The notes beneath the pieces were generated by a model that was given only the letters and a program-made list of their open reading frames with translations, did not search any database and had not been told where the DNA came from. The position numbers and the translations under genes were made by a program. A stretch of 64,000 nucleotides of DNA from Bacillota bacterium (GTDB taxonomy: Bacteria; Bacillota; UBA994; UBA5500), in the NCBI GenBank assembly GCA_012735505.1, contig JAAYHE010000029.1:1988-65987 (forward strand), read 5' to 3'. The first letter of the stretch is position 1. The number at the start of each line of letters is the position of its first letter. Of this stretch, positions 1 through 64,000 are shown one piece after another.

Positions 1-256
1 GGTTAATTGTATGGGTGGAAATCACGGCTTTTGCTTTCTGGCCCGAGGCAAGCAATGAGAGGACGGCCAGTAAGTAGGCTAGTGATTTGCCTGTTCCAGT
101 CCCTGCCTCAACCAATACGTGTTTTCTCTTGTAAATCCCATTAAGGATTAGACTAATCATTTCACTTTGGGCGTCCCGGCGTTCATAATTAGGGAATCTT
201 TCACCGAGTGTATCGAAAAAATGCTGCAAACAGTTCTTGATGGCTAACACGTCCAT
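1..256 (-). CDS. DinG-family ATP-dependent DNA helicase, N-terminal fragment (3' part outside the window)
   Basis: Reverse-complement translation from ATG at 254-256 gives MDVLAIKNCLQHFFDTLGERFPNYERRDAQSEMISLILNGIYKRKHVLVEAGTGTGKSLAYLLAVL. This has the Walker A GTGKS motif and the DinG/Rad3-like N-terminus. A GGGGGT RBS lies 7 nt upstream. The ORF is not in the ORF track because it runs off the window edge. Confidence 0.5.
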   Translation of the reverse strand, partial: MDVLAIKNCLQHFFDTLGERFPNYERRDAQSEMISLILNGIYKRKHVLVEAGTGTGKSLAYLLAVLSLLASGQKAKAVISTHTIN

Positions 257-288
257 GCTGTTACCCCCTTTCTGTCACAGCCCAGTTA

Positions 289-297
289 ATTATACCA
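289..297 (-). promoter_or_regulatory. extended -10 element (TGgTATAAT on the minus strand) upstream of the dinG-like start
   Basis: The reverse complement of attatacca is TGGTATAAT, about 35 nt upstream of the minus-strand ATG. No clear -35 is visible. Confidence 0.3.
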
Positions 298-371
298 TGC
301 TTCCATACCACAGACTTTACGAGTAAGGCTTATGTCTAGCGGGGTAAAATATGTGACAAGCAAGGGGGTGC

Positions 372-1292
372 TTGGAAATAGGGAAACTACGACTGTTATG
401 CAGGCGGCTAGTGCCATATTGGCATGCAATTCGAGGACCTTTTCTTTTTGCCTCCTGTATTCCCGCGTTGTTGGGAACAGCCATCAGCTACGCAGATCTG
501 GGCAGGATAAATTTGCCTCTGTTTCTGGCCTCTCTTTTCGGGTGTCTTGCCTTACATGCTGGGGCCAACGCTGCTAACGAATATTACGACTGGCTATTAG
601 GTGCAGATGCTTACCAGTCGCCGCAGGCTTTTTCCGGGGGCAGCCAAATGGTTGAAAAAGGGCTGTTGCCCGATGTGCGATTGCGGCAAGTATACTTAAC
701 ACTATATGTAGTAGCCGGCATCTTAGGAGTATTAGTTGCCAGGCGGGTAGGTTATTTGGCACTAGTAATAGGTGGGCTCGGGCTATTATTTGGACATTTT
801 TATACAGCTCCTCCAGTGTCCTTTTCCTACCGCGGATGGGGAGAACTGGTAACGGGAATTACTTTTGGGCCTTTGATAGTACTAGGCACTTATTACGCGC
901 AAACAGCTCGTCTCGATTGGAGGCCAATGTTGGCTTCTATGCCGCTAGGGCTGTTGATCACGGCAGTACTCTATATCAACGAGTTTCCTGATCGTGAAAG
1001 CGACGCCGTTGCCGGGAAGCGGAATTGGGTGGTCCTGACGCAAGGCCAAAACATAGGCATCTACCAAGCTCTTGTGTTGTTTGCTATTTTGGCAGCAATG
1101 CCGCTACTATCGACAACAAGCCCTTGGGTTATTTGCTTATACTTGCCTATCGCAGTCTTGGGGCTGCAAGCTGCATGGCAAGGAAAGAGAATTTTTCTGC
1201 GTCCTGAACGTTTATTACCAGTACAGGCCAAAACGATGCTCTTTTATGCGTTAACCGGCCTTTTCTTGTGCATCGTGTACCTTAAGGCGTAG
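372..1292 (+). CDS. menA: UbiA-family prenyltransferase, MenA-like (1,4-dihydroxy-2-naphthoate polyprenyltransferase)
   Basis: It is a 306-aa polytopic membrane protein. It has the Asp-rich motif ANAANEYYDWLLGADA (NxxxDxxxD-like) and a second D-rich region EFPDRESD. Length and hydrophobicity profile fit MenA. Confidence 0.55.
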   Translation: MEIGKLRLLCRRLVPYWHAIRGPFLFASCIPALLGTAISYADLGRINLPLFLASLFGCLALHAGANAANEYYDWLLGADAYQSPQAFSGGSQMVEKGLLPDVRLRQVYLTLYVVAGILGVLVARRVGYLALVIGGLGLLFGHFYTAPPVSFSYRGWGELVTGITFGPLIVLGTYYAQTARLDWRPMLASMPLGLLITAVLYINEFPDRESDAVAGKRNWVVLTQGQNIGIYQALVLFAILAAMPLLSTTSPWVICLYLPIAVLGLQAAWQGKRIFLRPERLLPVQAKTMLFYALTGLFLCIVYLKA

Positions 1293-1620
1293 GGCCAACG
1301 GTGGAAGTCCCGGGAACAAGGGACACCTTCACCGGCATACTAAAGTTGCAGTGAGGGCAGCAAGCGAGGTGTTGACAGTAGCCTTCGTAAACCGAGTCAT
1401 TGCTTTGTTGCAGCAACTCGTCTTCTTCATAGGGGGCGTAGGGTGCTAGAAGGCTATGCAGTTGCCCGTAGTCTTCCATCGATTTACTACACCGAGGGCA
1501 AGGAGTCCCGAGATTCTGCATGCCATTACAGACTGGACAGATGCTAGGCAATCTAACCACCTCCTTTGAACTATTCTTTCCTTGGAGTCTTATCGACATG
1601 CTCACTTTGGGGTCTGGCAT
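1282..1620 (-). CDS. hypothetical Cys-rich (double zinc-ribbon-like) small protein
   Basis: The 112-aa ORF contains CPVC...CPRC...CCPHC. It runs divergently from the DUF2229/activase genes. No recognisable family, so coding status is uncertain. Confidence 0.3.
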   Translation of the reverse strand: MPDPKVSMSIRLQGKNSSKEVVRLPSICPVCNGMQNLGTPCPRCSKSMEDYGQLHSLLAPYAPYEEDELLQQSNDSVYEGYCQHLACCPHCNFSMPVKVSLVPGTSTVGPTP

Positions 1621-1686
1621 AATACCCCTTATGTCTGGGAAAGATAGGCAGTAGGTTTATATATTACTAGGATTTGGGGTGATAGC

Positions 1687-2631
1687 TTGCGCGTTGGTAT
1701 TCCTCGGGCCCTCACCTACCATGATTATTTTCCGTTGTGGGAGACCTTTTTTCATAACTTAGGATGTGAAGTAGTTACTTCGCCCCCTACCACTCCAGAG
1801 ATTGCTAATGCTGGTGTGACTTTAGCGGGCGATGATGTTTGCTACCCAGTAAAGGTAATGTATGGGCACGTGGCGGAGTTGGCGAATAGGGTCGATGTGA
1901 TCTACGTGCCTCGCCTGTTCAGTACGGCCGGGGGTACCTGTGAATGCCCCAAATTGATTGGCTTGGCAGATATGTTGCGCCATAGTATTCCCCGCTTACC
2001 TCCTTTAATATCGCCCTACGTTAATCTGCGTCGAGGGAAAAGGGGGCTGTGGCGGGCGATTTATGCCACAGCTGCACCGATTACTCGTAACCCGAGACGC
2101 ATTTTTCGCGCGTATCAGGCGGGAAAAAAGGAGCTAATAGCATATCAGCGTCGCTACCAAACTGGCCTATTGCCGAATGAAAGCAAATCGCCAGCAGCTG
2201 ACAAAGGGCAGCTAGCTATAATTGGTCATTCCTACAACATTTATGACGGCTATGTAAACTTACGGCTCGTAGAACGACTCCTGGCCCGGGGCTACCGGGT
2301 ACTGACGCCCCAAATGTTAAGCAAGCGGGCTTTGGCTGAAGCTAACAAGATACTGCGTAAACCTCTATTTTGGTCAGCTGGGCGTACTGTTTTCGGAGCT
2401 GGTGCTTACTATGCCCGCCGTCCCGACGTAGCCGGCATCATTCACTTGGCATCTTTTGGGTGTGGGCTCGAGTCTTTACTTATCGATTTGGTGCAACGCG
2501 TGGCTAATGCGCATGGTAAGCCTCTGCTTTTGTTAACCATGGACGAGCATACGGGAGCAGCGGGAGTTGAAACCCGACTAGAAGCCTTTTTGGATATGCT
2601 CGCCTGGAAGGAGGATGTGGCTTGCGTGTGA
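1687..2631 (+). CDS. CoA-substrate-specific enzyme activase-associated protein (DUF2229-like), subunit 1
   Basis: TTG start with a GGGGGTGA RBS. It is paralogous to the next gene (shared ...LDEHTGAAG...RLEAF..DML C-terminal motif). Both lie just upstream of a BadF/BadG/BcrA/BcrD-type ATPase. Confidence 0.5.
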   Translation: MRVGIPRALTYHDYFPLWETFFHNLGCEVVTSPPTTPEIANAGVTLAGDDVCYPVKVMYGHVAELANRVDVIYVPRLFSTAGGTCECPKLIGLADMLRHSIPRLPPLISPYVNLRRGKRGLWRAIYATAAPITRNPRRIFRAYQAGKKELIAYQRRYQTGLLPNESKSPAADKGQLAIIGHSYNIYDGYVNLRLVERLLARGYRVLTPQMLSKRALAEANKILRKPLFWSAGRTVFGAGAYYARRPDVAGIIHLASFGCGLESLLIDLVQRVANAHGKPLLLLTMDEHTGAAGVETRLEAFLDMLAWKEDVACV

Positions 2632-3740
2632 CTTTCCCTCATATGGGGATGACCTGGGTGGGCGTCAAGCATCTGTTAGCCGAAGTCGGTTTCGACGTGG
2701 TAGTACCACCGCCCATCACACGGGCGACTCTAGAACTGGGCTCAAAACATTCCCCAGAATTCATTTGCCTGCCCTTTAAGGTGATGATCGGTAACTACCT
2801 GCAAGCTGTCGAGGCCGGGGCCGAAGCCATATTTATGTTAGGGGGTGTCGGGCCCTGCCGCTTGGGCTACTATGCTGAAGTGCAGCGTGAAATTCTTCAA
2901 GATTTAGGATTGCAGGTGCGCATGATCGTCTTGGAGAGGGATAACTTCGTCGGGGAAATATATCAAGCTGTGAAGTCAATTGGAAAAAAGATCGCGTGGC
3001 ATAAGTTACTACCCTTAGTGCGTTTTTGCTTAGCGAAAGTTGCCTACCTTGATAGACTCGAGGCCCAATTATTGCGAGAGCGCTACGGGGAAAGACAAGC
3101 AGGTAGCTGCAGCCAGCTTTTAGCTCGAGCAATGCAGCTGGTAGATCAAGCAAGTACTTGGACAGAGCTAAAGCATGTGCAAAAGGATATTGACCTTCAC
3201 CTACAACATATACTTCTGCCGGCTGCTGCAGGCCCGGCCCTGCGTATTGGCATTATTGGGGAAATCTACATGCTGATCGAGTCGGCAGTCAACTTTGGTA
3301 TAGGCGAACGTTTAGGTGAGTTGGGGGCTTCGGTGTCCCGCAATATGTATGGGTCTACTTGGGTACGAGAACACCTAATTCCCGATTGGCGAGCCTTTTT
3401 TAACGCACGACGTATTGCCCGGCATTGCCGTCCCTATATAGGGCAACGAGTTGGCGGACATGGTTTCGAATCCATTGGTTATGCTGTCGAATATGCTCGC
3501 CGCGGCTATGACGGACTAGTGCAAGTACTTCCCCTCACCTGCATGCCTGAGATAATCGCCAAGAGTATTTTGCCTACCGTCAGCCGAGACTGGCAGATTC
3601 CAATACTGACAGTTACCTTAGATGAACACGCTGGGGAAGCGGGCTTAATAACTAGGTTGGAAGCTTTTGTAGATATGTTGTTAGAACGAAAGAATCTTAG
3701 GGCAGGAGGGAAGTCGTATGCGCCTAGCTTTGGGAGTTGA
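2622..3740 (+). CDS. CoA-substrate-specific enzyme activase-associated protein (DUF2229-like), subunit 2
   Basis: It is a paralog of 1687..2631 with the shared C-terminal motif TLDEHAGEAGLITRLEAFVDML. It overlaps both neighbours, consistent with one operon. Confidence 0.5.
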   Translation: MRVTFPHMGMTWVGVKHLLAEVGFDVVVPPPITRATLELGSKHSPEFICLPFKVMIGNYLQAVEAGAEAIFMLGGVGPCRLGYYAEVQREILQDLGLQVRMIVLERDNFVGEIYQAVKSIGKKIAWHKLLPLVRFCLAKVAYLDRLEAQLLRERYGERQAGSCSQLLARAMQLVDQASTWTELKHVQKDIDLHLQHILLPAAAGPALRIGIIGEIYMLIESAVNFGIGERLGELGASVSRNMYGSTWVREHLIPDWRAFFNARRIARHCRPYIGQRVGGHGFESIGYAVEYARRGYDGLVQVLPLTCMPEIIAKSILPTVSRDWQIPILTVTLDEHAGEAGLITRLEAFVDMLLERKNLRAGGKSYAPSFGS

Positions 3741-4698
3741 CGTCGGGTCAGTTAGTACAAATTTAGTGGCTGTAGACGAGCAGGGGCGAGTACAAAGCAA
3801 GTTATATTTGCGTACCCAGGGAAATCCCATTCGGGTTGTGCAAGAAGGCCTAAAAGAGTTAAAAGCGACTTTGCCTCCCGACGCCGAGATTGTAGCCTGT
3901 GGCACTACAGGTAGCGGGCGCCGCCTTGCCGGTCATCTCCTGGCCGCTGATAGTGTGAAGAACGAAATTACAGCTCATGCTATGGCTGCTTTGTCGGTCA
4001 ATCCGCAGGTAAGAACAGTCTTCGAAATCGGAGGCCAAGACTCTAAGATCATCATCTTGAGAGATGGTGTAGTTGTTGACTTTGCTATGAACACCATCTG
4101 TGCAGCCGGCACAGGTTCGTTTCTTGACCGGCAAGCTGCCCGCCTAGGTGTACATATTTCGGAACTAGGTGATCTGGCTCTGTCTGCCAAACAGGCTACC
4201 CGTATCGCTGGGCGTTGTGCTGTTTTCGCCGAGTCGGACATGGTACATAAGCAACAAATGGGACATCCGGTAGCAGAAATTGTACGTGGACTCTGCGATG
4301 CGTTAGTGCGTAACTATTTAGGTAACGTGGCCAAAGGCAAGGATATCGAGCCGCCCATTATCTTTCAGGGTGGCGTGGCGGCAAATAAAGGGATACGTCA
4401 GGCTTTCGTTTCAGCCCTCCAGCAAGAAATTGAGGTACCTGAACACTATGATGTGATGGGAGCTTTAGGAGCCGCCTTGTTAGCAGAGCGAGCTACTGTG
4501 CATCGCGGTAAAGCTAGTTCATGGCGGGGATTTGCTGTGGCAGACGCTGATTGCCAAGCCGTTTCGCATGACTGCAATGGCTGTTCCAACTGTTGTGAAG
4601 TAGTAGAATTTCGCATTGCTAACGCTAGTATAGCTTGTTGGGGAGACCGTTGTGGCAAATGGAGCCATGGTAAAGTGGCTGAGGTAGCGGATAGTTAA
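3718..4698 (+). CDS. BadF/BadG/BcrA/BcrD-type ATPase (CoA-substrate-specific enzyme activase, HgdC-like) with a Cys-rich C-terminal tail
   Basis: It shows actin/ASKHA-fold motifs: LGVDVGSVSTNLV at the N-terminus, EIGGQDSKII, and AAGTGSFLD. The C-terminus carries CQAVSHDCNGCSNCC...CWGDRCGKW. Confidence 0.7.
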   Translation: MRLALGVDVGSVSTNLVAVDEQGRVQSKLYLRTQGNPIRVVQEGLKELKATLPPDAEIVACGTTGSGRRLAGHLLAADSVKNEITAHAMAALSVNPQVRTVFEIGGQDSKIIILRDGVVVDFAMNTICAAGTGSFLDRQAARLGVHISELGDLALSAKQATRIAGRCAVFAESDMVHKQQMGHPVAEIVRGLCDALVRNYLGNVAKGKDIEPPIIFQGGVAANKGIRQAFVSALQQEIEVPEHYDVMGALGAALLAERATVHRGKASSWRGFAVADADCQAVSHDCNGCSNCCEVVEFRIANASIACWGDRCGKWSHGKVAEVADS

Positions 4699-5263
4699 AG
4701 CGGAGAAGGGTGCGGTCGGGCGTGGTTATGGCGGTGCGTGCGCCCTTTTCCCCATGTGTTTATCCGGCCTGGGGCATCGTCCCCGGTGAGCCTATGGCCT
4801 ACCAGGCGGGCGTGTTTCAAAATGCCCAAGCCTGGAGGCTGTCCATTTTCCAAGACGCCCTACGATATGGCCAACATGCTGCCATATCTGTAGGGGCATC
4901 CCGCGGGCAAAATTGCCGGAGGCAATTTTGGCCAAGGTGCGCCCGCAATGGATTAACCACTGGCCCTGCAGCAAGCGTGGCGTTGCGCGTCATACGTAAA
5001 GCGCATTGGAGCCATAAATCACTAGAGCGAAGGAGCCAAGGAGAAAGGTGCGGCCAGCATTAAGTGGGCTCCTAGACTTCTGACTCTCCCCTTGGCAACG
5101 AAGCTCTTATCTACAGCTGCTGGCTACCAGCGCGCGATAACGCCGCCACGCTAGGCAGCAGTGTGCGCGAGCATGACTACGTCTGACCGACTTGCATTAG
5201 GGAACTTCCATCAGCCGAAAGGCTTCTCAATATGCCTTAAGAGGGCATTTTTTTATGCCGGGA

Positions 5264-5295
5264 TTGTTGACTAGGCCAGTGATGAGGGTTAACAT
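5264..5295. promoter_or_regulatory. candidate BirA operator (bioO-like inverted repeat TTGTTGAC-N16-GTTAACAT) upstream of bioY
   Basis: An imperfect inverted repeat with TGTTAAC-like half-sites lies 36 nt upstream of the bioY start. The birA gene 600 bp downstream encodes an N-terminal HTH, so it is a repressor-type BirA. Confidence 0.35.
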
Positions 5296-5330
5296 TATCA
5301 TCGTAGGAGAAAGAAAAGGTGTGACTTAGA

Positions 5331-5921
5331 ATGAAGTTAAACAGTAGGGAATTGACTAGAGCAGGGCTGTTTACTGCCTTACACATCGCGGCTGCTGTCA
5401 TTCTGCGTTTTGGTGGCGAGGCGGCGGTACCATTCAGTCTGGTGCCTTTGTTTGTGATCTTAGCAGGTACTTTGTTAGGCCCGCAAGGTGCTTGGAGCTT
5501 AGTGTTGTACGCCGTCATGGGCTTTTTGGGATTGCCTGTTTTTGCTCAGCCGCCTTACGGAGGAATTTCTTATCTGCTTCTACCTAGTGCAGGTTACATT
5601 TTTGGTTATATCTTAGCAGCTTGGTTTATCGGATGGGTCAGCAATCGGCTAGCCAAATTGACTGTTACTCGGCTCTTTTTGGTTAGCGTAGGCGGATTAG
5701 TCTTGCTTTATGCCTGTGGCCTACCCTATCTCTACGGCGTGTTTCGCTGGGTTGTCGGCAAACAACTGGAGCTGCAGCAGGTGTTGACCTTTGGTCTTTA
5801 TCCCTTCATTGGTTTCGACCTGGCCAAGGCCCTAGTGGCGTCTATGCTAACTATAGTTATTCGTAAACGCTTGCCCTCACTGCAAACAAAAGAGCCTGCC
5901 TCAGGACGTGCAGGCTTTTAG
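5331..5921 (+). CDS. bioY: biotin transporter BioY (ECF-type S component)
   Basis: It is a 196-aa membrane protein. It has BioY-like motifs LFVILAGTLLGPQGAW and GLPVFAQPPYGGISYLLLPSAGYIFGY. An AGGAGAAAG RBS precedes the ATG. Confidence 0.75.
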   Translation: MKLNSRELTRAGLFTALHIAAAVILRFGGEAAVPFSLVPLFVILAGTLLGPQGAWSLVLYAVMGFLGLPVFAQPPYGGISYLLLPSAGYIFGYILAAWFIGWVSNRLAKLTVTRLFLVSVGGLVLLYACGLPYLYGVFRWVVGKQLELQQVLTFGLYPFIGFDLAKALVASMLTIVIRKRLPSLQTKEPASGRAGF

Positions 5922-5928
5922 GTTCCCT

Positions 5929-6891
5929 TTAGCGGCTGGGACGGATGGAAACATCGCCAGCCAATACCTCTTTTGTTGAACCTCCGGGTAAGGCGATACG
6001 TAAAGCTCCAGTCGGTGTAATCCCTAATACGGTGCCAGAATATTGTTCAGTAGTTTCAATAACATTTACTTCTTTACCCTGCAAGCGATCATGTTTTTGC
6101 CAGGCCTGCAAGAGAGGTGTTACATCGGTTTGTTCTAGTAGCGGTAGTATTTGTTCCAACTCGAGGAGAATACGGGCCACAAGTTCCGCCCGATTTTGGG
6201 TTTTCTGTGTTTCCTGATAGAAAGACGTGGTCTTGGCCGCCATCTCAGCAGGTAATTGGGTGTGCTGCACATTCACCCCCATACCGATAACTACAAAGTC
6301 CACCTGGTCAAGCTCGCCACTTAATTCTGAGAGGATACCAGCGAGTTTGCGGTTGCCTACCCAGACATCGTTAGGCCATTTTAACCAGGCGTTCGTAAGG
6401 CCATAGGCATGTAGAGCTTCAACTAAAGCGACTCCGGCTGCTAAAGTCAGCATGGGTACCCGGCGCGCGGGTAAACGAGGGCGCAGGATTAAAGAGGCAA
6501 ATATGCCGCTCCCCTTAGTCGATATCCAGGTTCGCCCGCGCCGCCCGCGGCCTGCAGTTTGTTCCTCTGCAACAACCAGAGTCCCGTGGGCTGCCCCTTG
6601 CCGCGCCAATTCTTTAGCGGTGGTATTAGTGCTGGCTAAGCTATCTTGCCAGACGATATGCCTTCCCAAGTTGCCAGCTAAATAGAAGCCTATGAGCTCT
6701 GGTAACAAAAGATCAGGCCATTCTAACAGTTTATAGCCACTATTTTGTCGACCTTCGATTTTGAGGCCCAGTTTTTGTAATTTCTGCATTTGCTTCCAGA
6801 CAGCGGCTCGTGAGATACCCAGAGCGGTAGCGATCTCCTCACCGGATATTGGCCGAGGGTAAGCAGCGAGGAGCTTCCTAAGAACAGTCAT
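5929..6891 (-). CDS. birA: bifunctional biotin-[acetyl-CoA-carboxylase] ligase and biotin operon repressor BirA
   Basis: The N-terminal HTH (ISGEEIATALGISRAAVWKQMQKLQKLG) is followed by a ligase domain with GRGRRGRTW. It runs convergent with bioY. Confidence 0.8.
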   Translation of the reverse strand: MTVLRKLLAAYPRPISGEEIATALGISRAAVWKQMQKLQKLGLKIEGRQNSGYKLLEWPDLLLPELIGFYLAGNLGRHIVWQDSLASTNTTAKELARQGAAHGTLVVAEEQTAGRGRRGRTWISTKGSGIFASLILRPRLPARRVPMLTLAAGVALVEALHAYGLTNAWLKWPNDVWVGNRKLAGILSELSGELDQVDFVVIGMGVNVQHTQLPAEMAAKTTSFYQETQKTQNRAELVARILLELEQILPLLEQTDVTPLLQAWQKHDRLQGKEVNVIETTEQYSGTVLGITPTGALRIALPGGSTKEVLAGDVSIRPSR

Positions 6892-7570
6892 TATTCAACC
6901 TCCTGTCCCTCTTGCTGCTGCCGGTGAGCAAGCCAAGCTTCTCTAGCTGTTTCAATAAAACGATAATCAGCATAGCGCGGGGAGAAAATAATTGACTGAA
7001 CCAGCGGCGGGCCTGAGGAATACGTCCTAAACGCAGGTTAGTTTCAGCCAACATGTGTAGGAAATAGGCGGTGTCATCATCGTCCAACTGGGTCTCATAC
7101 GCTACCGTAAAAAAACGGCAGGCCGCTACGAGAAACTCTTTTTCCTTATCTGGCCGATTTCCTTGCCGATGCAACCAAGCAATGCGCATACAAATCCCAG
7201 CAAGGTATTTAAGCTGTTCTCGTTTGATATAGCCAGCGCCAAGAGCTAACTTGAAAGCATAAATAGCTTCTTGTTCGCCTCGCACATCACACAGCTGGGG
7301 CGGTCCTTTGAGTATATAGCGACTATAGGTGTCGTAAACAGTCTGTTTTTGTGCAGGTGAAAAAGGCGTGAAAGAATCAGAAAAGGCCCAGCCGCAGTAG
7401 GGGCAGACGTTGATTTCATAATAATATGGGTTAATAGGCTCAAAGTAGGCGCAAAGGTCACTATCCTGCCGAACAACCCGAGCTTTGTTGCTGCGCACCT
7501 TCTTAGTGGTAAATTCTTCGTTGCAGGCCAGGCAATTGTAACGTTTGTCATATAAGAATTGATTCATCAA
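6878..7570 (-). CDS. DUF2225-like protein (N-terminal zinc ribbon plus helical/TPR-like domain)
   Basis: It has CLACNEEF...CPYCGW at the N-terminus. It overlaps the birA start, suggesting they are co-transcribed. Confidence 0.45.
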   Translation of the reverse strand: MMNQFLYDKRYNCLACNEEFTTKKVRSNKARVVRQDSDLCAYFEPINPYYYEINVCPYCGWAFSDSFTPFSPAQKQTVYDTYSRYILKGPPQLCDVRGEQEAIYAFKLALGAGYIKREQLKYLAGICMRIAWLHRQGNRPDKEKEFLVAACRFFTVAYETQLDDDDTAYFLHMLAETNLRLGRIPQARRWFSQLFSPRAMLIIVLLKQLEKLGLLTGSSKRDRRLNNDCS

Positions 7571-7676
7571 GTTGACACTCCCGGTGAATACGTTATTTTA
7601 CCAGCCGCTTTTTATTATATTGCATTTGTTAGGGTTGAGCAAAAGGCCAAGGCAAAAGGTTTTTTTGGAGACCCCC

Positions 7677-7705
7677 TTGTCAAGTGGACAACTTTGTTGT
7701 ATCAT
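7677..7705 (+). promoter_or_regulatory. sigma-A-type promoter for rubrerythrin (TTGTCA -35, 17 nt spacer, TATCAT -10)
   Basis: TTGTCA at 7677-7682 and TATCAT at 7700-7705, about 45 nt before the ATG, which has an AAGGAGG RBS. Confidence 0.45.
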
Positions 7706-7749
7706 AGATACAAATAAATAATAATCACTACTATTAAGGAGGTGCCTCA

Positions 7750-8283
7750 ATGAACCTAAAGGGTACAAAGACAGAAGCTAATTTGTGGACTGCTTTTGCT
7801 GGTGAGTCTCAAGCTCGCAACAAGTATAGTTATTGGGCTAGCCAGGCCAAGAAAGAAGGTTATCAGCAGATTGCTGCTATCTTCGAAGAAACGGCCAATG
7901 ATGAAAAGGAGCACGCTAAGAGGCTATTTAAGTTTCTAGGCGGCATCACTAATACAGCTGACCATCTGAAGCTAGCAGCTGAGGGTGAAAACTACGAGTG
8001 GAGCACCATGTACAAAGAATTTGCCGAGGTAGCACGCGAAGAAGGCTTCGAAGAGATCGCTAGGGTCTTCACCGAGATCGCAGAGGTAGAAGTTGAACAC
8101 GAGAAACGCTACCTAAAGCTATTAGAGAATGTAAAAGCTGGCCGCGTATTTAAGCGCGATGAGGTAGTTAAGTGGCATTGCCGCAACTGCGGTTATGTAC
8201 ATGAAGGCAAGGAAGCCCCCGAGGTCTGCCCTGCCTGCGATCATCCACAAGCATACTATGAGCTCTACTGCGAGAACTATTAA
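7750..8283 (+). CDS. rbr: rubrerythrin (diiron domain plus C-terminal rubredoxin-like CxxC...CxxC)
   Basis: It has E..H diiron ligand motifs (EKEHAKR, EVEHEKRY). The C-terminus carries CRNCGYVHEG...CPACDHP. Confidence 0.85.
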   Translation: MNLKGTKTEANLWTAFAGESQARNKYSYWASQAKKEGYQQIAAIFEETANDEKEHAKRLFKFLGGITNTADHLKLAAEGENYEWSTMYKEFAEVAREEGFEEIARVFTEIAEVEVEHEKRYLKLLENVKAGRVFKRDEVVKWHCRNCGYVHEGKEAPEVCPACDHPQAYYELYCENY

Positions 8284-8294
8284 TCTACAAGAAG

Positions 8295-8320
8295 CCGCCC
8301 GTAAAGGGCGGTTTTCTTTT
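8295..8320 (+). terminator. rho-independent terminator after rubrerythrin
   Basis: A ccgccc/gggcgg stem with a gtaaa loop is followed by TTTTCTTTTT. Confidence 0.6.
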
Positions 8321-8374
8321 TAGTAGGAGGCGTTTACTTTTCCTGTTGCCGGCGAAGCTTATAGTGTATACTGG

Positions 8375-8535
8375 ACATGGAGCAAGGTGCCCCTTTGTGG
8401 GAGAATAGGGAATCAGGTGAGAAACCTGAGCGGTCCCGCCACTATAACTACCCTGCTATTAGGGGTAGAAGCCAGGAGACCTGCCTTGCGCTTATGGCAC
8501 CGGCCTTCGGAGCAAAGGTCAGGGCATATTTGTCC
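8375..8535 (+). promoter_or_regulatory. cobalamin (B12) riboswitch
   Basis: The conserved core GGGAAtcaGGTGagAAaCCtgaGCgGtCCCGCCACTaTaa lies at 8408-8448 and the B12 box GCCAGGAGACCTGCC at 8471-8485. A possible -10 TATACT lies at 8367-8372. Confidence 0.75.
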
Positions 8536-8539
8536 TTTT

Positions 8540-8565
8540 GCTTAGGCGGTGGCCTAAGCTTTTTT
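8540..8565 (+). terminator. riboswitch expression-platform terminator (gcttaggc-ggtg-gcctaagc + T6)
   Basis: A perfect 8-bp stem followed by TTTTTT lies immediately before the permease RBS GGAGGAGGGG. Confidence 0.6.
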
Positions 8566-8585
8566 AATTGGGAGGAGGGGTGGTT

Positions 8586-9638
8586 GTGCACGAACGACGG
8601 CAAAGTCACCGCTGGCTGACGATTTTATTGTTATTAGCACTTCTTTTATTGGTAGTATTGGTTTTAGCAGTGGCCATCGGCCGCGTCAGTATTCCAGCAG
8701 GAGAAGTTGTGGATATTATCCTCAGCCGCGTACGCGCGTTAATTACTTTTCAACCAGCCCCTATGAACACCTCCAACGAAATCATTGTTTGGAACTTACG
8801 CTTACCCCGAGCGCTATTAGCTGCAGCTGTGGGAGCTTGCCTTGCCTTAGCTGGAGGAATGATGCAAGGTCTCTTGCGTAACCCGATGGCCGATCCTTAC
8901 GTGCTCGGTGTTTCTGCCGGCGCCTCTGTCGGAGGGGCTCTGGCATTTATTATCACAGGGACGTGGGGTTGGCGTTTTGGTGTTGCGTTAACACCGATCC
9001 TAGCCTTCTTCGGAGCCATTGCTGCCGTCCTGATGGTCTATTCGTTAGCCAGAGTGGGGGGGCGTGTACCTATCATGAACTTGCTGCTGGCAGGCATCGC
9101 TCTCAATACAGTCTTGTCAGCAGTGCTTTCCCTACTGATTTATTTTACTAACAAAGAATTACAGGCCCTCATTTACTGGTTGATGGGCAGTTTTACGGGC
9201 CGCGGTTGGACACAAGTGGCGATTATTATTCCCCATTTGTTGCTAGGATTAGCGTTCTCAGTCTACCTAGCCAGAGACCTTAACGCACTTAGCATGGGTG
9301 AAGACGCAGCTGCGACCCTAGGGGTCGACGTGGAAAAAACTAAACACCTGTTGCTTCTTGCCTCAACTGCGCTGACAGCGGGAGCAGTATCTGTGAGTGG
9401 CATTATAGGTTTTGTTGGTTTATTAGTGCCTCACATTAGTCGTTTGTTGTTCGGACCAGACCACCGTCTGCTTTTGCCGGCGTCAGCTCTGTTGGGTGGG
9501 ATTTTCTTAGTTGGCGCTGACTTATTAGCACGTACCTTAATCACTACTGGCGAGTTACCTGTGGGTATTATCACCTCTCTTTGCGGAGGGCCCTTTTTCC
9601 TTTATCTGTTGCGACGTAACGAAGCGCGCCGTTCCTAG
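8586..9638 (+). CDS. FecCD/BtuC-family ABC transporter permease (iron-siderophore or cobalamin type)
   Basis: It is a 10-TM FecCD-family protein (VLGVSAGASVGGALAFII, LLAGIALNTVLSA). A GTG start at 8586 is preferred for spacing to the GGAGG RBS. The ORF track starts at TTG 8568. Confidence 0.8.
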   Translation: MHERRQSHRWLTILLLLALLLLVVLVLAVAIGRVSIPAGEVVDIILSRVRALITFQPAPMNTSNEIIVWNLRLPRALLAAAVGACLALAGGMMQGLLRNPMADPYVLGVSAGASVGGALAFIITGTWGWRFGVALTPILAFFGAIAAVLMVYSLARVGGRVPIMNLLLAGIALNTVLSAVLSLLIYFTNKELQALIYWLMGSFTGRGWTQVAIIIPHLLLGLAFSVYLARDLNALSMGEDAAATLGVDVEKTKHLLLLASTALTAGAVSVSGIIGFVGLLVPHISRLLFGPDHRLLLPASALLGGIFLVGADLLARTLITTGELPVGIITSLCGGPFFLYLLRRNEARRS

Positions 9639-9650
9639 GAGGTTTTGTTT

Positions 9651-10454
9651 GTGCTGGTAGCTACAGATTTGAAGCTAGCCTATGGCCATAAACTGGTCAT
9701 CGACCAGGTTACTTTTGCAGTTCCGCAAGGGCAATTTGCGGTTATTTTAGGTCCTAACGGATCGGGCAAATCAACTTTGCTTCGCTCCCTCTGCCGCTTG
9801 CACCAACCGCAAACAGGCACCATCAGTTTGGCGGGTCGTGATTTGCGCCATTATTCTCAGCAGGAACTAGCGCGTAATGTTGCTTTCGTGCAGCAGACTA
9901 AATCTGTTGCTTTCGACTTTACGGTAGAAGAAATAGTTCTATTAGGACGTCTACCCCACCTGCGCCGTTTTCAGACAGAAACCCAACATGATTATGCCGT
10001 GGTGGAACATTTCTTGCGGTTAACAGGTTTATGGGAGCTGCGACAGCGTCGCTTACATTCTTTAAGCGGGGGAGAACGGCAGAGGGTCTTTCTGTGCCAA
10101 GCTCTGGTGCAAGAGCCAAAACTGCTACTACTAGATGAACCGACTAACCATTTAGATATCAACCACCAACTAGAGATCCTTGATCTGGTGTCAGCTCTCA
10201 ACCAGGACCAGGGCTTGACCGTAATCGCAGTTTTGCATGACCTGAATTTGGCGGCTCTTTATGCCCAACGTCTACTAGTATTAAGCGCAGGCCGTCTAGT
10301 TGCCGACGGCCCGCCGCAGCAAGTGTTGCAAGCAGATTTACTACGGCACACCTACGGCTGTGGAGTCGCGGTCCTAACGCATCCAGTTACAGAGCAACCC
10401 CAGGTCCTGCTGGTCCCTAAGAGGAAGGCAAGACCCCTAGATCTTGGCCACTAG
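9651..10454 (+). CDS. ABC transporter ATP-binding protein (FepC/BtuD-like)
   Basis: Walker A GPNGSGKST, signature LSGGERQRV and Walker B LLLLDEP. The GTG start at 9651 is 8 nt after a TAGGAGG RBS. The ORF-track TTG at 9645 is too close to the RBS. Confidence 0.8.
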   Translation: MLVATDLKLAYGHKLVIDQVTFAVPQGQFAVILGPNGSGKSTLLRSLCRLHQPQTGTISLAGRDLRHYSQQELARNVAFVQQTKSVAFDFTVEEIVLLGRLPHLRRFQTETQHDYAVVEHFLRLTGLWELRQRRLHSLSGGERQRVFLCQALVQEPKLLLLDEPTNHLDINHQLEILDLVSALNQDQGLTVIAVLHDLNLAALYAQRLLVLSAGRLVADGPPQQVLQADLLRHTYGCGVAVLTHPVTEQPQVLLVPKRKARPLDLGH

Positions 10455-10469
10455 CTTCGCAGTAATCCT

Positions 10470-11714
10470 TTAAGATTCGAATATACTGGCAAACGGTGCT
10501 TCTAACAATTCACCAGTGCGGCGGAAATGAGCGTGCACCTCTACCTCGATAGGCATTTCGGGGAAGTATCCTTCCCAATTCACGCTCTCGAACACTTTAG
10601 GATAAAGGCGATAGGCACGGTCGCCGATACCAATGATGTCTGCACGCAATTCCTGCTGTATCTTCTTCAGTGTTGCTTGCACATCGGCTTCGATGCGGGC
10701 GCTGAGCAAGGCATCTAACTGTTGCATCGTGGCGCTGTTTAGCTCCTTTGGCCCAGTTAGATTATGTTCTATCAAATCGCCATCCTGATAGATAATTATT
10801 TTTGCCCGCAACCTGTCATCTTCATTTGTCAGGCGCAACACCCGCCGCGCGTAGATTTGACCTTGTACAACGTAGCCTTGTCCAGGCACTTCTACCATTA
10901 ATGTTCCCCTTTTGCTTTCGCCGCGCAGCCATAACACGCTACGGCTGTCCGTAGCATCGAGGGTGCCTACCATCTTGTCGCCTCGAAAGACGGCTAACCC
11001 TGACATAGCTAAACTTTTTTCTTCGTTTTGCCCCTCGTCTGCAGTTGTGTCCTGACCTTGTTTTCCTGCACTAGAAGCCTGTTTTTCAGGGCTGGTTGCT
11101 TCAGCCGTGAGTAAAGGTAGAATTGCTTCAGTTCCCTTTTGCTCTAGTAGGAGCAGAATTAAGTCTAAAAGGGTACGCGAGGCAGTTACCGAAGTATCTT
11201 TAGCGATTTGATTGAGATTAATCAAGTGCTCTGCCGGCAATTTGCTCAGCTTAGGCACCACCTGTAGCAGATCCTTGGCGGAACCTTGGCTCACCATCAC
11301 TTTGGTTGAAAAACGAAAATCGCGATTGCGTATTAGATAATCAAGGATAGGGGCGATACCCTTTCTGGCTAATTCCTCTCCTATAATTATTACCCGAGTA
11401 TGAGACCAAAAGGGGTATTTTCCCGCATATGTGCGCACTTGTTCTATAGCATTAGCGAAATTTTTGGCTTTGCTGCTAACCGTCCAAACTGGCGCTTCCG
11501 AACCGCCCCCGCCACCACCGCCTCCGCCTTCAGCAGGGCTTAAAGCAGCTGTTATGGCGAGCTGCACGTTGAGCTCTATCTGCCCATCTTCCGCCGCGTC
11601 TATCGCCACCAGGGTGGCGAAACCCAAAGCTTCAATTTCTCGCCGACTCCAGCAGCTTGTTAGTGACAAACTACAGCCTATGATGAGAATAATGCTAATT
11701 AGGCGCCTGCTCAC
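10470..11714 (-). CDS. gerAC: spore germination protein, Ger(x)C-family lipoprotein (germinant receptor C subunit)
   Basis: Lipoprotein signal with an LTSC lipobox. It has the Ger(x)C architecture and overlaps the B-subunit gene. It contains an unusual Gly9 insertion. Confidence 0.75.
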   Translation of the reverse strand: MSRRLISIILIIGCSLSLTSCWSRREIEALGFATLVAIDAAEDGQIELNVQLAITAALSPAEGGGGGGGGGSEAPVWTVSSKAKNFANAIEQVRTYAGKYPFWSHTRVIIIGEELARKGIAPILDYLIRNRDFRFSTKVMVSQGSAKDLLQVVPKLSKLPAEHLINLNQIAKDTSVTASRTLLDLILLLLEQKGTEAILPLLTAEATSPEKQASSAGKQGQDTTADEGQNEEKSLAMSGLAVFRGDKMVGTLDATDSRSVLWLRGESKRGTLMVEVPGQGYVVQGQIYARRVLRLTNEDDRLRAKIIIYQDGDLIEHNLTGPKELNSATMQQLDALLSARIEADVQATLKKIQQELRADIIGIGDRAYRLYPKVFESVNWEGYFPEMPIEVEVHAHFRRTGELLEAPFASIFES

Positions 11715-12813
11715 GAGAATCGCCTCCCATTTTGCGTAACCACGCTAACAGCAATGTAAATAAAGGGACCCCGGCTCCGACAAATAGAAAAGCTCGATTA
11801 ACCATCTCGTCAAGAAGCAGCGCCGTTGGCAGGTTGGGAGCTCTTAATGCTATAAAGGCTGCTAAAGGCAAAGAGGCTAGAGCCATCCAGGCTATCTTTA
11901 ATCCTGGTATCAATTGGCTAAGCCCCAGAGCGGCAATGTAAAAGCAGAAACTAATCCTCAAGAAGGCGGCTAAGATCCAGATAACCATGAACAGGGCTTC
12001 GCCCCTTTCTATAAGGCGAATATTTTCGGTGACGGTCAAATAGGGCCAAGTAAATTTAGAACCAGCAGTATGGCCTAAAAAGAGCAAGGTGTTAAGATAT
12101 GTGCCAAATAGAATCCCGCCCCCGAAAAGGGTGTAACGGCGACCTGCCTTTTTACTATTCTCTGGGTCTACTAAGTAAGGGTAAATAAATAACAGATATG
12201 AAACGATAGTTATGTCTGCGACGACATCAAGGAAGACGTCCCAGACACCCTTGCCTATGCCTTGGTCGAGCCAAGGCAGTAGGTACCAAGGGTTAAGTTG
12301 GACTGTGCTTGCCAGGATGACGAAAAAGGTACCGATTAACACGGGAAATATCAGTTCGTTAAAACGGACCATGCCCTCTAGGCCGGCCAAAGTACCACTG
12401 GCGGTTAAGACCAGCATCACCAAGATGACAGCGCTAATGGGTGTTTCCTGCAAAATAGCAGCGACAACGAACTCGGTAACATTGCGTAATGATAGGGTGC
12501 CTTGCACGAAGAAAGCTACGGCAAGTGCTATGACCAAGGGGTAACCTAGCCAAGGGCTCCACACGCGTGGGGCATATTCGGCGATGCTTTGCTGAGGGAA
12601 GCGTTGCGCCAGCCGGATGATAAGGCCAACAAGGATTAAGCCTATTACTACGGCCGCTAAAATTGGCAACCAGCCACCATTGCCGGCCCAAAGCATAAAA
12701 TTCCGGAAGCTAGGTCGTAGAACTTCAGTACTAGCCAGGCTGGCTAGAATGAGGAATGCTTGTCGCGATGTGATTTGGTCACGGTTCAAGCTTGCTTCCT
12801 CCTTCCTCTGCAT
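11695..12813 (-). CDS. gerAB: spore germination protein GerAB-type (APC-superfamily permease-like B subunit)
   Basis: A polytopic membrane protein with ITSRQAFLILAS near the N-terminus, typical of GerAB/GerKB. Start chosen at the ATG at 12811-12813 (MQRKEE...). The ORF-track start at 12891 is probably too long. Confidence 0.7.
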   Translation of the reverse strand: MQRKEEASLNRDQITSRQAFLILASLASTEVLRPSFRNFMLWAGNGGWLPILAAVVIGLILVGLIIRLAQRFPQQSIAEYAPRVWSPWLGYPLVIALAVAFFVQGTLSLRNVTEFVVAAILQETPISAVILVMLVLTASGTLAGLEGMVRFNELIFPVLIGTFFVILASTVQLNPWYLLPWLDQGIGKGVWDVFLDVVADITIVSYLLFIYPYLVDPENSKKAGRRYTLFGGGILFGTYLNTLLFLGHTAGSKFTWPYLTVTENIRLIERGEALFMVIWILAAFLRISFCFYIAALGLSQLIPGLKIAWMALASLPLAAFIALRAPNLPTALLLDEMVNRAFLFVGAGVPLFTLLLAWLRKMGGDSREQAPN

Positions 12814-14482
12814 CGTCTGGCAAAGGTGCGATTTCAAAACCGCCAGGATGCAAATCTTGCTTGTGTTGGTAGTAGCTTGGCGCAGGCCCACTACGGAAGG
12901 GGTTGTGGGGCCGGAATATTCCTGGACGCCGTTGCCGTTTCCATATGGGAGCCCGCACTATGGTATCAGTCAGCCCGCTTAAAGTCTGTGGTGCAACCGG
13001 GGACAAATAGGGAACGCCAAATGATTTTAAGGTCACGATGTGTAAAACAATTAGAATTACACCCGCGGTGAGACCGTACAGTCCAAATATGCCTGCTAGT
13101 GCCATCAAGGGGAAGCGCAGGATGCGAATAGACAAGGCCACATTAAAACTAGGAATGGCAAAGGAACCGATAGCTGTCAGAGCCACTACAATCACCATGA
13201 TGGGGCTCACTAAGCCGGCACTCACGGCTGCTTGTCCGATGATAATACCGCCCACGATACCAATAGTAGACGCGATCGGGTTGGGCAAGCGAATACCTGC
13301 TTCTCGCAAGAGTTCAAATGTGAGCTCCATCAAGAAGGCTTCTACTAGGGCTGTAAAGGGTACGCCAGAGCGAGCACCTGCCATTGCCAGAGCGAGTTTG
13401 GTTGGGATGACCTCCTGATGAAAATTTACAAACGCGATGTATAAAGATGGTAATAAGATGGAGTTGAGGATGCCAAAAGTACGCACGATGCGGAGTGCAG
13501 TCGACAAAATCCAGCTTTCGTAATAATCCTCTGGCGAAGGCAAGAAATTGCTTAGTGTAGCTGGAGCCAAGAGAGCATTAGGGCTCCCATCGCTAATGAT
13601 GGCGATTCGCCCCTCTAGGATGGCGGCAGCTACCCGATCAGGCCTTTCCGTGTATTGTATCTGTGGGAAAGGCGAGTAGGGCGAGTCTTGAATAAACTGC
13701 TCTATAAAGCCACTATCCAAAATACCATCATAATCGATAAGCTCCAGCCGCCGTCGTACTTCGTTTACTAACACAGGGTTAGCAACATCCTCCAGATACA
13801 GAACGGCACATTCGGTTTTGGAGCGTTGCCCGACGGTGACGAATTTCACCGTTAATTTAGGGTCTTTTATACGGCGGCGAACCAAGGCCACACTAGACTT
13901 CATCAGCTCATTGAAGCCCTCCCGCGGCCCGCGGATCAGGTTTTCATTGGAAGGTTCCGATATGGAACGGTGTTCCCATTTTTTTGCTCCGAGGATAAAC
14001 GCTATATCAAGGCCGTCTATAATGAGCACGGCGTCGGCGCCTAAAATAGCATCGATCACTTTTGGATAATTATTTTCTTCTTTTAGTTCTAAGAAGGACA
14101 AGAAATGCTCCGAGAGCAGCGCTCTAATAGCCTCTGGTGTAGTCACGGCAGGGGCTGCGATTTTTTTTGCCCATAGCATCAGAGGTGTCATGACATTGAG
14201 TTGTAAGGATTCCTTATCTACTAAGCCATCGACCAAAATAAGGACGGCTTTTAGTTCATTAGCGTTGCCGATAGTAAAATCCCGAAAAATGATATCGTCG
14301 CTATTGCCTAATAATTGCTTGAGGATATCTACATTTTCAGATAGGTCTTTGCTCAATGGTCGGTCATAGCTGGCGACCAAATTCGAGTTCTTTGCACCAG
14401 TCTCTGACCCGTTTACTTCAGGCTGCCGTCTGCCCTTGAGCGCAGCAGCTGGTATCGGTTGTCGCTTCCGGCGTCGCCCCAT
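12779..14482 (-). CDS. gerAA: spore germination protein GerAA-type (germinant receptor A subunit)
   Basis: 567 aa with a GerA-family conserved core (DGLVD...PLxxIxxxxxRxxxLxxxL, C-terminal TM segments). First gene of a gerA-type tricistronic operon. Confidence 0.8.
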   Translation of the reverse strand: MGRRRKRQPIPAAALKGRRQPEVNGSETGAKNSNLVASYDRPLSKDLSENVDILKQLLGNSDDIIFRDFTIGNANELKAVLILVDGLVDKESLQLNVMTPLMLWAKKIAAPAVTTPEAIRALLSEHFLSFLELKEENNYPKVIDAILGADAVLIIDGLDIAFILGAKKWEHRSISEPSNENLIRGPREGFNELMKSSVALVRRRIKDPKLTVKFVTVGQRSKTECAVLYLEDVANPVLVNEVRRRLELIDYDGILDSGFIEQFIQDSPYSPFPQIQYTERPDRVAAAILEGRIAIISDGSPNALLAPATLSNFLPSPEDYYESWILSTALRIVRTFGILNSILLPSLYIAFVNFHQEVIPTKLALAMAGARSGVPFTALVEAFLMELTFELLREAGIRLPNPIASTIGIVGGIIIGQAAVSAGLVSPIMVIVVALTAIGSFAIPSFNVALSIRILRFPLMALAGIFGLYGLTAGVILIVLHIVTLKSFGVPYLSPVAPQTLSGLTDTIVRAPIWKRQRRPGIFRPHNPFRSGPAPSYYQHKQDLHPGGFEIAPLPDDAEEGGSKLEP

Positions 14483-14537
14483 AGTCAGCCTCCTTTCCTT
14501 GCACTACACTGTACATAGTATTTCCCTGGCGAGAGGC

Positions 14538-14570
14538 AAATAAAAAGACCGTGCTGCGACGGCAGCACGG
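14538..14570 (-). terminator. rho-independent terminator downstream of the CDF gene (minus strand)
   Basis: A perfect 9-bp stem ccgtgctgc/gcagcacgg with a 4-nt loop. On the minus strand it is followed by TCTTTTTATTT. Confidence 0.5.
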
Positions 14571-14607
14571 CTGGGGAGCTGGGCAGTCAGGTTTGAACAT
14601 TGGTTTC

Positions 14608-15495
14608 TTAACAGGCTTCTTTTGTGCACGGGTTAACGTGTACCATAACGGTTTCCACTGTTTTAACGTTTTCCTTAATTTTGTCTGCAACTTGGTGGGC
14701 TAGGGTATGGCTTTCTTGTAGAGACATATTAGGGTTAACACAGATTTCTAGATCTACCTTAATATAGGGGCCGTGTTGCCGGGCTTTCAGATCATTAACG
14801 TCGATGATACCTAACTGGGCTAAGGCGGTTTGTTTGATAGCCTCGGTGACCTCAAATTCAGGAGCGCTGTCGATAAGTTCACGAATGGATTGTAAGTATA
14901 CATCGAAGCCTACCTTACAGACTAGTACTGCAACGATGATGCCTGCTAAAGGGTCTAGCCAAGGAAAAGCCAAGCGGGCTCCGGCAATGCCGACTAGAGT
15001 GCCAACGGAAGAAAATGCGTCGGAGCGATGGTGCCACGCATCTGCTACCATGGCTGAGCTATTTATCTGCCGGGCAGTTTTTAGCGTGTAATTGTACATT
15101 AACTCTTTCACCACAATGGAGAGGATAGCAGCATAAAGGGCCAGGGGGCCCGGTGCGGTAGCTGTATTGCTTAGTAAGACACGCCCCGAGCTATAGGCGA
15201 GGCCTAGGCCGGTGATGACAAGCAGGGTAGCCACGATCTGGGCGGTGACCGTCTCTAGGCGACCATGCCCGTAAGGGTGCCTTTCATCTGCCGGCTTGCT
15301 AGCCATGGCGAGGCCAACAATAACGGCGACAGATGTTAGTATGTCGCTTCCGGTGTGCACTGCGTCAGCCACCATGGCTGAGCTCTTAGCTAGAATTCCG
15401 GCCACCAATTTAGTCAGGGCCAGAGCCAGATTAACCCAGATAGTGATTTTGATGACCTTGGTTCCCAGTCTTATTCGCTCTTCTTTGTGTAGCAT
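14608..15495 (-). CDS. czcD: cation diffusion facilitator family metal exporter (CzcD-like)
   Basis: Six TM segments with the CDF signature ...AVHTGSDILTSV..., HHRSDAFSSVG, and a C-terminal cytoplasmic domain. Confidence 0.8.
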   Translation of the reverse strand: MLHKEERIRLGTKVIKITIWVNLALALTKLVAGILAKSSAMVADAVHTGSDILTSVAVIVGLAMASKPADERHPYGHGRLETVTAQIVATLLVITGLGLAYSSGRVLLSNTATAPGPLALYAAILSIVVKELMYNYTLKTARQINSSAMVADAWHHRSDAFSSVGTLVGIAGARLAFPWLDPLAGIIVAVLVCKVGFDVYLQSIRELIDSAPEFEVTEAIKQTALAQLGIIDVNDLKARQHGPYIKVDLEICVNPNMSLQESHTLAHQVADKIKENVKTVETVMVHVNPCTKEAC

Positions 15496-15588
15496 TTGAT
15501 CACCCTCGGTTAGATGTGCTTACTATCAGCATAAACCTTTTTCAATTCCCGTGTCAATGAAAATATGTTAAAGAATGACTGAAAAGGA

Positions 15589-15602
15589 ATTTCATATGAA
15601 AT
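15589..15602. promoter_or_regulatory. perfect 14-bp palindrome ATTTCATATGAAAT about 95 nt upstream of the CDF gene (candidate ArsR/SmtB-type operator)
   Basis: Seen directly. The TTCA-N-TGAA core resembles operators of ArsR/SmtB-family metal sensors that control czcD-type exporters. Confidence 0.3.
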
Positions 15603-15650
15603 AGAAAATCGGTGTCAGTTGACGCTAGTTATCAGTCGCACCAAACATAA

Positions 15651-15680
15651 CTAGGGGGCAGCTACAGCTGCTCCCTAGTT
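15651..15680 (-). terminator. hairpin just downstream of the solute-binding-protein gene (minus strand)
   Basis: ctagggggcagc/gctgctccctag inverted repeat, 11 of 12 bp. The trailing U-tract is weak. Confidence 0.3.
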
Positions 15681-15686
15681 ATTAGC

Positions 15687-17057
15687 TTAAGGTCCGGTCA
15701 TGGTTGCTCGCGCTAAGCCTGACAGTACGGCTTGTACGAATTGCTCTTTAGTATACTGACCTGTTACATAAGCAGACCAAGCGGGCGCAATCGTATGTTG
15801 CCAGTGTTCTTCTGCAAGACCAGGCTCGGGTCCATAGCTATAAGGCCGGCTGAGTGCCTTATCAATAGCAGTATATGTTTGCCGGGAAGCCGGGTCGTAT
15901 GGGAGTTCCAGACTCGTCAAAAGGCTAGTTTGAGCAGGTATGGCCGAGGCAAAACGCCCCATGTATTCTGCTAAGTGGGGAGCTAGCCAGAGGGCAAATT
16001 CTGCGGCTGCCTTGGTGTGACGATGTCCTTGGTACTCCGCTTGCCGAAAAACCGCTAGGTAGACGCTGCGAAAATCGCTATGCCCTGTTTCGTTAGGTAG
16101 GGGCCATATTGCTGGCTGTATACCTGCCTTTAAGGCTTCTTGCCAAAGCCAAGGTGTCAAGTTGTGGTTTAGGGGGCCGATGCTAGCTGCCCTTTGTTGT
16201 AAAAAGAGAACTAAACAGTTTTCATCCATAGTGTTAGCCGGAGTAGGCACCCCTGGGGATTGCTGTAACTTCTTCCAGCCCGCGGCTATGTTTTCTAGGA
16301 AAGCTTCGGTCCAAAGCGGTGCTCCATCGGGATCAAAGGCAGCAGGTTGCCCCCAAACAGTGGTCATGGCTGCAAAAAGGGCATCGCCAATTGAGGTCGG
16401 GACAAAACCATAAACTTGGGCCTGTTTAGCCTCGGCGATGGCCGCTAAAAATTGATCCCAGTTCCATCCGCTAGTTAATACTTGCTCGAGGCTAAGGTTG
16501 GTCGGCTGCCATAAGGAAGAATTGACCATCATTACTCGCGGAAACAGGGCTACCGGCAACGCATACACGCGGTTGTTAACTAGAGCCTGCTGCCATACGG
16601 CCTCGGGCCAAGCTGTTCTGTCTTGCTGATTAAGGTACAGGGATAGCGGTACTTGCAGCTCTCCATAGAACGCTTGTGAACTGTCGGCGTGGAAAAGGAC
16701 GTCAGGCGGAGTGCCAGTGGCTAGCGCCTGTTGCAAACGTTGCCCTGCTTGTGCTGGCGGCAGATAAGTAATATTAACCTTTATATTGCTTCTCCCAGTC
16801 GTGAAGTCGGCTATACACTGTTCTAAGGCTTCTTGGAAAGGCCGGGTGTTGGCAATGGAGGGAAGCCTCACCCAGAATTCAAGTTCATAGCTTTCGTGAG
16901 CTTTAAGGCTTACGCGAGGATTAATATATTGTTGACCGCTGAAGACAGTGTACAAATAGGGGTAGAGGGCGTAAGCGGAGACGACCAAGATAACGATTAT
17001 AGCTAGCAGCCAAGACAGGCGTCTAAAGGGGCAGCGACGATCTCGGACTCTGGCCAT
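15687..17057 (-). CDS. extracellular solute-binding protein (ABC family-1-like), membrane-anchored, orphan
   Basis: It has an N-terminal TM anchor followed by a roughly 420-aa periplasmic-binding-protein-like domain. No adjacent permease or ATPase genes. Confidence 0.45.
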   Translation of the reverse strand: MARVRDRRCPFRRLSWLLAIIVILVVSAYALYPYLYTVFSGQQYINPRVSLKAHESYELEFWVRLPSIANTRPFQEALEQCIADFTTGRSNIKVNITYLPPAQAGQRLQQALATGTPPDVLFHADSSQAFYGELQVPLSLYLNQQDRTAWPEAVWQQALVNNRVYALPVALFPRVMMVNSSLWQPTNLSLEQVLTSGWNWDQFLAAIAEAKQAQVYGFVPTSIGDALFAAMTTVWGQPAAFDPDGAPLWTEAFLENIAAGWKKLQQSPGVPTPANTMDENCLVLFLQQRAASIGPLNHNLTPWLWQEALKAGIQPAIWPLPNETGHSDFRSVYLAVFRQAEYQGHRHTKAAAEFALWLAPHLAEYMGRFASAIPAQTSLLTSLELPYDPASRQTYTAIDKALSRPYSYGPEPGLAEEHWQHTIAPAWSAYVTGQYTKEQFVQAVLSGLARATMTGP

Positions 17058-17060
17058 ACG

Positions 17061-18032
17061 CTACCTCCTCAAATCTAGCAGAGAGAGCACGTTATTATCA
17101 GCATGTCCGGTGGGGCGTAAGCCGTAGTGGATCTGCAGTCTGTTTACAGCAGTTTCTGTGTCGGGTCCGTAACGCCCATCGGTATATCCCGGATTAAAAC
17201 CCGCCTCGCGCAAGGCCAACTGTAGCACCTGTACTTCCTTACTATTTTGCCCAGGGCGTAGAGGCTGACTAATGCGCAGCCGTGGGTAAGGGCCGATAAT
17301 CGAGACCCGCGTGCCAACCTTGATCCACGGGTACAGTTCTTCCACATCTCTATTATGCATACGGATACAACCGGCGCTCGCTGCCGTGCCTATAGAGCTA
17401 GGGTTGTTGGTACCATGAATACCATATATCCCCCAAGGGACGTTGAGTCCTAGCCAGCGAGTCCCGAACCCTCCTCCCCAATTGGTACCTTTTTGGATGA
17501 TCCGCCATTCGCCTACGGGTGACTTAGTGGATGCTTTTCCTACGGCACATGGATATGTCTTGAAGACTTGATCATCAACCAGCAGAGTTAGCGTCCTTTT
17601 ATCCACATCAATTTCGATACGTAGCTCTCCTGGCGGCGGGCCGGGGGTAGCGACACTCAGGCTCTCATGGGCTAAGGCGATAGTTAGTGCGTTACGTTCT
17701 TGCGCACCAAAAACTCCCGTTGCTTTGAGACCTACCCAGCTTTGAAATCTTTCCACCGCTGCCGCAGTAGACTGATCGTAGACGCCGGTGATCGCATTAT
17801 TGTAATAGCCTAGGGTTGTGAGGATCGCCTGCAACTCTTCTACATCTGTTCCCTCCAGCGGAGGTGAATCTAATCGCATGTCCCGATCTTCATCTTGGCA
17901 GGCGCAATTGAGAGGATTGGCACTCGCTAGAGGGGCGGCAAGCGTGAAGCTTAGGACTAGAATACATAATGTCAGCCAAGTTTTTCGTCGCAAGATGAGC
18001 ACCTCCCTTACCTGTTCATTTTCTCTGTCCAC
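17061..18032 (-). CDS. L,D-transpeptidase (YkuD fold) flanked by peptidoglycan-binding domains
   Basis: Signal peptide. The catalytic motif GIHGTNNPSSIGTAASAGCIRM (conserved H...C) is present. PG-binding-like repeats lie at both the N- and C-terminus. Confidence 0.75.
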   Translation of the reverse strand: MDRENEQVREVLILRRKTWLTLCILVLSFTLAAPLASANPLNCACQDEDRDMRLDSPPLEGTDVEELQAILTTLGYYNNAITGVYDQSTAAAVERFQSWVGLKATGVFGAQERNALTIALAHESLSVATPGPPPGELRIEIDVDKRTLTLLVDDQVFKTYPCAVGKASTKSPVGEWRIIQKGTNWGGGFGTRWLGLNVPWGIYGIHGTNNPSSIGTAASAGCIRMHNRDVEELYPWIKVGTRVSIIGPYPRLRISQPLRPGQNSKEVQVLQLALREAGFNPGYTDGRYGPDTETAVNRLQIHYGLRPTGHADNNVLSLLDLRR

Positions 18033-18065
18033 TATATGAACAAGCCTGAGAAATTATGAGGTGGA

Positions 18066-18108
18066 AGCAAAAGGCTGGTTCAGATCTTTGCTGAACCAGC
18101 CTTCATTT
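18066..18108 (-). terminator. rho-independent terminator after nrdD (ggctggttcag/ctgaaccagcc stem)
   Basis: An 11-bp perfect stem with a 7-nt loop. U-tracts on both strands make it potentially bidirectional. Confidence 0.55.
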
Positions 18109-18146
18109 TCGTATTATCATGGCTCGTGGATGGCAGGTGCCCTTGT

Positions 18147-20177
18147 CTATGCGTGCGCCACCCGTGCCTTTAGTTCGGCCAGCTTGCCGGGGTTAAAACG
18201 ATCGACCGTTGATAGATAGCCGGTGATGCGGCGGATACGGCGAATGGCCTCAGATTTGCAGCTAGGACATTCCGCTGGGAAAACGCCGGTATAACCACAA
18301 GCTAAACACTCGTCGACGGGGAAGTTGATTGCTCCATAGCCGAATCCAGCAGCAGCCATAGCGCGGACGATAGCATCAGTTGCTTGCCAGTTAGGGCCGG
18401 GCGGAGCATCTAGCTCAACATAAGAGATGTGTCCGGCGTTGCATAGTTCGTGGAAAGGAGCTTCAACTTTGATCTTCTCTGCAATTCCTATGGAATGGTA
18501 GACAGGAACATGATAGGAGTTGGTGTAAAAATCGCGGTCGGTCACCCCCGGGATAGCCCCAAAACGCTCCCGGTCGGGAATGACCATTTTCCCAGAAAGC
18601 CCTTCTCCGGGAGTTGCTAATAGGGTAAAGTTTAACTTATGCGCCTCTGTAGCTTCATCACAGCGGCGCCGCATGTGGCTGATGATTTTATACCCTAAGG
18701 CATGGGCCTCCTTACTTTGTCCGTGATGTTGCCCGCAAAGTGCCATTAAAGCTTCAGCTAAACCAATAAACCCGATGCTGAGAGTACCATGTTTTATTGC
18801 AGGTTCAATACGGTCAGAGGATTGCAGTTGGTCACTATCTAAGTATACGTGTTGGCCCATTAAGAACGGCATATCCTTAGCCTTAAGGTTGGCCTGAATG
18901 CGGTAACGGTGTAAAAGCTGTTCAATTACTAGCTCTATCATTTCATCTAGAAGGGCAAAAAAACGGTCTATATTGCCCTCGGCTCTGATCGCCAGGCGAG
19001 GTAAATTGATGCTAGTGAAAGATAAATTGCCTCGTCCAGACGTTTGCGCGGGGCCGTTAATATTGCTAACTACGCGGGTGCGACAGCCCATGTAAGCTAC
19101 TTCGTCGGGGTTTTGATTAAAGGGCGAATCTAAGAAAGAAAAAGAAGGGTTTAGGCGCACGGAAGCGACTTCTAGGGCTAGTAAATAAAGATCGTAATTA
19201 GGATCCCCGGGCCTAAAATTGATACCCTCTTTCACCTTAAAAATGATATTAGGAAAAATAGGATGTTCGCCCCGCCCTAGGCCAGCCTTATAAGCAAGCA
19301 AAAGCTGCTTCGTTACCTTCCTCGCTCCTGCGCTGGTACCAGTGCCGACGTTAAGACTGCTAAAAGGTACTTGCGCCCCTGCCCGAGAATGTAAAGTGTT
19401 GAGATTAAATATGAGAGATTCCATCGCTTGGTAGACATCGTCATCGGATGCCTGTTCTGCGAAAGGGCCAATGTCTTTATCGAAGTTGGGAAAAGATTGG
19501 CCACCATGCATGTCATTCTGTAAGCCCTGCAAAATTATGGCCGCCAAGGCTGCCGCCGAACCAATACGCTTTGGCGGACGGATGTATCCGTGTCCAGGAT
19601 TGAACCCCTGGGATAACAAGCGATAGAGGTCGGTTTGCACGCAGGTGAGTGTCATGCCATACCAGGCAAAATCGTGGATATGAATGTCTTTCTGCTGATG
19701 GGCTGTTGCCATATGAGTTGGCAGACCGCGTCTTTCCCATAAGTAGGCACTAGCGGCTTCGAAGATTTGCAGACCCTTGGCAGATGGCGAATTGCCAACG
19801 TTGGCATTTTCTTTATGGGTCTCTTTCATAATCTGCTGCATGGTGTCTAATAGTGCATGTTTGCCTTCGCGATAGGCTGTCCTTTGATTACGGTATGTAA
19901 TATACGCCCGCGCTGTCCGCAGATAGCCAGTTTGCATGAGCACTCGTTCGGCAGCATCTTGTACTTCTTCTACTGTTGGAAAGGGTCCGGTGGTGAGCCG
20001 ACTCAGTTCCTCCAAAACCAACGGGCAGAGTTTGACCGCGGTGGCGGTGTCGCCTTCTTGGGTGGCGGCTAAAGCCTTACTTAAGGCAGCAATTATTTTC
20101 TCGGGTGCGAAATCCACCTGCCGCCCATCACGTTTTACAATGGTTTTAAAAGATATTTTCTTTTCTTTTATGGGCAT
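18147..20177 (-). CDS. nrdD: anaerobic ribonucleoside-triphosphate reductase (class III RNR) NrdD
   Basis: It has an N-terminal ATP-cone (VKRDGRQVDF). The C-terminus carries CLACGYTGVFPAECPSCKS and the glycyl-radical motif RRITGY. Start chosen at Met6 (ATG 20175-20177), which has a GGGAG RBS. The ORF track begins at 20192. Confidence 0.85.
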   Translation of the reverse strand: MPIKEKKISFKTIVKRDGRQVDFAPEKIIAALSKALAATQEGDTATAVKLCPLVLEELSRLTTGPFPTVEEVQDAAERVLMQTGYLRTARAYITYRNQRTAYREGKHALLDTMQQIMKETHKENANVGNSPSAKGLQIFEAASAYLWERRGLPTHMATAHQQKDIHIHDFAWYGMTLTCVQTDLYRLLSQGFNPGHGYIRPPKRIGSAAALAAIILQGLQNDMHGGQSFPNFDKDIGPFAEQASDDDVYQAMESLIFNLNTLHSRAGAQVPFSSLNVGTGTSAGARKVTKQLLLAYKAGLGRGEHPIFPNIIFKVKEGINFRPGDPNYDLYLLALEVASVRLNPSFSFLDSPFNQNPDEVAYMGCRTRVVSNINGPAQTSGRGNLSFTSINLPRLAIRAEGNIDRFFALLDEMIELVIEQLLHRYRIQANLKAKDMPFLMGQHVYLDSDQLQSSDRIEPAIKHGTLSIGFIGLAEALMALCGQHHGQSKEAHALGYKIISHMRRRCDEATEAHKLNFTLLATPGEGLSGKMVIPDRERFGAIPGVTDRDFYTNSYHVPVYHSIGIAEKIKVEAPFHELCNAGHISYVELDAPPGPNWQATDAIVRAMAAAGFGYGAINFPVDECLACGYTGVFPAECPSCKSEAIRRIRRITGYLSTVDRFNPGKLAELKARVAHA

Positions 20178-20193
20178 ACCATCCACTCCCATG

Positions 20194-20241
20194 CTACAAT
20201 ATCTAGTGTATGTTACATTTTTTTAGTACGATAATTAGTGT
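20194..20241. promoter_or_regulatory. tandem NrdR boxes (cTACAATATcTAGTGT and gtACGATAATTAGTGT) 32 bp apart in the nrdD/nrdG divergent region
   Basis: Both match the 16-bp NrdR-box consensus acaCwAtATaTwGtgt at 12-13 of 16 positions. The 32-bp phasing is typical, and nrdR is encoded in this window. Confidence 0.5.
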
Positions 20242-20283
20242 ATCAATCGGAGCGGATTCTTACAAGCCTTTGAGGTGATTAAT

Positions 20284-20757
20284 ATGCAAGTACGATTAGC
20301 TGGTATAAAACCTGAGAGCGTGACCGATGGAGTTGGTGTAAGAGCTGTTATTTATTTTCAGGGTTGCCCGCATGACTGCTTGGGTTGTCACAATCCTGAG
20401 AGCCACGATCCTAGCGCTGGCTATGCGGCAGATACCGCGGAAATATTGCCTGTCGTGCTCGGTAACCCTCTGGTCGAAGGAATTACCTTATCAGGTGGCG
20501 AACCTTTTGAGCAACCTCTCGCTGCCTTGGCTTTGGCGCGGGGAGCGAAGGAACGCGGAAAATCGGTTTGGGTGTATACGGGCTATAGGCTAGAGGAGAT
20601 CTTGCAACGCCCAGCCTGTAGACGGGTGCTTCGTTACATAGACGTGTTAGTGGATGGGCCCTTTGTCTTAGCAGAGAGAGATCTAGCTTTGCCCTATCGA
20701 GGTTCCCGCAATCAACGTTTACTGGCTCTAGCTGACTGGCAGGATTGGCTTAATTGA
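20284..20757 (+). CDS. nrdG: anaerobic ribonucleotide reductase activating protein NrdG (radical SAM)
   Basis: It has CPHDCLGCHNPE (a radical-SAM Cx3Cx2C variant) near the N-terminus. ATG at 20284 follows GAGGTG by 6 nt. The ORF track begins at GTG 20275. Confidence 0.8.
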   Translation: MQVRLAGIKPESVTDGVGVRAVIYFQGCPHDCLGCHNPESHDPSAGYAADTAEILPVVLGNPLVEGITLSGGEPFEQPLAALALARGAKERGKSVWVYTGYRLEEILQRPACRRVLRYIDVLVDGPFVLAERDLALPYRGSRNQRLLALADWQDWLN

Positions 20758-20819
20758 GAAGTGCTACTTTTTTAAGCGTTTCACGTATAGATAGGTAAAG
20801 GGGTGGGAGGTGAGCTAGG

Positions 20820-20996
20820 ATGCAAGTTCGCAGACTGACCAGGAGCAGAACCAACCGGGTGCTGACAGGGCTCTGCGGTGGGATTGGCGAATATTTAGGC
20901 ATAGATCCTGTTGTTATTCGCTTGATTTGGATTATTGTCCCGGGGCTAAACCTGTGCGCATATATAATCGGGTCCATCATCGTCCCTGAGGAATAA
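20820..20996 (+). CDS. PspC-domain small membrane protein (58 aa)
   Basis: Translation MQVRRLTRSRTNRVLTGLCGGIGEYLGIDPVVIRLIWIIV... matches the PspC-domain signature (R.R..R...GVCGGLAEY.G.DP..VR). An AAAGGGGTGGGAGG RBS precedes it. It is below the 60-aa ORF-track cutoff. Confidence 0.5.
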   Translation: MQVRRLTRSRTNRVLTGLCGGIGEYLGIDPVVIRLIWIIVPGLNLCAYIIGSIIVPEE

Positions 20997-21121
20997 CGTC
21001 TTAGCAGGAGGCTACTGAAAAGGTTCTGTTAGGGAAAGGATGACCGCTATATCTAGGACTAAGTGCGCTAACATGAGCGCGACCGGCTGTGCTTCCTGCA
21101 GTCGGCGGGGGAGGAGTTATT

Positions 21122-22141
21122 ATGCAGAAGCGTGTTTTAGCATTTTGCCTGCTTGCGTTACTCATGATTCCCAGAGGGGTAGCGCAAGCGGTAGTACCCG
21201 TTCTTAGTCATATCACTACCCAAGAAAAGATCATTGCCCTTACTTTTGATGACGGCTGGAGCAATTCTACTAGTGAAAAGGTGCGCCAGATCCTTCAGGA
21301 TCATACAGTCGTTGCCACCATTTTTCCCGTATCCACCTGGGCAGCTAGCAACCGGAGCATTATCAAGCGATTTCTGGATGATGGGCATGAAATTGGTAAT
21401 CATAGTGCAACCCACCCAAAGCTAACATCTCTAAGTCGGAAGCAACAAGAGCAAGAGATAAGGGAAGCACATGAGGCGCTGGCTAAACTGGCGGGTGAGC
21501 AACTAACCAATTTTTTTCGCCCCCCGTATGGAGCCTATAATCAGGACACCCTGCAGGTAGCTGCTAAATTGGGTTTGCAGCCTGTTACTTGGTCTGTTGA
21601 CAGCTGGGATTGGCGTGACATTCCGGTAGAACAGGTGGTAAAGCGAACGTTAGAAGGGGCGAAACCAGGAGCCGTTATTCTTATGCATCTAGCGGGGCGG
21701 AATACAGTTAAGGCATTACCGGGTATCATTACTGGTTTGCGGGAGCAGGGTTATAGATTTGTAAAATTGTCGGAGTTGTTTGCTGGCCATCCGGTAGCTA
21801 GGCCCGTTCAATCTGCCAGCAAACCGGTACAGCTAGAGTATCAAGGAGAGGCGCTACTGTTAGAGCCGGCTGCCAAGTTGAGAGACGGTATGACGCTGGT
21901 ACCCTGCCGAGAATTCTTGCAGCATTTTGGTTGGCAGGTGTTTTGGGATGGCGACAGGCAGCGAGCAGTCTGCCGCCAAGGTGTTAAATACTTTGTAGTT
22001 CAGAGTGGGAATACTGGGCCTGATGCGCTTGCTGGTAGCCTGGAGGGTGGAAAGCTGTTTGTGCCGCTCAGGCAGATAGCTGCGCAGATTGGCTTAGGGC
22101 TGGATTGGGATTCCCAGACTAATAAGGCTATCCTCCGTTGA
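21122..22141 (+). CDS. polysaccharide deacetylase (NodB homology) with a C-terminal copper-amine-oxidase-N-like stalk domain
   Basis: It has a signal peptide, TFDDGWS, HEIGNHSATHP and the other NodB motifs. A C-terminal roughly 100-aa domain ends ...GLGLDWDSQTNKAIL. ATG at 21122 follows GGGGGAGGAG. Confidence 0.75.
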   Translation: MQKRVLAFCLLALLMIPRGVAQAVVPVLSHITTQEKIIALTFDDGWSNSTSEKVRQILQDHTVVATIFPVSTWAASNRSIIKRFLDDGHEIGNHSATHPKLTSLSRKQQEQEIREAHEALAKLAGEQLTNFFRPPYGAYNQDTLQVAAKLGLQPVTWSVDSWDWRDIPVEQVVKRTLEGAKPGAVILMHLAGRNTVKALPGIITGLREQGYRFVKLSELFAGHPVARPVQSASKPVQLEYQGEALLLEPAAKLRDGMTLVPCREFLQHFGWQVFWDGDRQRAVCRQGVKYFVVQSGNTGPDALAGSLEGGKLFVPLRQIAAQIGLGLDWDSQTNKAILR

Positions 22142-22210
22142 ACTAACGGAGTGAATTTGTATGACAAGAAGCGTTCTGTCGAACGCTCCCTTTTGGATTC
22201 CTCGAAATAG

Positions 22211-22248
22211 AACCACGGCCTGATTCATAGCAGGTGGCCGTGGTTTTT
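22211..22248 (+). terminator. rho-independent terminator (aaccacggcc/ggccgtggtt + T5) after the deacetylase gene
   Basis: A 10-bp perfect stem that overlaps the stop of the convergent MFS gene. Confidence 0.5.
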
Positions 22249-23473
22249 ACTTATTCTTTTCGTTTTGCTTGTTTTGGCCAGGCATGGTAGGTGGTTTGAT
22301 ACAGGCATAAGCTACGCCTCCAATCAAGGCAACCGTAATGGCCGAAAAGATGAATAGCAGATTCTTGTTTTTTTCAACTAAAAGGCCGAAAGTAGGTGGT
22401 CCTAGGGCAGCTCCAAAAAATCGGGCGGTGCCGTAAAAGGCTGTAATCATCCCGCGTTCCCTCTGATCGGCTGCCCCAGTGATTAGCAAGTTGATGGCGG
22501 GCAATACACCGCCGGTGCCTATGCCTTGTAGCGTAGCCGCCGTCAACAATATATAGAGGTTATTAGTAAGGGCTGGGGCTAAAAGGGATATAGCAACCAA
22601 AAGCATGCCGCCTATCGAGACCCATTTGCATGTCTTGCCTGTTTGCTCCTGCAGCCAAGTGCCACTCAAATAGGAAGTCAGCGCCATGCCGAGGACGGGG
22701 ATGGCTATTACAAATCCCTTCTTTAAACCATCTATATTATATTCATCCTCCAAAACGTCCGAAAGATAGCTTAAAAGACCAAACAGCATAAACAAAACCA
22801 AAAGACCTGTTAGCAGGGCTGCTGCTAATGAGAGAGCGTCACGCCGCAGTATTTTGCCTATGCTACTCAGATAAGAGCGAATGCTATTGTGTTGCCGTTC
22901 CCGCTCGGGTTCTTGTACTTTCACCCAGACTCCTACTGCGATCGGTATCGCTAAGAGTGGGTAAATATAAAAAGGAGCAAACCAGATGATTAGCCCGGCC
23001 AGCGATCCGATAATCGGGCTGACGACCTTGCCTAAGCCGTTGGCCGATTCCAATAGACCGAGGGCTTTAGCCCGCTCTGACGATTGAAATATATCTCCTG
23101 TCAGGGCCATGGCCATTTGGTAAGTGCCCCCTCCGCCTAAACCCTGTAAAACCCGCGCGGCTAGAATCCAAGGGAAAGGCCGGGATGTGAGCAGAGCAGC
23201 CACCCCAGCTAGCAAACCTCCTAAACCAAAGATGAACAGGGCAGGTACGATCACAATTTTGCGTCCAAATCGATCCGAAAGGTATCCGGCAATAGGGATG
23301 GTCAAACCAGCCGGTATCGAAAAGGCAGTAACTATTAGCCCAATCTGAAAGGGAGACAATTTCATTTGCGACTGCATTAAAGGCAACACAGGGATCAGCA
23401 TGCTGTTGCTGAGGACCATTACAAATGGCACACCACAGAGAAGCGCAAAAGGCAAGCGCATTTTAGGTTTCAT
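22247..23473 (-). CDS. MFS transporter (12-TM)
   Basis: MFS motifs GYLSDRFGRKIVIV and LQGLGGGG. Start at ATG 23471-23473 (MKPKMRLPF), which has a GGAGG RBS. Confidence 0.7.
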   Translation of the reverse strand: MKPKMRLPFALLCGVPFVMVLSNSMLIPVLPLMQSQMKLSPFQIGLIVTAFSIPAGLTIPIAGYLSDRFGRKIVIVPALFIFGLGGLLAGVAALLTSRPFPWILAARVLQGLGGGGTYQMAMALTGDIFQSSERAKALGLLESANGLGKVVSPIIGSLAGLIIWFAPFYIYPLLAIPIAVGVWVKVQEPERERQHNSIRSYLSSIGKILRRDALSLAAALLTGLLVLFMLFGLLSYLSDVLEDEYNIDGLKKGFVIAIPVLGMALTSYLSGTWLQEQTGKTCKWVSIGGMLLVAISLLAPALTNNLYILLTAATLQGIGTGGVLPAINLLITGAADQRERGMITAFYGTARFFGAALGPPTFGLLVEKNKNLLFIFSAITVALIGGVAYACIKPPTMPGQNKQNEKNK

Positions 23474-23582
23474 TTGGCAGCCTCCTTGCGATGTTACTGG
23501 TTGGTACAAGCCAACCTATGTTAGCATCACCTTCCGCAAGGCACCGTATACAAGACTCGAAGCCACCCAGAGGCAGGCGCTA

Positions 23583-24990
23583 TCAGGACGCATGCCGTTC
23601 CTCAGTTTTCACCGACTCTCTTGTGCGCATACTGAGTAGCAGTACCCAAGCCGTCGCCTGCAAAAGCGCGGCTAAGAAAAAGCCACTATTAAAGCTGCCG
23701 GTTATGTCAACGATCAAACCTGTTATGGTGGGAGCTAATACCATACTCACAGTGCCTGCGAAATTGAGTAAAGCAAAGGCTTTACCGTGGGCCCTAGCGT
23801 CCGTTTGCTCTGCCACTGACGCGATCAGCAGCGGGTCGATAACTAGTTTTCCACTTAAGCCGTAAAGCAATAGGGCAGCATACAGCCCGAATAAGGAGGA
23901 CGACCAAACTACCATGGCCAAGGCAATAGCACCTGCTGGTAGCAAGCAGGCCATGATCCGCCGTCTTTGGCCGCTGCGATCGGCCAAATAGCCGAAGCCG
24001 ATGGCACTAGGGATGGTAGCAAGAGGCATTATGGTACTTACGGCTCCAGCTAGCCTCCCTCTATCTCCCTGGCAACTTGCAGGTAATAGGGTAACCAGGT
24101 GACGATAACATAAAACCCATACATGGACAGGGCACCAACCAAGAATAGCTTGATCAGATTAGCGTTGAGTTTAAATGTGGTTTGAGGGCCCGCCCCTGCC
24201 TTGGCCGCAGGCTGAACAACCTGATCAGGCTTAATTGCTTTGGCCATGATTCCAGTCAGTAGTAAGGTTGCGCCTCCGAAGAAAAGCAGAGGTACGCGCC
24301 AGTTTAATTCCAAACGCCAAACCATAAAAGAAGCTAACAGTGTACCAAGGCCAATGCCGAGGGCGCTGCCACTCATGGTGATGGCACTAGCTACCGTTTT
24401 GTAGCGGGAACTTGGCTAGCGCTAATGGCATATTGGGGAGAAAAATATGTTCCTTGGCTCAAACCTGTAACGGCGCGGGCACCCAAAAGCCAAGGATAGC
24501 TCCTAGCAAAGGCCGAGGCAATTGCACCTAGGGCATGCACCAAGAAACCGGGCACTAGTATTCTTTTGCGACCAAAGCGGTCGGCCAATAAGCCTGCTGG
24601 AACTTGTGCGGCAGCGTAGAAAAAGAAAAAAAGTGAATTAAGCAACCCCAATTGGGTGCGATTTAAGTGCCATGACGTTTCCAAAACAGCCATTATTCCC
24701 GTTAGGGCGGTGCGGTTGGCATACATGAGCAGCCAGCCTAAGAAAAAGATGGCCACCAGTTTTTTCCAATAGCTATCCTTGATCACGATATTGCCTCCTA
24801 ATATTAATGTATACAGATGCTCAGTCTCTGGCAGGTTTTGCTTGTTGAGAAGTTCTGTCCTAATTTTAGCTGTGGTATTATAAGAAAAAGTAGGCTGGAA
24901 GCCCCAACTTATAGCCGGCCGGGAATTGCCCCAGGCCGGATACACGAATGGTAGCAAACATGGCGCGAGCATGACGCAATGTCGGCACAA
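23583..24990 (-). pseudogene. MFS transporter gene broken into three consecutive ORFs (frameshifts)
   Basis: The ORFs 24391..24990 (MFS N-half, ...ADRFGRKRILVPG...), 24050..24376 (middle) and 23583..24029 (C-terminal TMs) are collinear on the minus strand. Together they reconstitute one roughly 450-aa MFS protein. Confidence 0.55.
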
Positions 24991-25004
24991 AGGAGGTTTT
25001 ATAT

Positions 25005-25742
25005 TTGGACCCCGTTGCTTTTACGGTTGCTGGCATCCCTATCCGCTGGTATGGCATCTTGATTGCGGCGGGAATGTTTATCGGGTTACAATTGGCCTTG
25101 CGCGAAATCAAACGTTTAGGCGAAGATGAGGACAAGTTTATCGACCTGTTTTTGTGGGCCATACCGGCGGCGATCTTAGGAGCCCGTTTATACTACGTTG
25201 CTTTTTCCGGTATGCTAGATTGGTATTTGCGACATCCCCTAGAAATTCTCAACACCCGGCACGGAGGTATGGCCATCCATGGTGGGCTAATAGGGGGCTT
25301 CTTAGCGGGTTGGATATATACGCGCCGGCACCGGATCAACTTTCGTAAGTGGGCAGATGTCGCAGCGCCTAGTGTCATTTTGGGGCAAGCGATAGGGCGT
25401 TGGGGCAACTTTTTTAACCAAGAGGCTTACGGACGCGAAACAAATTTGCCTTGGGCCATGTACATTGATGGGGCTTATCGGCATCCTACTTTTCTTTATG
25501 AATTCCTGTGGAATATGTTGGTGTTTGCCTGGTTGTTAAGGCAACGGCGTCGAAAAAGATTCGATGGCGAAATAGTGCTTTGGTATTTCATGCTCTATTC
25601 CATAGGGCGCTTCTTTATCGAAGGTTTGCGTACCGACAGCCTCATGCTGGGGCCTTTGCGTGTTGCCCAGCTACTGAGTTTGTTGGTAATACTGATTAGC
25701 GGCTGGCTCCTGAGACGCGGTAGACAAAAGGTGCAAAGCTGA
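25005..25742 (+). CDS. lgt: prolipoprotein diacylglyceryl transferase Lgt
   Basis: Lgt signature motifs (IRWYGIL, HGGLIGG, GNFFNQEAYG). TTG start 8 nt after AAGGAGG. Confidence 0.85.
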   Translation: MDPVAFTVAGIPIRWYGILIAAGMFIGLQLALREIKRLGEDEDKFIDLFLWAIPAAILGARLYYVAFSGMLDWYLRHPLEILNTRHGGMAIHGGLIGGFLAGWIYTRRHRINFRKWADVAAPSVILGQAIGRWGNFFNQEAYGRETNLPWAMYIDGAYRHPTFLYEFLWNMLVFAWLLRQRRRKRFDGEIVLWYFMLYSIGRFFIEGLRTDSLMLGPLRVAQLLSLLVILISGWLLRRGRQKVQS

Positions 25743-25797
25743 AGAAAATGGGCAGAAGGGTCATCTCCAGGGCGAGATGGCCTTTTTGTTTTGAGGT

Positions 25798-26247
25798 TTA
25801 GGTAATCCCTCTGGTTGTTAGCCAGCTGATTAACGGGTATCCTAGGCCGACTACCACAACAGCCTCGCTAATTGATAAGGTCAACACGCACAACCAATAG
25901 GGTAAACCTAGCATCGGTGCTAAATAGATACTCACTAAAAATCCGTTTAGCAGCACCGGCCAGACATATGCCAGCCAACTATCTCTCGTGCGATAGGTCA
26001 AATAGGCGGCCATTAGGGTAATCAAGCTACCGCCGAAAATGTCTACCGGGCCTAATCCACCTAAGAAGTTGGCCAACATTACCCCTATATAGAGGGCTAC
26101 TATCGACTCGGGAAATATAATGGGTAATACCGTCAAAGCTTCACTCGCTCTAAATTGAATGTGTCCAAAGCCGACAGGCGCAACCACGAAGGTTATAGTC
26201 ACATACAGGCTAGCAATTATTGCCCCTCGTACCAATCTTTTTGTCAC
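25798..26247 (-). CDS. queT: QueT-family queuosine-precursor transporter (ECF S-component-like)
   Basis: A roughly 150-aa 5-TM protein with the RASEALTVLP motif characteristic of QueT. GTG start preferred (RBS GAGGATGG). Confidence 0.55.
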   Translation of the reverse strand: MTKRLVRGAIIASLYVTITFVVAPVGFGHIQFRASEALTVLPIIFPESIVALYIGVMLANFLGGLGPVDIFGGSLITLMAAYLTYRTRDSWLAYVWPVLLNGFLVSIYLAPMLGLPYWLCVLTLSISEAVVVVGLGYPLISWLTTRGIT

Positions 26248-26530
26248 TTCGTCCACCATCCTCGTGCGGTAAATTCAGTCTTTAGCAGCAGTGTCAAAGT
26301 TGACTCAGCAAACATAGTCTAATAGAACAACAGGTAAATAGCAACTTGGCGCGATGAAAGTGCAAGCTGGTTAACACACTCAGGGGAGAAAATACATATT
26401 ATGCAGCATGCGCCTGGTTAAGAAGTCGTGGTGGAACACAATTATGCTCCTTTTCATAAGATGGTCTGAGAGTACCGCACGACGCGCTCCCTGGCGCCGA
26501 GCAGAATGAGCAAAGGAGGGAAAAGGAAGC

Positions 26531-27133
26531 ATGTGGAATAGCAGTAAGCTGTCAGGCGGTCTGCGCGAGATAAGTACCAGGGCAGTTTGTGCCAAGGGAC
26601 AAAAGCGTTTTCGTCAGATAGATAGCATCGCAACTAGCCAACCGGCTGAAATGGTCTTAGGGCATCGGATCACCAGCCATTCCTTTACAGCAAGGCCCAA
26701 CGTCAATTCGGTAGAAATAAAAGGTAGGTATGATGTGCATATCTGGTATACATACGCCCAAGGCGCTTTGACGGCCGTGGAGAAAAAGACTGTGCACTAC
26801 ACTGAACATCTGCCTGTGGTAGAGCTAGAGGGCACACGTTTGGGCCAAAACGAAACTGTTGAAGTCGAAGTCATCAGGGATCCATCAGTGACCAATGTGC
26901 AAGTTAGGCGCGGCGCAGTTCAAGTCGAAGTGGAAGTGGAGTTTTATGTTGAAATTACCGGAGAGACGAAACTCTGGGTAAGAGTCTACGAGCCTCCCTT
27001 TGCCGACGACAAGAAAGATAAGAAAGCGTTTGACCTTGACCTTAGCAGCGATTACTTCGATGAAGATGACTTCGATGAAGATGGGGAATATGACGACGAA
27101 TTTGAGGATGAAGACCTAGATTTCGTTCCATAA
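26531..27133 (+). CDS. cotE: spore coat morphogenetic protein CotE with an acidic C-terminal tail
   Basis: Aligns with B. subtilis CotE: RAVCAKGQKRF / KAVVAKGRKF, VEIKGRYDVHIWYTYA / VEIEGYYDINVWYSYA, VEITGETKLWV / EVVGETKVVV. It has a poly-acidic tail DEDDFDEDGEYDDEFEDEDLDFVP. Confidence 0.75.
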   Translation: MWNSSKLSGGLREISTRAVCAKGQKRFRQIDSIATSQPAEMVLGHRITSHSFTARPNVNSVEIKGRYDVHIWYTYAQGALTAVEKKTVHYTEHLPVVELEGTRLGQNETVEVEVIRDPSVTNVQVRRGAVQVEVEVEFYVEITGETKLWVRVYEPPFADDKKDKKAFDLDLSSDYFDEDDFDEDGEYDDEFEDEDLDFVP

Positions 27134-27272
27134 TCCCTCCTCTGCTGCTGCAGATGCCGTAGGACTTTGCTCCAGAGGATGACTCTGGAGTTCTTTTTTT
27201 ATAGAGGGTCTTTAGCGCACCGCTTTTCGTACAACAACATATTTTGTAGGGGATGATTGGGGGTGCAGCAGT

Positions 27273-28625
27273 GTGATCAGAGTACAGCTGTACAAATTGC
27301 CACAAACTGGCGAAATACGATTGCCAGCAAACTTTATCAAAGGACGTAGAATCAATGCTAATAACATAATCGTATCTTTTGGTCAAAGACAGGTGGAAGC
27401 TTCTCTAGAGTCCGATCCACACCCTAGTCCTCGCTTTAGGGTCGGACTAAGTTCCGACCTTATGTCTGAGCTAGGTCTAAGGTCCGGTGTCAGGCTGAGA
27501 GCATTTTGGGACGCTCGCAAGCAGCAATTTCGTTTGGGGCCTGTTGTCGCTATCATGGTCTGGCGTTATCGCAGGGTGTCGTCTGCTTGGTTGTTCGGGG
27601 CAGCAACCGACATGGCTCGCACTTTTGTGCGTTTAGCCCGGAGCAGGGGCGTAGTCGCTTATGCTTTTTCTCCTCGCGATATAGATTGGAATAGCAAAGG
27701 GGTTATCGGTTTTGTGCCCGCCGGCAGAGGTTGGCGTAGGGTAAGCCTACCTTTGCCTGATGTGGTTTATGACCGCATCCAGAGTCGGGCCTTAGACGCT
27801 ACTCGCCGCATGCAGAATGTTAAGCGACAACTGATGGCTCTAGAAGGTTTGCATTATTTTAACCCGTGTTTTCTAGATAAATGGGATACTTATCAGGCTT
27901 TAGTGAAAGACCCGATAGTTCAGCGCTACTTGCCTAGGACTGAAAAATTAACTTCCTTGGATCAATTGGGCCCTTGGTTGCGCACTTACCCGACGGTTTA
28001 TATTAAACCCTCACGCGGTTCCTTAGGTCTTGGCATCGTTAAAATATCCCGCATGGCAAGAGGCTTTCGCTACCAACGTATCCGCATGGGGGGAGGTAGT
28101 CAGGCTGGCTTGTGCAGTTCACTCCCTAAACTGGAGCGACGCCTGCGGAACATACTGCCCAAACGAACTATGATTATCCAGCAAGGCTTGCGTTTGGCCC
28201 GATACAAAGGCAGGCCTTACGACATTCGGGTCATGGTACAGAAAACGACCCGAGGCAATTGGGTGTGCACCAATATGATTGCCCGGGTAGCATCAGCCGG
28301 TAGCGCCGTTTCTAATGTAGCCGAAGGAGGGACGATGATTTCCGTGCGCCGAGCTATCCGTGGCTCGCTAAGGATCAATGTTGGATCAGCCGTGCGTCGT
28401 ATTCGCCGAGGGGCGAGACTGATCGCTAGAGCTGTTGAAGAACAATACGGGCAAGAGTTCGGAGAGTTCGGCATCGACATGGCCTTAGATAGGCGTGGCA
28501 GGGTTTGGCTGATTGAAGTAAATGCAAAGCCTGGTAGGCAGACCGACGAACCGGGAACGCCTCCTTCTATGCGGCGGGTTACTCGTTACGCCATAGCGAA
28601 AGCAGGGTTTAGCGAAAGGGGGTGA
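27273..28625 (+). CDS. YheC/YheD-family ATP-grasp enzyme with an N-terminal tandem swapped-hairpin (AbrB/MraZ-like) module
   Basis: ATP-grasp C-terminal motifs (GLRLARYKGRPYDIRVMV, SNVAEGG, IDMALDRRGRVWLIEVNAKPG). They are shared with 30173.., 31252.. and 32597... The N-terminal roughly 100 aa carry two AbrB-like hairpin repeats. Confidence 0.7.
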   Translation: MIRVQLYKLPQTGEIRLPANFIKGRRINANNIIVSFGQRQVEASLESDPHPSPRFRVGLSSDLMSELGLRSGVRLRAFWDARKQQFRLGPVVAIMVWRYRRVSSAWLFGAATDMARTFVRLARSRGVVAYAFSPRDIDWNSKGVIGFVPAGRGWRRVSLPLPDVVYDRIQSRALDATRRMQNVKRQLMALEGLHYFNPCFLDKWDTYQALVKDPIVQRYLPRTEKLTSLDQLGPWLRTYPTVYIKPSRGSLGLGIVKISRMARGFRYQRIRMGGGSQAGLCSSLPKLERRLRNILPKRTMIIQQGLRLARYKGRPYDIRVMVQKTTRGNWVCTNMIARVASAGSAVSNVAEGGTMISVRRAIRGSLRINVGSAVRRIRRGARLIARAVEEQYGQEFGEFGIDMALDRRGRVWLIEVNAKPGRQTDEPGTPPSMRRVTRYAIAKAGFSERG

Positions 28626-28629
28626 GCTA

Positions 28630-30042
28630 GTGGCGCGGAGCCTAGTTATTATGCCTTCTGAAACTAATCGGGCTATCTTAGCAGAGCTGTTGCCCGATGT
28701 AGTTGTCAGCCCCACCTATCAAACGGGAGCTTGGCGTTTCATCATTCGCTTCGGTGATGCAACAGGAAGTGATGACAACGCACTAGTTCTCAATCGGGCT
28801 AGTGCATTGGCCACACCCGATCTAACTGCTAAGGCTCAAGAACATTGGCGAGCCAGTTCCTTACGGTATCACAAGCCGGAAAACAGGGTTACTTTCTATA
28901 AAAGATACCGGGTGCAGGTTTTTGACTGTACCGCTATTTACATGCAAAGGGTTGAAATTGGCAGCCGCCGGGTACGTGTCATACGGCCGAACTTGTCTCG
29001 AGAAACACGGCGTGTAAGTGAACTGGCTTGGCGCGCCTTATATACAGCTGGTTTAGATATAGGTGCAGTAGATATTGGCCTCTCTAGTAGTGGCAAGTTA
29101 TATGTTCTGAGTATCAATCCGTGCCCTCGCTTTAATAGAGCCATTGGGGCAGCATATGCGCGGCACATAACAGCTTGGATGCAGCGGATGGAAGGTCGTG
29201 GAGCTGCTGGCCCCTTGCGATCTTTACTCAACCCTCAAGAAAATGAGTGCCCCCAATACCTGCTGGGGGCAGATCCCGAGTTTACCTTGCGTGACGCTCG
29301 CACGGGGCGCATGGTTTTTGCCTCGGATTATTTCCCGATGCAGGGAGTCATTGGTTGCGATGCTCGGCGCGTAAGGCTAGGCCGGTCCGGTTATCCTCTA
29401 GCCGAGGTAAGGCCTGCTCCAACCCAATGCCCCTTAGAGCTTTACGAAAGCATTCGCGATCTCCTATTGATGGCCCACCGCAAGGTTCCTCGCCGCTACA
29501 TCCAGTGGCGAGCTGGAACTTTACCATTCAGCCAACTGCCGGTTGGAGGACACATCCATTTTAGTATGTTACCTACTAACCATTTTTTACGAGCACTAGA
29601 TAATAGTTTAGCTGTTGTTTTCCTAATGCTAGAAAACCCTGGAGCGGCTCGCAGACGGCGCCGCAGTTATGGTTGGTTGGGTGACTATCGTCTCAAAAAG
29701 CATGGCGGATTTGAATATCGTGCTATCCCTAGTTGGCTAGTCAGTCCAGTATTTGCCCGCGGGGCTTTGTGTTTGGCCAAAGTTATAGGGTGTGACTGGC
29801 ATCGTTGGCGTTACGATTTTTTCCTCCGTCCTGAAGCCCAAGTTGCCTTTAAAAGAGCTGATCAAGATTACTTTCGAGTCGAATTAGCGAAAGTGCTTGT
29901 AGCTATTAGGTCGTTATCTAGTTATGTCAAATATTCCCAAGAAATCGAGGCGCTGTTGAATTACGTTGAGCAAGGACGGCGCTGGACTACAGCGACCGAC
30001 ATCAGACGCAGTTGGCGATTACGCGCTTCTAGTCGCACTTAG
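28630..30042 (+). CDS. fusion protein: truncated ATP-grasp C-terminal subdomain plus COOH-NH2 ligase-like (glutamine-synthetase-fold amidoligase) domain
   Basis: The N-terminal roughly 190 aa match only the C-terminal lobe of the neighbouring ATP-grasps (AVDIGLSSSGKLYVLSINPCP). The C-terminal roughly 270 aa have GADPEF...GGHIHFS motifs reminiscent of GCS2 / phiEco32-like COOH-NH2 ligases. Confidence 0.5.
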   Translation: MARSLVIMPSETNRAILAELLPDVVVSPTYQTGAWRFIIRFGDATGSDDNALVLNRASALATPDLTAKAQEHWRASSLRYHKPENRVTFYKRYRVQVFDCTAIYMQRVEIGSRRVRVIRPNLSRETRRVSELAWRALYTAGLDIGAVDIGLSSSGKLYVLSINPCPRFNRAIGAAYARHITAWMQRMEGRGAAGPLRSLLNPQENECPQYLLGADPEFTLRDARTGRMVFASDYFPMQGVIGCDARRVRLGRSGYPLAEVRPAPTQCPLELYESIRDLLLMAHRKVPRRYIQWRAGTLPFSQLPVGGHIHFSMLPTNHFLRALDNSLAVVFLMLENPGAARRRRRSYGWLGDYRLKKHGGFEYRAIPSWLVSPVFARGALCLAKVIGCDWHRWRYDFFLRPEAQVAFKRADQDYFRVELAKVLVAIRSLSSYVKYSQEIEALLNYVEQGRRWTTATDIRRSWRLRASSRT

Positions 30043-30045
30043 CGC

Positions 30046-30109
30046 GGGCACAAGGTTTTCGCGAAAACCATATATTGTACTACTATAGGAAACATCCTTC
30101 CTTGTGCCC
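30046..30109 (+). promoter_or_regulatory. nested inverted repeats between paralogs 2 and 3 (gggcacaagg...ccttgtgccc enclosing palindrome ggttttcgcgaaaacc)
   Basis: 10-bp perfect arms at 30046-30055 and 30100-30109, and a 16-bp perfect palindrome at 30054-30069. No U-tract follows. Confidence 0.3.
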
Positions 30110-30172
30110 ACGTGTGGCTGGGCTGTAATGAGACGGGTACACCAGAGGGAGAGGCAGTGGGGGTGGCTATAT

Positions 30173-31255
30173 ATGGTAAAGGGTAGAGACTTAGTAGGGG
30201 TGCTATCTATCCGCCGGCCTGGTCCGCGTCCTTTTGCAGAAGGTAGATTCTTTCGGGAATTGATGTGGGCAGGCCGGCAAGTTGGCATACGACTAATTAT
30301 ATTTAGCCCGTTGGACATCGACTGGGAGAGGGGTAGAGTCTTAGGTTTTGTTTATGTGCCCAGTAGGGGCTGGCGGTCCAGATATTATCCTGTTCCGCGC
30401 CTTATTTACGACCGTTTGTTTCCCAGCTCTGGTACCTGGGGGTTGTACTATAACCAAGTTATCCGCATGCGGCGTGTTTTTCGGGTAAGAATGCTGAACC
30501 GAGGTTTGCGTGGGAAATGGCAGATGTATCGCATTGTGAGAAGGTACGAGGATCTACGGCCCTATCTGCCCGAAACTCGCCTCGGCAGTTACCGCAACTT
30601 GTCTGTCATGTTAGCCAAATACAGTACCGTATTCGTTAAGCCTGTTTTTGGCAGTGGTGGCAAAGGCATTTGCCGCATCCAAAGGGGACGCGACGGTTAT
30701 TTGGTCGATAGGAGTGGCAGGCCGCGCATTCGCACGCACTCTCTATTAGGCGTCATCTATGCTTTAGGGGGCATAAATCGGCGTTATCTGATTCAGCAAG
30801 GCTTGAAGCTCAACTACTTAAACGGGAGAACTTTTGATGTTCGCAGCATCGTGCAAAGGAACGGTCAAGGCGAATGGCAGGTTTCCGGCAAAGCGATCCG
30901 AGCTGGTCGACGGGGCAGAATTACTTCCAATTTACATACGGGAGGCCGGGCCTACAACGTTTCTTCCGTATTGCAGCAGTATTTTCCTGATCGAGCTGAA
31001 GAGATTGAAAAAGAAATGGAAGCATTGGCAGTACGAGTGGCAGAGGTCATGAGTCAGCGTGCGGGTCCTCTATGCGACCTAGGACTAGATATGGGCGTAG
31101 ATGTTAATGGTAAAGTATGGTTGATAGAGGTTAACTCTAAGCCAGGGCGCACTGTCTTTCTGCGCATGGGCGATCGAGAAGGCCGGCGCCGGGTTGTGCA
31201 GACGTTAATGGAATATGCCCGCTATCAGATAGATCAACAGCGTCAGAGGAGGTGA
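30173..31255 (+). CDS. YheC/YheD-family ATP-grasp enzyme (no N-terminal extension)
   Basis: Motifs GLKLNYLNGRTFDVRSIV, GRITSNLHTGG, LDMGVDVNGKVWLIEVNSKPG. ATG at 30173 follows GGGGGTGG. The ORF track starts at 30104. Confidence 0.7.
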   Translation: MVKGRDLVGVLSIRRPGPRPFAEGRFFRELMWAGRQVGIRLIIFSPLDIDWERGRVLGFVYVPSRGWRSRYYPVPRLIYDRLFPSSGTWGLYYNQVIRMRRVFRVRMLNRGLRGKWQMYRIVRRYEDLRPYLPETRLGSYRNLSVMLAKYSTVFVKPVFGSGGKGICRIQRGRDGYLVDRSGRPRIRTHSLLGVIYALGGINRRYLIQQGLKLNYLNGRTFDVRSIVQRNGQGEWQVSGKAIRAGRRGRITSNLHTGGRAYNVSSVLQQYFPDRAEEIEKEMEALAVRVAEVMSQRAGPLCDLGLDMGVDVNGKVWLIEVNSKPGRTVFLRMGDREGRRRVVQTLMEYARYQIDQQRQRR

Positions 31256-32619
31256 TACCGGATATGGTGGAAACAGGTTATGCGCGGGTGCTTGGTTATG
31301 CTAGCGAATCAGCTTCGTGTATTTTGCCCCGCAGTTTGCTCGCCCGTCTCGGCTGGCGCCAAGGCGACATAGTCAATATAGCTTTCGGCCGTGCCAGCAG
31401 GCCCGTTAAGTTAAGGGCAGGCGATGACGATGTTTGGCGGGTTTCTACCGACTTGTTGCGCCATATAGGTCTTCGTCCCAGGAAATGGCTCTATTGCGTT
31501 GACACTGGGCGCAAGTTGATACGCTTTGGTCCATTAATCGGGATTATGACAACTTGGCATGTTACTCCGTATTTTCGTTCTGTGATGCGAGCAGCTGCCC
31601 GCAAAGGTATGATGGCGGTTGTTTTTAGACCCTATGACTTGCGCCTTGGTGGCAGGCAAATGAGTGCCTGGGCTCTGGTTGGCGGCGGAATGCAGAGAAT
31701 ACGGGTCCCTTGGCCCGATGTGGTTTATAACCGCATCCCCAACCGGGGGGGAGAATTGTTAGGCAGCACTAGAGCCTGCAGACGATTATTAGCACGCGCT
31801 TCAATCCCTGTTTTTAATAGCAAATTTTTTCATAAATGGCGCATCCATCGCCTCCTGCGGAGAGATGAACAGGCTAGGCAATATTTACCTGAGACACAAC
31901 CCATGGTTAGTATGAAACAAGCACGTCAGTTTTTGCACAAATACCCGATGATTTATCTCAAACCCAATGGCGGTAGTAAGGGACAAGGAATTGTACGCAT
32001 TAGGCGTGGGCAAGGGTACTCGGTCTCTTTCCGTCGGGGTCACCATAATTTCCAGCGTACATGTACCAGTTGGCTTGAGGCAGGAAATTTAGCCAGAAGA
32101 GGTATGCATAGACGGACTTACGTTGTGCAGGAAGGTGTGCCCTTAGCTAGGTACCATGGGCGTCCTTTCGACGTGCGGGTAACGTTATACAAGAATGGAA
32201 ATGGGGAATGGATTCCCTGCGGTCCAGCAGCAAAAATAGCCGGGCGGGGTAGCATCACAACCCATGTGGCTAACGGAGGACGAGTAGTTCCATTAGATCG
32301 AGTGCTCCGCCACGTCTTCGGCAGCGAGGCAGAGACAATGCGAGTGCGGATTGAAACGGCTTCTATAGACTTGGCTCGCGCGGTAGAACGGGTAACCGGG
32401 CTCGAATTGGGTGAGCTGGGATTAGACATCGGTCTTACTACCCAAGGCCGTGTTGCGATGTTTGAAGCCAATAGCAAGCCTGGCCGTGCCATCTTTGCGG
32501 CTGCTTGGAATCGTGACGATAGGCGGAAATCGTTATCGTACCTATGTGATTATGCCGCTTCTTTAGCAGGGTTTACGAATAGCGGGGTGAAGACTGATGC
32601 CAAAACTGCTAACTGTTAG
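31252..32619 (+). CDS. YheC/YheD-family ATP-grasp enzyme with an N-terminal tandem swapped-hairpin module
   Basis: Motifs GVPLARYHGRPFDVRVTL, GSITTHVANGG, LDIGLTTQGRVAMFEANSKPG. The N-terminus has CILPRSLLARLGWRQGDIVNIAF and WRVSTDLLRHIGLRPRKWLYCVDTGRKLIRF. The start is ambiguous (GTG 31252 or ATG 31264). Confidence 0.7.
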   Translation: MIPDMVETGYARVLGYASESASCILPRSLLARLGWRQGDIVNIAFGRASRPVKLRAGDDDVWRVSTDLLRHIGLRPRKWLYCVDTGRKLIRFGPLIGIMTTWHVTPYFRSVMRAAARKGMMAVVFRPYDLRLGGRQMSAWALVGGGMQRIRVPWPDVVYNRIPNRGGELLGSTRACRRLLARASIPVFNSKFFHKWRIHRLLRRDEQARQYLPETQPMVSMKQARQFLHKYPMIYLKPNGGSKGQGIVRIRRGQGYSVSFRRGHHNFQRTCTSWLEAGNLARRGMHRRTYVVQEGVPLARYHGRPFDVRVTLYKNGNGEWIPCGPAAKIAGRGSITTHVANGGRVVPLDRVLRHVFGSEAETMRVRIETASIDLARAVERVTGLELGELGLDIGLTTQGRVAMFEANSKPGRAIFAAAWNRDDRRKSLSYLCDYAASLAGFTNSGVKTDAKTANC

Positions 32620-33895
32620 GGTGTCATTCGCTGGCACAAGTAAGATTAACCTCCATCTGCCCGGATGCAAAAATGAATCTGTATCCCTCAGTATGGGATC
32701 TTTTAACGCCCTTGCACAAATGCAACCGGCAGACACAGCCGAGTTGGTCCTACATCGCACAGCTGCCCGTCAGATGGGGTTAAGGGATAAAGAAAAAATA
32801 GCTTATTACCGGCAGGGTAAAACCGTTAAGACAGGGCCTGTAGTAGGAATCTTAACCGCAGGCCAAGGTGTAGTTCCGGGGAACCGCGAGATGTTTCGAT
32901 TCGTGCAAAGGGCCTGCCAGCAGGCGGGCCTGGTGGCTTATGTTTTTACCCCAGCTGATGTAGATTGGACGCGCAACGTGGTCAGGGGATATCAATATCG
33001 TCAGGGACGCTGGCAATCTCGCCGTTTTCCTTTGCCCGACGTCGTCTATAATCGTGTCCCCAATCGGCAATTGGAGAGGGGTAGCGCCGTACGGTTGGTT
33101 AAACAGCGCCTGCGTTCTCGCGGCATTCCTTATTATAACTCCCATTATCTTAATAAATATGACTTGTATCGCATCTTGAGAGACACCGAAGTAGAGCCCC
33201 ACTTACCTTGGACCAGATCAGTAAGCAAAACTAGCGATATCGCAGGCGCCTTAAGACGGTTTGGCAGTGTTTACCTAAAGCCTAAACATGCTTTTGCTGG
33301 CAAAGGTATTTTGCGCGTCGATCTGCGGCCGTCTGGCTGGACTCTAAGATATCGTATGGGTCGTAATAGGGAAGTTAATGGCAGCACTCTAGCCGCTTTG
33401 TGGCCTGTACTTCATCGCCATATGGGCGGAAAAGGCTACGTGGTGCAGCAAGCTATACCTTTAGCACGCTATCAGGGGAGAGCTTTCGATGTGCGGTTGC
33501 TGGCACAGAAAAATGAGGCAGGTTACTGGCAAGTAACTGGCATGGGAATTCGCGTTGCTGGTAAGGGTAGCATCACAACACATGTTCCCAATGGTGGCTT
33601 TATCGCATCTGCTGATAAGGTCATTCCCGAGGTGTTCGGTTCACAAGCAGCTGAGGTTAGAGAAAATGTCGTGCGCTTAGCCCTTATGGTGGCACCCATC
33701 GTAGAAAAAAGTAGTCGGGGGCTATTTGGCGAGATGTCCATGGACATTGGTATTGATAGACAAGGGTGGCCTTGGTTCTTTGAAGCCAACGCCAAACCCA
33801 TGCGTTTTGACGAATCAGGTATCAGGAGGCGAGGGTTGGCGACCTTGGTCGCATATGCGAAATATCTCGCAGGAGTGCCCGAGGGAGGAGGGTAG
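32597..33895 (+). CDS. YheC/YheD-family ATP-grasp enzyme (single N-terminal hairpin-like motif)
   Basis: Motifs AIPLARYQGRAFDVRLLA, GSITTHVPNGG, MDIGIDRQGWPWFFEANAKP. It overlaps the previous gene by 23 nt. Confidence 0.7.
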   Translation: MPKLLTVRVSFAGTSKINLHLPGCKNESVSLSMGSFNALAQMQPADTAELVLHRTAARQMGLRDKEKIAYYRQGKTVKTGPVVGILTAGQGVVPGNREMFRFVQRACQQAGLVAYVFTPADVDWTRNVVRGYQYRQGRWQSRRFPLPDVVYNRVPNRQLERGSAVRLVKQRLRSRGIPYYNSHYLNKYDLYRILRDTEVEPHLPWTRSVSKTSDIAGALRRFGSVYLKPKHAFAGKGILRVDLRPSGWTLRYRMGRNREVNGSTLAALWPVLHRHMGGKGYVVQQAIPLARYQGRAFDVRLLAQKNEAGYWQVTGMGIRVAGKGSITTHVPNGGFIASADKVIPEVFGSQAAEVRENVVRLALMVAPIVEKSSRGLFGEMSMDIGIDRQGWPWFFEANAKPMRFDESGIRRRGLATLVAYAKYLAGVPEGGG

Positions 33896-33901
33896 CAAGG
33901 C

Positions 33902-34372
33902 ATGGTAAGGTACCAGCGCATCACTGAGCTTGATTTGGCGCGGCACAGGAGAGCTATGTTGCGCCTGATACGAGCCCACGGTGATAGGCACATCACACGT
34001 AAAGCCTACCAGAATTTGCGTACCATGCGGCCCGCGAGGTTAGCGCGAGAGGGGAATGTGATCTGGACAGCTTGGGATGGCGATCTCTTAGTAGGTGTGA
34101 TTATTTGTGAAAGTTATGGTAAGCGTACTTCTTTTTCAGTTGTGCGCAAGAGTCACCGGTCGCGCGGAATTGCTAAGGCACTTTTACTGCGTGCAGTAAA
34201 CTCTATGGGTAGGTTTTATGCCGAGGTAGCGTCTGATAACCTGGCTAGCATGAAAGTGCTATTTGGCATGGGTATGGTAGCCTACGATGCTTTCGTGCGC
34301 TATGGCAAAATCATCTTACGTGTACGTAATGGCTTCAACGTTTCATCGCTTGAGGAAGAAGACCGTGGGTGA
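33902..34372 (+). CDS. GNAT-fold acetyltransferase-like protein
   Basis: 156 aa with an acyl-CoA-binding-like segment VVRKSHRSRGIAKALL. It follows the last ATP-grasp gene by 6 nt and has a GGGAGGAGGG RBS. Confidence 0.45.
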   Translation: MVRYQRITELDLARHRRAMLRLIRAHGDRHITRKAYQNLRTMRPARLAREGNVIWTAWDGDLLVGVIICESYGKRTSFSVVRKSHRSRGIAKALLLRAVNSMGRFYAEVASDNLASMKVLFGMGMVAYDAFVRYGKIILRVRNGFNVSSLEEEDRG

Positions 34373-34535
34373 AATATTAATCAGGCCGCGACCTGTTGGG
34401 AGAGTCTCCGACAGGTTGTGGCCTGATTGTTTAAGTGAAGGTCTCTTTTGCTTCCTGGCTCAGGCAAGCATAAAGTTAAAGTCCGCCCCATAGAAATGAA
34501 ACGATGGAGAATACTGCGGGGAAGGAGCGATTGGC

Positions 34536-35888
34536 GTGAACATATGGCGTGGGGCAGACATCGCTCAAATATTTGGTGTAGAAGATGAGGGGTTAGTGCA
34601 AAATGGAGTGTTTTGTTTAAGCACTCCTTTCGGGCCGGCCGCACCTTCCGTCTATCGGGGTGATGTACGTTTCCTACAGTGGTTAGGGGCTGAGCTGCCC
34701 AGCATTACCACTAGGCTGGGGCGCCTAGGATTAAGTCGACTGTTACCTACGCCTGCAGGCCAATATTATGCCAATCTAGGTGGTGAATATGTGCTGCTGG
34801 CAACACTAGAGACGGGGCCGATTTGCGATGTCCATAACGCCTTTGAATTATTTACCGTCTCTGTTGGCCTAGCCCATGTCCATGCACAAGATGTGGGGGG
34901 AATAACGAGCAGTTCTCCTGATTGGTCAACTTATTATCAGGCTCAACGCGATAAGTTAGAACAAATAAGGCCGCCAGATCTATCTAGGCGAGCGCGGGCT
35001 GCCTGGGCTTTGTTGGAGGAGAGTTGGCAGCTTTGTATCGACGAAGCAGTGAGTCTGCTGGCAGATATACCTCGCGAAGCACGTGCGACTTGTTTAACCT
35101 TGGGGTTGAAAAGCTTCAGTGATTTTATTTATTTACCTGATTTACACCGAGTGCATTATAACCCGATTGCTAATTGCCGCCTGGATTCACCTGCCGTTGA
35201 CATCGCGCGTCTGTTGCTATCTGCTTCTGGCGATGTGCGTGTGATACATAACATGTTGTTATCGTACCAGCGGGTGAGGGAAATACCACCGGTGGAAGGG
35301 CAAGAAATATTGGCGCACCTTTGGTTCCCCCATGAAATAGATCTGCAAGTATTAGGAGAGCAAGGAGCAAATACGCTAAGCGTGCAGCGGCATTATAATC
35401 TTTTGCGAGATAAGATCGCGATGATAGCCGAAGTGGAAGATTTACTCTCACCCTTTGAACAAGGGGAAAATAATGAAGAGGAAACGGAGGTGCTGTCGAT
35501 GGCTAAAAGACAATCGAGGGAAGCGAGGACGAACCCGGTGACCTTAACTACGGCAGGAGAGGAAGACAATATTTTAACGCAAGAGCAAGTAGAATTGGTG
35601 GAACCGGCTGGGGACGGCGAGCCAGTAAATGTTAGTCAACCGCAAGAGGTGCCTGAACCCGCGCCAGAAGTGGCAGAGGAGGAAACAGTGCCACGTATCA
35701 ACCTAGAGGCGAAAAGAGAGGTAAAACCTATAGTCTGGGGTCCTTTCCCTAAACCTTTGGGAGCCGCCGATGACGAGGATGACGAGGAAGATAACATTGC
35801 AGTTGAACAAGAACCATTATCTGAGGAAGTAAGCTCGGAAGAACCAGATGCCTCAATAGAAACGGAGCCTCAACCAGATATTTGTTAA
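34536..35888 (+). CDS. CotS/kinase-fold-like spore coat protein candidate with a roughly 150-aa poly-acidic C-terminal tail
   Basis: The N-terminal roughly 300 aa are globular with a degenerate phosphotransferase-like segment (IYLPDLHRVHYNPIANC...VDIARLL). The C-terminus is low-complexity, rich in E/D/P (DDEDDEEDNIAVEQEPLSEEVSSEEPD...). GTG start after AAGGAG. Confidence 0.35.
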   Translation: MNIWRGADIAQIFGVEDEGLVQNGVFCLSTPFGPAAPSVYRGDVRFLQWLGAELPSITTRLGRLGLSRLLPTPAGQYYANLGGEYVLLATLETGPICDVHNAFELFTVSVGLAHVHAQDVGGITSSSPDWSTYYQAQRDKLEQIRPPDLSRRARAAWALLEESWQLCIDEAVSLLADIPREARATCLTLGLKSFSDFIYLPDLHRVHYNPIANCRLDSPAVDIARLLLSASGDVRVIHNMLLSYQRVREIPPVEGQEILAHLWFPHEIDLQVLGEQGANTLSVQRHYNLLRDKIAMIAEVEDLLSPFEQGENNEEETEVLSMAKRQSREARTNPVTLTTAGEEDNILTQEQVELVEPAGDGEPVNVSQPQEVPEPAPEVAEEETVPRINLEAKREVKPIVWGPFPKPLGAADDEDDEEDNIAVEQEPLSEEVSSEEPDASIETEPQPDIC

Positions 35889-35950
35889 TGGCTGCGTCGG
35901 CAAATGGGGCATACTAGTTATGTCACGTAGCTGTAAATCTAGCAGAAAGG

Positions 35951-36127
35951 ATGATGGTCGTGGCTCGAGGACGAGGCTTTATGTCCGACGAACTCAAGTA
36001 CCGACTGGCTGACGAGCTAGGTTTCGGGGATATAGTTCGCCAACATGGTTGGGGAGCTATCACTACCCGGGATGCAGGCAATCTGGTAAAGGCGGCTATC
36101 GCCAAGGCCCAGCAGATGATGCAATAA
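35951..36127 (+). CDS. ssp: alpha/beta-type small acid-soluble spore protein (SASP)
   Basis: Translation ...MSDELKYRLADELGFGDIVRQHGWGAITTRDAGNLVKAAIAKAQQMMQ follows the alpha/beta SASP pattern (KYEIAxEFGV...TSRxNG...KRLVxxAQQ). Three alternative in-frame starts exist (35951, GTG 35960, ATG 35981). Below the ORF-track cutoff. Confidence 0.5.
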   Translation: MMVVARGRGFMSDELKYRLADELGFGDIVRQHGWGAITTRDAGNLVKAAIAKAQQMMQ

Positions 36128-36143
36128 CAGCTATAGTGACAGA

Positions 36144-36175
36144 GGGCTGTCTCCGTCAGGAGCAGCCCTTATTTT
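36144..36175 (+). terminator. rho-independent terminator after the SASP gene
   Basis: A gggctgtctcc / ggagcagccc stem followed by TTATTTT. Confidence 0.5.
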
Positions 36176-36294
36176 ACTTCGCAGCAAAGTTGACAGGAGT
36201 ATATTACCGCAGCTAGCGCCAAACATGGTGCTGTAGGCAGTTACAGCTGCATAAACATAGAATAGCTCACTCTTGGTACCACCCTTATTTCAAC

Positions 36295-36323
36295 TTGACA
36301 CCCGAGGCCGTAATCTGTATGAA
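36295..36323 (+). promoter_or_regulatory. sigma-A-type promoter (TTGACA -35, 17 nt spacer, TATGAA -10) about 170 nt upstream of the small-peptide ORF
   Basis: Perfect -35 at 36295-36300 and a 5-of-6 -10 at 36318-36323. Confidence 0.4.
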
Positions 36324-36495
36324 TTGGCACATTCCGTTTGCTCGCGATTGGCAACAAGAGCACAGACCTCCCATTTGAAATTCTTCTGCATTTTCTTATC
36401 AGTAGGGCAGGAATACGCTAGGTAATTAGAGAATATGGCATTTAGTGAGTGAGGCTGACCTCTACAGCCTTGAGGTACCAGGGAGGTGAAAAAGC

Positions 36496-36573
36496 ATGTG
36501 GGATACCTATAATATCATTTTTGCCATTGTGGTCGTTGTAGTTGGCGTTGTCGCCTTAATGTCTTCTAAGTAG
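36496..36573 (+). CDS. 25-aa hydrophobic single-TM peptide (MWDTYNIIFAIVVVVVGVVALMSSK)
   Basis: A strong GGGAGGTG RBS lies 9 nt upstream and a clean terminator immediately downstream. It has its own promoter, and an anti-SD CCTCCC sits in its 5' leader. Confidence 0.4.
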   Translation: MWDTYNIIFAIVVVVVGVVALMSSK

Positions 36574-36608
36574 CTACAAAGACCTATAAGACACTTGGCT
36601 CTAGCTGA

Positions 36609-36644
36609 CCCATAACTAGGTGAAGTTATGGGCAGCTTTTTTTT
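36609..36644 (+). terminator. rho-independent terminator (cccataact/agttatggg + T8)
   Basis: A 9-bp stem with a 6-7 nt loop, followed by TTTTTTTT. Confidence 0.6.
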
Positions 36645-36885
36645 GCCCATTTTTAGGCTTACGCAGGTGGTGCATCCGTACGCTTGCACTGCTTGAACAG
36701 CCTTAGTTAGGCCTCGAGGCTTACCTGCTGCTGCCCCTTTAGGGCATTAGTCACATAAGTCAGTAGAATTTCTGAAAAAGCAGTGGGGAAAGAAGGAGTT
36801 GTTATGGCTGAAGCGAATATAATGTGGTGAAAAGTGGTGTATAGTGGGGATAAGTGGTGTAGTACCCAGCAAAGGGGGGAGGCAA

Positions 36886-37317
36886 GTGCTCCTAGGCGAG
36901 TATCAACATAGCGTTGATGAAAAGGGACGACTGACTATTCCCTCGCGTTTGCGAGAAGGTTTAGGCGAACGATTCGTGGTTACTAAGGGATTAGACAGTT
37001 GTCTCTTTGTCTACCCCCTAGCAGAGTGGAATGCTCTAGAAACTAAGTTAAGGGCTTTGCCCCTAACACGTCCCGAGGCCCGTTCTGTCGTTCGTTTGTT
37101 CTTCTCTGGCGCCATCGAGTGTGAGCTTGATCGCCAAGGTCGCATTTTATTGCCTCCCAATTTGCGTAGCCATGCTCGACTCGTAAAAGATGCATACATT
37201 ATTGGCGTATCTAATCGAGTAGAAATTTGGGATAAGGAAACATGGGAAGAATACAGTCAACAAGCTGCGGCTTCTTTCGAGCAAGCTGCTGCGCATCTGG
37301 ATGATCTAGGCATCTAG
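36886..37317 (+). CDS. mraZ: transcriptional regulator MraZ
   Basis: A GTG start (VLLGEYQHSVDEKGRLTIP) lies 6 nt after AAAGGGGGGAGG. It carries the tandem DxxGR swapped-hairpin repeats typical of MraZ. Confidence 0.85.
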   Translation: MLLGEYQHSVDEKGRLTIPSRLREGLGERFVVTKGLDSCLFVYPLAEWNALETKLRALPLTRPEARSVVRLFFSGAIECELDRQGRILLPPNLRSHARLVKDAYIIGVSNRVEIWDKETWEEYSQQAAASFEQAAAHLDDLGI

Positions 37318-37333
37318 CGAGAGAGGTGGCAAA

Positions 37334-38263
37334 ATGAGCTTTTCACATGAACCTGTATTACTGCAAGAAACTCTAGACCTATTGGAGCCACTACCCGGGG
37401 AAACCGTCGTAGACTGCACTTTAGGTGCTGGTGGACACACCATGGCCATGTGGCAACGCATGCAAGGCAAGGGACGACTGATTGCTATCGACCAAGACCC
37501 TGCTGCTATTGCCAACGCTAAGGCCACGCTGCCAACTGAAATTGTACTTGTGCATGACAACTTTCGCAATTTAAAATCCATCCTTCTATCATTAGGCGTT
37601 GACTATGCGCACCGGATACTTTTTGACCTCGGAGTATCATCGCCACAATTAGATATAGCTGAACGGGGCTTTAGTTATCAACAAGAGGCGGCACTCGATA
37701 TGCGCATGAACCCTGACAATAGCTTGACAGCTGCCCAATTAGTAAATGAATCGACGGAGGAAGAACTAGCACGCATCATCTGGGAATATGGAGAAGAACG
37801 CTGGGCAAAGCGCATAGCAGCCTTTGTGGTTAAGTATCGGCAAGAAAAGGGCCCAATCGAGACAACAGGTCAGTTGGTAGACATTATTAAGCGGGCCGTG
37901 CCAGCCGCTGCTCGCCAAAATGGACCTCATCCAGCCAAGCGCACCTTTCAGGCTTTACGTATCGCCGTTAATAATGAATTAGAGCTCTTGGCGCCTGCCT
38001 TGGAGATAGCGATTGATTCGTTAACACCGGGCGGGCGTGTAGCGGTTATTTCTTTTCATTCCTTAGAAGATCGTATCGTAAAACAGGTCTTCCGCAAACT
38101 GGCACAGGGTTGTACTTGCCCGCCCCGTTTACCTGTCTGTATTTGTGGGAAGGAGCCGAAGTTAAAAATCATAACGAAAAGACCGGTCACCCCGAGTAAA
38201 AGTGAAATAAAAAATAACCCTAGGGCCCGCAGCTCTAAACTGCGTGTAGCTGAGCGCTGCTAA
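37334..38263 (+). CDS. rsmH: 16S rRNA (cytosine1402-N4)-methyltransferase RsmH (MraW)
   Basis: SAM-binding motif VDCTLGAGGH. Full-length match to RsmH architecture. Confidence 0.9.
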   Translation: MSFSHEPVLLQETLDLLEPLPGETVVDCTLGAGGHTMAMWQRMQGKGRLIAIDQDPAAIANAKATLPTEIVLVHDNFRNLKSILLSLGVDYAHRILFDLGVSSPQLDIAERGFSYQQEAALDMRMNPDNSLTAAQLVNESTEEELARIIWEYGEERWAKRIAAFVVKYRQEKGPIETTGQLVDIIKRAVPAAARQNGPHPAKRTFQALRIAVNNELELLAPALEIAIDSLTPGGRVAVISFHSLEDRIVKQVFRKLAQGCTCPPRLPVCICGKEPKLKIITKRPVTPSKSEIKNNPRARSSKLRVAERC

Positions 38264-38293
38264 GGTTCTAGCTAAAAGGAGATGTGAATAACC

Positions 38294-38671
38294 TTGTTAG
38301 TAGCAAGACAGCCATTGTACCAACCGCAACCGCCACTACATACACCTAAGAAGAAAAGCCAACCCAAGAAAAAAATCGTCGGGGTCAGCGACGCCGAAAA
38401 GCGCTTAATCTTGATCAGTGTTCTCGTGGTGGCTTTAAGTAGTCTAGGTATGGTATGGCGATTCGCCAGCATTAATGACCTGCAGACTCGAGTTAATCAA
38501 CTCCAAAAGCAAGTAACGCTTTTAGAGAAGGAAAATGCCACTCTTACTATAGAGCAAAGGAGGCTAAGTTCTCCCAGGCAAATAGAAACCCGGGCCAACG
38601 CGGAGCTAGGCATGCAGTGGCCGGCACAGGAACAAATTGTTAACGTGTTGGGGGTAGCACCGGGGCATTAG
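38294..38671 (+). CDS. ftsL: cell division protein FtsL (septum formation initiator family)
   Basis: A small bitopic protein with a coiled coil (LQTRVNQLQKQVTLLEKENATL), in the canonical dcw position. Confidence 0.6.
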   Translation: MLVARQPLYQPQPPLHTPKKKSQPKKKIVGVSDAEKRLILISVLVVALSSLGMVWRFASINDLQTRVNQLQKQVTLLEKENATLTIEQRRLSSPRQIETRANAELGMQWPAQEQIVNVLGVAPGH

Positions 38672-38722
38672 CAATTTACAGCTCGCCGCAAGTTTCCGCG
38701 GCGGGCTGCTGTTTAAGGAGGC

Positions 38723-40828
38723 ATGCTGATGGGAACGACCATGCACGTCCGGCGCCGGGCAGCCTTTACCATGTCAGTATTGATGTTAGCTCTTTTTTGT
38801 CTAATCGGCAGATTGGCATGGATACAGATAGTGAAAGGGCCGGAATTGAGTGCTAAGGCTATTGCTCAATGGATGCGTGAAATCCCGGTTGAGCCTAAGC
38901 GGGGAATAATCTATGACCGCAATAACAATGAACTGGCTATCAGTGCTAGTGCAGACACAGTAGTGGCTTTACCAGCTCAAATTAAACCCGAGGAAGCTCC
39001 CGCGACGGCAGCTAAGCTGGCCGAGATCCTTAATATGGACGCGGATCGGGTGCTGGAGCTAATTACTAGAAAAAGAGCAGCTGTTTATGTGGCGCGCAAG
39101 GTAGATCCGGAAATAGCTAGGGCTATCCGCGAACTGGAGTTGCCCGGAATTACTTTTGCAGAAGAAAGCCGCCGTTACTACCCCTATGGTAACCTGGCAT
39201 CGCAAGTTATCGGCTTTGCCGGTATCGATAGCCAAGGTCTTTATGGTATTGAAGTAAAATATGACGAATATTTGCGGGGTAAATCAGGCTATCTACAATA
39301 TCCGACTGATAACCGGGGGCAAGAGATTCCTACCGGAACGCCTAGCTATATTCCTCCGCAAGATGGGTATAATGTTCACTTAACGATAGATCAAGTCATA
39401 CAACATATAGTAGAGCGCGAGCTGGATAACTTAATGGCAATGCATAACGCTGAATCTGCCACAGCAATCGTTATGGATCCTCATACCGGGGCCATTTTAG
39501 CCATGGCTAATCGCCCTGATTTTGACCCCAATGATTTTATGGCCGCAGTACGGGAAACCGGGTCCCAATCAGTTTGGCTTAATCAGGCAATCTCGGGAGG
39601 ATTCGAGCCTGGCTCTACCTTTAAGGTAATTACAGCTACAGCCGGGCTGGAGCAAGGCATAGTCAGCGAGGATTCGCTCTACTTTGATAAAGGATACGAG
39701 CTGGTGGCAGGGCATCGACTTCATTGTTGGAGGCGAACCGGGCATGGCCAGCAAACATTCTTAGAGGTAATGCAAAATTCCTGCAACCCTGGCTTTGTCG
39801 ACGTGGGGCTAAAACTAGGAGCTGACACCATGCTGGATTATGTAAAGAGATTTGGTTTCGGCCAAAAGACAGGGATTGACTTGCCGGGTGAAGCAGTAGG
39901 AGTTATGTTTAACAAGGTAGGCCCTGTAGAGTTAGCCACCATGTCCTTCGGGCAAGGTCCATCTGTGACACCAATCCAACAAGTGGTGGCAATGGCGGCA
40001 ATCGCTAATGGAGGCAAGTTAGTCAGGCCTTATGTGATGGAAAGCATACGAGATCTTGATGGAACAATTATTAAGCAAACTGAACCAGAAGTAGTACGTC
40101 AAGTAACATCTCCCGAGATTGCTGCCCGGATGCGAGCTATGCTAGAAAGTGTAGTAGCCGACGGCGGAGGTCGCAATGCATATATTCCTGGCTTCCGGGT
40201 TGCTGGTAAAACAGGCACGGCGCAGGTACCGAGGCCTGGCGGTGGCTATTATCCTAACAAATATATCGCATCTTTCAGTGGCTTTGCCCCTGCCGATGAT
40301 CCTAAAATAGCCGTTTTTGTTTCTATTCATGATCCTAAAGGTAAGTATGGTTATTATGGGGCTAACGTCGCTGGTCCTGCTTTCCGCAACATGGCTGAAG
40401 ACATATTATATTACCTGGATGTACAGCCGCAAACTGAAGCAACGAGCGTGCAAGCGCAATCGATTGTGGTGCCTGACCTGGTTGGGCAAAGCTCTGCCCA
40501 GGCATTGGAAAGCTTGCGGGACACAGGTCTCAATGTTCGCATAGATGGGCACGGTGCAAAAATCCTGGATCAAGCCCCGAAAGCTGGCGTGAAAGTGCCG
40601 CCAGGGTCTACCGTGATCGTGTTTATGGGAGAAAAGCCTCCTAGCGCGGGAGAACCGGTGGCAGTCCCAGATGTGGTAGGTTTATCTTTAAGAGATGCTA
40701 GTGTAAAACTATCGGCTGCGGGCCTGCAAATACAGGCAGTAGGGTCCGGTATAGCCACCAAACAGCAGCCTGCTCCGGATACGGTCATACCAGCCGGTAG
40801 TGTCGTAACCGTACATTTTAGCCCTTGA
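38723..40828 (+). CDS. spoVD: penicillin-binding protein (FtsI/SpoVD class B transpeptidase) with C-terminal PASTA domains
   Basis: PBP dimerisation domain plus a transpeptidase domain (STFK, SxN, KTG motifs). Two PASTA-like repeats at the C-terminus (VPDLVGQS..., VPDVVGLS...). Confidence 0.85.
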   Translation: MLMGTTMHVRRRAAFTMSVLMLALFCLIGRLAWIQIVKGPELSAKAIAQWMREIPVEPKRGIIYDRNNNELAISASADTVVALPAQIKPEEAPATAAKLAEILNMDADRVLELITRKRAAVYVARKVDPEIARAIRELELPGITFAEESRRYYPYGNLASQVIGFAGIDSQGLYGIEVKYDEYLRGKSGYLQYPTDNRGQEIPTGTPSYIPPQDGYNVHLTIDQVIQHIVERELDNLMAMHNAESATAIVMDPHTGAILAMANRPDFDPNDFMAAVRETGSQSVWLNQAISGGFEPGSTFKVITATAGLEQGIVSEDSLYFDKGYELVAGHRLHCWRRTGHGQQTFLEVMQNSCNPGFVDVGLKLGADTMLDYVKRFGFGQKTGIDLPGEAVGVMFNKVGPVELATMSFGQGPSVTPIQQVVAMAAIANGGKLVRPYVMESIRDLDGTIIKQTEPEVVRQVTSPEIAARMRAMLESVVADGGGRNAYIPGFRVAGKTGTAQVPRPGGGYYPNKYIASFSGFAPADDPKIAVFVSIHDPKGKYGYYGANVAGPAFRNMAEDILYYLDVQPQTEATSVQAQSIVVPDLVGQSSAQALESLRDTGLNVRIDGHGAKILDQAPKAGVKVPPGSTVIVFMGEKPPSAGEPVAVPDVVGLSLRDASVKLSAAGLQIQAVGSGIATKQQPAPDTVIPAGSVVTVHFSP

Positions 40829-40879
40829 TGTGTACTGTGGAGCTTAGAAGAAAACTTAATAGGCAAGGGGGCGACCAAA

Positions 40880-42388
40880 TTGCTGTTAGCAGAATTGGTT
40901 TCCGCCCTCGCGCCGTTACGTCTGTCTGGCTCGCTAGATAAGAAGATCACTGGTTTGGCCTATGATTCCCGTCTGGTGGAGCCTGGCAACCTCTTTGTTG
41001 CAATACCTGGTTTTAACCAAGATGGACATGAGTTTCTTGCTGAAGCTGCAGCCCGTGGAGCTGTGGCCGCCATTATCTCACGCGATATACCTGTGCCTGA
41101 GCAGCTAACTAGCATCTTGGTAACGGATTCGCGGAGGGCACTAGCCGCGTTAGCTGAAAAGTTTTTTGATTACCCGTCCCGGCAGTTACGACTGATAGGT
41201 GTTACTGGCACTAATGGCAAGACTACAACCACCTGGCTCATTGATAGCTTACTGAGAGCGGCTGGTTACCCGGTGGGGATTATAGGTACAGTTCTCGTGC
41301 GTATAGGAAACAGCAGCCAGCCTGCTGTTCGTACTACGCCCGAGTCGTTAGATTTGCAGCAGTTTCTGGCAAGAATGGTAGAGGCAGCTGCTTCTCATGC
41401 TGTCTTGGAAGTTTCATCGCACGCTTTGGCTTTAGACCGGGTGGCGGGATGCGAATTTGATGTGGCTGTGTTTACCAATCTGACGCAAGATCATCTAGAC
41501 CTACACGGGAATATGCAAGAATATTTGGCTGCTAAATCCCAGCTTTTTAGCCAGCTGTCTAACAACGGCAAGCCGCGAAAACTAGCAGTTATTAACCTAG
41601 ACGATGCTGCAGCCCCTTTTCTATTAGAGAAAACCCGGGTGCCGGCCTTGACCTATGGTATCAAGGAGCCAGCTAACCTGAGGGCGAAGGAGATCTCTAT
41701 TTCTGAGTCAGGTTCGCGTTTTCAAGTGTGGTTGCATAACGAGCCCCTAGGCTTCACTAGTGTTCCTACGCCTGGTTATTTTAGCGTCTACAACGCCTTA
41801 GCTGCTATTGCTGTTGCTATCCACGAAGGTGTCCCTTGGTCGCTGGTGCAAGAGCTATTACCTGCTACGCAAGCAGTACCAGGCCGCTTTCAGCCTATTC
41901 GCAAGGGGCAACCCTTTACTGTTATTATTGATTATGCCCACACGCCTGGTGGCTTAAAAAATGTCTTAGAAACGGCGCGCAGCTTTGTCGATGGACGTAT
42001 TATTGTTGTTTTCGGATGTGGAGGTGACCGCGATCGCGGTAAACGTGCACTCATGGGAAAAGTGGCTAGCCAGTTGGCCGACGTAATTATCCTTACCGCT
42101 GATAATCCACGTTCGGAAGACCCGACCCAGATTGCGGCAGATATTGCTAAAGGCATCGCGGCCGATAAAGACGTAACGATTATTCTTGATAGGGCTTTGG
42201 CCATCCAGAGAGCAATTGCTTTAGCGTGCCCCGGTGACGCCGTACTCGTGGTAGGAAAAGGACACGAAACGTATCAAATATTTGCTGAACGCATCATACA
42301 TTTTGATGATCGAGAGGTTGCTGAGCAAGCTTTGGAGGTAGCGATAAATGAAAAAATGGACTTTAGGAGAGGTAGCTCATCTAGCTGA
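40880..42388 (+). CDS. murE: UDP-N-acetylmuramoyl-L-alanyl-D-glutamate--2,6-diaminopimelate ligase MurE
   Basis: Mur ligase motifs GVTGTNGKTTT and DNPR. The DAP-specific region is present. Confidence 0.85.
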   Translation: MLLAELVSALAPLRLSGSLDKKITGLAYDSRLVEPGNLFVAIPGFNQDGHEFLAEAAARGAVAAIISRDIPVPEQLTSILVTDSRRALAALAEKFFDYPSRQLRLIGVTGTNGKTTTTWLIDSLLRAAGYPVGIIGTVLVRIGNSSQPAVRTTPESLDLQQFLARMVEAAASHAVLEVSSHALALDRVAGCEFDVAVFTNLTQDHLDLHGNMQEYLAAKSQLFSQLSNNGKPRKLAVINLDDAAAPFLLEKTRVPALTYGIKEPANLRAKEISISESGSRFQVWLHNEPLGFTSVPTPGYFSVYNALAAIAVAIHEGVPWSLVQELLPATQAVPGRFQPIRKGQPFTVIIDYAHTPGGLKNVLETARSFVDGRIIVVFGCGGDRDRGKRALMGKVASQLADVIILTADNPRSEDPTQIAADIAKGIAADKDVTIILDRALAIQRAIALACPGDAVLVVGKGHETYQIFAERIIHFDDREVAEQALEVAINEKMDFRRGSSSS

Positions 42389-43778
42389 TGGGGTACTGGT
42401 TAAGGGAAATAAAGAAACGGTTATTGACCGGGTGGTAATCGACAGCAGGGTGGCCACTCCTGGTTGCCTATTTATCCCCCTACGAGGTGAACGGGTTGAT
42501 GGGCATCGTTTTATTGCTGATGCAGCCGGCAGAGGGGCAGTTGCTACCCTAGCCGGCTGTGCTTGGTTGGAGTCTAATCCGCTGCCTCAGATAGAGGTAA
42601 TTAGAGTAGGAGATACAGGTATTGCGTTGCAGCAGTGGGCACGCCGCTATTTAACTCACTTGCCGGCCCGTATAGTGGGTGTCACAGGTAGCACCGGCAA
42701 AACAACAACGAAAGAGATGATCGCTGCAGTATTACAAGCAAGTTTTTGCGTGCTTAAGAACGAAGGTAATCTAAATACTGAAATAGGTTTGCCACTCACA
42801 GTAATTCAGGCTGAGCCTCAACATGAGCTTCTGGTTCTGGAAATGGCCATGCGGGGTAAGGGCGAAATAAAGCAACTTACCGAGATTGCCGTGCCAGATA
42901 TAGCAGTTATTACTAATGTGGGTGAAGCCCATATTGAGTTACTGGGTAGCCTAGAGCAAATCGCTGAAACCAAGGGTGAAATTCTAGAGGGCATGGCGGA
43001 TGATGGAATAGCTGTGCTCAATGGTGACGATGAGCAAGTGCTAGCGCAAGCCCCGAAAGCACCTGGTGACATCATCTATTTTGGTGTGGGTCGCAAGCCG
43101 GAACAAACACGGCGCCTATCAGCAGTTGAATTCACCAATAAGGGAGATTGCTTGGAATTCGTGATCGAATGGCAAGGTGAGCGGCGAGAAGTCTTCTTCC
43201 CCTGGCCGGGCCAGCACAACGTTTACAATGCAACTGCTGCCTTAGCAGTCGGATTAGCTTGCGGTATGACCTTGAATCAGGCAATCGAGGGATTAGCTTC
43301 GTATCGACCGGCGCAAAACAGATTAAACATTCATACTGTGCGCGGTTTTACAGTTATCGATGATACTTATAACGCTAACCCAACGTCCATGCGGGTCGGA
43401 CTTAGAGTTTTACAAGAGTATCCGCAGGCATCGCGTCGCGTTGCGGTTTTAGGGGATATGTTGGAGCTCGGCGATTTAGCCGAGGAGGCGCATTTCCAAC
43501 TGGGAGAGCTTGTAGCGGAGCAGGGATTGGACGAACTGCTTACGGTGGGCGAGTTGGCTCGGAGTATTGCTCGCGGAGCTATAGCTGGCGGACTTGCACC
43601 CCATAAAGTACGTAGCTTTGCCACTAATCAGGAAGCGGCAGCCTATTTGCTGGCGACGCAGGTTCCAGGGCAGCTACTACTAATCAAGGGGTCCCGCGGT
43701 ATGCAGATGGAAGAGATTGTGGAGGTCTTGCTGGGAGAGGAAGGTGAGGCAGATGACTCTGGAAATGCGCCTGCTTAG
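42348..43778 (+). CDS. murF: UDP-N-acetylmuramoyl-tripeptide--D-alanyl-D-alanine ligase MurF
   Basis: Mur ligase motif GVTGSTGKTTTKEM. Overlaps murE. Confidence 0.85.
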   Translation: MKKWTLGEVAHLADGVLVKGNKETVIDRVVIDSRVATPGCLFIPLRGERVDGHRFIADAAGRGAVATLAGCAWLESNPLPQIEVIRVGDTGIALQQWARRYLTHLPARIVGVTGSTGKTTTKEMIAAVLQASFCVLKNEGNLNTEIGLPLTVIQAEPQHELLVLEMAMRGKGEIKQLTEIAVPDIAVITNVGEAHIELLGSLEQIAETKGEILEGMADDGIAVLNGDDEQVLAQAPKAPGDIIYFGVGRKPEQTRRLSAVEFTNKGDCLEFVIEWQGERREVFFPWPGQHNVYNATAALAVGLACGMTLNQAIEGLASYRPAQNRLNIHTVRGFTVIDDTYNANPTSMRVGLRVLQEYPQASRRVAVLGDMLELGDLAEEAHFQLGELVAEQGLDELLTVGELARSIARGAIAGGLAPHKVRSFATNQEAAAYLLATQVPGQLLLIKGSRGMQMEEIVEVLLGEEGEADDSGNAPA

Positions 43779-44733
43779 TGCAGCCTTGACTGCCTTGCTG
43801 ATAGGTTTAGCTATGGGCCCCGCTATTTTGCCGATACTGCGTAGGTTAAAAGTGCAACAAACTGTGCGCGAAGAAGGCCCTGCTAGCCATCTGAAAAAGG
43901 CTGGGACTCCTACTATGGGTGGGGTGCTGTTCCTTATCCCTCTTGTAATAGCAGCCATTATCTTCGTACCGGCAAAAGATCGCCCCCGAGCGGCAGCTTG
44001 GTTATGGTTAGTACTGGGCTCAGGGCTTGTGGGGTTCTTAGACGACTATATAATAGTCGTCAAACGTCAATCTCTAGGCCTGCGGGCACGAGAAAAGTTA
44101 GTCGGACAAATCTTGGTGGCTCTAATCTTCTATGGCATGTTAGTTTACCTTGGCCACTCGCGCGAACTTATCGTGCCTTTCCTTGGACTGCGTATAGATC
44201 TAGGTTGGCTATATTTGCCGTTTGTGGTGTTGATCGTGCTATCAGCTGGTAATGGCGCGAACTTGACTGACGGCGTTGATGGCTTACTGGGAAGTACCAT
44301 GGTGGTCACCTCATTAACCTATCTTTTCATCGGGCTTGTTACAGAAGTTGAGGTGGTTGCTGTACTGAGCGCAGCCCTCATTGGTGCTCTCTTGGCTTTT
44401 CTTCGTTTCAACTGGCATCCTGCATCCGTCTTTATGGGTGATGTTGGCTCCTTAGCCTTAGGAGGAGCGCTTTCTGGTGCCGCGATTTTGACGAAAACAG
44501 AACTTCTGCTAATTCCTATCGGCATCATTTTGGTGATTGAAACGTTATCCCTGATCATACAGGTAATGTATTTTCGCAGAACCGGCGGGCGACGTTTCTT
44601 TCGTATGGCACCTATTCATCATCACTTTGAGTTAGGTGGCTGGTCTGAGGTCAAAGTGGTGGCAGTTTGGTGTTTGACAAGCGTCGTAGGCAGTCTCGTC
44701 GGTCTTTGGGCCTTATCTACTATGGGTATTTAG
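43753..44733 (+). CDS. mraY: phospho-N-acetylmuramoyl-pentapeptide transferase MraY
   Basis: Carries conserved MraY segments (GTPTMGG, NLTDGLDGL-like DGVDGLL, HHHFEL). ATG at 43753 follows AAGGTGAGG. The ORF track starts at 43717. Confidence 0.9.
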   Translation: MTLEMRLLSAALTALLIGLAMGPAILPILRRLKVQQTVREEGPASHLKKAGTPTMGGVLFLIPLVIAAIIFVPAKDRPRAAAWLWLVLGSGLVGFLDDYIIVVKRQSLGLRAREKLVGQILVALIFYGMLVYLGHSRELIVPFLGLRIDLGWLYLPFVVLIVLSAGNGANLTDGVDGLLGSTMVVTSLTYLFIGLVTEVEVVAVLSAALIGALLAFLRFNWHPASVFMGDVGSLALGGALSGAAILTKTELLLIPIGIILVIETLSLIIQVMYFRRTGGRRFFRMAPIHHHFELGGWSEVKVVAVWCLTSVVGSLVGLWALSTMGI

Positions 44734-44766
44734 AGACTAGGCATCCGACACGGAAGGTGGGTAGAT

Positions 44767-45885
44767 ATGAAGCGGCGAAAACACGCTCCTGATTTCGTGT
44801 TGTTGGTCACTACCCTTTTACTATTAGCTATCGGCATAGTCATGGTTTATAGCGCTAGTGAATATGAATCTCGCAAAGTGACGCGAACGGCAGAAAACCC
44901 AGAGGGATACAACTATTTTGTGGTACGGCGACAATTAATCTGGATTGCTCTCGGCCTGGTAGCTATGTATGTTGGATCCAAAATAAACTACTGGTATTTG
45001 GCCCGCTTAGCAAAATTCGGCTACATAATGACAGTTATCCTATTAATTATGGTGAAAATACCTGGGCTGGGAGTTTCCCGTTATGGTGCTACCCGCTGGC
45101 TTGGGTTTGGTAATATTGTTTTTCAGCCGTCTGAGATCGCGAAATTGACTCTTACTCTTTTCCTTGCCCGCTGGTTGGCCATGCGGGGTGACCAGGTGAA
45201 AAGTTTTTCAAAAGGATTGGTTCCCCCAATACTGTTTACAGGCCTTATCTGCGGCCTGATCATGTTACAGCCTGATCTAGGCACCACAATCTCGGTGTTG
45301 GCCATAGCAGCTGTTCTGATTTTCGTGGCAGGGGCCCAGTGGAAGCACATCTTTGTGCTCGGCAGCGGAGCAATCTTGGGGATTATCGGGCTTATCTTTT
45401 CGGCTGACTACCGTTCCGATCGCTTAAGTTTTCTCAACCCTTGGGCAGACCCCCTCGCTAGCGGTCACCAATTGATACAATCCTACTATGCCTTAGGTTC
45501 TGGCGGCCTGTTTGGGCGCGGCTTGGCGCAAAGCATTCAGAAGCGCTTTTATTTGCCTTTTCCCCATACAGATTTTATTTTGGCCATCATCGGCGAGGAA
45601 TTAGGTTTCTTAGGCACATCCATTATTTGCGTTCTGTTTGCCGTCTTTGTGTGGCGGGGTTTTAAGATCGCGATGAGTGCTCCCGACTCTTTTGCTTCCT
45701 TGTTGGCTTCGGGTATGACTGCCATGGTGGGTACGCAGGCTGTTATCAACATTGCTGTCGTTACAGGCTCGATTCCAACTACTGGCATTCCGTTGCCCCT
45801 AATTAGCGCAGGAGGATCTTCTCTAATCTTTACCTTAGGCGCTATCGGTGTTTTGTTGAACATCTCCAAATATGCTCATGAATGA
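44767..45885 (+). CDS. ftsW: FtsW/SpoVE (SEDS family) peptidoglycan glycosyltransferase
   Basis: A 10-TM SEDS protein with conserved PSEIAKL and ...DFIL..IGEELG... motifs. Confidence 0.85.
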   Translation: MKRRKHAPDFVLLVTTLLLLAIGIVMVYSASEYESRKVTRTAENPEGYNYFVVRRQLIWIALGLVAMYVGSKINYWYLARLAKFGYIMTVILLIMVKIPGLGVSRYGATRWLGFGNIVFQPSEIAKLTLTLFLARWLAMRGDQVKSFSKGLVPPILFTGLICGLIMLQPDLGTTISVLAIAAVLIFVAGAQWKHIFVLGSGAILGIIGLIFSADYRSDRLSFLNPWADPLASGHQLIQSYYALGSGGLFGRGLAQSIQKRFYLPFPHTDFILAIIGEELGFLGTSIICVLFAVFVWRGFKIAMSAPDSFASLLASGMTAMVGTQAVINIAVVTGSIPTTGIPLPLISAGGSSLIFTLGAIGVLLNISKYAHE

Positions 45886-45895
45886 TGGTGATAGA

Positions 45896-47002
45896 ATGAA
45901 AGTCTTGCTGGCGTGTGGCGGTACAGGAGGGCATATTTTCCCTGCAGTGGCAATCGCTAAAGCACTGCAAGCACAAGATCCCTCTTGTGAGATCTTGTTT
46001 CTGGGAGCCGAATATGGCATGGAAAAGAAGCTAATTCCGCAGGAGGGATTTCGCTTAGAAACTATCGAGGTCACCGGTTTGTCGCGCAGCAATCCGCTGG
46101 CAGCAGCACGCAGCTTAGCGCAAGCGGCACGTGGCCTATTGCGTGCCCGTAGCTTGATCAAACAATTTAATCCAGACCTGGCTATCGGCACTGGTGGCTA
46201 TGTCAGTGGGCCTGCTATTTTAGCTGCTGCGCTCCTAGGTATACCGACGATGATTCATGAACAAAATGCCTTCCCAGGATTGACGACCCGTATTTTGGCT
46301 CGCTTTGCTAGCGTCGTGGCTGTTAGCCATGAGGCTGCCATTGCTCGCTTGCCACAAGCCAGGCGCATTGTAGTTACCGGCTTACCTATCCGTCCTGCCT
46401 TCTATCAGATGGATAAGGCGCAAGCACGGGCTAAGATGGGGTTACCCCCTGAGGCAGTAGTAATATTGGCAGTAGGCGGGAGTGGTGGTGCCTTACGTTT
46501 GAACGAGGCTATTTCGCAAGCAGCACCCCATTTGTTGACAAAGCAAGAATTGGTCTTGCTTCAGATAACTGGGGAACGGTACTATGATAATGTGATAACT
46601 GTTGCTAAGAGTCTCGGGTGGCCAACAGTCTGGTCCAATCGCTGGCAGATCATCCGTTTTATGCACGACATGCCTGCAGCTCTAGCAGCAGCCGACCTAG
46701 TTATTTCTCGGGCTGGTGCTAGTACTCTTGAGGAAATTGCCGCCGTAGGTGTTCCCGCCATTGTCATTCCTTCTCCTAACGTTACGGATAATCATCAGGA
46801 GCATAATGCACGGGCTTTGGCAGCGCAAGGGGCAGCTGTTATCATTCTGGATCATCTTTTGACAGCAAAGAATTTGCTATCTACAATTGATGGCCTATTG
46901 AGGAATCCTGCCCAATTAGAGACAATGGCCCAGGCTTCTAAATCTGCCAGTCATCCGCAAGCGACGGCAGACTTGGTAGATCTTGCTCTTTCCTTGCTAT
47001 AG
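45896..47002 (+). CDS. murG: UDP-N-acetylglucosamine--N-acetylmuramyl-(pentapeptide) pyrophosphoryl-undecaprenol N-acetylglucosamine transferase MurG
   Basis: GGTGGHIFPA motif. Start at ATG 45896 (MKVLLACGG). The ORF track starts at 45872. Confidence 0.85.
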   Translation: MKVLLACGGTGGHIFPAVAIAKALQAQDPSCEILFLGAEYGMEKKLIPQEGFRLETIEVTGLSRSNPLAAARSLAQAARGLLRARSLIKQFNPDLAIGTGGYVSGPAILAAALLGIPTMIHEQNAFPGLTTRILARFASVVAVSHEAAIARLPQARRIVVTGLPIRPAFYQMDKAQARAKMGLPPEAVVILAVGGSGGALRLNEAISQAAPHLLTKQELVLLQITGERYYDNVITVAKSLGWPTVWSNRWQIIRFMHDMPAALAAADLVISRAGASTLEEIAAVGVPAIVIPSPNVTDNHQEHNARALAAQGAAVIILDHLLTAKNLLSTIDGLLRNPAQLETMAQASKSASHPQATADLVDLALSLL

Positions 47003-47135
47003 GCAGCAGTTTCGGACTAGGCGTCTAGCGGACAAGCCCGAGTAACACAATAGCGCGATTACCCATACAATGGTGTTATAGATGCACAACTAGGCGACAC
47101 AAGCAACATGATGAGAGTGGGGTGACCACATACCG

Positions 47136-48392
47136 ATGGAACGGATTGTGATTGCAGGAGGAAGGCCGCTGTCGGGTAGAGTGCGTGTAGGCGGCGCAAA
47201 AAACGCTGCTCTACCTATCTTAGGAGCAACTCTGCTTACCGGCGAACCGTGTACAGTTCGAGATCTACCTAACTTAACGGACATTGATGTGATGCGTAAC
47301 ATACTGCGGGCGTTAGGAGCGAGAGTGGAAGTGTTTGGCAGCTCAACTACGGTTGAAGCGAAACACTTGACTTCGCAGACGGTGCCAGAACATTTGATGC
47401 GCGAGATGCGCTCTTCCATCATTGTCATGGGAGCCTTGCTGGCTCGTTTTGGCAGAGTGAAGGTTTCGCAACCTGGAGGCTGTGCCATTGGTTCGCGACC
47501 TATCGACTTGCACCTCAAAGGATTAAAAGAATTAGGTGCGGAAATTACGGAAAGACATGGCTACATCATCGCCGAATGCGACCGCTTGCGAGGTGCTTCT
47601 ATTCACTTGGATTTTCCTAGCGTGGGCGCAACCGAAAATATAATGATGGCTGCCACTCTGGCCGAGGGGCAAACAGTCATTACTAATGCGGCTAAGGAGC
47701 CCGAAATAGTAGATCTGCAAAACTTCATAAACTCCTTAGGTGCTAAGATTAAAGGTGCTGGTACCGATACTATTCGCATAGAAGGCGTAGAAAAACTACA
47801 CGGAGCCGATTATTCAGTTATTCCCGACCGGATTGTAGCCGGTACATATATCATAGCTGGAGCGATAACAGGGGGTAATATTGTAGTTGAAAATGTTATT
47901 CCCGAGCACCTTGATTCCTTGTTGGCTAAGTTGCGGGAAATGGGTGTTGAACTGGACGTTAAGGGTGACAGTGTGGCTGTCAGTGCCCAGCATCCTCTCC
48001 GAGCCATCGATTCTTTGCGGACTTTGCCTTACCCAGGCTTTCCTACCGATCTGCAGGCTCCGATGATGGCTCTGCTTTGCTTAGCTAGTGGCACCAGTAT
48101 TGTTACCGAAACAGTTTTCGAAAGCCGCTTTAAACATGTAGATGAATTACGCAGGATGGGAGCCAACATCAAGGTCAACGAGCGGACAGCTGTTATTAAA
48201 GGCGTGCCCACACTATCTAGCGCTACGGTAGCAGCAACTGACTTGCGCGCTGGTGCTGCTCTAGTCCTAGCTGGATTGGCGGCTGATGGTATTACTATCG
48301 TTGAAGACGTACACCACATCTATCGTGGTTACGATAACCTAGAAGATGACTTGCGATCTCTAGGTGCGCGCATCGAGCGCATCGGAGGCTAA
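47136..48392 (+). CDS. murA: UDP-N-acetylglucosamine 1-carboxyvinyltransferase MurA
   Basis: Full-length MurA with the N-terminus MERIVIAGGRPLSGRVRVGGAKNAALP and the catalytic Cys region. Confidence 0.85.
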   Translation: MERIVIAGGRPLSGRVRVGGAKNAALPILGATLLTGEPCTVRDLPNLTDIDVMRNILRALGARVEVFGSSTTVEAKHLTSQTVPEHLMREMRSSIIVMGALLARFGRVKVSQPGGCAIGSRPIDLHLKGLKELGAEITERHGYIIAECDRLRGASIHLDFPSVGATENIMMAATLAEGQTVITNAAKEPEIVDLQNFINSLGAKIKGAGTDTIRIEGVEKLHGADYSVIPDRIVAGTYIIAGAITGGNIVVENVIPEHLDSLLAKLREMGVELDVKGDSVAVSAQHPLRAIDSLRTLPYPGFPTDLQAPMMALLCLASGTSIVTETVFESRFKHVDELRRMGANIKVNERTAVIKGVPTLSSATVAATDLRAGAALVLAGLAADGITIVEDVHHIYRGYDNLEDDLRSLGARIERIGG

Positions 48393-49156
48393 TGTCGCTA
48401 TCTGGAAAGACGAAGGAGGCAGGCAGTTTGATGGTAGCTAAGAAAAAAGTTAGATTAGCCTTCCTTCTGCTGCTTCTCCTTCTTTTTTGCTGGCAGTTGG
48501 TACAAGCCCCCTGGTTTCTGGCTGTAAGAGAAGTGGAAGTACGGCAAACCTCTACCTTAAGCCCTTGGGAAGTGGAGCAGATTGCCGGGGTCTATCGGGG
48601 AATGAGTTTGCTTAAGGTAGATATAAAACAAATGCAACGACGTCTGGAGGCCGACCAGCGCATTTTGCAGGCAGAAGTTACCCGGCGTTTACCAGGTGCT
48701 CTAGTAATTACTATCCAGGAGAATGTAGGGATAGCGGCAGTTCCTTACTTTACCGGTTGGTTAGAAGTCAATCGGGAAGGATGCGTACTTTCGGTCACCC
48801 ACCAGTTTGCTTCTCTCAATTTGCCGATCGTTGTAGGTCTAAAGCCACAAGTGGTTACTGTCGGTGAAAAGCTAGACGATGAACTAGGTTGGCAGGTAGC
48901 TAGCACTTGCTTAACTCTTTTGCCCCCTAACCTGCTGGAGCAGATTTCCGAGATCAACGTGAGCAACCCAGAGAGTATAGTTTTCTACACACGTGATCCT
49001 CTGCGCGTTATGATCGGCGACAGCAAGAATCTTACCCAGAAGTTTAATGCCTTATCCAAAATGCTAGATCAAATTCGTACCGACCATGCGTCGTCATTAC
49101 AAGACGGGCAAGTAGATGTTAGCAGCGGTAGGGCTGTTTTTATAAAAAAACGCTAA
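48392..49156 (+). CDS. ftsQ: cell division protein FtsQ/DivIB (POTRA domain)
   Basis: A bitopic protein with a POTRA-like domain. Its ATG overlaps the murA stop by 1 nt. Confidence 0.7.
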   Translation: MSLSGKTKEAGSLMVAKKKVRLAFLLLLLLLFCWQLVQAPWFLAVREVEVRQTSTLSPWEVEQIAGVYRGMSLLKVDIKQMQRRLEADQRILQAEVTRRLPGALVITIQENVGIAAVPYFTGWLEVNREGCVLSVTHQFASLNLPIVVGLKPQVVTVGEKLDDELGWQVASTCLTLLPPNLLEQISEINVSNPESIVFYTRDPLRVMIGDSKNLTQKFNALSKMLDQIRTDHASSLQDGQVDVSSGRAVFIKKR

Positions 49157-49175
49157 AAAATGAGGTTGGCTATCA

Positions 49176-49898
49176 ATGAAAAATAAAACGACCCAGTTAA
49201 CGTTATCTTTTGTTTCCCTTCTATTAGGAGTGTTGATTGCAGTCCAGCTCAGGTCTGCCGCAGATGTGTATAATGCGGTACCAGACCTGCGTGTTACTGA
49301 AATGCGCGCCGTGCTTATGGAGACTATTACACAAAATCAGCTTTTGACCCGGGAGCTAGAAGAGGCGCGCGACAAATTGCGTCAATTTGAAGAGATGGCT
49401 ATGAGAGGTGAGGGAGCCCTAGAACTCATTGAAGCCGAGCTAAACAACGCCCGGATGTTGGCAGGTTTGGTAGACGTAAGTGGCCCCGGCTTGACCGTAA
49501 TACTCACCGATAGCCAAGCGCCTGCAATGCCGGGAGACAATCCTAACGTCTATATTGTGCATGATGAAGACTTGTTGAAACTAGTTAATGTATTGGCTGC
49601 GGCCGGAGCGGAAGCAATATCTATCAACGATCAGCGCCTTTTAGCTACTTCCGAAATCCACTGCGCAGGGCCCACAATTTCAATTAACAATATTCGAGTG
49701 GGGGCACCTTTTGTCATCAAGGCAATAGGTAACCCAGAAACTATGGAGAGTGCGCTGCGGATGCGTGATGGGATTGTTGACACCCTAAATTTCTATGGCA
49801 TCGGGGTTCAGGTTAAACGGGAAGCTAATTTGGTAATTCCGGCATATAAACGGCCCCTACGTTTCGATTATGCCCGGCCGGAAGGAGGGGGTAAGTAA
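49176..49898 (+). CDS. DUF881-family protein (YlxW/YlxX-like, dcw-cluster associated)
   Basis: TM anchor, coiled coil and DUF881-like C-terminal domain. Its position between ftsQ and ftsA matches B. subtilis ylxW/ylxX. Confidence 0.55.
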   Translation: MKNKTTQLTLSFVSLLLGVLIAVQLRSAADVYNAVPDLRVTEMRAVLMETITQNQLLTRELEEARDKLRQFEEMAMRGEGALELIEAELNNARMLAGLVDVSGPGLTVILTDSQAPAMPGDNPNVYIVHDEDLLKLVNVLAAAGAEAISINDQRLLATSEIHCAGPTISINNIRVGAPFVIKAIGNPETMESALRMRDGIVDTLNFYGIGVQVKREANLVIPAYKRPLRFDYARPEGGGK

Positions 49899-49899
49899 T

Positions 49900-50259
49900 A
49901 TGCTTTTACCACTAATGGCGCTTCTTCTCGGTCTATTCATAGGGCAAGTTGCTAAAATCAATATTTCGGCCGCTCTCGCGACCTATATGTCGGTCGCCCT
50001 CCTAGCTGCCCTAGATTCGGTATTAGGAGGAATTCGAGCCTCATTAGAAGGCAATTTTGACGACCTCATCTTTGTTACCGGTTTCTTCAGCAATGCCCTC
50101 TTGGCAGGAGTGCTGGCCTTCATTGGCGACAAGTTGGGAGTCAACTTATATATGGCGGCCATTTTCGCGTTTGGCGTGCGTCTTTTCCAGAACCTGGCTA
50201 TTATTAGGCGTATCTTGGTACAAAACGTTTCCAATTGGTTTCATGAAAGACGAGAATAA
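49900..50259 (+). CDS. sbp: small basic protein Sbp-like membrane protein (DUF1290)
   Basis: A roughly 119-aa 3-4 TM protein just upstream of ftsA, as in Bacillus. ATG at 49900 follows GGAGGGGG. Confidence 0.5.
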   Translation: MLLPLMALLLGLFIGQVAKINISAALATYMSVALLAALDSVLGGIRASLEGNFDDLIFVTGFFSNALLAGVLAFIGDKLGVNLYMAAIFAFGVRLFQNLAIIRRILVQNVSNWFHERRE

Positions 50260-50417
50260 GTTGGCGTTAAAGGCCCTAGGTAAGCAAGATTTCTGCAAAA
50301 TTGTAACAGGAACCTGGCAACATATGTTGAATTACTATAGATAGGTGTAGCTTTTAGGCCGGGTGAAGATGGGCTGATTGGGGTTGGCACTTTGACGCCC
50401 GTGTGGGAGGTGGGAGA

Positions 50418-51638
50418 GTGGCCAGAAGGGGCATAATTGCGGGTCTTGATGTGGGAACATCCTTTGTCCGCTGCGCTATTTGCGAAGTAGATCAGCGAGG
50501 CAGCTGGAATGTTATTGGTCTTGGGAGCAGCCGCTCTGAAGGCATCAAGAAGGGTATTGTTGTTGATATTGAAAGCACTGTGCGCTGTATAGAAGAAGCG
50601 GTAGATTCGGCTCAGCGTATGGCGGGCGTTAGCCTCGATTCAGTTTATGTGGGCGTGCCCAATGCTCATGCTTCATTAATAGTAAACCGGGGAATCGTAG
50701 CTGTCTCTAGTGATGATAAGGAGATAACCGAGGCAGATGTGGAACGCGTATTACAAGCAGCCCGGGTTATTAACCTGCCCCCGAACCGACAAATTATCGA
50801 TGTCATTCCGCGCCAGTACATTATTGATGGCTATGAAGGAATTCGCTCACCGGCAGGTATGGCAGGCATTCGGCTGGAAGTTGAGGCTTTGCTGGTGACG
50901 GGTGCTGTTACCTCCATCCAGAACTTAGTGCGATGCGTGGAAAGAGCTGGCCTTGAAGTCGAATCGTTAGTTTTGAACGCCATGGCTTTAGGTGAACTAG
51001 CTTTATCTCCCGACGAGAAAGAACTTGGTGTAGTATTAGTTGATCTCGGTGGTGGCATCTGCGAAATAGCCTATTTTAGTAACGGTGCGTTGCAGTCTAT
51101 CGGCGCAATCCCTCTCGGTGGAGACCATATAACTAGCGACATTGCTTATGGTTTGCGTACCAGTTTAGGTGTAGCAGAACAGATTAAGATTGACCATGGC
51201 ACGCTATTACATATACCGGAAGACAAGACTTTTGAAATTCCCGATGTGGGAGGTCAAAGTAGCCGTAACGTTTCGTCGCGAAAACTGGCCGCTATCATTG
51301 AAGCGCGGGTACATGAAATATTGAGTTTCATTAGAGACGAGTTGCCCAACCTCAGGGTGCCTGAGGCAATACCTTCGGGCCTTGTTTTGGTTGGCGGTGT
51401 AGCTCAAACTGAGGGGCTTGCGGCCTATTTGCGAGAGATGCTCGAATGTAGTGTGCGGTTAGCGCAAGATGGTACCACAGGGGTAGAAGATGCCTCATAC
51501 GCCTTGGCCATCGGTCTAGTCATGCATGCATTGCGGCGGTCGTCTGGAAATGAATCCCTTCATACCGCGCGTCGGGAACGAAAAACAGGCGGCTTTTTGT
51601 CCCGAGTAGCCAATTGGTTAAGAGATATGTGGGAATAG
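50418..51638 (+). CDS. ftsA: cell division protein FtsA
   Basis: Actin-like ATPase ([13 protein letters not shown]). GTG start after GGGAGGTGGGAG. Confidence 0.85.
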
Positions 51639-51661
51639 GTCCAGCAGAGGGAGGAAAGAAG

Positions 51662-52711
51662 ATGCTAGAACTCGATATGGAGTTAGAACAGTACGCTAAG
51701 ATAAAAGTAGTCGGTGTTGGTGGCGGCGGAAATAATGCTGTCAATTGCATGATCGAGGCCGGGTTGCAGGGCGTGGAGTTCATCGCAGTTAATACCGACG
51801 TACAGGCCCTTTCTCGCTCGTTGTCGCCCCACAAAATCCAGATTGGCGAGAAATTGACTCGGGGCCTAGGTGCCGGCGCTAACCCGGAGATTGGTAAGAA
51901 AGCTGCAGAAGAAAGCCGTGAACAGCTGCAGCAGTGTTTGCAGGGGGCCGACATGGTTTTTGTAACGGCAGGAATGGGCGGCGGTACAGGCACCGGCGCG
52001 GCACCAGTGGTGGCCTCAATTGCCCGAGAACAAGGGGCCCTGACCGTGGGCGTTGTCACGAAACCTTTTAGTTTTGAACAGAGGCGTCGTATGATGCAAG
52101 CGGAAAAGGGAATCCAGGTTCTGCGCGAGTGCGTTGACACCATCATTACCATTCCTAATGACCGCCTCTTACAAGTAATCGACAAAAACACCCCGATCCT
52201 GGAAGCTTTTAAAGTAGCAGACGATGTTTTGCGCCAAGGTGTTCAGGGTATTTCTGATCTGATTGCTGTTCCAGGTTTAATAAACCTAGATTTTGCAGAC
52301 GTTAAGACTATCATGACCCAAACCGGTTCTGCTCTCATGGGTATAGGACAAGCATCTGGCGAAAATCGAGCGGTAGAAGCAGCAAAACAGGCTGTTTCTA
52401 GTCCCTTACTAGAAACGTCAATCGAGGGGGCTAGAGGTGTGCTCCTCAGCATCACTGGTGGTGTTGATCTAAGCTTATTTGAGGTCAACAGAGCTGCCGA
52501 GATGATATCGCAAGCAGTTGATACTGATGCTATTTTTATTTTTGGAGCTGTTATCGACGAAAATATGAAAGATGACATTCGCATCACGGTGATAGCTACA
52601 GGCTTTGATGATCGTCCTCCGGAACCTATGTTTGAAGAAGTAGAAATTAAGCCTTTACACCACCTGAGCGACGATTTGGATATACCGGCTTTTATGCGAA
52701 GAAAACGCTAA
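51662..52711 (+). CDS. ftsZ: cell division GTPase FtsZ
   Basis: Tubulin signature GGGTGTG, N-terminal [15 protein letters not shown], and the C-terminal peptide [16 protein letters not shown] at 51662 follows AGGGAGGAAAG. Confidence 0.9.
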
Positions 52712-52726
52712 TCTTGTATTAAAAAA

Positions 52727-52774
52727 CCCTGCTTTCTGACCGTGAGGTCTGGAAAGCAGGGTTTTCTTTCTTTC
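52727..52774 (+). terminator. rho-independent terminator after ftsZ
   Basis: A ccctgctttc / gaaagcaggg stem followed by TTTTCTTTCTTTC. Confidence 0.6.
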
Positions 52775-52818
52775 GACGGCGTCAAGTGACATTTTCCGCA
52801 AGACAACCTTCCTATAAT
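52772..52818 (+). promoter_or_regulatory. spoIIG-type promoter: Spo0A-box-like TTCGACG, GTGACA -35, 21-nt spacer, TATAAT -10
   Basis: The spacer is unusually long and a 0A-box (the reverse complement of TGNCGAA) sits just upstream. This matches the known Spo0A-P-dependent architecture of the B. subtilis spoIIG promoter. Confidence 0.45.
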
Positions 52819-52841
52819 GGGAATAGGGGGGCCGAAAGGTT

Positions 52842-53750
52842 ATGGACGTTTATGTTGATCTTCTATTTCTCGTCAACTTCGTACTGAATCTCTGGATCCT
52901 GTGGGCGACAGCTAGTCTTAGTGGTACGCCCGTAAAGCGGTCACGGCTGTTCTGGAGTAGTACATGCGGTGCCCTTTACGCTTTTGGCCTGTTGACGCCT
53001 TGGGGTTCAGTTTTTGCCCATCCTGCTAGCAAGCTTGTTCTAGCACTAACCATGATTCGGCTGGCTTTCAATCCGAGCAAGAGGAGGCAAGTACTACAAC
53101 TACTAGGCCTATTTTTACTCATCTGTTTCGCTACGGCTGGCGCTGTATTGGGTGTATATGTTTGCTTGGTAGACAAAAGCCCGGGCGGCGCCTTACTTGC
53201 TTGGGGTGACTTACCCCTCTGGGTGTTAGGACTATCCATAATTATGTTAGCTGTTTCCGGTAGACGCTGGTTGGGGAACTTGGAGAATCGGTTTGTGCGA
53301 GTAGCCAACGAAGCCCACTTGAGTGTGACCATCGGCGACCTAATTTTCGAACTGCAGGCCTTAGTTGATTCGGGTAACCAGTTGGTGGAGCCGCTGACGG
53401 GACGAGCGGTGGTAGTCGTGGCAACAGCTGCCATCAGTCATCTTTTGCCGAAAGAGATCGTATCTTTAACCCAAACTAATCCCATCTGGTCGGCTCAGAT
53501 CGATAAGTTAGCAGCCAGCGATTGGGTGCAACGGATTCGTTTTGTTCCCTTTCAGGCAGTAGCCAATAGTGGGGGGGTTCTGCTCGGTATCCGCACCGAC
53601 TACTTAGAAATTAGATGCCAGGAGGAAGTGAGACAGGTTGAGGGGGTGACTATAGCGTTGAGCCCAGCAGGTCTAGGAGAAAACAACCAATATCAAGCTT
53701 TAGTGCCCCCACGCCTTTTGCCGGCTGCAAGGTCGGGCAAGGCAGTGTAA
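52842..53750 (+). CDS. spoIIGA: sporulation sigma-E factor processing peptidase SpoIIGA
   Basis: A 5-TM N-terminal domain plus an aspartic protease motif LVDSGN. Confidence 0.8.
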   Translation: MDVYVDLLFLVNFVLNLWILWATASLSGTPVKRSRLFWSSTCGALYAFGLLTPWGSVFAHPASKLVLALTMIRLAFNPSKRRQVLQLLGLFLLICFATAGAVLGVYVCLVDKSPGGALLAWGDLPLWVLGLSIIMLAVSGRRWLGNLENRFVRVANEAHLSVTIGDLIFELQALVDSGNQLVEPLTGRAVVVVATAAISHLLPKEIVSLTQTNPIWSAQIDKLAASDWVQRIRFVPFQAVANSGGVLLGIRTDYLEIRCQEEVRQVEGVTIALSPAGLGENNQYQALVPPRLLPAARSGKAV

Positions 53751-53791
53751 GGTAGCGCTTTGCATCCAGTCATCCTGATACAAATAGGGAG

Positions 53792-54538
53792 GTGTGTCCC
53801 ATCAAACGTATCTTGTCATATTGGAGACTAAGGTTTCGCATTCTATTTTATAGGTTCCTGCTCCTTCTTGGTGTCGATGCAGAACAACGGGCGATTCATT
53901 TCATCGGCAGCTCAGAAGCATTACCGCCCCCCTTATCGGCGGAGGAGGAGGCATATCTGTTACAGCAGTTGCGGGTTGGCGATGAAGCTGTCAAGAGCGT
54001 TCTCATCGAACGTAACCTGCGACTAGTAGTGTATATTGCTCGCAAGTTTGAAAATACCGGGATTCCTATTGAAGATCTCTCCTCGATTGGTTCAATAGGT
54101 CTCATTAAGGCTGTCAATACTTTTAATCCAGAGCGTAATATCAAGTTGGCCACTTACGCTTCTCGCTGCATAGAAAATGAAATTCTAATGTTTCTAAGGC
54201 GTAATCAACGCCACCGGGTGGAAGTGTCTTTAGACGAACCGTTAAATATTGATTGGGACGGTAACGAGCTATTGTTATCAGATGTAATTGCTATTGAAGG
54301 CTGTGAAGTCCATAAAAAACTGGAAGCGGAAGTAGATCGTACTTTGCTCAAGCATGCTTTAGAGCGCTTGAGTGAGCGGGAAAGAACCATTGTCGAATTA
54401 CGGTTTGGCTTACGCGATGGCACCGAGTGTACCCAAAAAGAGGTCGCAGACCTATTGGGCATTTCCCAATCATATATTTCGCGCTTAGAAAAACGCATCA
54501 TAAAGCGATTGCGGCGTGAGTTTCAGAAGATGGAGTAA
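53792..54538 (+). CDS. sigE: sporulation sigma factor SigE (pro-sigma-E)
   Basis: Pro-sequence ...ILSYWRLRF...[12 protein letters not shown], then sigma-70 regions 2-4 ([29 protein letters not shown]). The start is uncertain (GTG 53792 or TTG 53812). Confidence 0.85.
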
Positions 54539-54579
54539 CAATTAGTGCCAGTTAGTGCCATCTCCCCGTTGTGGTCTAG

Positions 54580-54609
54580 GTATATTCGTCAGTAGGCGAG
54601 GTCATAATG
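54580..54609 (+). promoter_or_regulatory. sigma-F/sigma-G-type forespore promoter upstream of sigG (GTATA -35, 15 nt spacer, GGtcAtAaTg -10)
   Basis: It matches the sigma-F consensus -35 GyATA / -10 GGnnAnAHTR. A direct repeat TTAGTGCCA x2 lies at 54542-54560. Confidence 0.35.
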
Positions 54610-54644
54610 CAAGATAGCAGAAGACAGCGGGGGAGGCTAATGCC

Positions 54645-55436
54645 ATGAATCGCGTAGAAATCTGTGGTGTGAACACATCAAAATTAAAGGTATTAACAAA
54701 TGCCAAGATGCGAGAGTTGTTCGTCCAGCTGCAGAGCGGTGAAGAAGCGGCTCGTGAACAACTCGTTATGGGTAACCTACGCCTTGTGCTGAGTGTAATC
54801 CAACGCTTCAGTAATCGGGGGGAATATGTAGACGACCTGTTTCAAGTTGGTTGCATCGGCTTGATGAAGGCCATTGACAACTTTGACCTGTCTCAGAATG
54901 TAAAGTTTTCCACCTACGCGGTACCCATGATTATCGGAGAGATACGACGCTACTTACGCGACAATAATCCGATCCGTGTTAGTCGCTCCTTGCGAGATAT
55001 CGCCTACAAAGCTTTGCAAGTGCGAGATACTTTAGTCAATCGCCATTCGCGCGAACCTACAGTGTCAGAAATTGCAGCCGAACTTAATGTGCCCCGCGAG
55101 GAGGTAGTCTTAGCTTTAGACGCTATCCAAGAACCGGTGTCTCTTTTTGACCCTATTTACCAAGAGGGCGGAGATCCTATATACATTATGGACCAGATCA
55201 AGGATGAGCGGGATACCGACAACACTTGGGTAGAGGGTATTGCCTTGCGGGAAGCCTTGGACAAGCTAGGTGAGCGGGAGCGGCTGATTCTCTCGCTACG
55301 TTTTTTCGCCAGCAAAACGCAAATGGAAGTGGCCGAAGAAATTGGTATTTCTCAGGCCCAAGTATCCCGCCTGGAAAAGGCAGCTTTGCAGCATATGCGC
55401 AAGCTAATTGCAGAACGGGATGGTAGCAAGATTTAG
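54645..55436 (+). CDS. sigG: sporulation sigma factor SigG
   Basis: Carries sigma-70 regions 2-4 (GNLRLVLSVIQRF, FSTYAVPMIIGEIRRYLRD). 263 aa. Confidence 0.85.
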   Translation: MNRVEICGVNTSKLKVLTNAKMRELFVQLQSGEEAAREQLVMGNLRLVLSVIQRFSNRGEYVDDLFQVGCIGLMKAIDNFDLSQNVKFSTYAVPMIIGEIRRYLRDNNPIRVSRSLRDIAYKALQVRDTLVNRHSREPTVSEIAAELNVPREEVVLALDAIQEPVSLFDPIYQEGGDPIYIMDQIKDERDTDNTWVEGIALREALDKLGERERLILSLRFFASKTQMEVAEEIGISQAQVSRLEKAALQHMRKLIAERDGSKI

Positions 55437-55454
55437 GATAGTAAAACAGGGGGT

Positions 55455-56042
55455 TTGGGTGTGTACAAGAGTCGAGCTAAAGTTTTGCTCAGCGTTGTTC
55501 TTACATATTGCTTATTTAGCCTGTTTACGGGTGTGCTAGAGGCTAAGGCAGAGCCCATACAGGCTTCAGAATTGATTAGGTTGCATGTTTTAGCCAATAG
55601 CGAATCGTTGCAGGATCAACGCATTAAGTTAGCCGTGCGTGATGAACTATTGTCCGTATTACAACCGTTGCTAGCGACAGCAGCTTCGTTAGCTGAAGCG
55701 GAGCAGTTGATAAAAGCCAATTTGAACCAGCTCAAGCAAGCTGCAGCCACGGTCGTGGCGCAGCTGGGAGCTGACTATGAAGCCGATTTTCAATTAGGGC
55801 TGTTTAACTTTCCCGATAAATATTATGGCAAGTATACTCTGCCAGCTGGTCGATACACTGCCTTAAATGTTACTCTAGGCACAGGTGAGGGGCGTAATTG
55901 GTGGTGTGTCATTTTTCCCGCCATGTGTTTCACAGCAGGGGTTTGCCAGCAGGTAGAGGTTGCCGAAGATCAAGTTTATCATCTGCGTAGCAAACTCGTG
56001 GAATGGGTAGGAAAGTTTTTGACATGGTGTTTGCGACGCTGA
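55455..56042 (+). CDS. spoIIR: stage II sporulation protein R (SpoIIR)
   Basis: Signal/TM segment, then the IRLHVLANSES...DQ motif. Conserved C-terminal WWCVIFPAMCF. Confidence 0.7.
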   Translation: MGVYKSRAKVLLSVVLTYCLFSLFTGVLEAKAEPIQASELIRLHVLANSESLQDQRIKLAVRDELLSVLQPLLATAASLAEAEQLIKANLNQLKQAAATVVAQLGADYEADFQLGLFNFPDKYYGKYTLPAGRYTALNVTLGTGEGRNWWCVIFPAMCFTAGVCQQVEVAEDQVYHLRSKLVEWVGKFLTWCLRR

Positions 56043-56109
56043 CTTCGAAGCGTGGTTATGCTTTTTGCTTCCCCGGCATATAAATGGTGAAGAACGGGGG
56101 GCGAAAGAG

Positions 56110-56367
56110 ATGCTGAAAATATCTGATTTGCGACTGCGTGAGGTCGTCAATGTGATAGATGGCCGGCGCTTAGGCTTTGTACATGATTTGGATATTGATC
56201 TAGAAGAAGGGCGAGTTAGGGGTTTTACTGTTATAGAGCAGCAGGGTCGGCTTTTTGGGATTTTGGGAGGAAATAGCGAAATATATATCGCTTGGGAGCA
56301 AGTAATTCGTATCGGGACTGATGTTATCTTAGTGGAGATAGATAGCAGATTGCCTCATGCCAATTAG
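56110..56367 (+). CDS. ymxH: YlmC/YmxH-family sporulation protein (PRC-barrel)
   Basis: LRLREVVNVIDGRRLGFVHDLDIDLEEGRV is typical of YlmC/YmxH. ATG at 56110. Confidence 0.6.
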   Translation: MLKISDLRLREVVNVIDGRRLGFVHDLDIDLEEGRVRGFTVIEQQGRLFGILGGNSEIYIAWEQVIRIGTDVILVEIDSRLPHAN

Positions 56368-56478
56368 GGGATCATACAGCGATCATACAGCGTCATAGTA
56401 AAAGGCTGTCCTTAGCAGTTTCGTAGGACAGCCAGTTTTATTTATGCAACAATTTATGCGCTTGGCTAGCCCGCAACC

Positions 56479-56500
56479 GCTATATCTAGTAGACTATAAT
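56479..56500 (+). promoter_or_regulatory. candidate NrdR box (gCTATATCTAGTaGac) abutting a TATAAT -10 upstream of nrdR
   Basis: The core ATATCTAGT is identical to nrdD box 1. TATAAT at 56495-56500 lies 31 nt before the nrdR GTG. Confidence 0.3.
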
Positions 56501-56531
56501 CAAGTAGGGACCATATTAAGGAGGGATATCC

Positions 56532-56987
56532 GTGAAGTGCCCATATTGTGCGGTGATAGATAGCCGTGTTATCGATAGTAGGCCGACCGACGAAGGCAAT
56601 GCTATACGGCGACGCCGCGAATGTACAAGCTGCGGGCGCAGATTTACTACCTATGAAAAAATCGAAGAACTTCCTTTAATAGTAATCAAGAAAGATGGCA
56701 GTCGTGAAGCATTCGACCGCAATAAAATACTTACCGGGTTGTTCAAAGCTTGCGAAAAGCGTCCTGTAACAACAGCTACACTAGAACAGGTTGTTGATGA
56801 AATAGAGTTGGCTTTGCGCAACCAGCTCAGCCCCGAAGTGAAATCTCAGACTATAGGGGAAATGGTGATGGACCATCTTGCCGAAATTGACCAAGTAGCC
56901 TATGTGCGGTTTGCCTCGGTTTACCGCCAGTTCACAGACATCATGCGCTTTAAGCAAGAACTGGACAAGCTACTGGGGGAAAAATGA
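56532..56987 (+). CDS. nrdR: transcriptional repressor NrdR (zinc ribbon plus ATP-cone)
   Basis: [42 protein letters not shown] matches NrdR nearly position-by-position. Confidence 0.85.
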
Positions 56988-58810
56988 TGATTGAATGGGT
57001 AAAAAAGCGCGACGGTCGCATCGTGCCCTTTAGGGCGGAAAAGATTGCTGACGCTATTTTTGCGGCGGCACAAGCAGTGGGCGGAGAAGACCGGCGGCAA
57101 GCAGAATTCCTAGCTGGACAGGTTATTCATCTATTGCAGCAAAGCACTTTATCCCGGGAAGTGCCACAAGTTGAGGAAATCCAAGATTTGGTAGAAAAAG
57201 TACTTATCGAGCATGGACACGCACGTACTGCCAAGGCATTTATTCTTTATCGCAATCAGCGTACTCGTATTCGTGAAGCTAAAAGCGAATTGATGGACGT
57301 CGTCAGTGAAATCTTCCAAGAGTCTGGGAGCGAGGCCCAGTCTGCTTCTCTGCCGCTAGATAAGCTACAGCGGATCGCGAGTGCTGCCAGTGAACGCTAC
57401 AGCCTAAATAACCTTTTACCGCGGGAGTATGCCTTAGCTCACCAACGAGCAAGGATTCATATTGATCGTTTAGCACATTACAGTACAGCCGTCACGGCTG
57501 TTAGCTTAGATATGAAGAGACCTTTAGCTGCCGGTCAGACGGTGGGGCGTGTGCCTATTCCGCCCTTGCGTGATCTAGACGACTTAGCATATTTCAGCGC
57601 AGCTTTGGTACTGGCGGCTCAAAACGAAGCCCTCGAAGAGGTTATGTTAGCGAATGTCGACGCTGTTTTCGTTAACTTATGTGAGCGGTGGCAGCAGCAA
57701 CCGAGCCAGAGTGAAGTACAGCGATTAGCGGCTAGTTTCTTAACGGCCATTAACCTGGCCCTAGCGACTGGAGCAGGGTTACCAGCAAAGATTTGCGTCA
57801 GTGTCGGTACAGCTATTTCGCCTATCGGACAATTGTTTACCAATTCCTTACTGGCGGCCTTGCAAGAGGGGCAACACTTTCATACTGATTTGTTCTTGCC
57901 CCAGATCGTCTTTCAGTTACTGGAAGGAGTTAACGCTTCTCCTGGCGACCCGGGCTATGAGCTGGCGCAGTCAGCTAAGCAAGTTGCCCAGCAATATGGA
58001 AATCTGTCTTTCGTTTACCTAGCCAACGGTGAGCCTAGCTCTCACTTCTTAGCCAGCGGTTGCCGGCTAGAGGCAGATTTCCCAGTTTTGATTGGTAGAA
58101 CTTTTATTAACATGCCGCGCTTAGTCTTGGAGGCAGACACTGCCACAGGCTTCTATGCTAATGTGGATGCTATCTTTAGTTTAGTGGCTCGCCAGATGGC
58201 CCATCGCTACGAAGTGCTTACTGCTTTAAAACCGACAGATTTGCCTTTACTAGGGCAACAGCTAGGATGGACGGACGACACCAACGAGTCACTATTGAAA
58301 CAGGGGCTCTTATTGCTGGTGCCCATAGGGATTAACGATGCTTTGCGGCTGGCTCAATTGCGGTTTGGCAATGCCATGGAGTTGACCGATAAAGATTTCC
58401 TTAGATTACTACTAGAGATTTGCGAGCATTGGCGCAACTATTATTCCTTAAATTTACAGATAGGCGTTGGGCAATATGAGGGTGTTGCCCGCCGTTTCTT
58501 CAATTATGATGCTAGTCTTTTCCCCTTGGTCAACATGGTTTGGCCCGAACGCATGGCTTATAGCGATAGGTTAGGACAAGTAGCCCTTCCACCTCTACCT
58601 GGCGGCCAGTTAGAGCACTGGTTACCCACACAAGCTCTACAGGCAGGGGCGGTGTTGGTCAGCAACCACATTCAGGCCAGCTGCTCTAGCTGTGGGGAGG
58701 TTCTGGCACCGGGAGAATCTAGTTGTCCAGCCTGTAAAGGTGAAGGTGAAATAAGGATCGTGCAGCGGGGCGGGTACCTAAAACCCCAAGCGCCTGGCTT
58801 GCCGTCTTGA
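56984..58810 (+). CDS. divergent class III ribonucleotide reductase-like glycyl-radical protein (second NrdD paralog), overlapping nrdR by 4 nt
   Basis: The ATP-cone is highly similar to nrdD ([18 protein letters not shown] vs ARAYITYRNQRTAYREGK). The C-terminus has [20 protein letters not shown] followed by RIVQRGGY, matching the NrdD Zn-ribbon plus RxxGY glycyl-radical pattern. The central domain is strongly diverged. Confidence 0.55.
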
Positions 58811-58897
58811 TGTGCGGGGAAGGTTAAATATGGTGATGCAGGATTTTTGTTGCGGATAGAGAATACTGGAACAAGCGGGTAGCGGGGGTGATCAGAT

Positions 58898-60187
58898 ATG
58901 GCGAGAAAGAAACGTAAGCGAAGAAGATTCAGACCCCGCAAGTTAATAAGGCGTTTATTAGTGCTCGGGATTCTGTTTAGCTTTTTCGCTGGGGTATTCT
59001 GGTTAGGTAGGGGTACCTATCGCCTGATACGAGGCTGGCTTAATCGGCCCCACCTGCTCAAGACCGTTGTAGCGCAGGAGATACAAGGTGGCGATGGCAT
59101 CAGAGCTGAAGCCATTTTGTTACGGCAAGAGGTTGTCGTTTTGGCTGATAAGCCGGGCAAAGCCAATCTTTTGCTAGGGGATGGCGAGCAAGTGGAGCAG
59201 GGCCGTTTGGCCTTAGAGGTAGTCGATAAGGCCCTTTTAGCCAGTATCGACGCGGAACTACAGAAGATTGAGCAAGGTAGTTCGTCAAATTCAGGTGCTA
59301 ACAGCCAAGAGCTGGCGAATGTGGAAACGAAGTTGATAGAGAGTCGTAATCAACTCTATTCTGCCGGGGCCGTCTATCGCGAGGCCTTGCGCACCCAGGC
59401 GGTAGCCAGCTATAACAACCTTTATAATACTTTTGCCAAGTCGGCGCGGTCGGTAGTACAACTACAGCAAGATTATCTGCGTTTAGTGCAGAGCCAAGGG
59501 GCAGCCGCCGAACGCAGGCAGGAGCTGACTGAACGGCGGCAAGCCGCTATTGTTCCAGTGCGGGCTCCTGTTGCAGGCACCATTTTTTATTGGGTAGATG
59601 GTTTAGAGCAACAGGCAGTTGTTAACAATTTGAAGCCTCAGCTTTGGGATCAGTTACAGGCGGCAAAGAACAATAAGTGCTACCAGACTAGCCCTGACAG
59701 TCAAATAGAAGCAGGTCAACCTGTTTTTAAAATAGCGGTAGGCAAGGAGGCCTATTTGCTATTGCAACTGGCAGGTGACGTTGCGGAACTCCCAGCCGAT
59801 TGGGACTCTCTCAGCGTACATGTTCTGGGGGAAGCTGGCACGACATTTTCAGCTTCTGTCGTTAGCAGATCTGAGTTAGGGCCAGGCCAAGTTTTGTTGC
59901 AGACAAGCCTGCCCGAAACCTTGTCTTTATCCCGGTTTTTTGAGGTCGACCTACATAAGGAAGGGACTGTTTTTTGCCGTATACCAGCGCAAGCGATTAT
60001 CTCCATTGAAGACGAGACGGTTGTTTTTGTCTTAGACGGCAATACTGTAAAGGCACACGCTATCGAGGTCTTGCGTCCAGACAAAAAATATATGATTGTC
60101 ACTGGGATTGAACCAGGCGTTAACCTTATAGTGAATCCAGATGGGCTGGTGGATGGCCAAGACGTGACAGACAGACTAAGGAAGTGA
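58898..60187 (+). CDS. HlyD-family membrane-fusion-like protein (N-terminal TM, coiled coil, beta-barrel)
   Basis: Basic N-terminus plus TM anchor, long coiled coil, and VRAPVAGTIFYW lipoyl-like hairpin. Confidence 0.4.
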   Translation: MARKKRKRRRFRPRKLIRRLLVLGILFSFFAGVFWLGRGTYRLIRGWLNRPHLLKTVVAQEIQGGDGIRAEAILLRQEVVVLADKPGKANLLLGDGEQVEQGRLALEVVDKALLASIDAELQKIEQGSSSNSGANSQELANVETKLIESRNQLYSAGAVYREALRTQAVASYNNLYNTFAKSARSVVQLQQDYLRLVQSQGAAAERRQELTERRQAAIVPVRAPVAGTIFYWVDGLEQQAVVNNLKPQLWDQLQAAKNNKCYQTSPDSQIEAGQPVFKIAVGKEAYLLLQLAGDVAELPADWDSLSVHVLGEAGTTFSASVVSRSELGPGQVLLQTSLPETLSLSRFFEVDLHKEGTVFCRIPAQAIISIEDETVVFVLDGNTVKAHAIEVLRPDKKYMIVTGIEPGVNLIVNPDGLVDGQDVTDRLRK

Positions 60188-60194
60188 GACACAA

Positions 60195-60896
60195 TTGTAT
60201 TCTATGTTATGTGGCAACTTGGCAGCTATTAAGACTGTCATGCAGCAGGCAGCGGCCAAGTCAGGTCGTCAATTAGAAGATATAACGCTGATTGGTGTCA
60301 GCAAAACCCACCCAGCAGATGCCGTAAGAGCAGCCGCCCAATGCGGGCTTAAGCACTTTGGTGAAAACCGGGTGCAGGAAGCCGTTCCTAAGATTGATAG
60401 CCTAACTGATTTAGATATCAAATGGCATTTCATAGGCAGTTTGCAGACCAACAAAGTGAGATATATTTTACCTAAGGTACAGTTGATACATTCTCTAGAT
60501 AGATGGTCGTTGGTAAAGGAACTTGAACGCTTAGCTCCTAGGTTTACTACCCAGGCCAATTGTTTGGTACAAGTGAACATTGCCGGGGAGGCTAGTAAAT
60601 CTGGGCTGGCACCAGTTGAAGTGTGCGATTTTATCCAAGCTGTAGTCACTGAGTGCCAACATGTTCGCATTTGTGGCCTGATGACCATAGCTCCCATAGC
60701 AGAAAATCCCGAAGAGGTGCGTGGTTACTTCCGACAGATGAAGGCGCTTTTCGACGAGTTAGCACAGTCGGCTACAGGTTACACTATGCAACACTTATCT
60801 ATGGGGATGTCGGGTGATTTTGCTGTTGCTATCGAGGAAGGGGCCACTATGATTCGAGTGGGCTCTGCGATTTTTGGTAGGAGGCGAACCGAGTGA
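60195..60896 (+). CDS. ylmE: PLP-homeostasis protein YggS/YlmE (alanine-racemase-N-fold)
   Basis: Carries LIGVSKTHP (the PLP-binding Lys) and HFIGSLQTNK. Confidence 0.8.
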   Translation: MYSMLCGNLAAIKTVMQQAAAKSGRQLEDITLIGVSKTHPADAVRAAAQCGLKHFGENRVQEAVPKIDSLTDLDIKWHFIGSLQTNKVRYILPKVQLIHSLDRWSLVKELERLAPRFTTQANCLVQVNIAGEASKSGLAPVEVCDFIQAVVTECQHVRICGLMTIAPIAENPEEVRGYFRQMKALFDELAQSATGYTMQHLSMGMSGDFAVAIEEGATMIRVGSAIFGRRRTE

Positions 60897-61324
60897 GTAT
60901 CTGGTCCAAATTCTTAAACCTGATAGGCTTTGAAGAAGAAGACGACGAAGAAGAAGCTGTTGAAGAACTCCAGCCAGTGGTAGAGCAGCCGACAAGATTT
61001 AGGCCCAATGTAGTAGAGCTGCAGTCGGCTAAGAACATGAAGCTAGTCGTGTTAGGGCCGACGACCTATGACGATGTGCAAGCCATTGTAGACCATTTGC
61101 GAGCCAAAAGGCCGGTAGTGGTAAATCTAGAGAGGGCTGAACATCGGGTAAGGGTACGTATTTTAGACTTCTTGAGCGGCGCTGCCTATGCTTTAGGAGG
61201 GCGCAACCAACGAGTGAGCGAGTTCATTTTTGTACTTGCTCCGGCAAATGTAGATGTCAACAATTTATTAGAAGATGATGCTATAGCACACATGGACCGG
61301 CATGGTGGAACAGGGGGGCTTTAG
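60893..61324 (+). CDS. sepF: cell division protein SepF
   Basis: Acidic N-terminus, then the SepF core (VVLGPTTYDDVQAIVDHLRAKRPVVVNL...LDFLSGAAYALGG). Confidence 0.8.
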   Translation: MSIWSKFLNLIGFEEEDDEEEAVEELQPVVEQPTRFRPNVVELQSAKNMKLVVLGPTTYDDVQAIVDHLRAKRPVVVNLERAEHRVRVRILDFLSGAAYALGGRNQRVSEFIFVLAPANVDVNNLLEDDAIAHMDRHGGTGGL

Positions 61325-61568
61325 CTTGGGCCTAATTCTTCTAGCCCTGGACTTATTACTCTGGCTGCTCATATTGCGTGTTTTTGTAGATTTTATTATG
61401 CCGCTTCGCTCTACTGCTTTTGGACGCTTTATTACCGCCGCGACCGAACCCTTTTTGGCTCCCGTGCGCAGGTTCATGCCGCAAATTGCTGTCGGGGAAA
61501 CCTTGGTAGACGTATCAGCATTGATTTTGACGCTGATCATACAAATAATCTACACCTTAATCTCGTAA
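61302..61568 (+). CDS. ylmG: YggT-family membrane protein (YlmG)
   Basis: A roughly 88-aa 2-TM protein in the conserved position between sepF and divIVA. Confidence 0.55.
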   Translation: MVEQGGFSLGLILLALDLLLWLLILRVFVDFIMPLRSTAFGRFITAATEPFLAPVRRFMPQIAVGETLVDVSALILTLIIQIIYTLIS

Positions 61569-61583
61569 AGGGGGTGCTCGTCT

Positions 61584-62066
61584 ATGCCAATTACACCGTT
61601 GGACATTCATAACAAAGAGTTTAAAACGGTCTTACGTGGCTATGATCGCATTGAGGTTGACGAATTTCTTGACGATATCGTCAAGGACTTAGAACAGCTG
61701 CTGCGGGAAAATGCTGCTCTTAAAGATGAGAACCACGCCCTCAAAGAAAAGCTTCAACATTATCATGATTTAGAGCAAACACTACATAATGCTTTAGTAG
61801 TAGCCCAAGAGACTGCAGAGGAAGTAAAAACTGCTGCTAAACGAGAAGCCCAGCTCATTATCAAGGAATCTGAAATGAAGGCAGAGCGCTTAGTAGACGA
61901 AGCCATCGGCAAAGTACGGCGCATGACATCAGAGCTGGATGAACTGCGCAAGCAGTCTGAAGTATTTCGGGCTCGTATGATCAATTTACTTAAGGCTCAG
62001 CTAGACATGTTGGAAAACGAGGGCTGGGATCAACGGGAAACGGCAGCCAGCCTAGCTCTCGATTAA
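61584..62066 (+). CDS. divIVA: cell division protein DivIVA
   Basis: N-terminal PITPLDIHNKEFKTVLRGYDRIEVDEFLD, which is the DivIVA lipid-binding domain, followed by a coiled coil. Confidence 0.8.
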   Translation: MPITPLDIHNKEFKTVLRGYDRIEVDEFLDDIVKDLEQLLRENAALKDENHALKEKLQHYHDLEQTLHNALVVAQETAEEVKTAAKREAQLIIKESEMKAERLVDEAIGKVRRMTSELDELRKQSEVFRARMINLLKAQLDMLENEGWDQRETAASLALD

Positions 62067-62117
62067 AGTCTGGGTGGCCGATTAGCAAGCTTACCAAATG
62101 CTATAAGGGGTGGTTCT

Positions 62118-62414
62118 ATGGCGGGGGATGATGCTGCCAAGAAAGATCTAAACAGCAAGGTAGAAGAATTAGCCTATTATCTAGAGCGCATGCGTTTGGC
62201 AGAATACATTGCGCTTTTTAATCGACCTTGGCGACTAATGTGGCTCAATTTTTTGGCCGGGCTAGCACGCGGAGTGGGAATTGCGATTGGGGGAACAATA
62301 TTAGCGGCCCTCGTTATTTTCTTGCTCAGCCAGCTAGCCATTTTGAACTTGCCAGTAATAGGCGATTTCATTGCAGAGCTGGTGAAAATAGTGCAGGGCC
62401 AATTAGCTAGATAG
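62118..62414 (+). CDS. small membrane protein (DUF5665-like), hypothetical
   Basis: 98 aa with an amphipathic N-terminus and two TM helices. No functional assignment. Confidence 0.35.
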   Translation: MAGDDAAKKDLNSKVEELAYYLERMRLAEYIALFNRPWRLMWLNFLAGLARGVGIAIGGTILAALVIFLLSQLAILNLPVIGDFIAELVKIVQGQLAR

Positions 62415-62425
62415 GAGGTCCCGGC

Positions 62426-63130
62426 ATGCAACGAGCTCTCTTAGAGAAGTTTCGTCGCCGATTGGAAGCCGAAAGGGAAAAAACCAAGGCTACTTTGGCC
62501 GATATCACTAGCGAGCTAAATCAATCACTATCTGCGTCAATCAGTGAATTCTCAACCTATGATAATCATCCTGCCGACGTCGCCTCTGAAACTTATGAGC
62601 GCGGTAAAGACCTTGCCTTGCGAGGCCAACAAGATTATATCTTGAGCCAGATCGATGCTGCCCTTGAGCGTATAGACGAGGGTAGCTTTGGCTGGTGTAT
62701 AGATTGCGGGGCTCCCATATCCGCAGGTAGGCTGGAGGCTATACCATATGCAGCCCGTTGTCTCAGCTGTCAAGGAGCCTTGCCCGCTCGCGAACACGAG
62801 CGCCCCCTAGAGGAGCCTTTAGTCAACGAACTTTATCGTAACAGTTTTACCGACCATGCAGCCAATGAAAATGTCGGTTTCGACGGTGAAGATAGCTGGC
62901 AGGCTGTCGCCCGTTACGGCACGTCTAACACGCCTGGGGATTTTCGCCAGGTAGAAGATTATAACGATGTCTATATTGATCACAACGAACCAATCGGTAT
63001 TGTTTGGGAAGAAGAGGCTTTACCAGCTTCTTACGATCGTAGTCATGACCAATTCGTCAAGCGAGGTCGCCGCATAGGCTTAGAAAAAGCACCTCTGAGG
63101 GTTCGTAAGAAGCCCAAAAGAAGCAATTAA
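62426..63130 (+). CDS. DksA/TraR-family C4-type zinc-finger protein (YteA-like)
   Basis: Coiled-coil N-terminus plus CIDCGAPIS...CLSCQ zinc finger. Long C-terminal extension. Confidence 0.6.
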   Translation: MQRALLEKFRRRLEAEREKTKATLADITSELNQSLSASISEFSTYDNHPADVASETYERGKDLALRGQQDYILSQIDAALERIDEGSFGWCIDCGAPISAGRLEAIPYAARCLSCQGALPAREHERPLEEPLVNELYRNSFTDHAANENVGFDGEDSWQAVARYGTSNTPGDFRQVEDYNDVYIDHNEPIGIVWEEEALPASYDRSHDQFVKRGRRIGLEKAPLRVRKKPKRSN

Positions 63131-63199
63131 CAACGAGTCGGGCGCAGCACAATCAGCGTGCGTGCCCGACTTCACTAATAAGGAGCTATAGAGCAATAG

Positions 63200-63658
63200 A
63201 TGGTATACATTGTTTTGTCTGTAACTGTTTGGCTGCTGGATCGCTTCACCAAGATCTGGGTCGCCAAGACCTTACCCTTGTGGTCCAGTCGCCCTTTACT
63301 GGGAAAGTGGTTGTCATTAACCCACGCCCGCAATACCGGGGCGGCCTTTGGGCTCTTGAGCGGTCAGGCTGTTACCCTCGGTATCTTTGGCCTTGCTTGT
63401 TTGGCAGCGCTACTGTTCTGGCGAGAAAGCATCTACCAGCTTAGCTGCTGGGGCAAACTAGCGTTAGCCTTGACCGTTGGTGGAGCTGCCGGCAACTTGT
63501 TTGATCGTTTAGTCTATGGTTATGTAATCGACTTTCTTGACTTAGGCTGGTGGCCCATTTTCAATGTAGCTGATTGCGCCCTCGTAGTAGGTACTGGTAT
63601 GCTCATTTGGGTTCTTTGGCGCAGCGAATTAGGGGGTGGGCACCGTGCAGGAGTATGA
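63200..63658 (+). CDS. lspA: lipoprotein signal peptidase II LspA
   Basis: 152 aa and 4 TM, with the conserved NTGAAFG and FNVAD motifs. Confidence 0.8.
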   Translation: MVYIVLSVTVWLLDRFTKIWVAKTLPLWSSRPLLGKWLSLTHARNTGAAFGLLSGQAVTLGIFGLACLAALLFWRESIYQLSCWGKLALALTVGGAAGNLFDRLVYGYVIDFLDLGWWPIFNVADCALVVGTGMLIWVLWRSELGGGHRAGV

Positions 63659-64000
63659 GTTTATCGTTGGTCCTGCCGATGTAGGCCAACGTCTAGATGC
63701 TTGGTTGGCACAGCAGAATTTAGATATTTCCCGTTCCCAGATTCAGCGCTTGATCAGTGAAGGATATATCAGGGTTGATGGGTGTTTGCGCAAGAATAAT
63801 TATCGCTTACGGGCGGGGGAACAGGTGTTTGTTTCCATGCCCCAACCGCGGCCTTTAGAAGTTGTGCCCGAGAATATTCCGCTGTGCATAATTTATGAAG
63901 ATGCCCATCTGGTTATAGTTGATAAACCGCAAGGCATGGTTACTCACCCGGCGCCAGGCAATATTACTGGTACTTTGGTTAATGCCTTGCTTTACCAGGT
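63645..64000 (+). CDS. rluD: RluA-family 23S rRNA pseudouridine synthase (RluD-like), N-terminal part (continues beyond the window)
   Basis: GTG at 63645 overlaps the lspA stop. It has an S4-like domain followed by the pseudouridine synthase motif HLVIVDKPQGMVTHP. Confidence 0.6.
   Translation, partial: MQEYEFIVGPADVGQRLDAWLAQQNLDISRSQIQRLISEGYIRVDGCLRKNNYRLRAGEQVFVSMPQPRPLEVVPENIPLCIIYEDAHLVIVDKPQGMVTHPAPGNITGTLVNALLYQ

Follow-up and report, generated by a model that had tools for sequence, protein, structure and literature searches.

A cotE-adjacent operon of YheC/D-type ATP-grasp ligases and a COOH-NH2 ligase fusion in an uncultured spore-former, a candidate amide-bond-forming system of the spore coat

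Gene content and layout of the locus

The gene cluster examined here, from an uncultured spore-former (Bacillota bacterium, contig JAAYHE010000029.1), is real and sits beside the spore-coat organiser gene cotE (Table 1); the whole 64,000-nt stretch of DNA that was analysed is referred to below as the window. Pfam searches recognised cotE, four complete YheC/D ATP-grasp genes (G1, G3, G4, and G5; 230-259 bits on PF14398, whose cut-off is 26.8), a COOH-NH2-ligase fusion (G2), and a GNAT gene, all where the original prediction, made by a model from the sequence, had placed them, and the motifs it had listed (ARY.GR.FDVR, GSITTHV.NGG, and E.N.KPG) are present. The ligase operon occupies 27273-34372 on the + strand with a terminator-like hairpin on each side, the first of which parts it from cotE. 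Its genes are packed as tightly as had been described: G1 and G2 are 4 nt apart, G3 and G4 overlap by 4 nt, G4 and G5 overlap by 23 nt, and the GNAT gene begins 6 nt after the G5 stop, with a 130-nt gap between G2 and G3. The ATG at 30173, which has a GGGGGTGG ribosome-binding site in front of it, is probably the start of G3. Inspection of ORFs and Pfam matches found no transporter, precursor-peptide, or amino-acid-biosynthesis gene in the operon.

Table 1. Features of the cotE-linked ligase locus, in window coordinates.
Feature	Position	Strand	Evidence
Promoter-like motifs, mother-cell type, mACm-N14-16-CATAnnnT, 5' of cotE	26375..26465	+	pattern matches
cotE, outer-coat morphogenetic protein	26531..27133	+	PF10628, E 4.9e-33
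Terminator-like hairpin and T-run after cotE	27169..27191	+	9-bp stem, then TCTTTTTTTA
σK-like promoter motif CACC-N15-CATATTTT	27218..27245	+	54 nt upstream of G1
G1, YheC/D ATP-grasp ligase, N-terminal β-barrel, pI 11.5	27273..28625	+	PF14398, 3.4e-71
G2 N-terminal half, degenerate ATP-grasp fold lacking the lid, predicted to be inactive	28630..29262	+	
G2 C-terminal half, COOH-NH2 ligase type 2 (YbdK / γ-glutamyl-cysteine ligase / PafA-like glutamine-synthetase fold)	29263..30042	+	
Second σK-like motif CACA-N15-CATATATT, in the gap before G3	30049..30076	+	consensus match only
G3, short YheC-type ATP-grasp ligase without N-terminal barrel, pI 11.3	30173..31255 (alternative start 30104)	+	PF14398, 1.6e-75
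G4, YheD-length ATP-grasp ligase, N-terminal β-barrel, pI 11.0	31252..32619	+	PF14398, 6e-77
G5, ATP-grasp ligase, N-terminal β-barrel, altered glycine loop, pI 10.5	32597..33895	+	PF14398, 4e-68
Single-domain GNAT acyltransferase, motif RSRGIA, pI 11.0	33902..34372	+	PF00583, 27.2 bits vs cut-off 20.7
Strong terminator-like hairpin, 20-bp stem, ends ligase operon	34381..34426	+	
Acidic CotS/APH-fold pseudokinase, pI 4.4	34536..35888	+	family profile vs 4pdy, E 1.5e-8
Divergent α/β-type SASP-like gene, 48 aa	35981..36127 (alternative start 35951)	+	PF00269, E 8e-4, 19.8 bits, cut-off 22

Upstream of cotE, the mother-cell-type pattern matches at 26375, 26435, and 26437, as a consensus match only. 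The σK-like motif 5' of G1 recurs in 4-5 lineages; three related loci (L009, L013, and L014) have it at -54 to -66, and a fourth (L012) has it with one extra spacer base. We infer from sequence that the ligase operon is transcribed in the mother cell during sporulation.

The GNAT protein is a single domain of 156 aa with an acetyl-CoA-type R-x-x-G-x-A motif and not the two-domain FemABX architecture, which goes against its earlier description as a third amidoligase scaffold; its position after G5 is kept in L009, L012, L014, L016, and L019-L024. The next ORF had been called CotS-like. It has no Pfam match, and its TIGR02906 score is just 21 bits against a cut-off of 172.7, but the profile of its small family (13 representative clusters) matches the kinase-fold protein 4pdy and, weakly, YtaA, and that call is supported only in part. 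Conservation is missing at the catalytic HxDxxxxN and Mg-Asp positions, and the tail is low-complexity and acidic with a conserved VWxPFPxPL motif. This pseudokinase follows the GNAT gene in 6/6 full-type informative loci; it is a conserved neighbour and a candidate partner or substrate of the ligase system. The α/β SASP gene of the original prediction is a + strand ORF with PF00269 similarity, but its score falls below the cut-off; it is probably just a neighbour, outside the system.

Four ATP-grasp groups and a ligase fused to a degenerate ATP-grasp

Comparison with relatives places G1, G3, G4, and G5 in four separate orthologous groups, which are old, fixed in order, and not a local expansion. 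Peptococcaceae-like MAGs, Brevibacillus, and Desmospora have the groups in this fixed order too, and the "unusual five-gene expansion" first proposed is thereby set aside. The catalytic set K195, K237, Q293, D307, R309, E388, D392, E405, and N407 is kept in all four groups (11-13 members each; 11/11 in the G1 group and 13/13 in the G3 group), and by residue conservation the four enzymes are catalytically intact; in the glycine loop of G5, x-F replaces G-S. The substrate-loop signature differs by group (TH versus SN), which argues for the groups carrying out non-redundant steps.

The fold of these proteins is RimK/GshB/LysX/TTLL-like, with GshB a joint top match for G4. G1, G4, and G5 have an extra N-terminal (ββαβ)x2 barrel, missing from G3, whose matches to the cradle-loop barrels PEX1-N, p97/CDC48-N, UFD1-N, and AbrB are marginal (E 0.007-1.3); these matches are weak yet coherent, and the matched barrels are protein-binding. 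The G3 homologues are 350-400 aa long, and several bear the NCBI name YheC.

Five paralogs had been predicted. Four are complete ATP-grasps, but the fifth, G2, is a lid-less ATP-grasp remnant joined to a YbdK/GCS/PafA-like ligase. The metal and ATP residues of the ligase are invariant in 76 homologues, and the N-terminal half of G2 has none of its own catalytic residues; this half is predicted to be inactive, and the ligase domain is, as judged by residue conservation, catalytically intact. The ligase half is structurally nearest to the YbdK/GCS enzymes, which act on small molecules.

The loss of catalytic residues from one ATP-grasp copy, together with the strong self-interaction of YheD, which surrounds the forespore first as rings and later as a shell, would suit a mainly structural role in which these proteins are self-polymerising coat-basement components with a vestigial enzyme fold. 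However, the ATP-/Mg-binding and catalytic residues are fully conserved in the four groups, across distant lineages, and in the ligase domain, which indicates selection for catalysis, and we give a structural role almost no credence.

Conserved linkage, charge contrast, and proposed function

The original prediction had suggested comparing synteny across relatives, and the linkage of cotE, ligase, and YheC/D genes proved to be conserved: cotE and/or a YheC/D gene lies within 6.5 kb of the ligase in 30/30 informative non-redundant loci, and at least eight other lineages share the order cotE-G1-ligase-G3-G4-G5-GNAT-acidic pseudokinase. cotE is present in 14 of the 30 loci, in several different gene orders; the other 16 (Syntrophomonadaceae-like) have no cotE within 9 kb, and in cotE-less loci the usual direct neighbour of the ligase is a G5-type gene. 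In Brevibacillus and Desmospora the four-gene cassette is apart from cotE, in Paenibacillus cotE adjoins the ligase though the ATP-grasps lie elsewhere, and in Caldalkalibacillus the order is cotE-ligase-mutSL, with the ATP-grasps elsewhere and cotE in its classical mutS context. We conclude that cotE is genuinely linked in evolution to the COOH-NH2 ligase and to the YheC/D ATP-grasps.

The six enzymes are extremely basic (pI 10.3-11.5; net charge +6.4 to +11 per 100 aa, where the background for the window is 0.33 ± 2.66 per 100 aa). Per residue, no protein in the window is more acidic than the pseudokinase (-9.8 per 100 aa) and CotE (-9.0 per 100 aa); the latter (pI 4.6) has an Asp/Glu-rich C-terminal tail of ~45 residues ending ...EFEDEDLDFVP. 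This tail is acidic in 6 other loci too, and the pattern of basic enzymes with acidic neighbours recurs in 9 other loci checked (several genera and MAGs). Acidic CotE tails seem to be general and to occur also in species without a COOH-NH2 ligase of the G2 type. For metabolic enzymes of the window, a pI of 10-11.5 would be out of the ordinary.

That unusual pI counts against a role in the cytoplasmic metabolism of a small molecule or cofactor (a glutathione-like thiol, or cofactor glutamylation) for genes that simply happen to lie near cotE, as do the conservation of the cotE linkage across several gene orders and genera, the naming of the family as endospore coat-associated, and the localisation of B. 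subtilis YheD to the coat. YbdK/GCS and GshB are top structural matches, as such metabolism would predict, and there is weak HMM similarity to MptN and RimK-type glutamate ligases, but every score is far below its cut-off (TIGR00768, 19.3 versus 143.4). We consider this explanation very improbable.

That the substrate is a protein or peptide of the coat is plausible because of the RimK/GshB/LysX/TTLL-like fold, the basic enzymes beside acidic CotE, and the σK-like motifs; the nearest folds (GshB, RimK, LysX/ArgX, TTLL, and PafA) work on carboxylates of peptides and proteins, either at the C-terminus or on side chains. We tentatively propose, with somewhat less than even confidence, that this conserved, presumably mother-cell-expressed sporulation operon encodes a multi-enzyme, ATP-dependent, template-independent amide-bond-forming machine tied to CotE and acting on acidic coat-protein tails. 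Each of G1, G3, G4, and G5 would convert a carboxylate to an acyl-phosphate and attach an amino acid; the G2 ligase would form one more amide bond, probably at the carboxylate of a side chain, with its dead ATP-grasp half docking it onto an active ATP-grasp partner; and the GNAT would acylate the free amine as a cap. The likeliest acceptors would be Asp/Glu-rich coat-protein tails, with CotE the first candidate and the acidic pseudokinase another, and the coat scaffold would come to carry short peptide extensions or branches, in a bacterial counterpart to the glutamylation of S6 or of tubulin tails. We infer that the acceptor is a protein rather than free, and likewise its identity and the enzymes' division of labour. 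CotE cannot be the sole acceptor because so many ligase loci lack a nearby cotE. [quoted passage not shown]

Counterpoints to modification of protein tails are the seeming generality of acidic CotE tails, the separation of the cassette from cotE in Brevibacillus and Desmospora, the two-hybrid result for B. subtilis YheD given below, the marginal barrel matches, the equal suitability of basic enzymes for a free polyanionic product, and the closeness of the G2 ligase half to small-molecule enzymes (YbdK and GCL). The last two would fit non-ribosomal synthesis of a free, probably polyanionic, branched peptide or poly-amino-acid that is laid down in or beneath the coat, comparable to cyanophycin, poly-glutamate, or the stepwise peptides of the Mur type, with the ATP-grasps building the backbone, the GCS-like ligase adding side-chain amides, and the GNAT capping the N-terminus. 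Several non-redundant ligases in fixed order, like the stepwise MurC-F, the GshB match of G4, and the many ligase loci without cotE point the same way, and RimK is reportedly also able to make free poly-Glu. However, Pfam detects no exporter, amino-acid-supply gene, Mur-ligase, or cyanophycin-type domain in the operon, the adjacency of cotE and ligase holds even with cotE in its classical mutS context, and the extra barrel resembles protein-binding modules; we think a free polymer rather unlikely.

The same acidic tails could instead be substrates of an ATP-dependent isopeptide cross-linker, akin to PafA or graspetide ligases, which would join Asp/Glu side chains of CotE-type tails to Lys of other coat proteins and complement the transglutaminase Tgl. 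The best fold matches are, however, the amino-acid-adding GshB, RimK, and LysX and not macrocyclases, no Pup-like tag gene or leader peptide was seen among the ORFs, and cross-linking alone hardly explains four specialised ATP-grasps and a capping GNAT, making it improbable.

Comparison with known systems

B. subtilis YheC and YheD belong to the same family (PF14398) as G1, G3, G4, and G5 and are functionally uncharacterised in the literature. yheCD is under σE/SpoIIID control in the mother cell, and YheD is a coat protein; its deposition needs SpoIVA, and two-hybrid analysis found self-interaction only, with no contact with CotE or another morphogenetic protein, contrary to the CotE dependence originally stated. 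In the window, the short G3 (~360 aa, of the group NCBI names YheC) directly precedes the long G4 (~455 aa), a pair that we take, by length and order, to mirror yheC (363 aa) and yheD (453 aa). B. subtilis has only this pair, elsewhere on the chromosome, whereas here four groups, a COOH-NH2 ligase, and a GNAT lie beside cotE.

Relative to RimK, the C-terminal poly-glutamylase of ribosomal protein S6, and LysX/ArgX, which act on the tail of the carrier protein LysW, HMM scores here are far below the family cut-offs, a partner gene of the S6 or LysW type is absent, the extra barrel is present in G1, G4, and G5, and four paralogues stand alongside a GS-fold ligase. The TTLL glutamylases and glycylases are eukaryotic with other accessory domains, and their likeness to the operon is an analogy of logic only. 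The G2 ligase is in a different Pfam family (PF14395) from PafA/Dop of pupylation and the YbdK/γ-glutamyl-cysteine ligases, and, unlike them, is fused to an inactive ATP-grasp module. Cyanophycin synthetase resembles the proposed system in that two different ATP-dependent ligase folds cooperate, template-free, on a backbone-plus-branch poly-amino-acid, but CphA1 joins its ATP-grasp to a Mur-ligase domain in one polypeptide.

The closest comparison is with the neighbourhood of CotE, YheC/D ATP-grasp, and phiEco32-like COOH-NH2 ligase type 2, which has the same three components and whose association our synteny survey reproduces. Iyer, Abhiman, Burroughs, and Aravind (Mol Biosyst, 2009) reportedly predicted such a system, and peptide ligation in spore-coat/wall biogenesis, by comparative genomics, presumably the founding annotation of PF14398 and PF14395. 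The locus would thus belong to an already predicted, still uncharacterised type of system, and the novelty claimed for it earlier gives way. To that prediction we add the retained catalytic residues of all four ATP-grasps and the recurring σK-like motif, together with the fixed order of four orthologous groups, the predicted inactive ATP-grasp half of the ligase, the barrel at the N-terminus, the contrast in charge, and the pseudokinase neighbour; some of the latter may already be in the 2009 work.

Gene content and limits of the ligase operon

The array that the original prediction had described beside cotE proved to be real: nine genes, all on the + strand, lie between 26531 and 36127, and Pfam profiles confirmed their families with matches above the gathering cut-offs for the ATP-grasps, the ligase fusion and the GNAT. 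The four YheC/D ATP-grasp genes (G1, G3, G4 and G5) scored 230-259 bits (cut-off 26.8); G2, the ligase fusion, scored 291.3 bits (cut-off 25; E 6.7e-87) with the whole model, 1-254, covered; and the GNAT scored 27.2 bits (cut-off 20.7). The true start of G3 is probably the ATG at 30173, which has a GGGGGTGG ribosome-binding site ahead of it. Because terminator-like hairpins follow both cotE and the GNAT gene, the six enzyme genes form a unit of their own, the ligase operon.

Features of the cotE-ligase region
Feature	Coordinates	Strand	Profile match or remark
cotE	26531-27133	+	PF10628, E 4.9e-33
Terminator-like hairpin 3' of cotE	27169-27191
G1, YheC/D ATP-grasp	27273-28625	+	PF14398
G2, ligase fusion	28630-30042	+	PF14395 'phiEco32-like COOH-NH2 ligase type 2', residues 212-464
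G3, YheC/D ATP-grasp	30104-31255	+	PF14398
G4, YheC/D ATP-grasp	31252-32619	+	PF14398
G5, YheC/D ATP-grasp	32597-33895	+	PF14398
GNAT, 156 aa	33902-34372	+	PF00583
Terminator-like hairpin 3' of GNAT	34381-34426		20-bp stem
ORF read as acidic pseudokinase, 450 aa	34536-35888	+	Fold-level profile match
SASP-like ORF, small	35981-36127	+	PF00269, 19.8 bits

The window encodes the sporulation genes cotE, spoIIGA, sigE and sigG. Downstream of the SASP-like ORF come mraZ-rsmH-ftsL-pbpB and the remaining division and cell-wall cluster, and then spoIIGA-sigE-sigG; cotE and the ligase operon lie directly 5' of the mraZ cluster (36844-55436), with ftsA, ftsZ, spoIIGA, sigE and sigG following. This context of cotE differs from the Bacillus-type cotE-mutS-mutL arrangement, which Caldalkalibacillus (L011) keeps, with the ligase gene between cotE and mutS. 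Contig JAKPIM010000025.1 (L001) of the uncultured Bacillota MAG GCA_029549805.1 matches the window at 99.87% identity, and the locus also occurs in digester metagenomes. The ORFs of the ligase operon are intact in both assemblies; compared with L001, G2 carries two 1-bp indels (29925-29928) that compensate each other and alter only one or two codons. An MFS transporter gene on the - strand (23583-24990), intact in L001 as a 402-aa ORF, is shorter here by 1 bp at 24052 and by 4 bp at 24406, and these deletions split it into ORFs of 148, 108 and 199 aa. Either this strain carries a pseudogene here or the assembly is in error.

A σK-like motif, mACm-N14-16-CATAnnnT, lies 54 nt 5' of G1, and the same motif recurs at -54 to -66 of G1 in three homologous loci (L009, L013 and L014); L012 has a version whose spacer is one base longer. 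It also precedes G3. The whole window holds 9 matches against 6.2 ± 2.5 expected; since there is no overall enrichment, weight attaches only to where the matches lie and to their recurrence at orthologous loci, and 5 of the 8 + strand matches fall just 5' of cotE (three), G1 or G3. A σ70 promoter scan was uninformative (13 sites, 12 expected), and an Rfam scan of 20000-38000 found no regulatory RNAs. The σK-like motif occurs twice more (47044-47072) just 5' of a murA-type gene (47136-48392) in the cell-wall cluster, where it may mark a sporulation-specific internal promoter.

Predicted activities of the enzymes

We collected 11-13 orthologues for each of G1, G3, G4 and G5. The canonical ATP-grasp residues K195, K237, Q293, D307, R309, E388, D392, E405 and N407 (G4 numbering) are kept in all four groups, unchanged or with conservative substitutions. 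The groups differ in a loop signature (GSITTH in G4 and G5, GSxxSN in G1 and G3); G5 has x-F where G-S is expected in the glycine loop, and R165 is missing from the G3 group. The retained catalytic set together with these group-specific loop differences leads us to predict that all four ATP-grasps are active and non-redundant.

G1, G4 and G5 carry an additional N-terminal piece of ~95 residues that is absent from G3, and whose secondary-structure order in AF2 models is (ββαβ)x2. A profile of this piece gave marginal but coherent matches to PEX1-N (E 0.0067), p97/CDC48-N (~0.5), AbrB (0.4) and UFD1-N, pointing to a cradle-loop barrel of the AbrB/CDC48-N/UFD1-N type. Most cradle-loop barrels bind proteins or peptides. 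Pfam scans of the pieces returned nothing significant and hhalign against the window's own AbrB-type MraZ was negative (1.4% probability), so the assignment stays tentative.

The claim of five tandem ATP-grasp paralogs stood for the four complete genes and failed for the fifth. The AF2 model of G2 (pLDDT 93.3) has two halves. In an alignment of 76 G2 homologues all invariant residues fall at or after position 213 and none in the N-terminal half, which is without the lid carrying the KPxxGSxGxG loop and has 'LSINPCP' in place of the Mg-binding 'IEVNSKPG'. These three losses indicate that the supposed fifth paralog is a dead ATP-grasp remnant, predicted inactive from alignment and model. It is fused to a ligase half of glutamine-synthetase/GCS-like fold whose metal and ATP ligands are conserved and which is therefore predicted to be live. 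We infer that the remnant mediates docking to a partner ATP-grasp that is active; at loci without cotE, a G5-type gene directly adjoins the ligase gene.

FemABX ligases have two tandem GNAT domains in ~330-420 aa. The GNAT of this operon had been put forward as a third amidoligase scaffold of that type, a proposal we reject: the 156-aa protein is one small GNAT domain without the two-domain Fem architecture, and no Fem-family profile in Pfam or NCBIfam matched it. Its acyl-CoA-binding motif, (Q/R)-x-x-G-x-(G/A), is present as RSRGIA, of the acetyl-CoA type, and its closest PDB sequences are small acetyltransferases.

Three other system identities were also set aside. The YheC/D ATP-grasps resemble RimK at the level of the fold only, and membership of the RimK α-L-glutamate ligase family was rejected on scores of 19.3 bits for TIGR00768 (cut-off 143.4) and 16 for PF08443 (cut-off 21). 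A cyanophycin-synthetase-type system was rejected because the Mur-ligase domain is absent. A RiPP/graspetide system was rejected because there is no precursor ORF: the gaps in the operon (4, 130 and 6 nt, the 130-nt gap being 22 nt in the Peptococcaceae-like MAG L012) held no conserved small ORF that could encode a precursor peptide.

Acidic neighbors and the favored reaction

The six enzymes are strongly basic, with pI values of 10.3-11.5 and net charges of +6.4 to +11.0 per 100 residues; among the window's other 47 long ORFs the mean is 0.33 ± 2.66 and the highest value 6.0. The window's most acidic products per residue, CotE (-9.0) and the ORF at 34536-35888 (-9.8), are encoded on either side of the enzyme genes. 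The CotE tail peptide ends …DEDGEYDDEFEDEDLDFVP, and basic enzymes together with an Asp/Glu-rich acidic CotE tail are kept in the nine other loci checked, which span several genera and MAGs.

The ORF at 34536-35888 had been called CotS-like. A kinase-like fold is supported, since a profile of its family (13 representative clusters) matches the kinase-fold structure 4pdy over residues 10-306 (E 1.5e-8) and, weakly, YtaA. Membership of the CotS/spore kinase family did not hold up: there is no Pfam match, TIGR02906 gives 21.2 bits (cut-off 172.7), and the HxDxxxxN and Mg-binding Asp positions are both unconserved. We read it as an acidic pseudokinase of CotS/APH fold. Within its acidic low-complexity tail (35650-35700) lies an island, (I/L)VW(G/K)PFP(K/R)PLGA, that is near-invariant in the family (W, F and P ≥90%), is also present in the L009 and L012 pseudokinases, and looks like a docking motif. 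The neighboring ORF called an alpha/beta SASP does resemble PF00269 (E 8e-4), but its 19.8 bits fall just below the cut-off of 22.

In Desmospora activa (L014) the pseudokinase's place after the GNAT is taken by an acidic, His-rich repeat protein of 1,832 aa (13246-18744; no Pfam domain; net charge -165). It contains ~60 tandem repeats of ~20 aa (xIQSRHLxxGxVExxHIxD), has a high content of His, Ser, Asp and Glu, and ends in DDAKTEQDDDPSA repeats; it may belong to the cell surface or the coat, or be a candidate substrate.

The reading we favor, at somewhat short of even confidence, is that a mother-cell operon adds amino acids to carboxylates in the acidic tails of coat proteins, CotE first. 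The operon would be expressed in the mother cell; amino acids would be added in several specialized steps via acyl-phosphate intermediates, as by RimK, LysX and TTLL; the GS-fold ligase would form an amide on a side chain; and an amine would receive a cap from the GNAT. The same ATP-dependent chemistry might instead build isopeptide cross-links, which we consider improbable. Against modification of tails stands the fact that the ligase half of G2 is nearest to small-molecule enzymes; that the operon serves unrelated small-molecule metabolism is, in our judgment, decidedly improbable.

Conservation, prior knowledge and meaning

Best-hit matrices sort the ATP-grasps into four separate orthologous groups with a constant gene order, G1-(ligase)-G3-G4-G5-GNAT, which is also found in a 58%-identical MAG (L009), the Peptococcaceae-like MAG, Brevibacillus fulvus and Desmospora activa. 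The set of four is not the product of local expansion, and the earlier view of an unusual five-gene expansion is not supported. A single-protein scan of genome contigs yielded 4 loci; a metagenome scan with the ligase alignment yielded 80, which were used for statistics. The complete arrangement cotE-G1-ligase-G3-G4-G5-GNAT-pseudokinase occurs in L016, L019-L024 and L054, at ligase identities of 39-72%. At every one of the 30 informative non-redundant loci, cotE and/or a YheC/D gene was found no further than 6.5 kb from the ligase; 26 have an ATP-grasp gene and 14 have cotE. The association of cotE with the ligase also survives rearrangement, as ligase-cotE-G1-G5, as cotE-ligase with the cassette on the opposite strand, as cotE-ligase alone in Paenibacillus and as cotE-ligase-mutS-mutL in Caldalkalibacillus. 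In one metagenome locus, L090, two tandem cotE-like ORFs (1688-2872) are followed by four ATP-grasp genes and the ligase, with parts rearranged. Read from sequence, the operon is a conserved unit of five catalytically intact amide ligase domains and an acyltransferase, genetically tied to cotE.

Two features of this distribution tell against the coat-tail reading. Nearby cotE is absent from many ligase loci, and in Brevibacillus and Desmospora the four-gene cassette lies away from cotE and is without the ligase. A large Syntrophomonadaceae-like group (L010 and L030-L092, from metagenomes and Thermosyntropha) has only an overlapping pair of G5-type ATP-grasp and ligase genes, often with two further ATP-grasp genes ~6 kb upstream; no cotE was found within 9 kb, so the acceptor there must differ from a neighboring CotE. 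A free peptide or polymer, probably polyanionic, is a possible if doubtful alternative product.

The two B. subtilis proteins have been catalogued for two decades as coat proteins of unknown function. The yheCD genes are in the σE regulon and SpoIIID stimulates them; YheD is a basement-layer coat protein that self-interacts. CotE dependence, which had been assumed for both, is contradicted: YheD deposition depends on SpoIVA, and a two-hybrid assay showed no contact with CotE, which also counts against the proposed modification of CotE. Given the catalytic sets retained in the operon, a purely structural role seems very improbable. G3 homologues are 350-400 aa long, several of them named YheC at NCBI, and G4 homologues are ~455 aa. 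YheC has 363 aa and YheD 453 aa, so the B. subtilis pair probably corresponds to G3-G4.

We found no solved structure or established reaction for PF14398 or PF14395 members, and, in the literature searched, no experimental work on YheC/D, either family or coat glutamylation; a paper on Klebsiella CfmP deals with another ATP-grasp family, which is TupA-like. The names YheC/D-like ATP-grasp and phiEco32-like COOH-NH2 ligase type 2 come from Iyer, Abhiman, Burroughs and Aravind in 2009, who reportedly already noted the cotE, YheC/D and ligase neighborhood and predicted peptide modification of the spore coat or wall. The Pfam descriptions of PF14398 and PF14395 already record the same neighborhood and role. 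This locus, from an uncultured organism, thus adds a new and complete example to an already predicted kind of system, and the idea itself is not new.

What the locus and its relatives add is a sharper testable hypothesis, with defined enzymes whose active sites are each intact, a putative docking domain that is predicted to be inactive, the tails of CotE and of the acidic pseudokinase as candidate acceptors, and carriers that can be cultivated (Brevibacillus fulvus, Desmospora activa, Alicyclobacillus cellulosilyticus and Paenibacillus koleovorans). The assembled details and these carriers make a direct test straightforward. If the system modifies CotE-type acidic tails, spore assembly would involve post-translational chemistry of a new class, and the system could also partly explain the coat's resistance to extraction. 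More speculatively, and with considerable doubt on our part, four specialized ATP-grasp ligases, a PafA/GCS-like ligase and a capping acetyltransferase may together act as a 'coat code' machine that builds a defined branched peptide on the acidic tails of CotE and other coat proteins, such as the pseudokinase. Such a modification would govern recruitment or covalent anchoring of outer-coat proteins and would supply the long-missing function of YheC/YheD; in an extracytoplasmic-like protein shell, it would be the bacterial equivalent of the glutamylation of tubulin tails or of pupylation.

What the first reader, a model, noticed from the sequence alone, without database searches (positions are those of the whole stretch)
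27273..27575. ATP-grasp paralogs 1 and 4 (and partly 5) carry N-terminal tandem swapped-hairpin (AbrB/MazE/MraZ-like) modules
Seen: paralog 4 residues ~20-100 read CILPRSLLARLGWRQGDIVNIAF...WRVSTDLLRHIGLRPRKWLYCVDTGRKLIRF. Paralog 1 reads IRLPANFIKGRRINANNIIVSF...RFRVGLSSDLMSELGLRSGVRLRAFWDARKQQFRL. Paralog 5 retains one copy (LVLHRTAARQMGLRDKEKIAYYRQGKTVK). These follow the hhh.P..hRc.hGh..GD.h.h.....h.h pattern of the AbrB/SpoVT/MazE/MraZ looped-hinge swapped-hairpin barrel. Paralog 3 lacks the module. Inference: a DNA- or peptide-binding beta-barrel fused to an ATP-grasp is unusual and might serve as the substrate-recognition (protein/peptide docking) domain. This would explain why several paralogs with different N-termini coexist.
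Basis: inference. Interest (0 to 1): 0.65.

Follow-up and report, generated by a model that had tools for sequence, protein, structure and literature searches.

The report
Double-psi barrel on spore-coat ligases
The ~89-residue N-terminal extension on two of the spore-coat ATP-grasp ligases (a decayed copy sits on a third) is real and conserved, but it is predicted to fold as one double-psi beta-barrel like the partner-binding N-domain of Cdc48/VAT, not as AbrB/MazE swapped hairpins, and it is a standard, position-specific part of these ligase arrays in many spore-formers.

Summary
The quoted peptides are all present. Paralogs 1 and 4 each carry an 89-residue module directly in front of the YheC/D ATP-grasp body, and paralog 3 has none. 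Paralog 5 has an 80-residue degenerate copy that lacks the first helix. The module is an internal duplication (half 1 against half 2: hhalign 93%).

The fusion is not unusual within this family. In 74 of 85 arrays the order is long(p1)–short(p3)–long(p4)–p5-type, across Paenibacillus, Brevibacillus, Cohnella, Thermoactinomycetaceae and Peptococcaceae. In 1.84 billion representative proteins the full module was seen with only one recognised domain, a YheC/D ATP-grasp. No Pfam model covers it.

Its function is inferred, not shown. My best guess is a rigidly attached protein-docking domain. Self-assembly is the main rival.

The parts
27273..27539 (+). Paralog 1 N-terminal module (aa 1-89): one double-psi beta-barrel, with elements in the order b1 b2 a1 b3 | b4 b5 a2 b6 b7
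27540..28625 (+). Paralog 1 catalytic body: an unassigned stretch (aa 90 to about 190), taken to be the pre-ATP-grasp domain, followed by the YheC/D ATP-grasp. It starts at the conserved Gly-Pro junction with no linker.
   Evidence: PF14398 at residues 193-440, E 3.4e-71. P90 is invariant and G89 is at least 90% conserved in alignment A3. The pre-ATP-grasp label is an inference from the layout of ATP-grasp enzymes and was not tested.
30104..31255 (+). Paralog 3: short YheC/D ATP-grasp with no module
   Evidence: PF14398 E 1.6e-75. No module HMM hit. Short-type ORFs in 85 loci have a median of only 21 codons between the upstream stop and the core.
31264..31530 (+). Paralog 4 N-terminal module (aa 1-89 counted from the ATG at 31264; a GTG at 31252 is an alternative start): double-psi beta-barrel
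31531..32619 (+). Paralog 4 catalytic body (YheC/D ATP-grasp)
   Evidence: PF14398 E 6e-77.
32597..32836 (+). Paralog 5 N-terminal 80 aa: degenerate copy of the module, with helix 1 deleted
   Evidence: hhalign 89% over 78 columns with an 8-aa gap at helix 1, p5 excluded from the profile. The p5-type extension is unrecognisable in other genera (hhalign 40%).
26531..27133 (+). CotE homologue with an acidic C-terminal tail, directly upstream. Context and candidate partner.
   Evidence: Pfam CotE 4.9e-33. Net charge -18. Adjacent to the array also in L001-L007 and L048.
28630..30042 (+).
   Evidence: PF14395 E 6.7e-87. Same position in the orthologous arrays.
33902..34372 (+). GNAT acetyltransferase closing the ligase array
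   Evidence: Pfam Acetyltransf_1 5.2e-6. Conserved position.
34536..35888 (+). CotS-like protein with a long acidic tail. Context and candidate partner.
   Evidence: NCBIfam spore_CotS, weak at 1.2e-4. Net charge -44. Conserved position.

Best explanation
The extension is a single domain of about 89 residues with a double-psi beta-barrel (DPBB) fold. It is built from an internal duplication of a strand-strand-helix-strand unit. It joins the body of the 'long' YheC/D-type ATP-grasp ligases without any linker, through a conserved Gly-Pro.

It defines two of four ancient paralog types, p1-type and p4-type. In the operon these alternate with module-less short types (p3-type). The p5-type carries a decaying version.

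Shown here: the predicted fold, the duplication, the homology of the p1 and p4 modules, the exclusive association with YheC/D ligases and the positional conservation.

Inferred: the barrel has no catalytic role. It acts as a rigid protein/peptide-docking surface, as the DPBB N-domains of Cdc48/p97, VAT, PEX1 and NSF do for substrates and adaptors. It would hold the very basic ligase on its partner, so each long/short pair has one targeting domain. The partner would be the acceptor protein in the coat, for example an acidic-tailed protein such as CotE or the CotS-like neighbour, or a coat scaffold.
For: - Weak Pfam and PDB sequence hits cluster on PEX1-N, UFD1_N1 and CDC48_N.
- Duplication: hhalign of the two halves gives 93%.
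- Exclusivity: 201 hits in 1.84e9 representatives. Of 146 examined, 97 have the module plus the ligase core, 94 of them directly adjacent, and 30 are short module-only proteins. Multi-unit fusions and a PP2C fusion still carry a YheC/D domain downstream.
- Positional conservation: long(p1)-short(p3)-long(p4)-p5 in 74 of 85 loci.
- Rigid junction: G89 and P90 are conserved and there is no linker.
- The module evolves about twice as fast as the core (35-50% against 62-77% identity in close orthologues). That is expected for a surface tracking fast-evolving coat partners.
- Charge complementarity: ligases pI 10.3-11.5; CotE net -18 and CotS-like net -44, both with acidic tails.
- A natural fusion of module + ligase + SPOCS coat-assembly domain exists (P0302).
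Against:
- The conserved positions of the module (Leu-Pro in strand 2, Gly42, Leu..Leu.Pro after helix 2, Arg-x-Gly89) look structural, not like a binding site.
- The module is no more basic than the rest of the enzyme.
- Most arrays (Paenibacillus, Brevibacillus, Cohnella) keep the long/short pattern without cotE or the COOH-NH2 ligase within 8 kb. CotE therefore cannot be the general partner.
- In B. subtilis two-hybrid tests YheD bound only itself, not SpoIVA, CotE or other morphogenetic proteins (PMC7911427).
- Cdc48-type N-domains bind partners largely in the cleft between the DPBB and a second beta-clam subdomain, which is absent here (my recollection of those structures).
Confidence: 0.5

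Rival explanations
1. Assembly domain. The DPBB mediates self-association or association between paralogs. Long ligases would polymerise, or pair with the short ligase encoded next to them, to form the shell- or ring-like ligase assemblies seen on the forespore. The barrel would not recognise the substrate.
For: - YheD gave one of the strongest self-interaction signals in the B. subtilis two-hybrid screen and bound no other tested protein (PMC7911427).
- YheD forms rings and then a shell around the forespore (PMC7725329).
- The strict long/short alternation and the overlapping, tightly packed genes fit obligate pairs.
Against: - ATP-grasp enzymes commonly dimerise through their catalytic bodies, so YheD self-interaction need not involve the barrel.
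- I could not confirm here that B. subtilis YheD carries the module.
- The barrel's fast divergence is not obviously expected for a homotypic interface.
Confidence: 0.27
2. The extension is a tandem AbrB/MazE/MraZ-type swapped-hairpin barrel that binds DNA or peptide.
For: - Motif-level similarity (LP..L...LGL..GD.V.h.F).
- MazE_antitoxin hits in 2 of 68 members at E 0.0057 or weaker.
- AbrB PDB chains at E about 0.85.
- One AbrB-type protein at E 1.5e-4.
- An in-register hhalign at 37.6%.
Against: - Each half has strand-strand-helix-strand. It lacks the fourth strand that AbrB units have, seen as an 11-residue insertion on the AbrB side.
- MraZ of the same window is unrelated by hhalign (1.6%) and by HMM (E 6.6).
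- No Pfam AbrB-clan model reaches its threshold.
Confidence: 0.04
3. Non-protein ligand or purely structural role. The barrel could bind glycan, such as cortex peptidoglycan, as RlpA/expansin-type DPBBs do, or a small molecule. Alternatively it merely buttresses or gates the domain that follows it.
For: [quoted passage not shown]
- The rigid Gly-Pro junction fits a structural buttress.
- The p5-type copy decays without loss of the enzyme.
Against: - The glycan-binding DPBBs score clearly lower than the Cdc48/PEX1/VAT group.
- The ligases have no signal peptide and sit on the mother-cell side, away from the cortex (inference).
- Conservation of the module in two paralog types across distant genera argues for a specific function.
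Confidence: 0.12

Closest known systems
N-terminal double-psi beta-barrel (Nn subdomain) of Cdc48/p97, archaeal VAT, PEX1/PEX6 and NSF/Sec18 (Pfam CDC48_N, PEX-2N; PDB 6hd3, 7dbo, 1cz5, 1wlf, 1qdn)
   Different: No sequence hit reaches a Pfam threshold. The beta-clam (Nc) subdomain that forms the adaptor-binding cleft is absent. The barrel is fused to an ATP-grasp ligase, not an AAA+ ring. The module was detected only in Bacillota spore-formers, apart from one probably contaminated MAG.
Swapped-hairpin barrels: AbrB, SpoVT, MazE, MraZ (Pfam clan AbrB)
   Same: The same beta-alpha-beta building block and a GD-box-like turn. Weak in-register sequence similarity. The two folds are regarded as evolutionary relatives, the 'cradle-loop barrels' (references listed in PMC4739770).
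B. subtilis YheD / YheC (endospore coat-associated ATP-grasp proteins, Pfam PF14398)
   Same: The same catalytic family. Several p4-type long proteins of Paenibacillus are named 'endospore coat-associated protein YheD' by their sources. By my recollection YheD is 453 aa and YheC 363 aa, which would match the long/short dichotomy.
   Different: The B. subtilis sequences were not retrieved here, so the presence of the module in YheD is not verified. B. subtilis has one pair. This window has a four-ligase array plus a COOH-NH2 ligase, a GNAT, CotE and a CotS-like gene.
N-terminal domain of archaeal AMP phosphorylase (PDB 4ga5)
   Different: Unrelated enzyme body. That domain's reported role in multimerisation is from my memory and was not checked. 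No sequence similarity.
Accessory targeting domains of protein-modifying ATP-grasp and TTL-type ligases (RimK, TTLL glutamylases, LysX/LysW)
   Same: The body of these proteins gives weak hits to RimK, TTL and GSH-S models. The enzymes are strongly basic and sit next to acidic-tailed proteins. This fits modification of acidic tails, the role that Iyer et al. 2009 predicted for this family (my recollection; the paper was not available here).
   Different: None of those enzymes is known to me to use a DPBB. No substrate or product is known for any YheC/D protein.

Membership tests
Swapped-hairpin beta-barrel (AbrB/SpoVT/MazE/MraZ) | Match to a Pfam AbrB-clan model (MazE_antitoxin PF04014, MraZ PF02381) above its gathering score | tested here: not met
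   No hit for the p1, p4 or p5 N-termini even at E<=10. 2 of 68 family members hit MazE_antitoxin, best E 0.0057, which I take to be below threshold. The control MraZ in the window scores 1.1e-45.
Swapped-hairpin beta-barrel (AbrB/SpoVT/MazE/MraZ) | Each unit is b1-b2-helix-b3-b4, and two units interleave their hairpins | tested here: not met
Swapped-hairpin beta-barrel (AbrB/SpoVT/MazE/MraZ) | DNA binding through the barrel | not testable with these tools
   Needs EMSA or ChIP. Nothing in the context (a spore-coat enzyme operon) suggests it.
Double-psi beta-barrel fold (DPBB) | Six-stranded barrel made of two strand-strand-helix-strand halves with pseudo-twofold symmetry | tested here: met
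Double-psi beta-barrel fold (DPBB) | Two crossing psi-loops | tested here: inconclusive
Cdc48/VAT-type N-domain (Pfam CDC48_N + CDC48_2) | Significant match to CDC48_N, and a following beta-clam subdomain | tested here: not met
   CDC48_N is hit by only 4 of 68 members, best E 0.0066. The barrel is followed at once by the ligase body. It works like, and looks like, the Nn subdomain, but it is not a member of that family.
YheC/D-like ATP-grasp ligases (Pfam PF14398) | Match to PF14398 above the gathering score over the whole model | tested here: met
   p1 3.4e-71, p3 1.6e-75, p4 6e-77, p5 4e-68, each covering the 255-position model almost end to end. 'Paralog 2' does not match; it is PF14395.
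YheC/D-like ATP-grasp ligases (Pfam PF14398) | ATP-dependent amide-bond formation on a defined substrate | not testable with these tools
   No substrate is known for any member. This needs biochemistry.

The most novel reading that the evidence does not exclude
The four conserved paralog types form an ordered, multi-subunit 'assembly line'. The two DPBB-bearing ligases would use their barrels, Cdc48-N-like, to clamp a specific acidic-tailed coat protein (CotE, the CotS-like protein or another). The barrel-less partners, the COOH-NH2 ligase and the GNAT would then successively build and cap a defined peptide-like tag on it. That would be a bacterial counterpart of tubulin-tail modification, in which a double-psi barrel is the substrate reader.
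Probability: 0.15. Interest if true: 0.7.

Novelty: new member of a known kind. Interest (0 to 1): 0.4.

Why it matters
YheC/D ligases are widely conserved spore-coat enzymes with no known substrate. This work assigns a confident fold to their unannotated N-terminal 89 residues. It also shows that the domain marks two of four ancient, positionally fixed paralog types.

That gives experimenters a concrete handle. The isolated barrel is a small, probably soluble bait for finding the partner or substrate. Barrel deletions should separate targeting from catalysis.

The case also corrects a tempting mis-assignment. An AbrB-like motif does not imply an AbrB-like fold or DNA binding.

It would add what seems to be an undescribed family to the double-psi barrels, and an example of such a barrel fused to an ATP-grasp enzyme. 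No Pfam model covers it, and my literature search found no paper linking a double-psi barrel to YheC/D.

Tried and rejected
- Pfam and NCBIfam on the isolated N-termini found nothing significant.
- The module profile against PDB sequences gave only weak hits: PEX1-N 0.026, AbrB 0.85.
- A Foldseek search of afdb50, meant to find B. subtilis YheD and other architectures, could not run because the library was unavailable.
- Three attempts to tie the module to B. subtilis YheD all failed to return the B. subtilis protein:
  - a cluster look-up of proteins of about 453 aa;
  - a genome scan, which returned Paenibacillaceae, Brevibacillus and similar genera but no Bacillus subtilis;
  - a homologue search seeded from a 'Neobacillus' locus, which turned out to be Paenibacillus-like.
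- Iyer et al. 2009 (PMC3268129), the comparative-genomics paper on these ligases, is not held.
- A literature search for 'double-psi' plus 'ATP-grasp' found nothing on YheC/D.
- I tested whether the extension of about 75 aa on p5-type proteins in Brevibacillus and Thermoactinomycetaceae is a diverged barrel. hhalign gave 40%, which is inconclusive.
- I tested whether the SPOCS region of the P0302 fusion resembles the window's CotE. There was no significant BLASTP similarity.
- I tested whether the N-terminal 210 aa of the COOH-NH2 ligase is a degenerate ATP-grasp. Only a 20-residue motif matched, which is inconclusive.
- I rejected the idea that the barrel supplies the positive charge for acidic tails. 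Its charge density equals that of the rest of the enzyme.

Full report
**What is at the locus**

The finding lies in a tightly packed plus-strand operon. Pfam and NCBIfam identify the genes as follows.

| Gene | Coordinates | Identification |
|---|---|---|
| CotE homologue | 26531-27133 | Pfam CotE 4.9e-33 |
| p1 | 27273-28625, 450 aa | YheC/D-like ATP-grasp ligase, PF14398 3.4e-71 |
| p3 | 30104-31255, 383 aa | YheC/D ligase |
| p4 | 31252/31264-32619, about 451 aa | YheC/D ligase |
| p5 | 32597-33895, 432 aa | YheC/D ligase |
| GNAT | 33902-34372 | acetyltransferase |
| CotS-like protein | 34536-35888 | weak NCBIfam spore_CotS match |

A protein identical to p4 is on record from an uncultured Bacillota MAG.

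**Check of the observation**

- In p1 and p4 the PF14398 match starts near residue 190. Alignments of 216 homologues show an N-terminal block of about 89 residues. It ends at a nearly invariant Gly-Pro that leads straight into the body of the enzyme.
- p3 has no such block.
- The block is a genuine internal repeat. When the family alignment A1 (68 sequences) is cut in two, the halves align in register, strand-strand-helix-strand on strand-strand-helix-strand (hhalign local probability 93%, pairwise E 2.4e-7).
- The p1-type and p4-type blocks are homologous (hhalign 97.7-99%).
- p5's 80-residue N-terminus aligns with the whole block. An 8-residue deletion removes the first helix (89% with p5 left out of the profile). 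It is therefore a degenerate whole module, not 'one retained copy'.
- In the whole 64-kb window the module HMM hits only p4, p1 and p5. All three are rows of the alignment behind that HMM, so the E-values are partly circular. The informative result is that no other ORF matches.

**What the module is**

No Pfam or NCBIfam model covers it. Weak sequence hits nevertheless point in a consistent direction.
- The A1 profile finds the PEX1 N-domain best among PDB sequences (E 0.026) and AbrB chains only at E about 0.85.
- Member-by-member Pfam scans hit UFD1_N1 (5 members), CDC48_N (4), PEX-2N (2) and MazE_antitoxin (2, best 0.0057).

AlphaFold2 with the family alignments gives confident models.

| Model | pLDDT | pTM |
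|---|---|---|
| p4 module | 96.0 | 0.83 |
| p1 module | 88.3 | 0.75 |

Both show the same order of elements: b1 b2 a1 b3 | b4 b5 a2 b6 b7.

- CDC48A-N: 9.3 / 8.8.
- AMP phosphorylase N-domain: 8.9 / 8.0.
- Computationally designed symmetric DPBBs: 8.6-8.7 / 8.4-8.5.
- VAT: 8.0 / 8.3.
- PEX1-N: 7.9 / 8.7.
- Further down: RNA-polymerase DPBBs, UFD1, NSF-N, aspartate decarboxylase and expansins.

Foldseek agrees, with VCP-like ATPase and p97 N-domains at TM 0.65-0.70. No AbrB, MazE, SpoVT or MraZ structure appears in the listed matches. The lowest Z shown is 5.4 for p4 and 4.6 for p1.

The window supplies its own control. Its MraZ gene (36823-37314) is a true tandem swapped-hairpin protein, recognised by Pfam at 1.1e-45. 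It is unrelated to the module by HMM (E 6.6) and by hhalign (1.6%).

An AbrB-type protein that surfaced in the large scan (P0359) aligns in register with both halves at 37.6% probability. The alignment needs an 11-residue insertion on the AbrB side, where AbrB has its extra strand.

The literature treats swapped-hairpin and double-psi barrels as relatives (references in PMC4739770). The topology predicted here, however, is the double-psi barrel. I could not inspect coordinates, so the psi-loops themselves are inferred from the superpositions.

**How widespread it is**

A profile search of 1.84 billion representative proteins found only 201 hits at E<=1e-3. I examined 146 of the listed hits.
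- 97 have the module together with a YheC/D core, and in 94 of them the two are directly adjacent.
- 30 are short module-only proteins, probably gene fragments from short contigs.
- 18 are partial or repeat matches. These include LapA-type adhesin repeats and the one AbrB-type protein.

Longer proteins are concatenations of two or three module+ligase units, a PP2C fusion, and one module+ligase+SPOCS fusion.

Orthologous operons in related MAGs and in a Peptococcaceae MAG keep the same gene order: CotE, long, COOH-NH2 ligase, short, long, p5-type, GNAT, CotS-like.

A scan of one genome per species returned 80 loci. The order long(p1-type), short(p3-type), long(p4-type), p5-type, sometimes with a further p3-type short ligase, holds in 74 of 85 loci. 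These span Paenibacillus, Cohnella, Brevibacillus, Thermoactinomycetaceae and uncultured Bacillota.

Short types truly lack room for the module, with a median of 21 codons from the upstream stop to the core. In most of these genera cotE and the COOH-NH2 ligase are not within 8 kb.

The p5-type N-terminus is unstable.
- It is recognisable in the window and in L007.
- It gives only a weak partial match in the Peptococcaceae array.
- In Brevibacillus it is about 75 residues long and unrecognisable (hhalign 40%).

The refutation condition 'absent or unconserved in orthologous arrays' is therefore clearly not met for p1 and p4. The claim that the fusion is unusual does not hold within this family.

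**How it probably works**

What follows is inference. These observations bear on function.
- The barrel is joined to the next domain without a linker, through a conserved Gly-Pro. That suggests a fixed orientation.
- It diverges about twice as fast as the catalytic body: 35-50% against 62-77% identity in close orthologues.
- Its conserved residues look structural.
- All five ligases and the GNAT are extremely basic (pI 10.3-11.5). The flanking CotE and CotS-like proteins have long acidic tails, with net charges of -18 and -44. The barrel is no more basic than the rest of the enzyme.

The best structural relatives are the N-domains through which Cdc48/p97, VAT, PEX1 and NSF hold substrates and adaptors. 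I therefore favour a non-catalytic docking domain that gives each long/short ligase pair one targeting surface for a coat protein (confidence about 0.5).

The main rival is an assembly role (about 0.27).
- B. subtilis YheD showed one of the strongest self-interaction signals in a two-hybrid screen and no binding to SpoIVA, CotE or other tested proteins (PMC7911427).
- YheD forms rings and then a shell on the forespore (PMC7725329).
- The AMP phosphorylase DPBB is, by my recollection, a multimerisation domain.

I could not retrieve B. subtilis YheD to confirm that it carries the module. Its length of 453 aa against 363 aa for YheC is from memory and would fit. Some Paenibacillus p4-type proteins are labelled YheD by their sources.

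A glycan-binding or purely structural role cannot be excluded (about 0.12). The AbrB-like DNA/peptide-binding swapped-hairpin reading is essentially refuted (about 0.04).

**Comparison with what is known, and verdict**

The catalytic family, its spore-coat association and, by my recollection of Iyer et al. 2009 and the Pfam descriptions, its linkage with CotE and COOH-NH2 ligases are known. That paper was not available to me.

I found no Pfam model for the N-terminal barrel, and no paper linking YheC/D with a double-psi barrel. The other YheC/YheD papers I opened did not discuss the N-terminus.

The module works like, and looks like, the Nn subdomain of Cdc48-type N-domains, but it fails membership. 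It has no significant CDC48_N match and no beta-clam partner.

I classify it as a new member of a known kind: a family of double-psi barrels specific to long YheC/D ligases.

It is a useful, moderately interesting structural annotation, and the conserved alternating array is a neat observation. It is not a surprising new mechanism. Interest 0.4.

Noticed in passing
window 27273-33895; loci L001-L084: The ligase array is an ancient, positionally fixed set of four paralog types: p1-type long, p3-type short, p4-type long, then p5-type, often followed by an extra p3-type short ligase. The order holds in 74 of 85 loci from distant genera. The long/short alternation suggests that long and short ligases work as pairs.
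   Followed up: partly
Only a 20-residue stretch (VDIGLSSSGKLYVLSINPCP) resembles the ATP-grasp 'lDiGid..G.vw.fEvNakP' motif. It may be a remnant ATP-grasp.
   Followed up: partly
window 27169-27262: A terminator-like hairpin with a T-run lies directly after the cotE stop (27169-27200). It is followed by an AC-N17-CATA motif that resembles a sigma-K-type promoter, ahead of the p1 GTG and a GGGGGTG ribosome-binding site (read by eye). The ligase array may therefore be transcribed separately from cotE.
   Followed up: no
window 26531-35888: There is an extreme charge split within the operon. The five ligases and the GNAT have pI 10.3-11.5 (net +15 to +49). CotE (net -18) and the CotS-like protein (net -44) end in long Asp/Glu-rich tails, and the acidic CotE tail is conserved in L001 and L003.
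   Followed up: partly
proteins P0302, P0231, P0220, P0313: Natural fusions exist: module + YheC/D + C-terminal SipL/SPOCS coat-assembly domain (715 aa); an N-terminal PP2C phosphatase with the module and a YheC/D domain near the C-terminus (2196 aa); and two or three module+ligase units in one chain (900-1382 aa). The SPOCS fusion links these ligases to coat-morphogenetic proteins, but it shows no direct similarity to the window's CotE.
   Followed up: partly
L008-L022, L028, L050, L066, L072 (ORFs starting near locus position 9300): p5-type ligases of Brevibacillus and Thermoactinomycetaceae carry a conserved N-terminal extension of about 75 aa (consensus MPQ.RSGWLTILPSGRWYLQ...LGPF..KK....GLP..Q.GRIRTRIRWK..ND.L.IGP). 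The module HMMs do not recognise it, and hhalign to the module gives only 40%. It is either a heavily decayed barrel or something else.
   Followed up: partly
L019 and L070: There are likely assembly or label problems in public records. L019 is labelled 'Candidatus Bathyarchaeia archaeon' MAG, yet it carries a Brevibacillus-type array whose p5-type N-terminus is nearly identical to that of Brevibacillus migulae L017 (one substitution in the residues printed). The long ligase of L070 'Neobacillus mesonae MER 107' is 90% identical to that of Paenibacillus shunpengii.
   Followed up: no
window 36823-37314: An MraZ gene (Pfam 1.1e-45, two repeats) lies about 1 kb downstream of the operon, ahead of what is probably the division/cell-wall cluster (as in L001). 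It served as an in-window control for a real tandem swapped-hairpin protein.
   Followed up: yes
proteins P0228, P0230, P0233, P0250, P0266 and others: Giant repeat proteins give multiple partial matches to module profile positions about 28-61 at E 1e-15 to 1e-8. P0266 is built of LapA-domain repeats. This is probably a spurious beta-hairpin resemblance amplified by repetition.
   Followed up: no

Follow-up and report, generated by a model that had tools for sequence, protein, structure and literature searches.

A conserved two-domain protein of spore-forming Bacillota joins a predicted COOH-NH2 ligase to a decayed phage-type ATP-grasp module

Gene 2 of the 64,000-nucleotide stretch of Bacillota DNA analyzed here (the window) encodes a protein that is probably an enzyme of a spore-coat operon, in which a PF14395 ligase domain is joined to a decayed phage-type ATP-grasp and would add amino acids or peptides to carboxylates of coat components. 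Its N-terminal 200 residues are a pseudoenzyme, that is, an ATP-grasp fold without the central ATP-binding domain and the Mg ligands, and its glutamine-synthetase (GS)-fold half looks active. Judged by sequence, gene 2 is a typical representative of a widespread family of spore-coat-operon ligases of predicted activity. This family has already been catalogued, with a spore-coat or cell-wall role predicted by comparative genomics, and its existence is not news. The analysis adds that the first 200 residues, which carry no annotation throughout the Bacillota family, are a catalytically dead ATP-grasp from which the central domain has been deleted, and that they are homologous to the small ATP-grasp accompanying amidoligase genes in phages, including PF14395 genes in LUZ24-like phages.

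Architecture and distribution

The gene 2 open reading frame (470 aa) begins with a GTG 4 nt past the gene 1 stop (Table 1). A GGGGGTG ribosome-binding site lying 5-6 nt upstream and N-termini conserved among homologs speak for this start. The AF2 model of the protein has a pLDDT of 93.6 and a pTM of 0.93, with pLDDT values of 58-71 at aa 190-210. A protein annotated in the metagenome-assembled genome GCA_029549805.1 (P0001) is 99% identical. The strings quoted in the initial annotation were all found, RVRVIRPNLSRETRR...SINPCP, GADPEF, GGHIHFS and RRRRRS in gene 2 and GIDMALDRRGRVWLIEVNAKPG in gene 1, and its reading of the product as a fusion of two ligase folds was borne out. It had also presented this architecture as unusual; the two-domain form is in fact the norm for the family in Bacillota.

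Full-length homologs of gene 2 number 120, and the fusion is present in 596 species genomes. Clustering at 50% identity leaves more than 200 clusters with the same architecture and length, which also occur in isolate genomes, among them those of Thermoactinomyces, Tepidibacillus, Syntrophomonas and Paenibacillus. Conservation of the fusion extends to hundreds of spore-forming Bacillota.

Table 1. Features of the gene 2 protein and its neighborhood (positions in the window)
Feature	Position	Strand	Evidence
cotE, outer spore coat morphogenetic protein, D/E-rich C-terminal tail	26531..27133	+	PF10628, E 4.9e-33
YheC/D ATP-grasp paralog 1 (gene 1)	27273..28625	+	PF14398, E 3.4e-71
Gene 2, dead ATP-grasp module and COOH-NH2 ligase	28630..30042	+	ORF, RBS, AF2 model
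Reduced N lobe (pre-ATP-grasp), aa 1-75	28630..28854	+	aligns to RimK 85-114 and small ATP-grasp family
Deletion junction, aa 76-88, short loop replacing central ATP-binding domain	28855..28893	+	RimK and hhalign gaps
C lobe of dead module, aa 89-168 (YRVQVFD ... GLDIGAVDIGLSSSGKLYVLSINPCP)	28894..29133	+	profile match to RimK 227-269
Long helix (aa 170-200), then low-confidence interdomain linker (aa ~190-211)	29137..29262	+	DSSP, pLDDT
COOH-NH2 ligase domain, PF14395, GS/GCS2 fold, aa 212-464	29263..30021	+	Pfam HMM
GADPEF motif, first strand of ligase sheet	29266..29283	+	G213, D215, E217 invariant, 63 sequences
GGHIHFS motif	29545..29565	+	G306, G307, H308, H310 invariant
Basic segment RRRRRS through GGFEYR	29650..29721	+	R343, F361, E362, Y363, R364 invariant; R344 at least 90%
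YheC/D paralog 2	30104..31255	+	PF14398, E 1.6e-75
YheC/D paralog 3	31252..32619	+	PF14398, E 6e-77
YheC/D paralog 4	32597..33895	+	PF14398, E 4e-68
GNAT-fold acyl/aminoacyl transferase, last ligase-operon gene	33902..34372	+	PF00583, E 5e-6
CotS-like protein, long acidic tail	34536..35888	+	weak TIGR02906 match

What is left of the ATP-grasp

The N-terminal 200 residues lie outside the Pfam and NCBIfam models, scans of which gave no family above cut-off. In the AF2 model they are predicted at pLDDT 95 to adopt an ATP-grasp fold consisting of N and C domains. The reduced N lobe has a strand-helix-strand pattern and carries the family motifs I-R-(W/F)-G and L-N, with N55 present in 59/63 sequences. 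The central (lid) domain, which in active relatives contributes about 60 aa at the junction with the ATP-binding Lys/Arg strand and the hinge, is missing. In a single HMM alignment of the N module with RimK, a 60-residue gap covers exactly the RimK central domain, and a gap at the central domain is also found in the hhalign alignment with stand-alone ATP-grasps. Between the anchors, the median number of residues is 17 in 219 fused proteins compared with 61 in stand-alone ATP-grasps. Of the two lobes that the initial annotation had reported missing, the central one is indeed absent, whereas the N lobe is present.

The C lobe is also without the Mg-binding triad. Its former Mg-ligand positions are occupied in gene 2 by D148, S161 and N163, and column composition indicates that these positions vary freely among fused relatives; the D/E-E-N triad is kept in 0/219 of them compared with 34/44 stand-alone relatives. 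Conserved residues of the module are mostly core residues (N55, A133, G141, L142, V147, P166); the candidate interface residues R135 and Y138 are conserved among fused proteins, whereas stand-alone ATP-grasps do not conserve them. The missing central domain and triad support the earlier proposal that the ATP-grasp half is catalytically dead. Literature searches for inactive or degenerate ATP-grasps found nothing relevant. RimK, the ribosomal protein S6 C-terminal glutamate ligase, is the solved structure nearest to the N module and also its best sequence match in the PDB. However, it is active, has the central domain, carries no fused GS-fold ligase and is remote from the module (E 0.003).

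Relationship to phage ATP-grasps

The N module belongs to a family of small phage-type ATP-grasps. Its hhalign comparison with the stand-alone family gave a full-length alignment of 186 columns (99.93% probability, E 1.3e-35), HMM matches were obtained to NJ01_096 (E 9e-21) and RIO-1_14 (E 1e-18), and its best structural matches in BFVD are phage ATP-grasp proteins. The family was taken as alignment A4, the numbering of which is used for its invariant catalytic residues K59, E131, R133, K147, D203, E216 and N218. Only the equivalent of R133 is partly kept in the N module (R94, 38/63 sequences) and the others vary, so the module is a degenerate homolog and not a functional member of the family. 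The phage proteins are homologous to the entire module and have the motifs IRWG, LN, EYRVHVF and ALGLDFGAVDI in common with it, but in them the central domain is still there, as are the invariant K, E, D, E and N that the gene 2 module is without.

Stand-alone small ATP-grasps were found in 313 phage records, their carriers being phiEco32-like (Kuravirus), LUZ24-like (Bruynoghevirus), PA11-like and RIO-1-like phages. In phages, these genes lie close to amidoligase genes (PF12224), and in the LUZ24-like phages Epa2 and UFV-P2 they share one module with PF14395. The Epa2 module consists of gp16 (PF14395), gp18 (PF12224), gp19 (GATase II), gp21 (small ATP-grasp) and gp22 (GGACT); this module recurs in UFV-P2 (PMC3890496), and similar ones are found in phages NJ01 and RIO-1. 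The small ATP-grasp and PF14395 are separate genes in phages but fused in gene 2, and the glutamine amidotransferase and GGACT cyclotransferase of the phage modules are absent at the gene 2 locus. Phage PF14395 proteins are distant from the gene 2 C domain (pairwise BLASTP E 5e-5), with Pfam, pairwise BLASTP and a local HMM as the only sources of this link, and a tblastn search with the C domain found nothing in 50,697 phage records. Because the N module is homologous to small ATP-grasps that share modules with PF14395, the bacterial gene can be understood as a fusion of these two partner enzyme families, one of which later decayed. The ATP-grasp half would then have been retained as a rigid non-catalytic module.

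The initial annotation had instead considered gene 2 a chimera with a remnant of its YheC/D neighbors. In BLASTP, aa 1-210 matched paralogs 2 and 3 at the C-lobe motif (E 0.005 and 0.001) and gave no significant match to paralogs 1 and 4; the similarity noticed to the neighboring ATP-grasps is thus real but marginal and limited to that motif, and the description of the segment as C-lobe only fails, since the N lobe aligns to RimK and small ATP-grasps. Using hhalign, the module reached 10% probability against the 4-sequence paralog alignment and 61% (E 8e-5) against a 121-sequence YheC/D profile, in the latter case over only 47 columns of a generic C-lobe motif, compared with the 186 columns aligned to the phage-type family. 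YheC/D was rejected as the origin of the module on this comparison, and gene 2 itself is no YheC/D member, its ATP-grasp module coming from another family. It is improbable that a paralog was duplicated locally, fused and reduced to its C lobe, and that this remnant was kept to dock the amidoligase on a complex of paralogs. Rare triple fusions of the N module, PF14395 and YheC/D (P0245, P0226, P0119) speak for a functional coupling of YheC/D to the gene 2 family. However, PF14398 was not matched in aa 1-205 of gene 2 nor in any of 40 N modules, the N lobe is there, and 17/80 loci have cotE and a gene 2 homolog with YheC/D absent within 10 kb, a distribution that speaks against a role confined to YheC/D docking. 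The idea of a neighboring-paralog remnant can be set aside.

The chances are slighter still that the module is a working minimal ATP-grasp ligase, making gene 2 bifunctional. The confidently predicted ATP-grasp fold and the retention of D148 and N163 would fit such a reading, but the deleted central domain is the one that closes over ATP, S161 stands in place of the Mg-binding Glu, no fused relative has the triad, and K/R and E residues conserved in active relatives (A4 K59, E131, K147) are lost. An assembly or frameshift artefact joining two separate genes can be dismissed almost entirely: although the window derives from a metagenome-assembled genome and a nearby MFS gene appears frameshifted, the same architecture recurs across clusters and isolate genomes, and the single-chain model is confident.

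The ligase domain

The C-terminal domain matches PF14395 over the entire profile (positions 1-254 of 254, E 6.7e-87, 291.3 bits against a cut-off of 25), the model spanning only aa 212-464 of gene 2, and it has a glutamine-synthetase/GCS2-like fold. This match supports the GS-fold half that had been proposed from GADPEF, GGHIHFS and RRRRRS. GADPEF lies within strand 212-222 of the AF2 model, GGHIHFS aligns with the PF14395 protein gp16 of phage Epa2, and the RRRRRS-GGFEYR segment likewise aligns to the phage PF14395 protein. Among 63 sequences, 21 residues of the domain are invariant, including D215, E217, D244, E259, H308, H310, D324, E335, R343, E362 and R364. By analogy, D215 and E217 of GADPEF probably form a metal-binding acidic pair, residues of the RRRRRS-GGFEYR segment may bind phosphate and substrate, and metal- or ATP-binding roles can be proposed for the invariant residues. 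On the side of the YbdK/GCS2 and PafA/Dop enzymes, no solved structure is matched at the level of sequence. Neither by sequence nor by a Pup-like substrate gene, which is absent at the locus, does gene 2 belong to the PafA/Dop Pup ligase family. Literature searches gave no biochemical report for any member of the gene 2 ligase family.

PF14395 is COOH-NH2_lig, the 'phage phiEco32-like COOH.NH2 ligase type 2', for which a role in spore-coat or cell-wall modification is predicted from its YheC/D ATP-grasp and CotE context in Firmicutes. The family was reportedly defined from the 2009 work of Iyer, Abhiman, Burroughs and Aravind in Mol Biosyst 5:1636.

Operon and conserved context

This context of PF14395 is matched at gene 2 and beyond, cotE and/or YheC/D being adjacent in 78/80 loci. 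Both are present in 18 of these 80 loci, CotE only in 17, and neither in 2; the remaining 43, mainly from Syntrophomonadaceae, have YheC/D only, with no CotE detected in the flank at phmmer sensitivity. cotE is linked in 35/80 loci, where it is sometimes the sole conserved neighbor, and all linked CotE proteins have acidic tails. In the window, four paralogs of the B. subtilis coat proteins YheC/YheD (PF14398) flank gene 2. The catalytic K245, D402, E415 and N417 of paralog 1 are invariant in the paralog alignment, and the extra N-terminal domains of paralogs 1, 3 and 4 have no Pfam match. The ORFs of paralogs 2, 3 and 4 overlap or abut, and the six-gene operon is bracketed by terminator-like hairpins, at 27169-27191 after cotE and, with 20 bp, at 34381-34426 3' of the GNAT gene. 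In B. subtilis, YheC and YheD are coat-associated, with YheD at the coat basement layer (PMC7725329).

Proposed function and alternatives

In the picture we favor, gene 2 encodes a conserved enzyme with two domains, part of a ligase operon of the mother cell that serves the spore coat. Its C domain would work as YbdK, glutamate-cysteine ligase and PafA do, using ATP to activate a carboxylate as an acyl-phosphate before coupling it to an amine. Acting with the four YheC/D ATP-grasps, all catalytically intact, and with the GNAT protein, this enzyme would place amino-acid or peptide groups on carboxylates of coat components, an ATP-dependent amidation that we infer for the gene 2 product. Adjacency and an acidic tail are what suggest CotE, through that tail, as the leading candidate substrate. 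Speculatively, the dead module would most likely offer a substrate-binding surface, or else plain structural support for the ligase domain. The initial annotation had put forward sequential ligation by the paralogs; for operons of this kind it is an existing prediction and not a new inference, as PMC4431377, with reference to Iyer et al. 2009, already predicts operon-linked ligases acting in sequence. Should the predicted chemistry hold, the six-gene operon by cotE would be an ATP-dependent route of spore-coat modification in hundreds of spore-forming species, open to genetics in cultivable carriers such as Thermoactinomyces, Tepidibacillus marianensis, Paenibacillus piri and Syntrophomonas wolfei.

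Modification of a coat component is the preferred reading, and a possible if clearly less favored alternative is that no protein is modified: the operon may build a free or wall-anchored peptide or polymer for the coat (poly-glutamate, cyanophycin or teichuronopeptide-like), with gene 2 ligating a small-molecule amine or carboxylate while the dead module does no more than stabilize the enzyme. The closest solved fold of the ligase domain is YbdK/GCS2, and glutamate-cysteine ligases use small molecules; the glutamine amidotransferase and gamma-glutamyl cyclotransferase of the phage modules are typical of small-molecule glutamyl chemistry; and operon-linked ligases often yield peptide metabolites (PMC4431377). 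Against this stand the tight linkage of cotE, the coat association of YheC/YheD, the absence of a transporter or carrier gene from the operon, and the fact that PafA, which has the same fold, works on proteins. Within the preferred reading, RimK modifies an acidic protein C-terminus, and the CotE proteins linked to gene 2 have acidic tails. It is conceivable, but rather unlikely, that the dead module is a substrate adaptor derived from a RimK-like tail-modifying enzyme, one that holds CotE (or another coat protein) by its acidic C-terminal tail and offers the carboxylates there to the fused PafA-like ligase domain. If true, the operon would be an ATP-driven system for tagging or cross-linking spore-coat proteins, assembled from a phage-type ligase module and with no characterized example.

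Flanking features

By-eye inspection upstream of cotE and gene 1 gave no convincing match to sporulation-sigma promoter motifs, and a sigma-70 scan stayed at chance level. Downstream of the operon, the CotS-like gene is conserved in the closest relatives, where it occupies the same position (L001, L003, L005, L006).

Organization of the locus

Nine genes lie on the forward strand between 26.5 and 35.9 kb of the window, as found by ORF calling and Pfam/NCBIfam profiles, with a dcw cluster (mraZ, rsmH) downstream (see table). Terminator-like hairpins stand 3' of cotE and of the GNAT gene and therefore delimit what looks like one six-gene ligase operon, consisting of four YheC/D-type ATP-grasp genes, gene 2 and the GNAT gene. 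The boundaries of gene 2 had been placed correctly in the initial annotation, since GGGGGTG precedes the GTG start at 28630 and the N-terminus (MARSLVIMP), modelled as the opening strand of the protein, agrees with that of aligned homologs. A protein 99% identical to the gene 2 product is found in the same gene order in the metagenome-assembled genome GCA_029549805.1. Upstream, the split MFS transporter gene corresponds to a single gene of 402 or 455 aa in two near-identical contigs (L081, L082); a frameshift, pseudogene formation or misassembly could explain the split.

Features of the window around gene 2
Feature	Position	Strand	Profile match
MFS transporter gene in three consecutive ORFs (148, 108, 199 aa)	23583-24990	-	
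cotE	26531-27133	+	PF10628, E 4.9e-33
Terminator-like hairpin (27169-27191) and T-run directly 3' of cotE	27169-27200		
YheC/D-type ATP-grasp, paralog 1	27273-28625	+	PF14398, E<=4e-68
Extra N-terminal domain of paralog 1	27273-27570	+	
Gene 2, two-domain protein (470 aa)	28630-30042	+	
YheC/D ATP-grasp, paralog 2	30104-31255	+	PF14398, E<=4e-68
YheC/D ATP-grasp, paralog 3	31252-32619	+	PF14398, E<=4e-68
Extra N-terminal domain of paralog 3	31252-31560	+	
YheC/D ATP-grasp, paralog 4	32597-33895	+	PF14398, E<=4e-68
Extra N-terminal domain of paralog 4	32597-32860	+	
GNAT	33902-34372	+	
Terminator-like hairpin (34381-34426, 20-bp stem) and T-run directly 3' of the GNAT gene	34381-34436		
Weakly CotS-like protein with acidic tail (450 aa)	34536-35888	+	TIGR02906, E 1e-4

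Gene 2 represents, in typical form, a family that is known though uncharacterised and that was reportedly described with its genomic context through comparative genomics by Iyer and colleagues in 2009, in work said to be the basis of Pfam PF14395. Another paper cites that study on systems in which ATP-grasp, COOH-NH2 ligase and GNAT genes are linked in operons (PMC4431377), and YheC and YheD of B. subtilis are coat-associated ATP-grasp proteins with no known reaction (PMC7725329; bioRxiv 10.1101/2022.02.25.481979). No experimental work on a gene-2-type ligase was found in the searchable literature. The only element here that may be new is the identity of the unannotated N-terminal third of the protein, together with its phage-type origin, and the 2009 study may already have noted it.

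Architecture of the gene 2 product

The C-terminal half had been proposed to be a GS-like carboxylate-amine ligase, and this is borne out by PF14395, which matches residues 212-464 along its entire length (E 6.7e-87; score 291 bits, cut-off 25), and by 21 residues invariant in 63 homologs with identity down to about 30%. These include D215 and E217 (GADPEF), D244, E259, H308 and H310 (GGHIHFS), D324, E335, R343 (part of the RRRRR stretch), E362 and R364 (both in GFEYR). Such a pattern of invariant acidic, His and Arg residues is as expected for an active GS-fold ligase, and the domain is apparently intact; by analogy, individual residues among them may bind metal or ATP. A sequence-level search of solved structures with this domain gave no match. 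The model built from the 63-sequence alignment is confident for the two-domain chain (pLDDT 93.6), its predicted strands hold the GADPEF, E259, GGHIHFS and FEY motifs, and the whole-chain pTM of 0.93 points to rigid attachment of the ATP-grasp module to the ligase domain.

For the N-terminal module, no Pfam or NCBIfam family rose above threshold with residues 1-205 or with 40 homologous modules. It had been described as aligning only to the C-terminal lobe of the neighbouring ATP-grasps, the N and central lobes being missing. The similarity is real but weak: BLASTP found 24-75 residues at the C-lobe motif of paralogs 2 and 3 (E 0.005 and 0.001) and nothing significant in paralogs 1 and 4. With a profile of the 40 modules, the best PDB sequences were RimK-type glutamate ligases (E 0.003-0.007), matched in two colinear stretches, one where the N lobe ends and the other within the C lobe. 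A full-length HMMER profile gave a single alignment of positions 50-189 to RimK 85-288, with one 60-residue gap falling exactly on the RimK central domain. Modelled alone, the module is very well defined (pLDDT 95.1), with a reduced N lobe (residues 1-75), a C lobe (89-168) and a long helix (170-200). Together, the colinear alignment and the confident model indicate that only the central, ATP-closing domain is absent; the earlier description thus holds for this domain but not for the N lobe.

In ATP-grasps the hinge and the basic residue that binds ATP belong to the central domain, and the absence of this domain is one of two independent counts on which the module is judged from its sequence to be catalytically dead, as had been suggested. 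The other is that the Mg-ligand positions are not conserved: in gene 2 these are D148, S161 and N163, which we take to correspond to RimK D248, E260 and N262, and the columns vary freely within the family. Among 263 retrieved proteins aligned to the N-module HMM, the D/E-E-N triad occurs in none of the 219 with an amidoligase domain, whereas 34 of the 44 without it have exact D-E-N. The anchors flanking the central domain are separated by a median of 17 residues in fused proteins versus 61 in stand-alone ones. At least 50 residues separate them in 28 of the 219 fused proteins (P0025 and P0245, for example); in the long forms inspected (these two and P0226) the central segment is recognisable and the Mg ligands are lost, as if decay had gone only part of the way. 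In all four YheC/D paralogs of the window, the K, D, E and N residues typical of ATP-grasps are retained. The dead module is under selection, judging by its conservation across classes, its high-confidence model and some positions, R135 and Y138 among them, at which fused proteins are conserved and stand-alone ATP-grasps are not.

Origin of the ATP-grasp module

An exhaustive HMMER search with the N-module profile against 1.84 billion representatives gave 4600 matches at E<=1e-3, including, besides two-domain proteins, stand-alone proteins of 235-265 aa. The latter are small but complete ATP-grasps in which K59, E131, R133, K147, D203, E216 and N218 (numbering of their own alignment) are invariant, and their only Pfam matches are weak ones to the RimK and Ddl models. 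In hhalign, the N-module alignment matches this family end to end over 186 columns (99.93%, E 1.3e-35), with gaps exactly at the central domain and the IRN..G loop. The module had been regarded as a remnant of the adjacent YheC/D paralogs, but against a profile of 121 YheC/D sequences from neighbouring genes of 80 loci the match is limited to 47 columns at the C-lobe motif (61%, E 8e-5), so the module does not derive from them. The initial annotation was sound in its coordinates, its C-terminal half and its reading as a dead ATP-grasp joined to a GS-fold ligase, but erred in lobe content and ancestry.

In phages, the stand-alone family goes by the name "ATP-grasp enzyme": 313 phage records gave tblastn matches, among them phages of the phiEco32-like Kuravirus, LUZ24-like Bruynoghevirus, PA11-like and RIO-1-like groups, and phage ATP-grasp proteins are the top structural matches of the N module in BFVD (Foldseek). 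There it sits in an early-gene module with amidoligases. In phage Epa2 (record L087, 1962-7663), this module comprises gp16 (PF14395, E 6.4e-8), gp18 (PF12224), gp19 (class II glutamine amidotransferase), gp21 (small ATP-grasp) and gp22 (GGACT cyclotransferase). The order is the same in phage UFV-P2 (PMC3890496), and related modules are found in the NJ01, RIO-1 and FBPa8 phages (records L084, L085 and L086). Such modules combine two different GS-fold amidoligases (PF14395, PF12224), a class II and sometimes also a class I glutamine amidotransferase, the small ATP-grasp and a gamma-glutamyl cyclotransferase; no function for them was reported in the literature found. The gene 2 C domain aligns with Epa2 gp16 over the GGH.H ... 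YG..G..R.K..GG.EYR motifs (BLASTP E 5e-5). The simplest history would be that the two partner families fused and the ATP-grasp half was then inactivated. Two further proteins, P0200 (519 aa) and P0206 (569 aa), carry the small phage-type ATP-grasp in tandem duplicate, with the D-E-N triad in both copies and without an amidoligase domain.

Distribution and possible function

A word-indexed search retrieved 120 homologs, nearly all of 440-570 aa with both parts present, and when one genome per species was scanned for a sequence pattern, 596 genomes proved to encode the protein, almost all of them Bacillota according to their record titles. Carriers include Syntrophomonadaceae, Thermoactinomycetaceae, Thermincola, Tepidibacillus, Ammoniphilus, Peptococcaceae and Limnochordales. 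Among the best 80 loci, the gene is flanked by both cotE and YheC/D genes in 18, by cotE only in 17, by YheC/D only in 43 and by neither in 2, with up to five YheC/D paralogs per locus; all linked CotE proteins have a long D/E-rich C-terminal tail. The order cotE, YheC/D, gene 2, three YheC/D, GNAT, CotS-like is common to the closest relatives (L001, L003, L005, L006); in Syntrophomonadaceae a YheC/D and gene 2 unit lies amid housekeeping genes. Seven Thermincola-like and related loci (L008, L013, L018, L021, L028, L031, L071) have, at about 2.7-4.1 kb, two adjacent cotE-like ORFs upstream of four YheC/D genes and the amidoligase, the acidic tail being only on the second CotE copy.

Functional coupling with YheC/D is supported by three metagenomic proteins in which a gene-2-type protein is fused to a complete YheC/D ATP-grasp. 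In these triple fusions the dead ATP-grasp is of the long form and is joined to the PF14395 ligase and YheC/D (P0245, 977 aa; P0226, 783 aa, truncated by a contig end; P0119, 674 aa, truncated). Separately, the extra N-terminal domain of paralogs 1, 3 and 4 (about 85-100 aa), which paralog 2 lacks, had no match in a Pfam scan, and the equivalent stretch of P0245 has a faint MazE/AbrB-like match (E 0.005).

YbdK, glutamate-cysteine ligase and PafA convert a carboxylate to an acyl-phosphate, to which an amine is then joined. By analogy, the C domain would activate a carboxylate and couple an amine in the same way, and the YheC/D ATP-grasps would add further amino acids. The target would be a coat component, most obviously the acidic CotE tail, since RimK, which among solved structures is closest to the dead module, acts on an acidic protein tail. 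The module itself may be an adaptor for the substrate, a docking scaffold for partners, as the initial annotation suggested, or no more than a structural support. The chief alternative is that the operon makes a free peptide or polymer, with which both the small-molecule enzymes of the phage modules and the YbdK and glutamate-cysteine ligase fold neighbours would fit. If protein tails are modified, another possible substrate is the CotS-like protein, whose last ~130 residues form a D/E/P-rich low-complexity tail and whose gene keeps its position after the operon terminator in the closest relatives.
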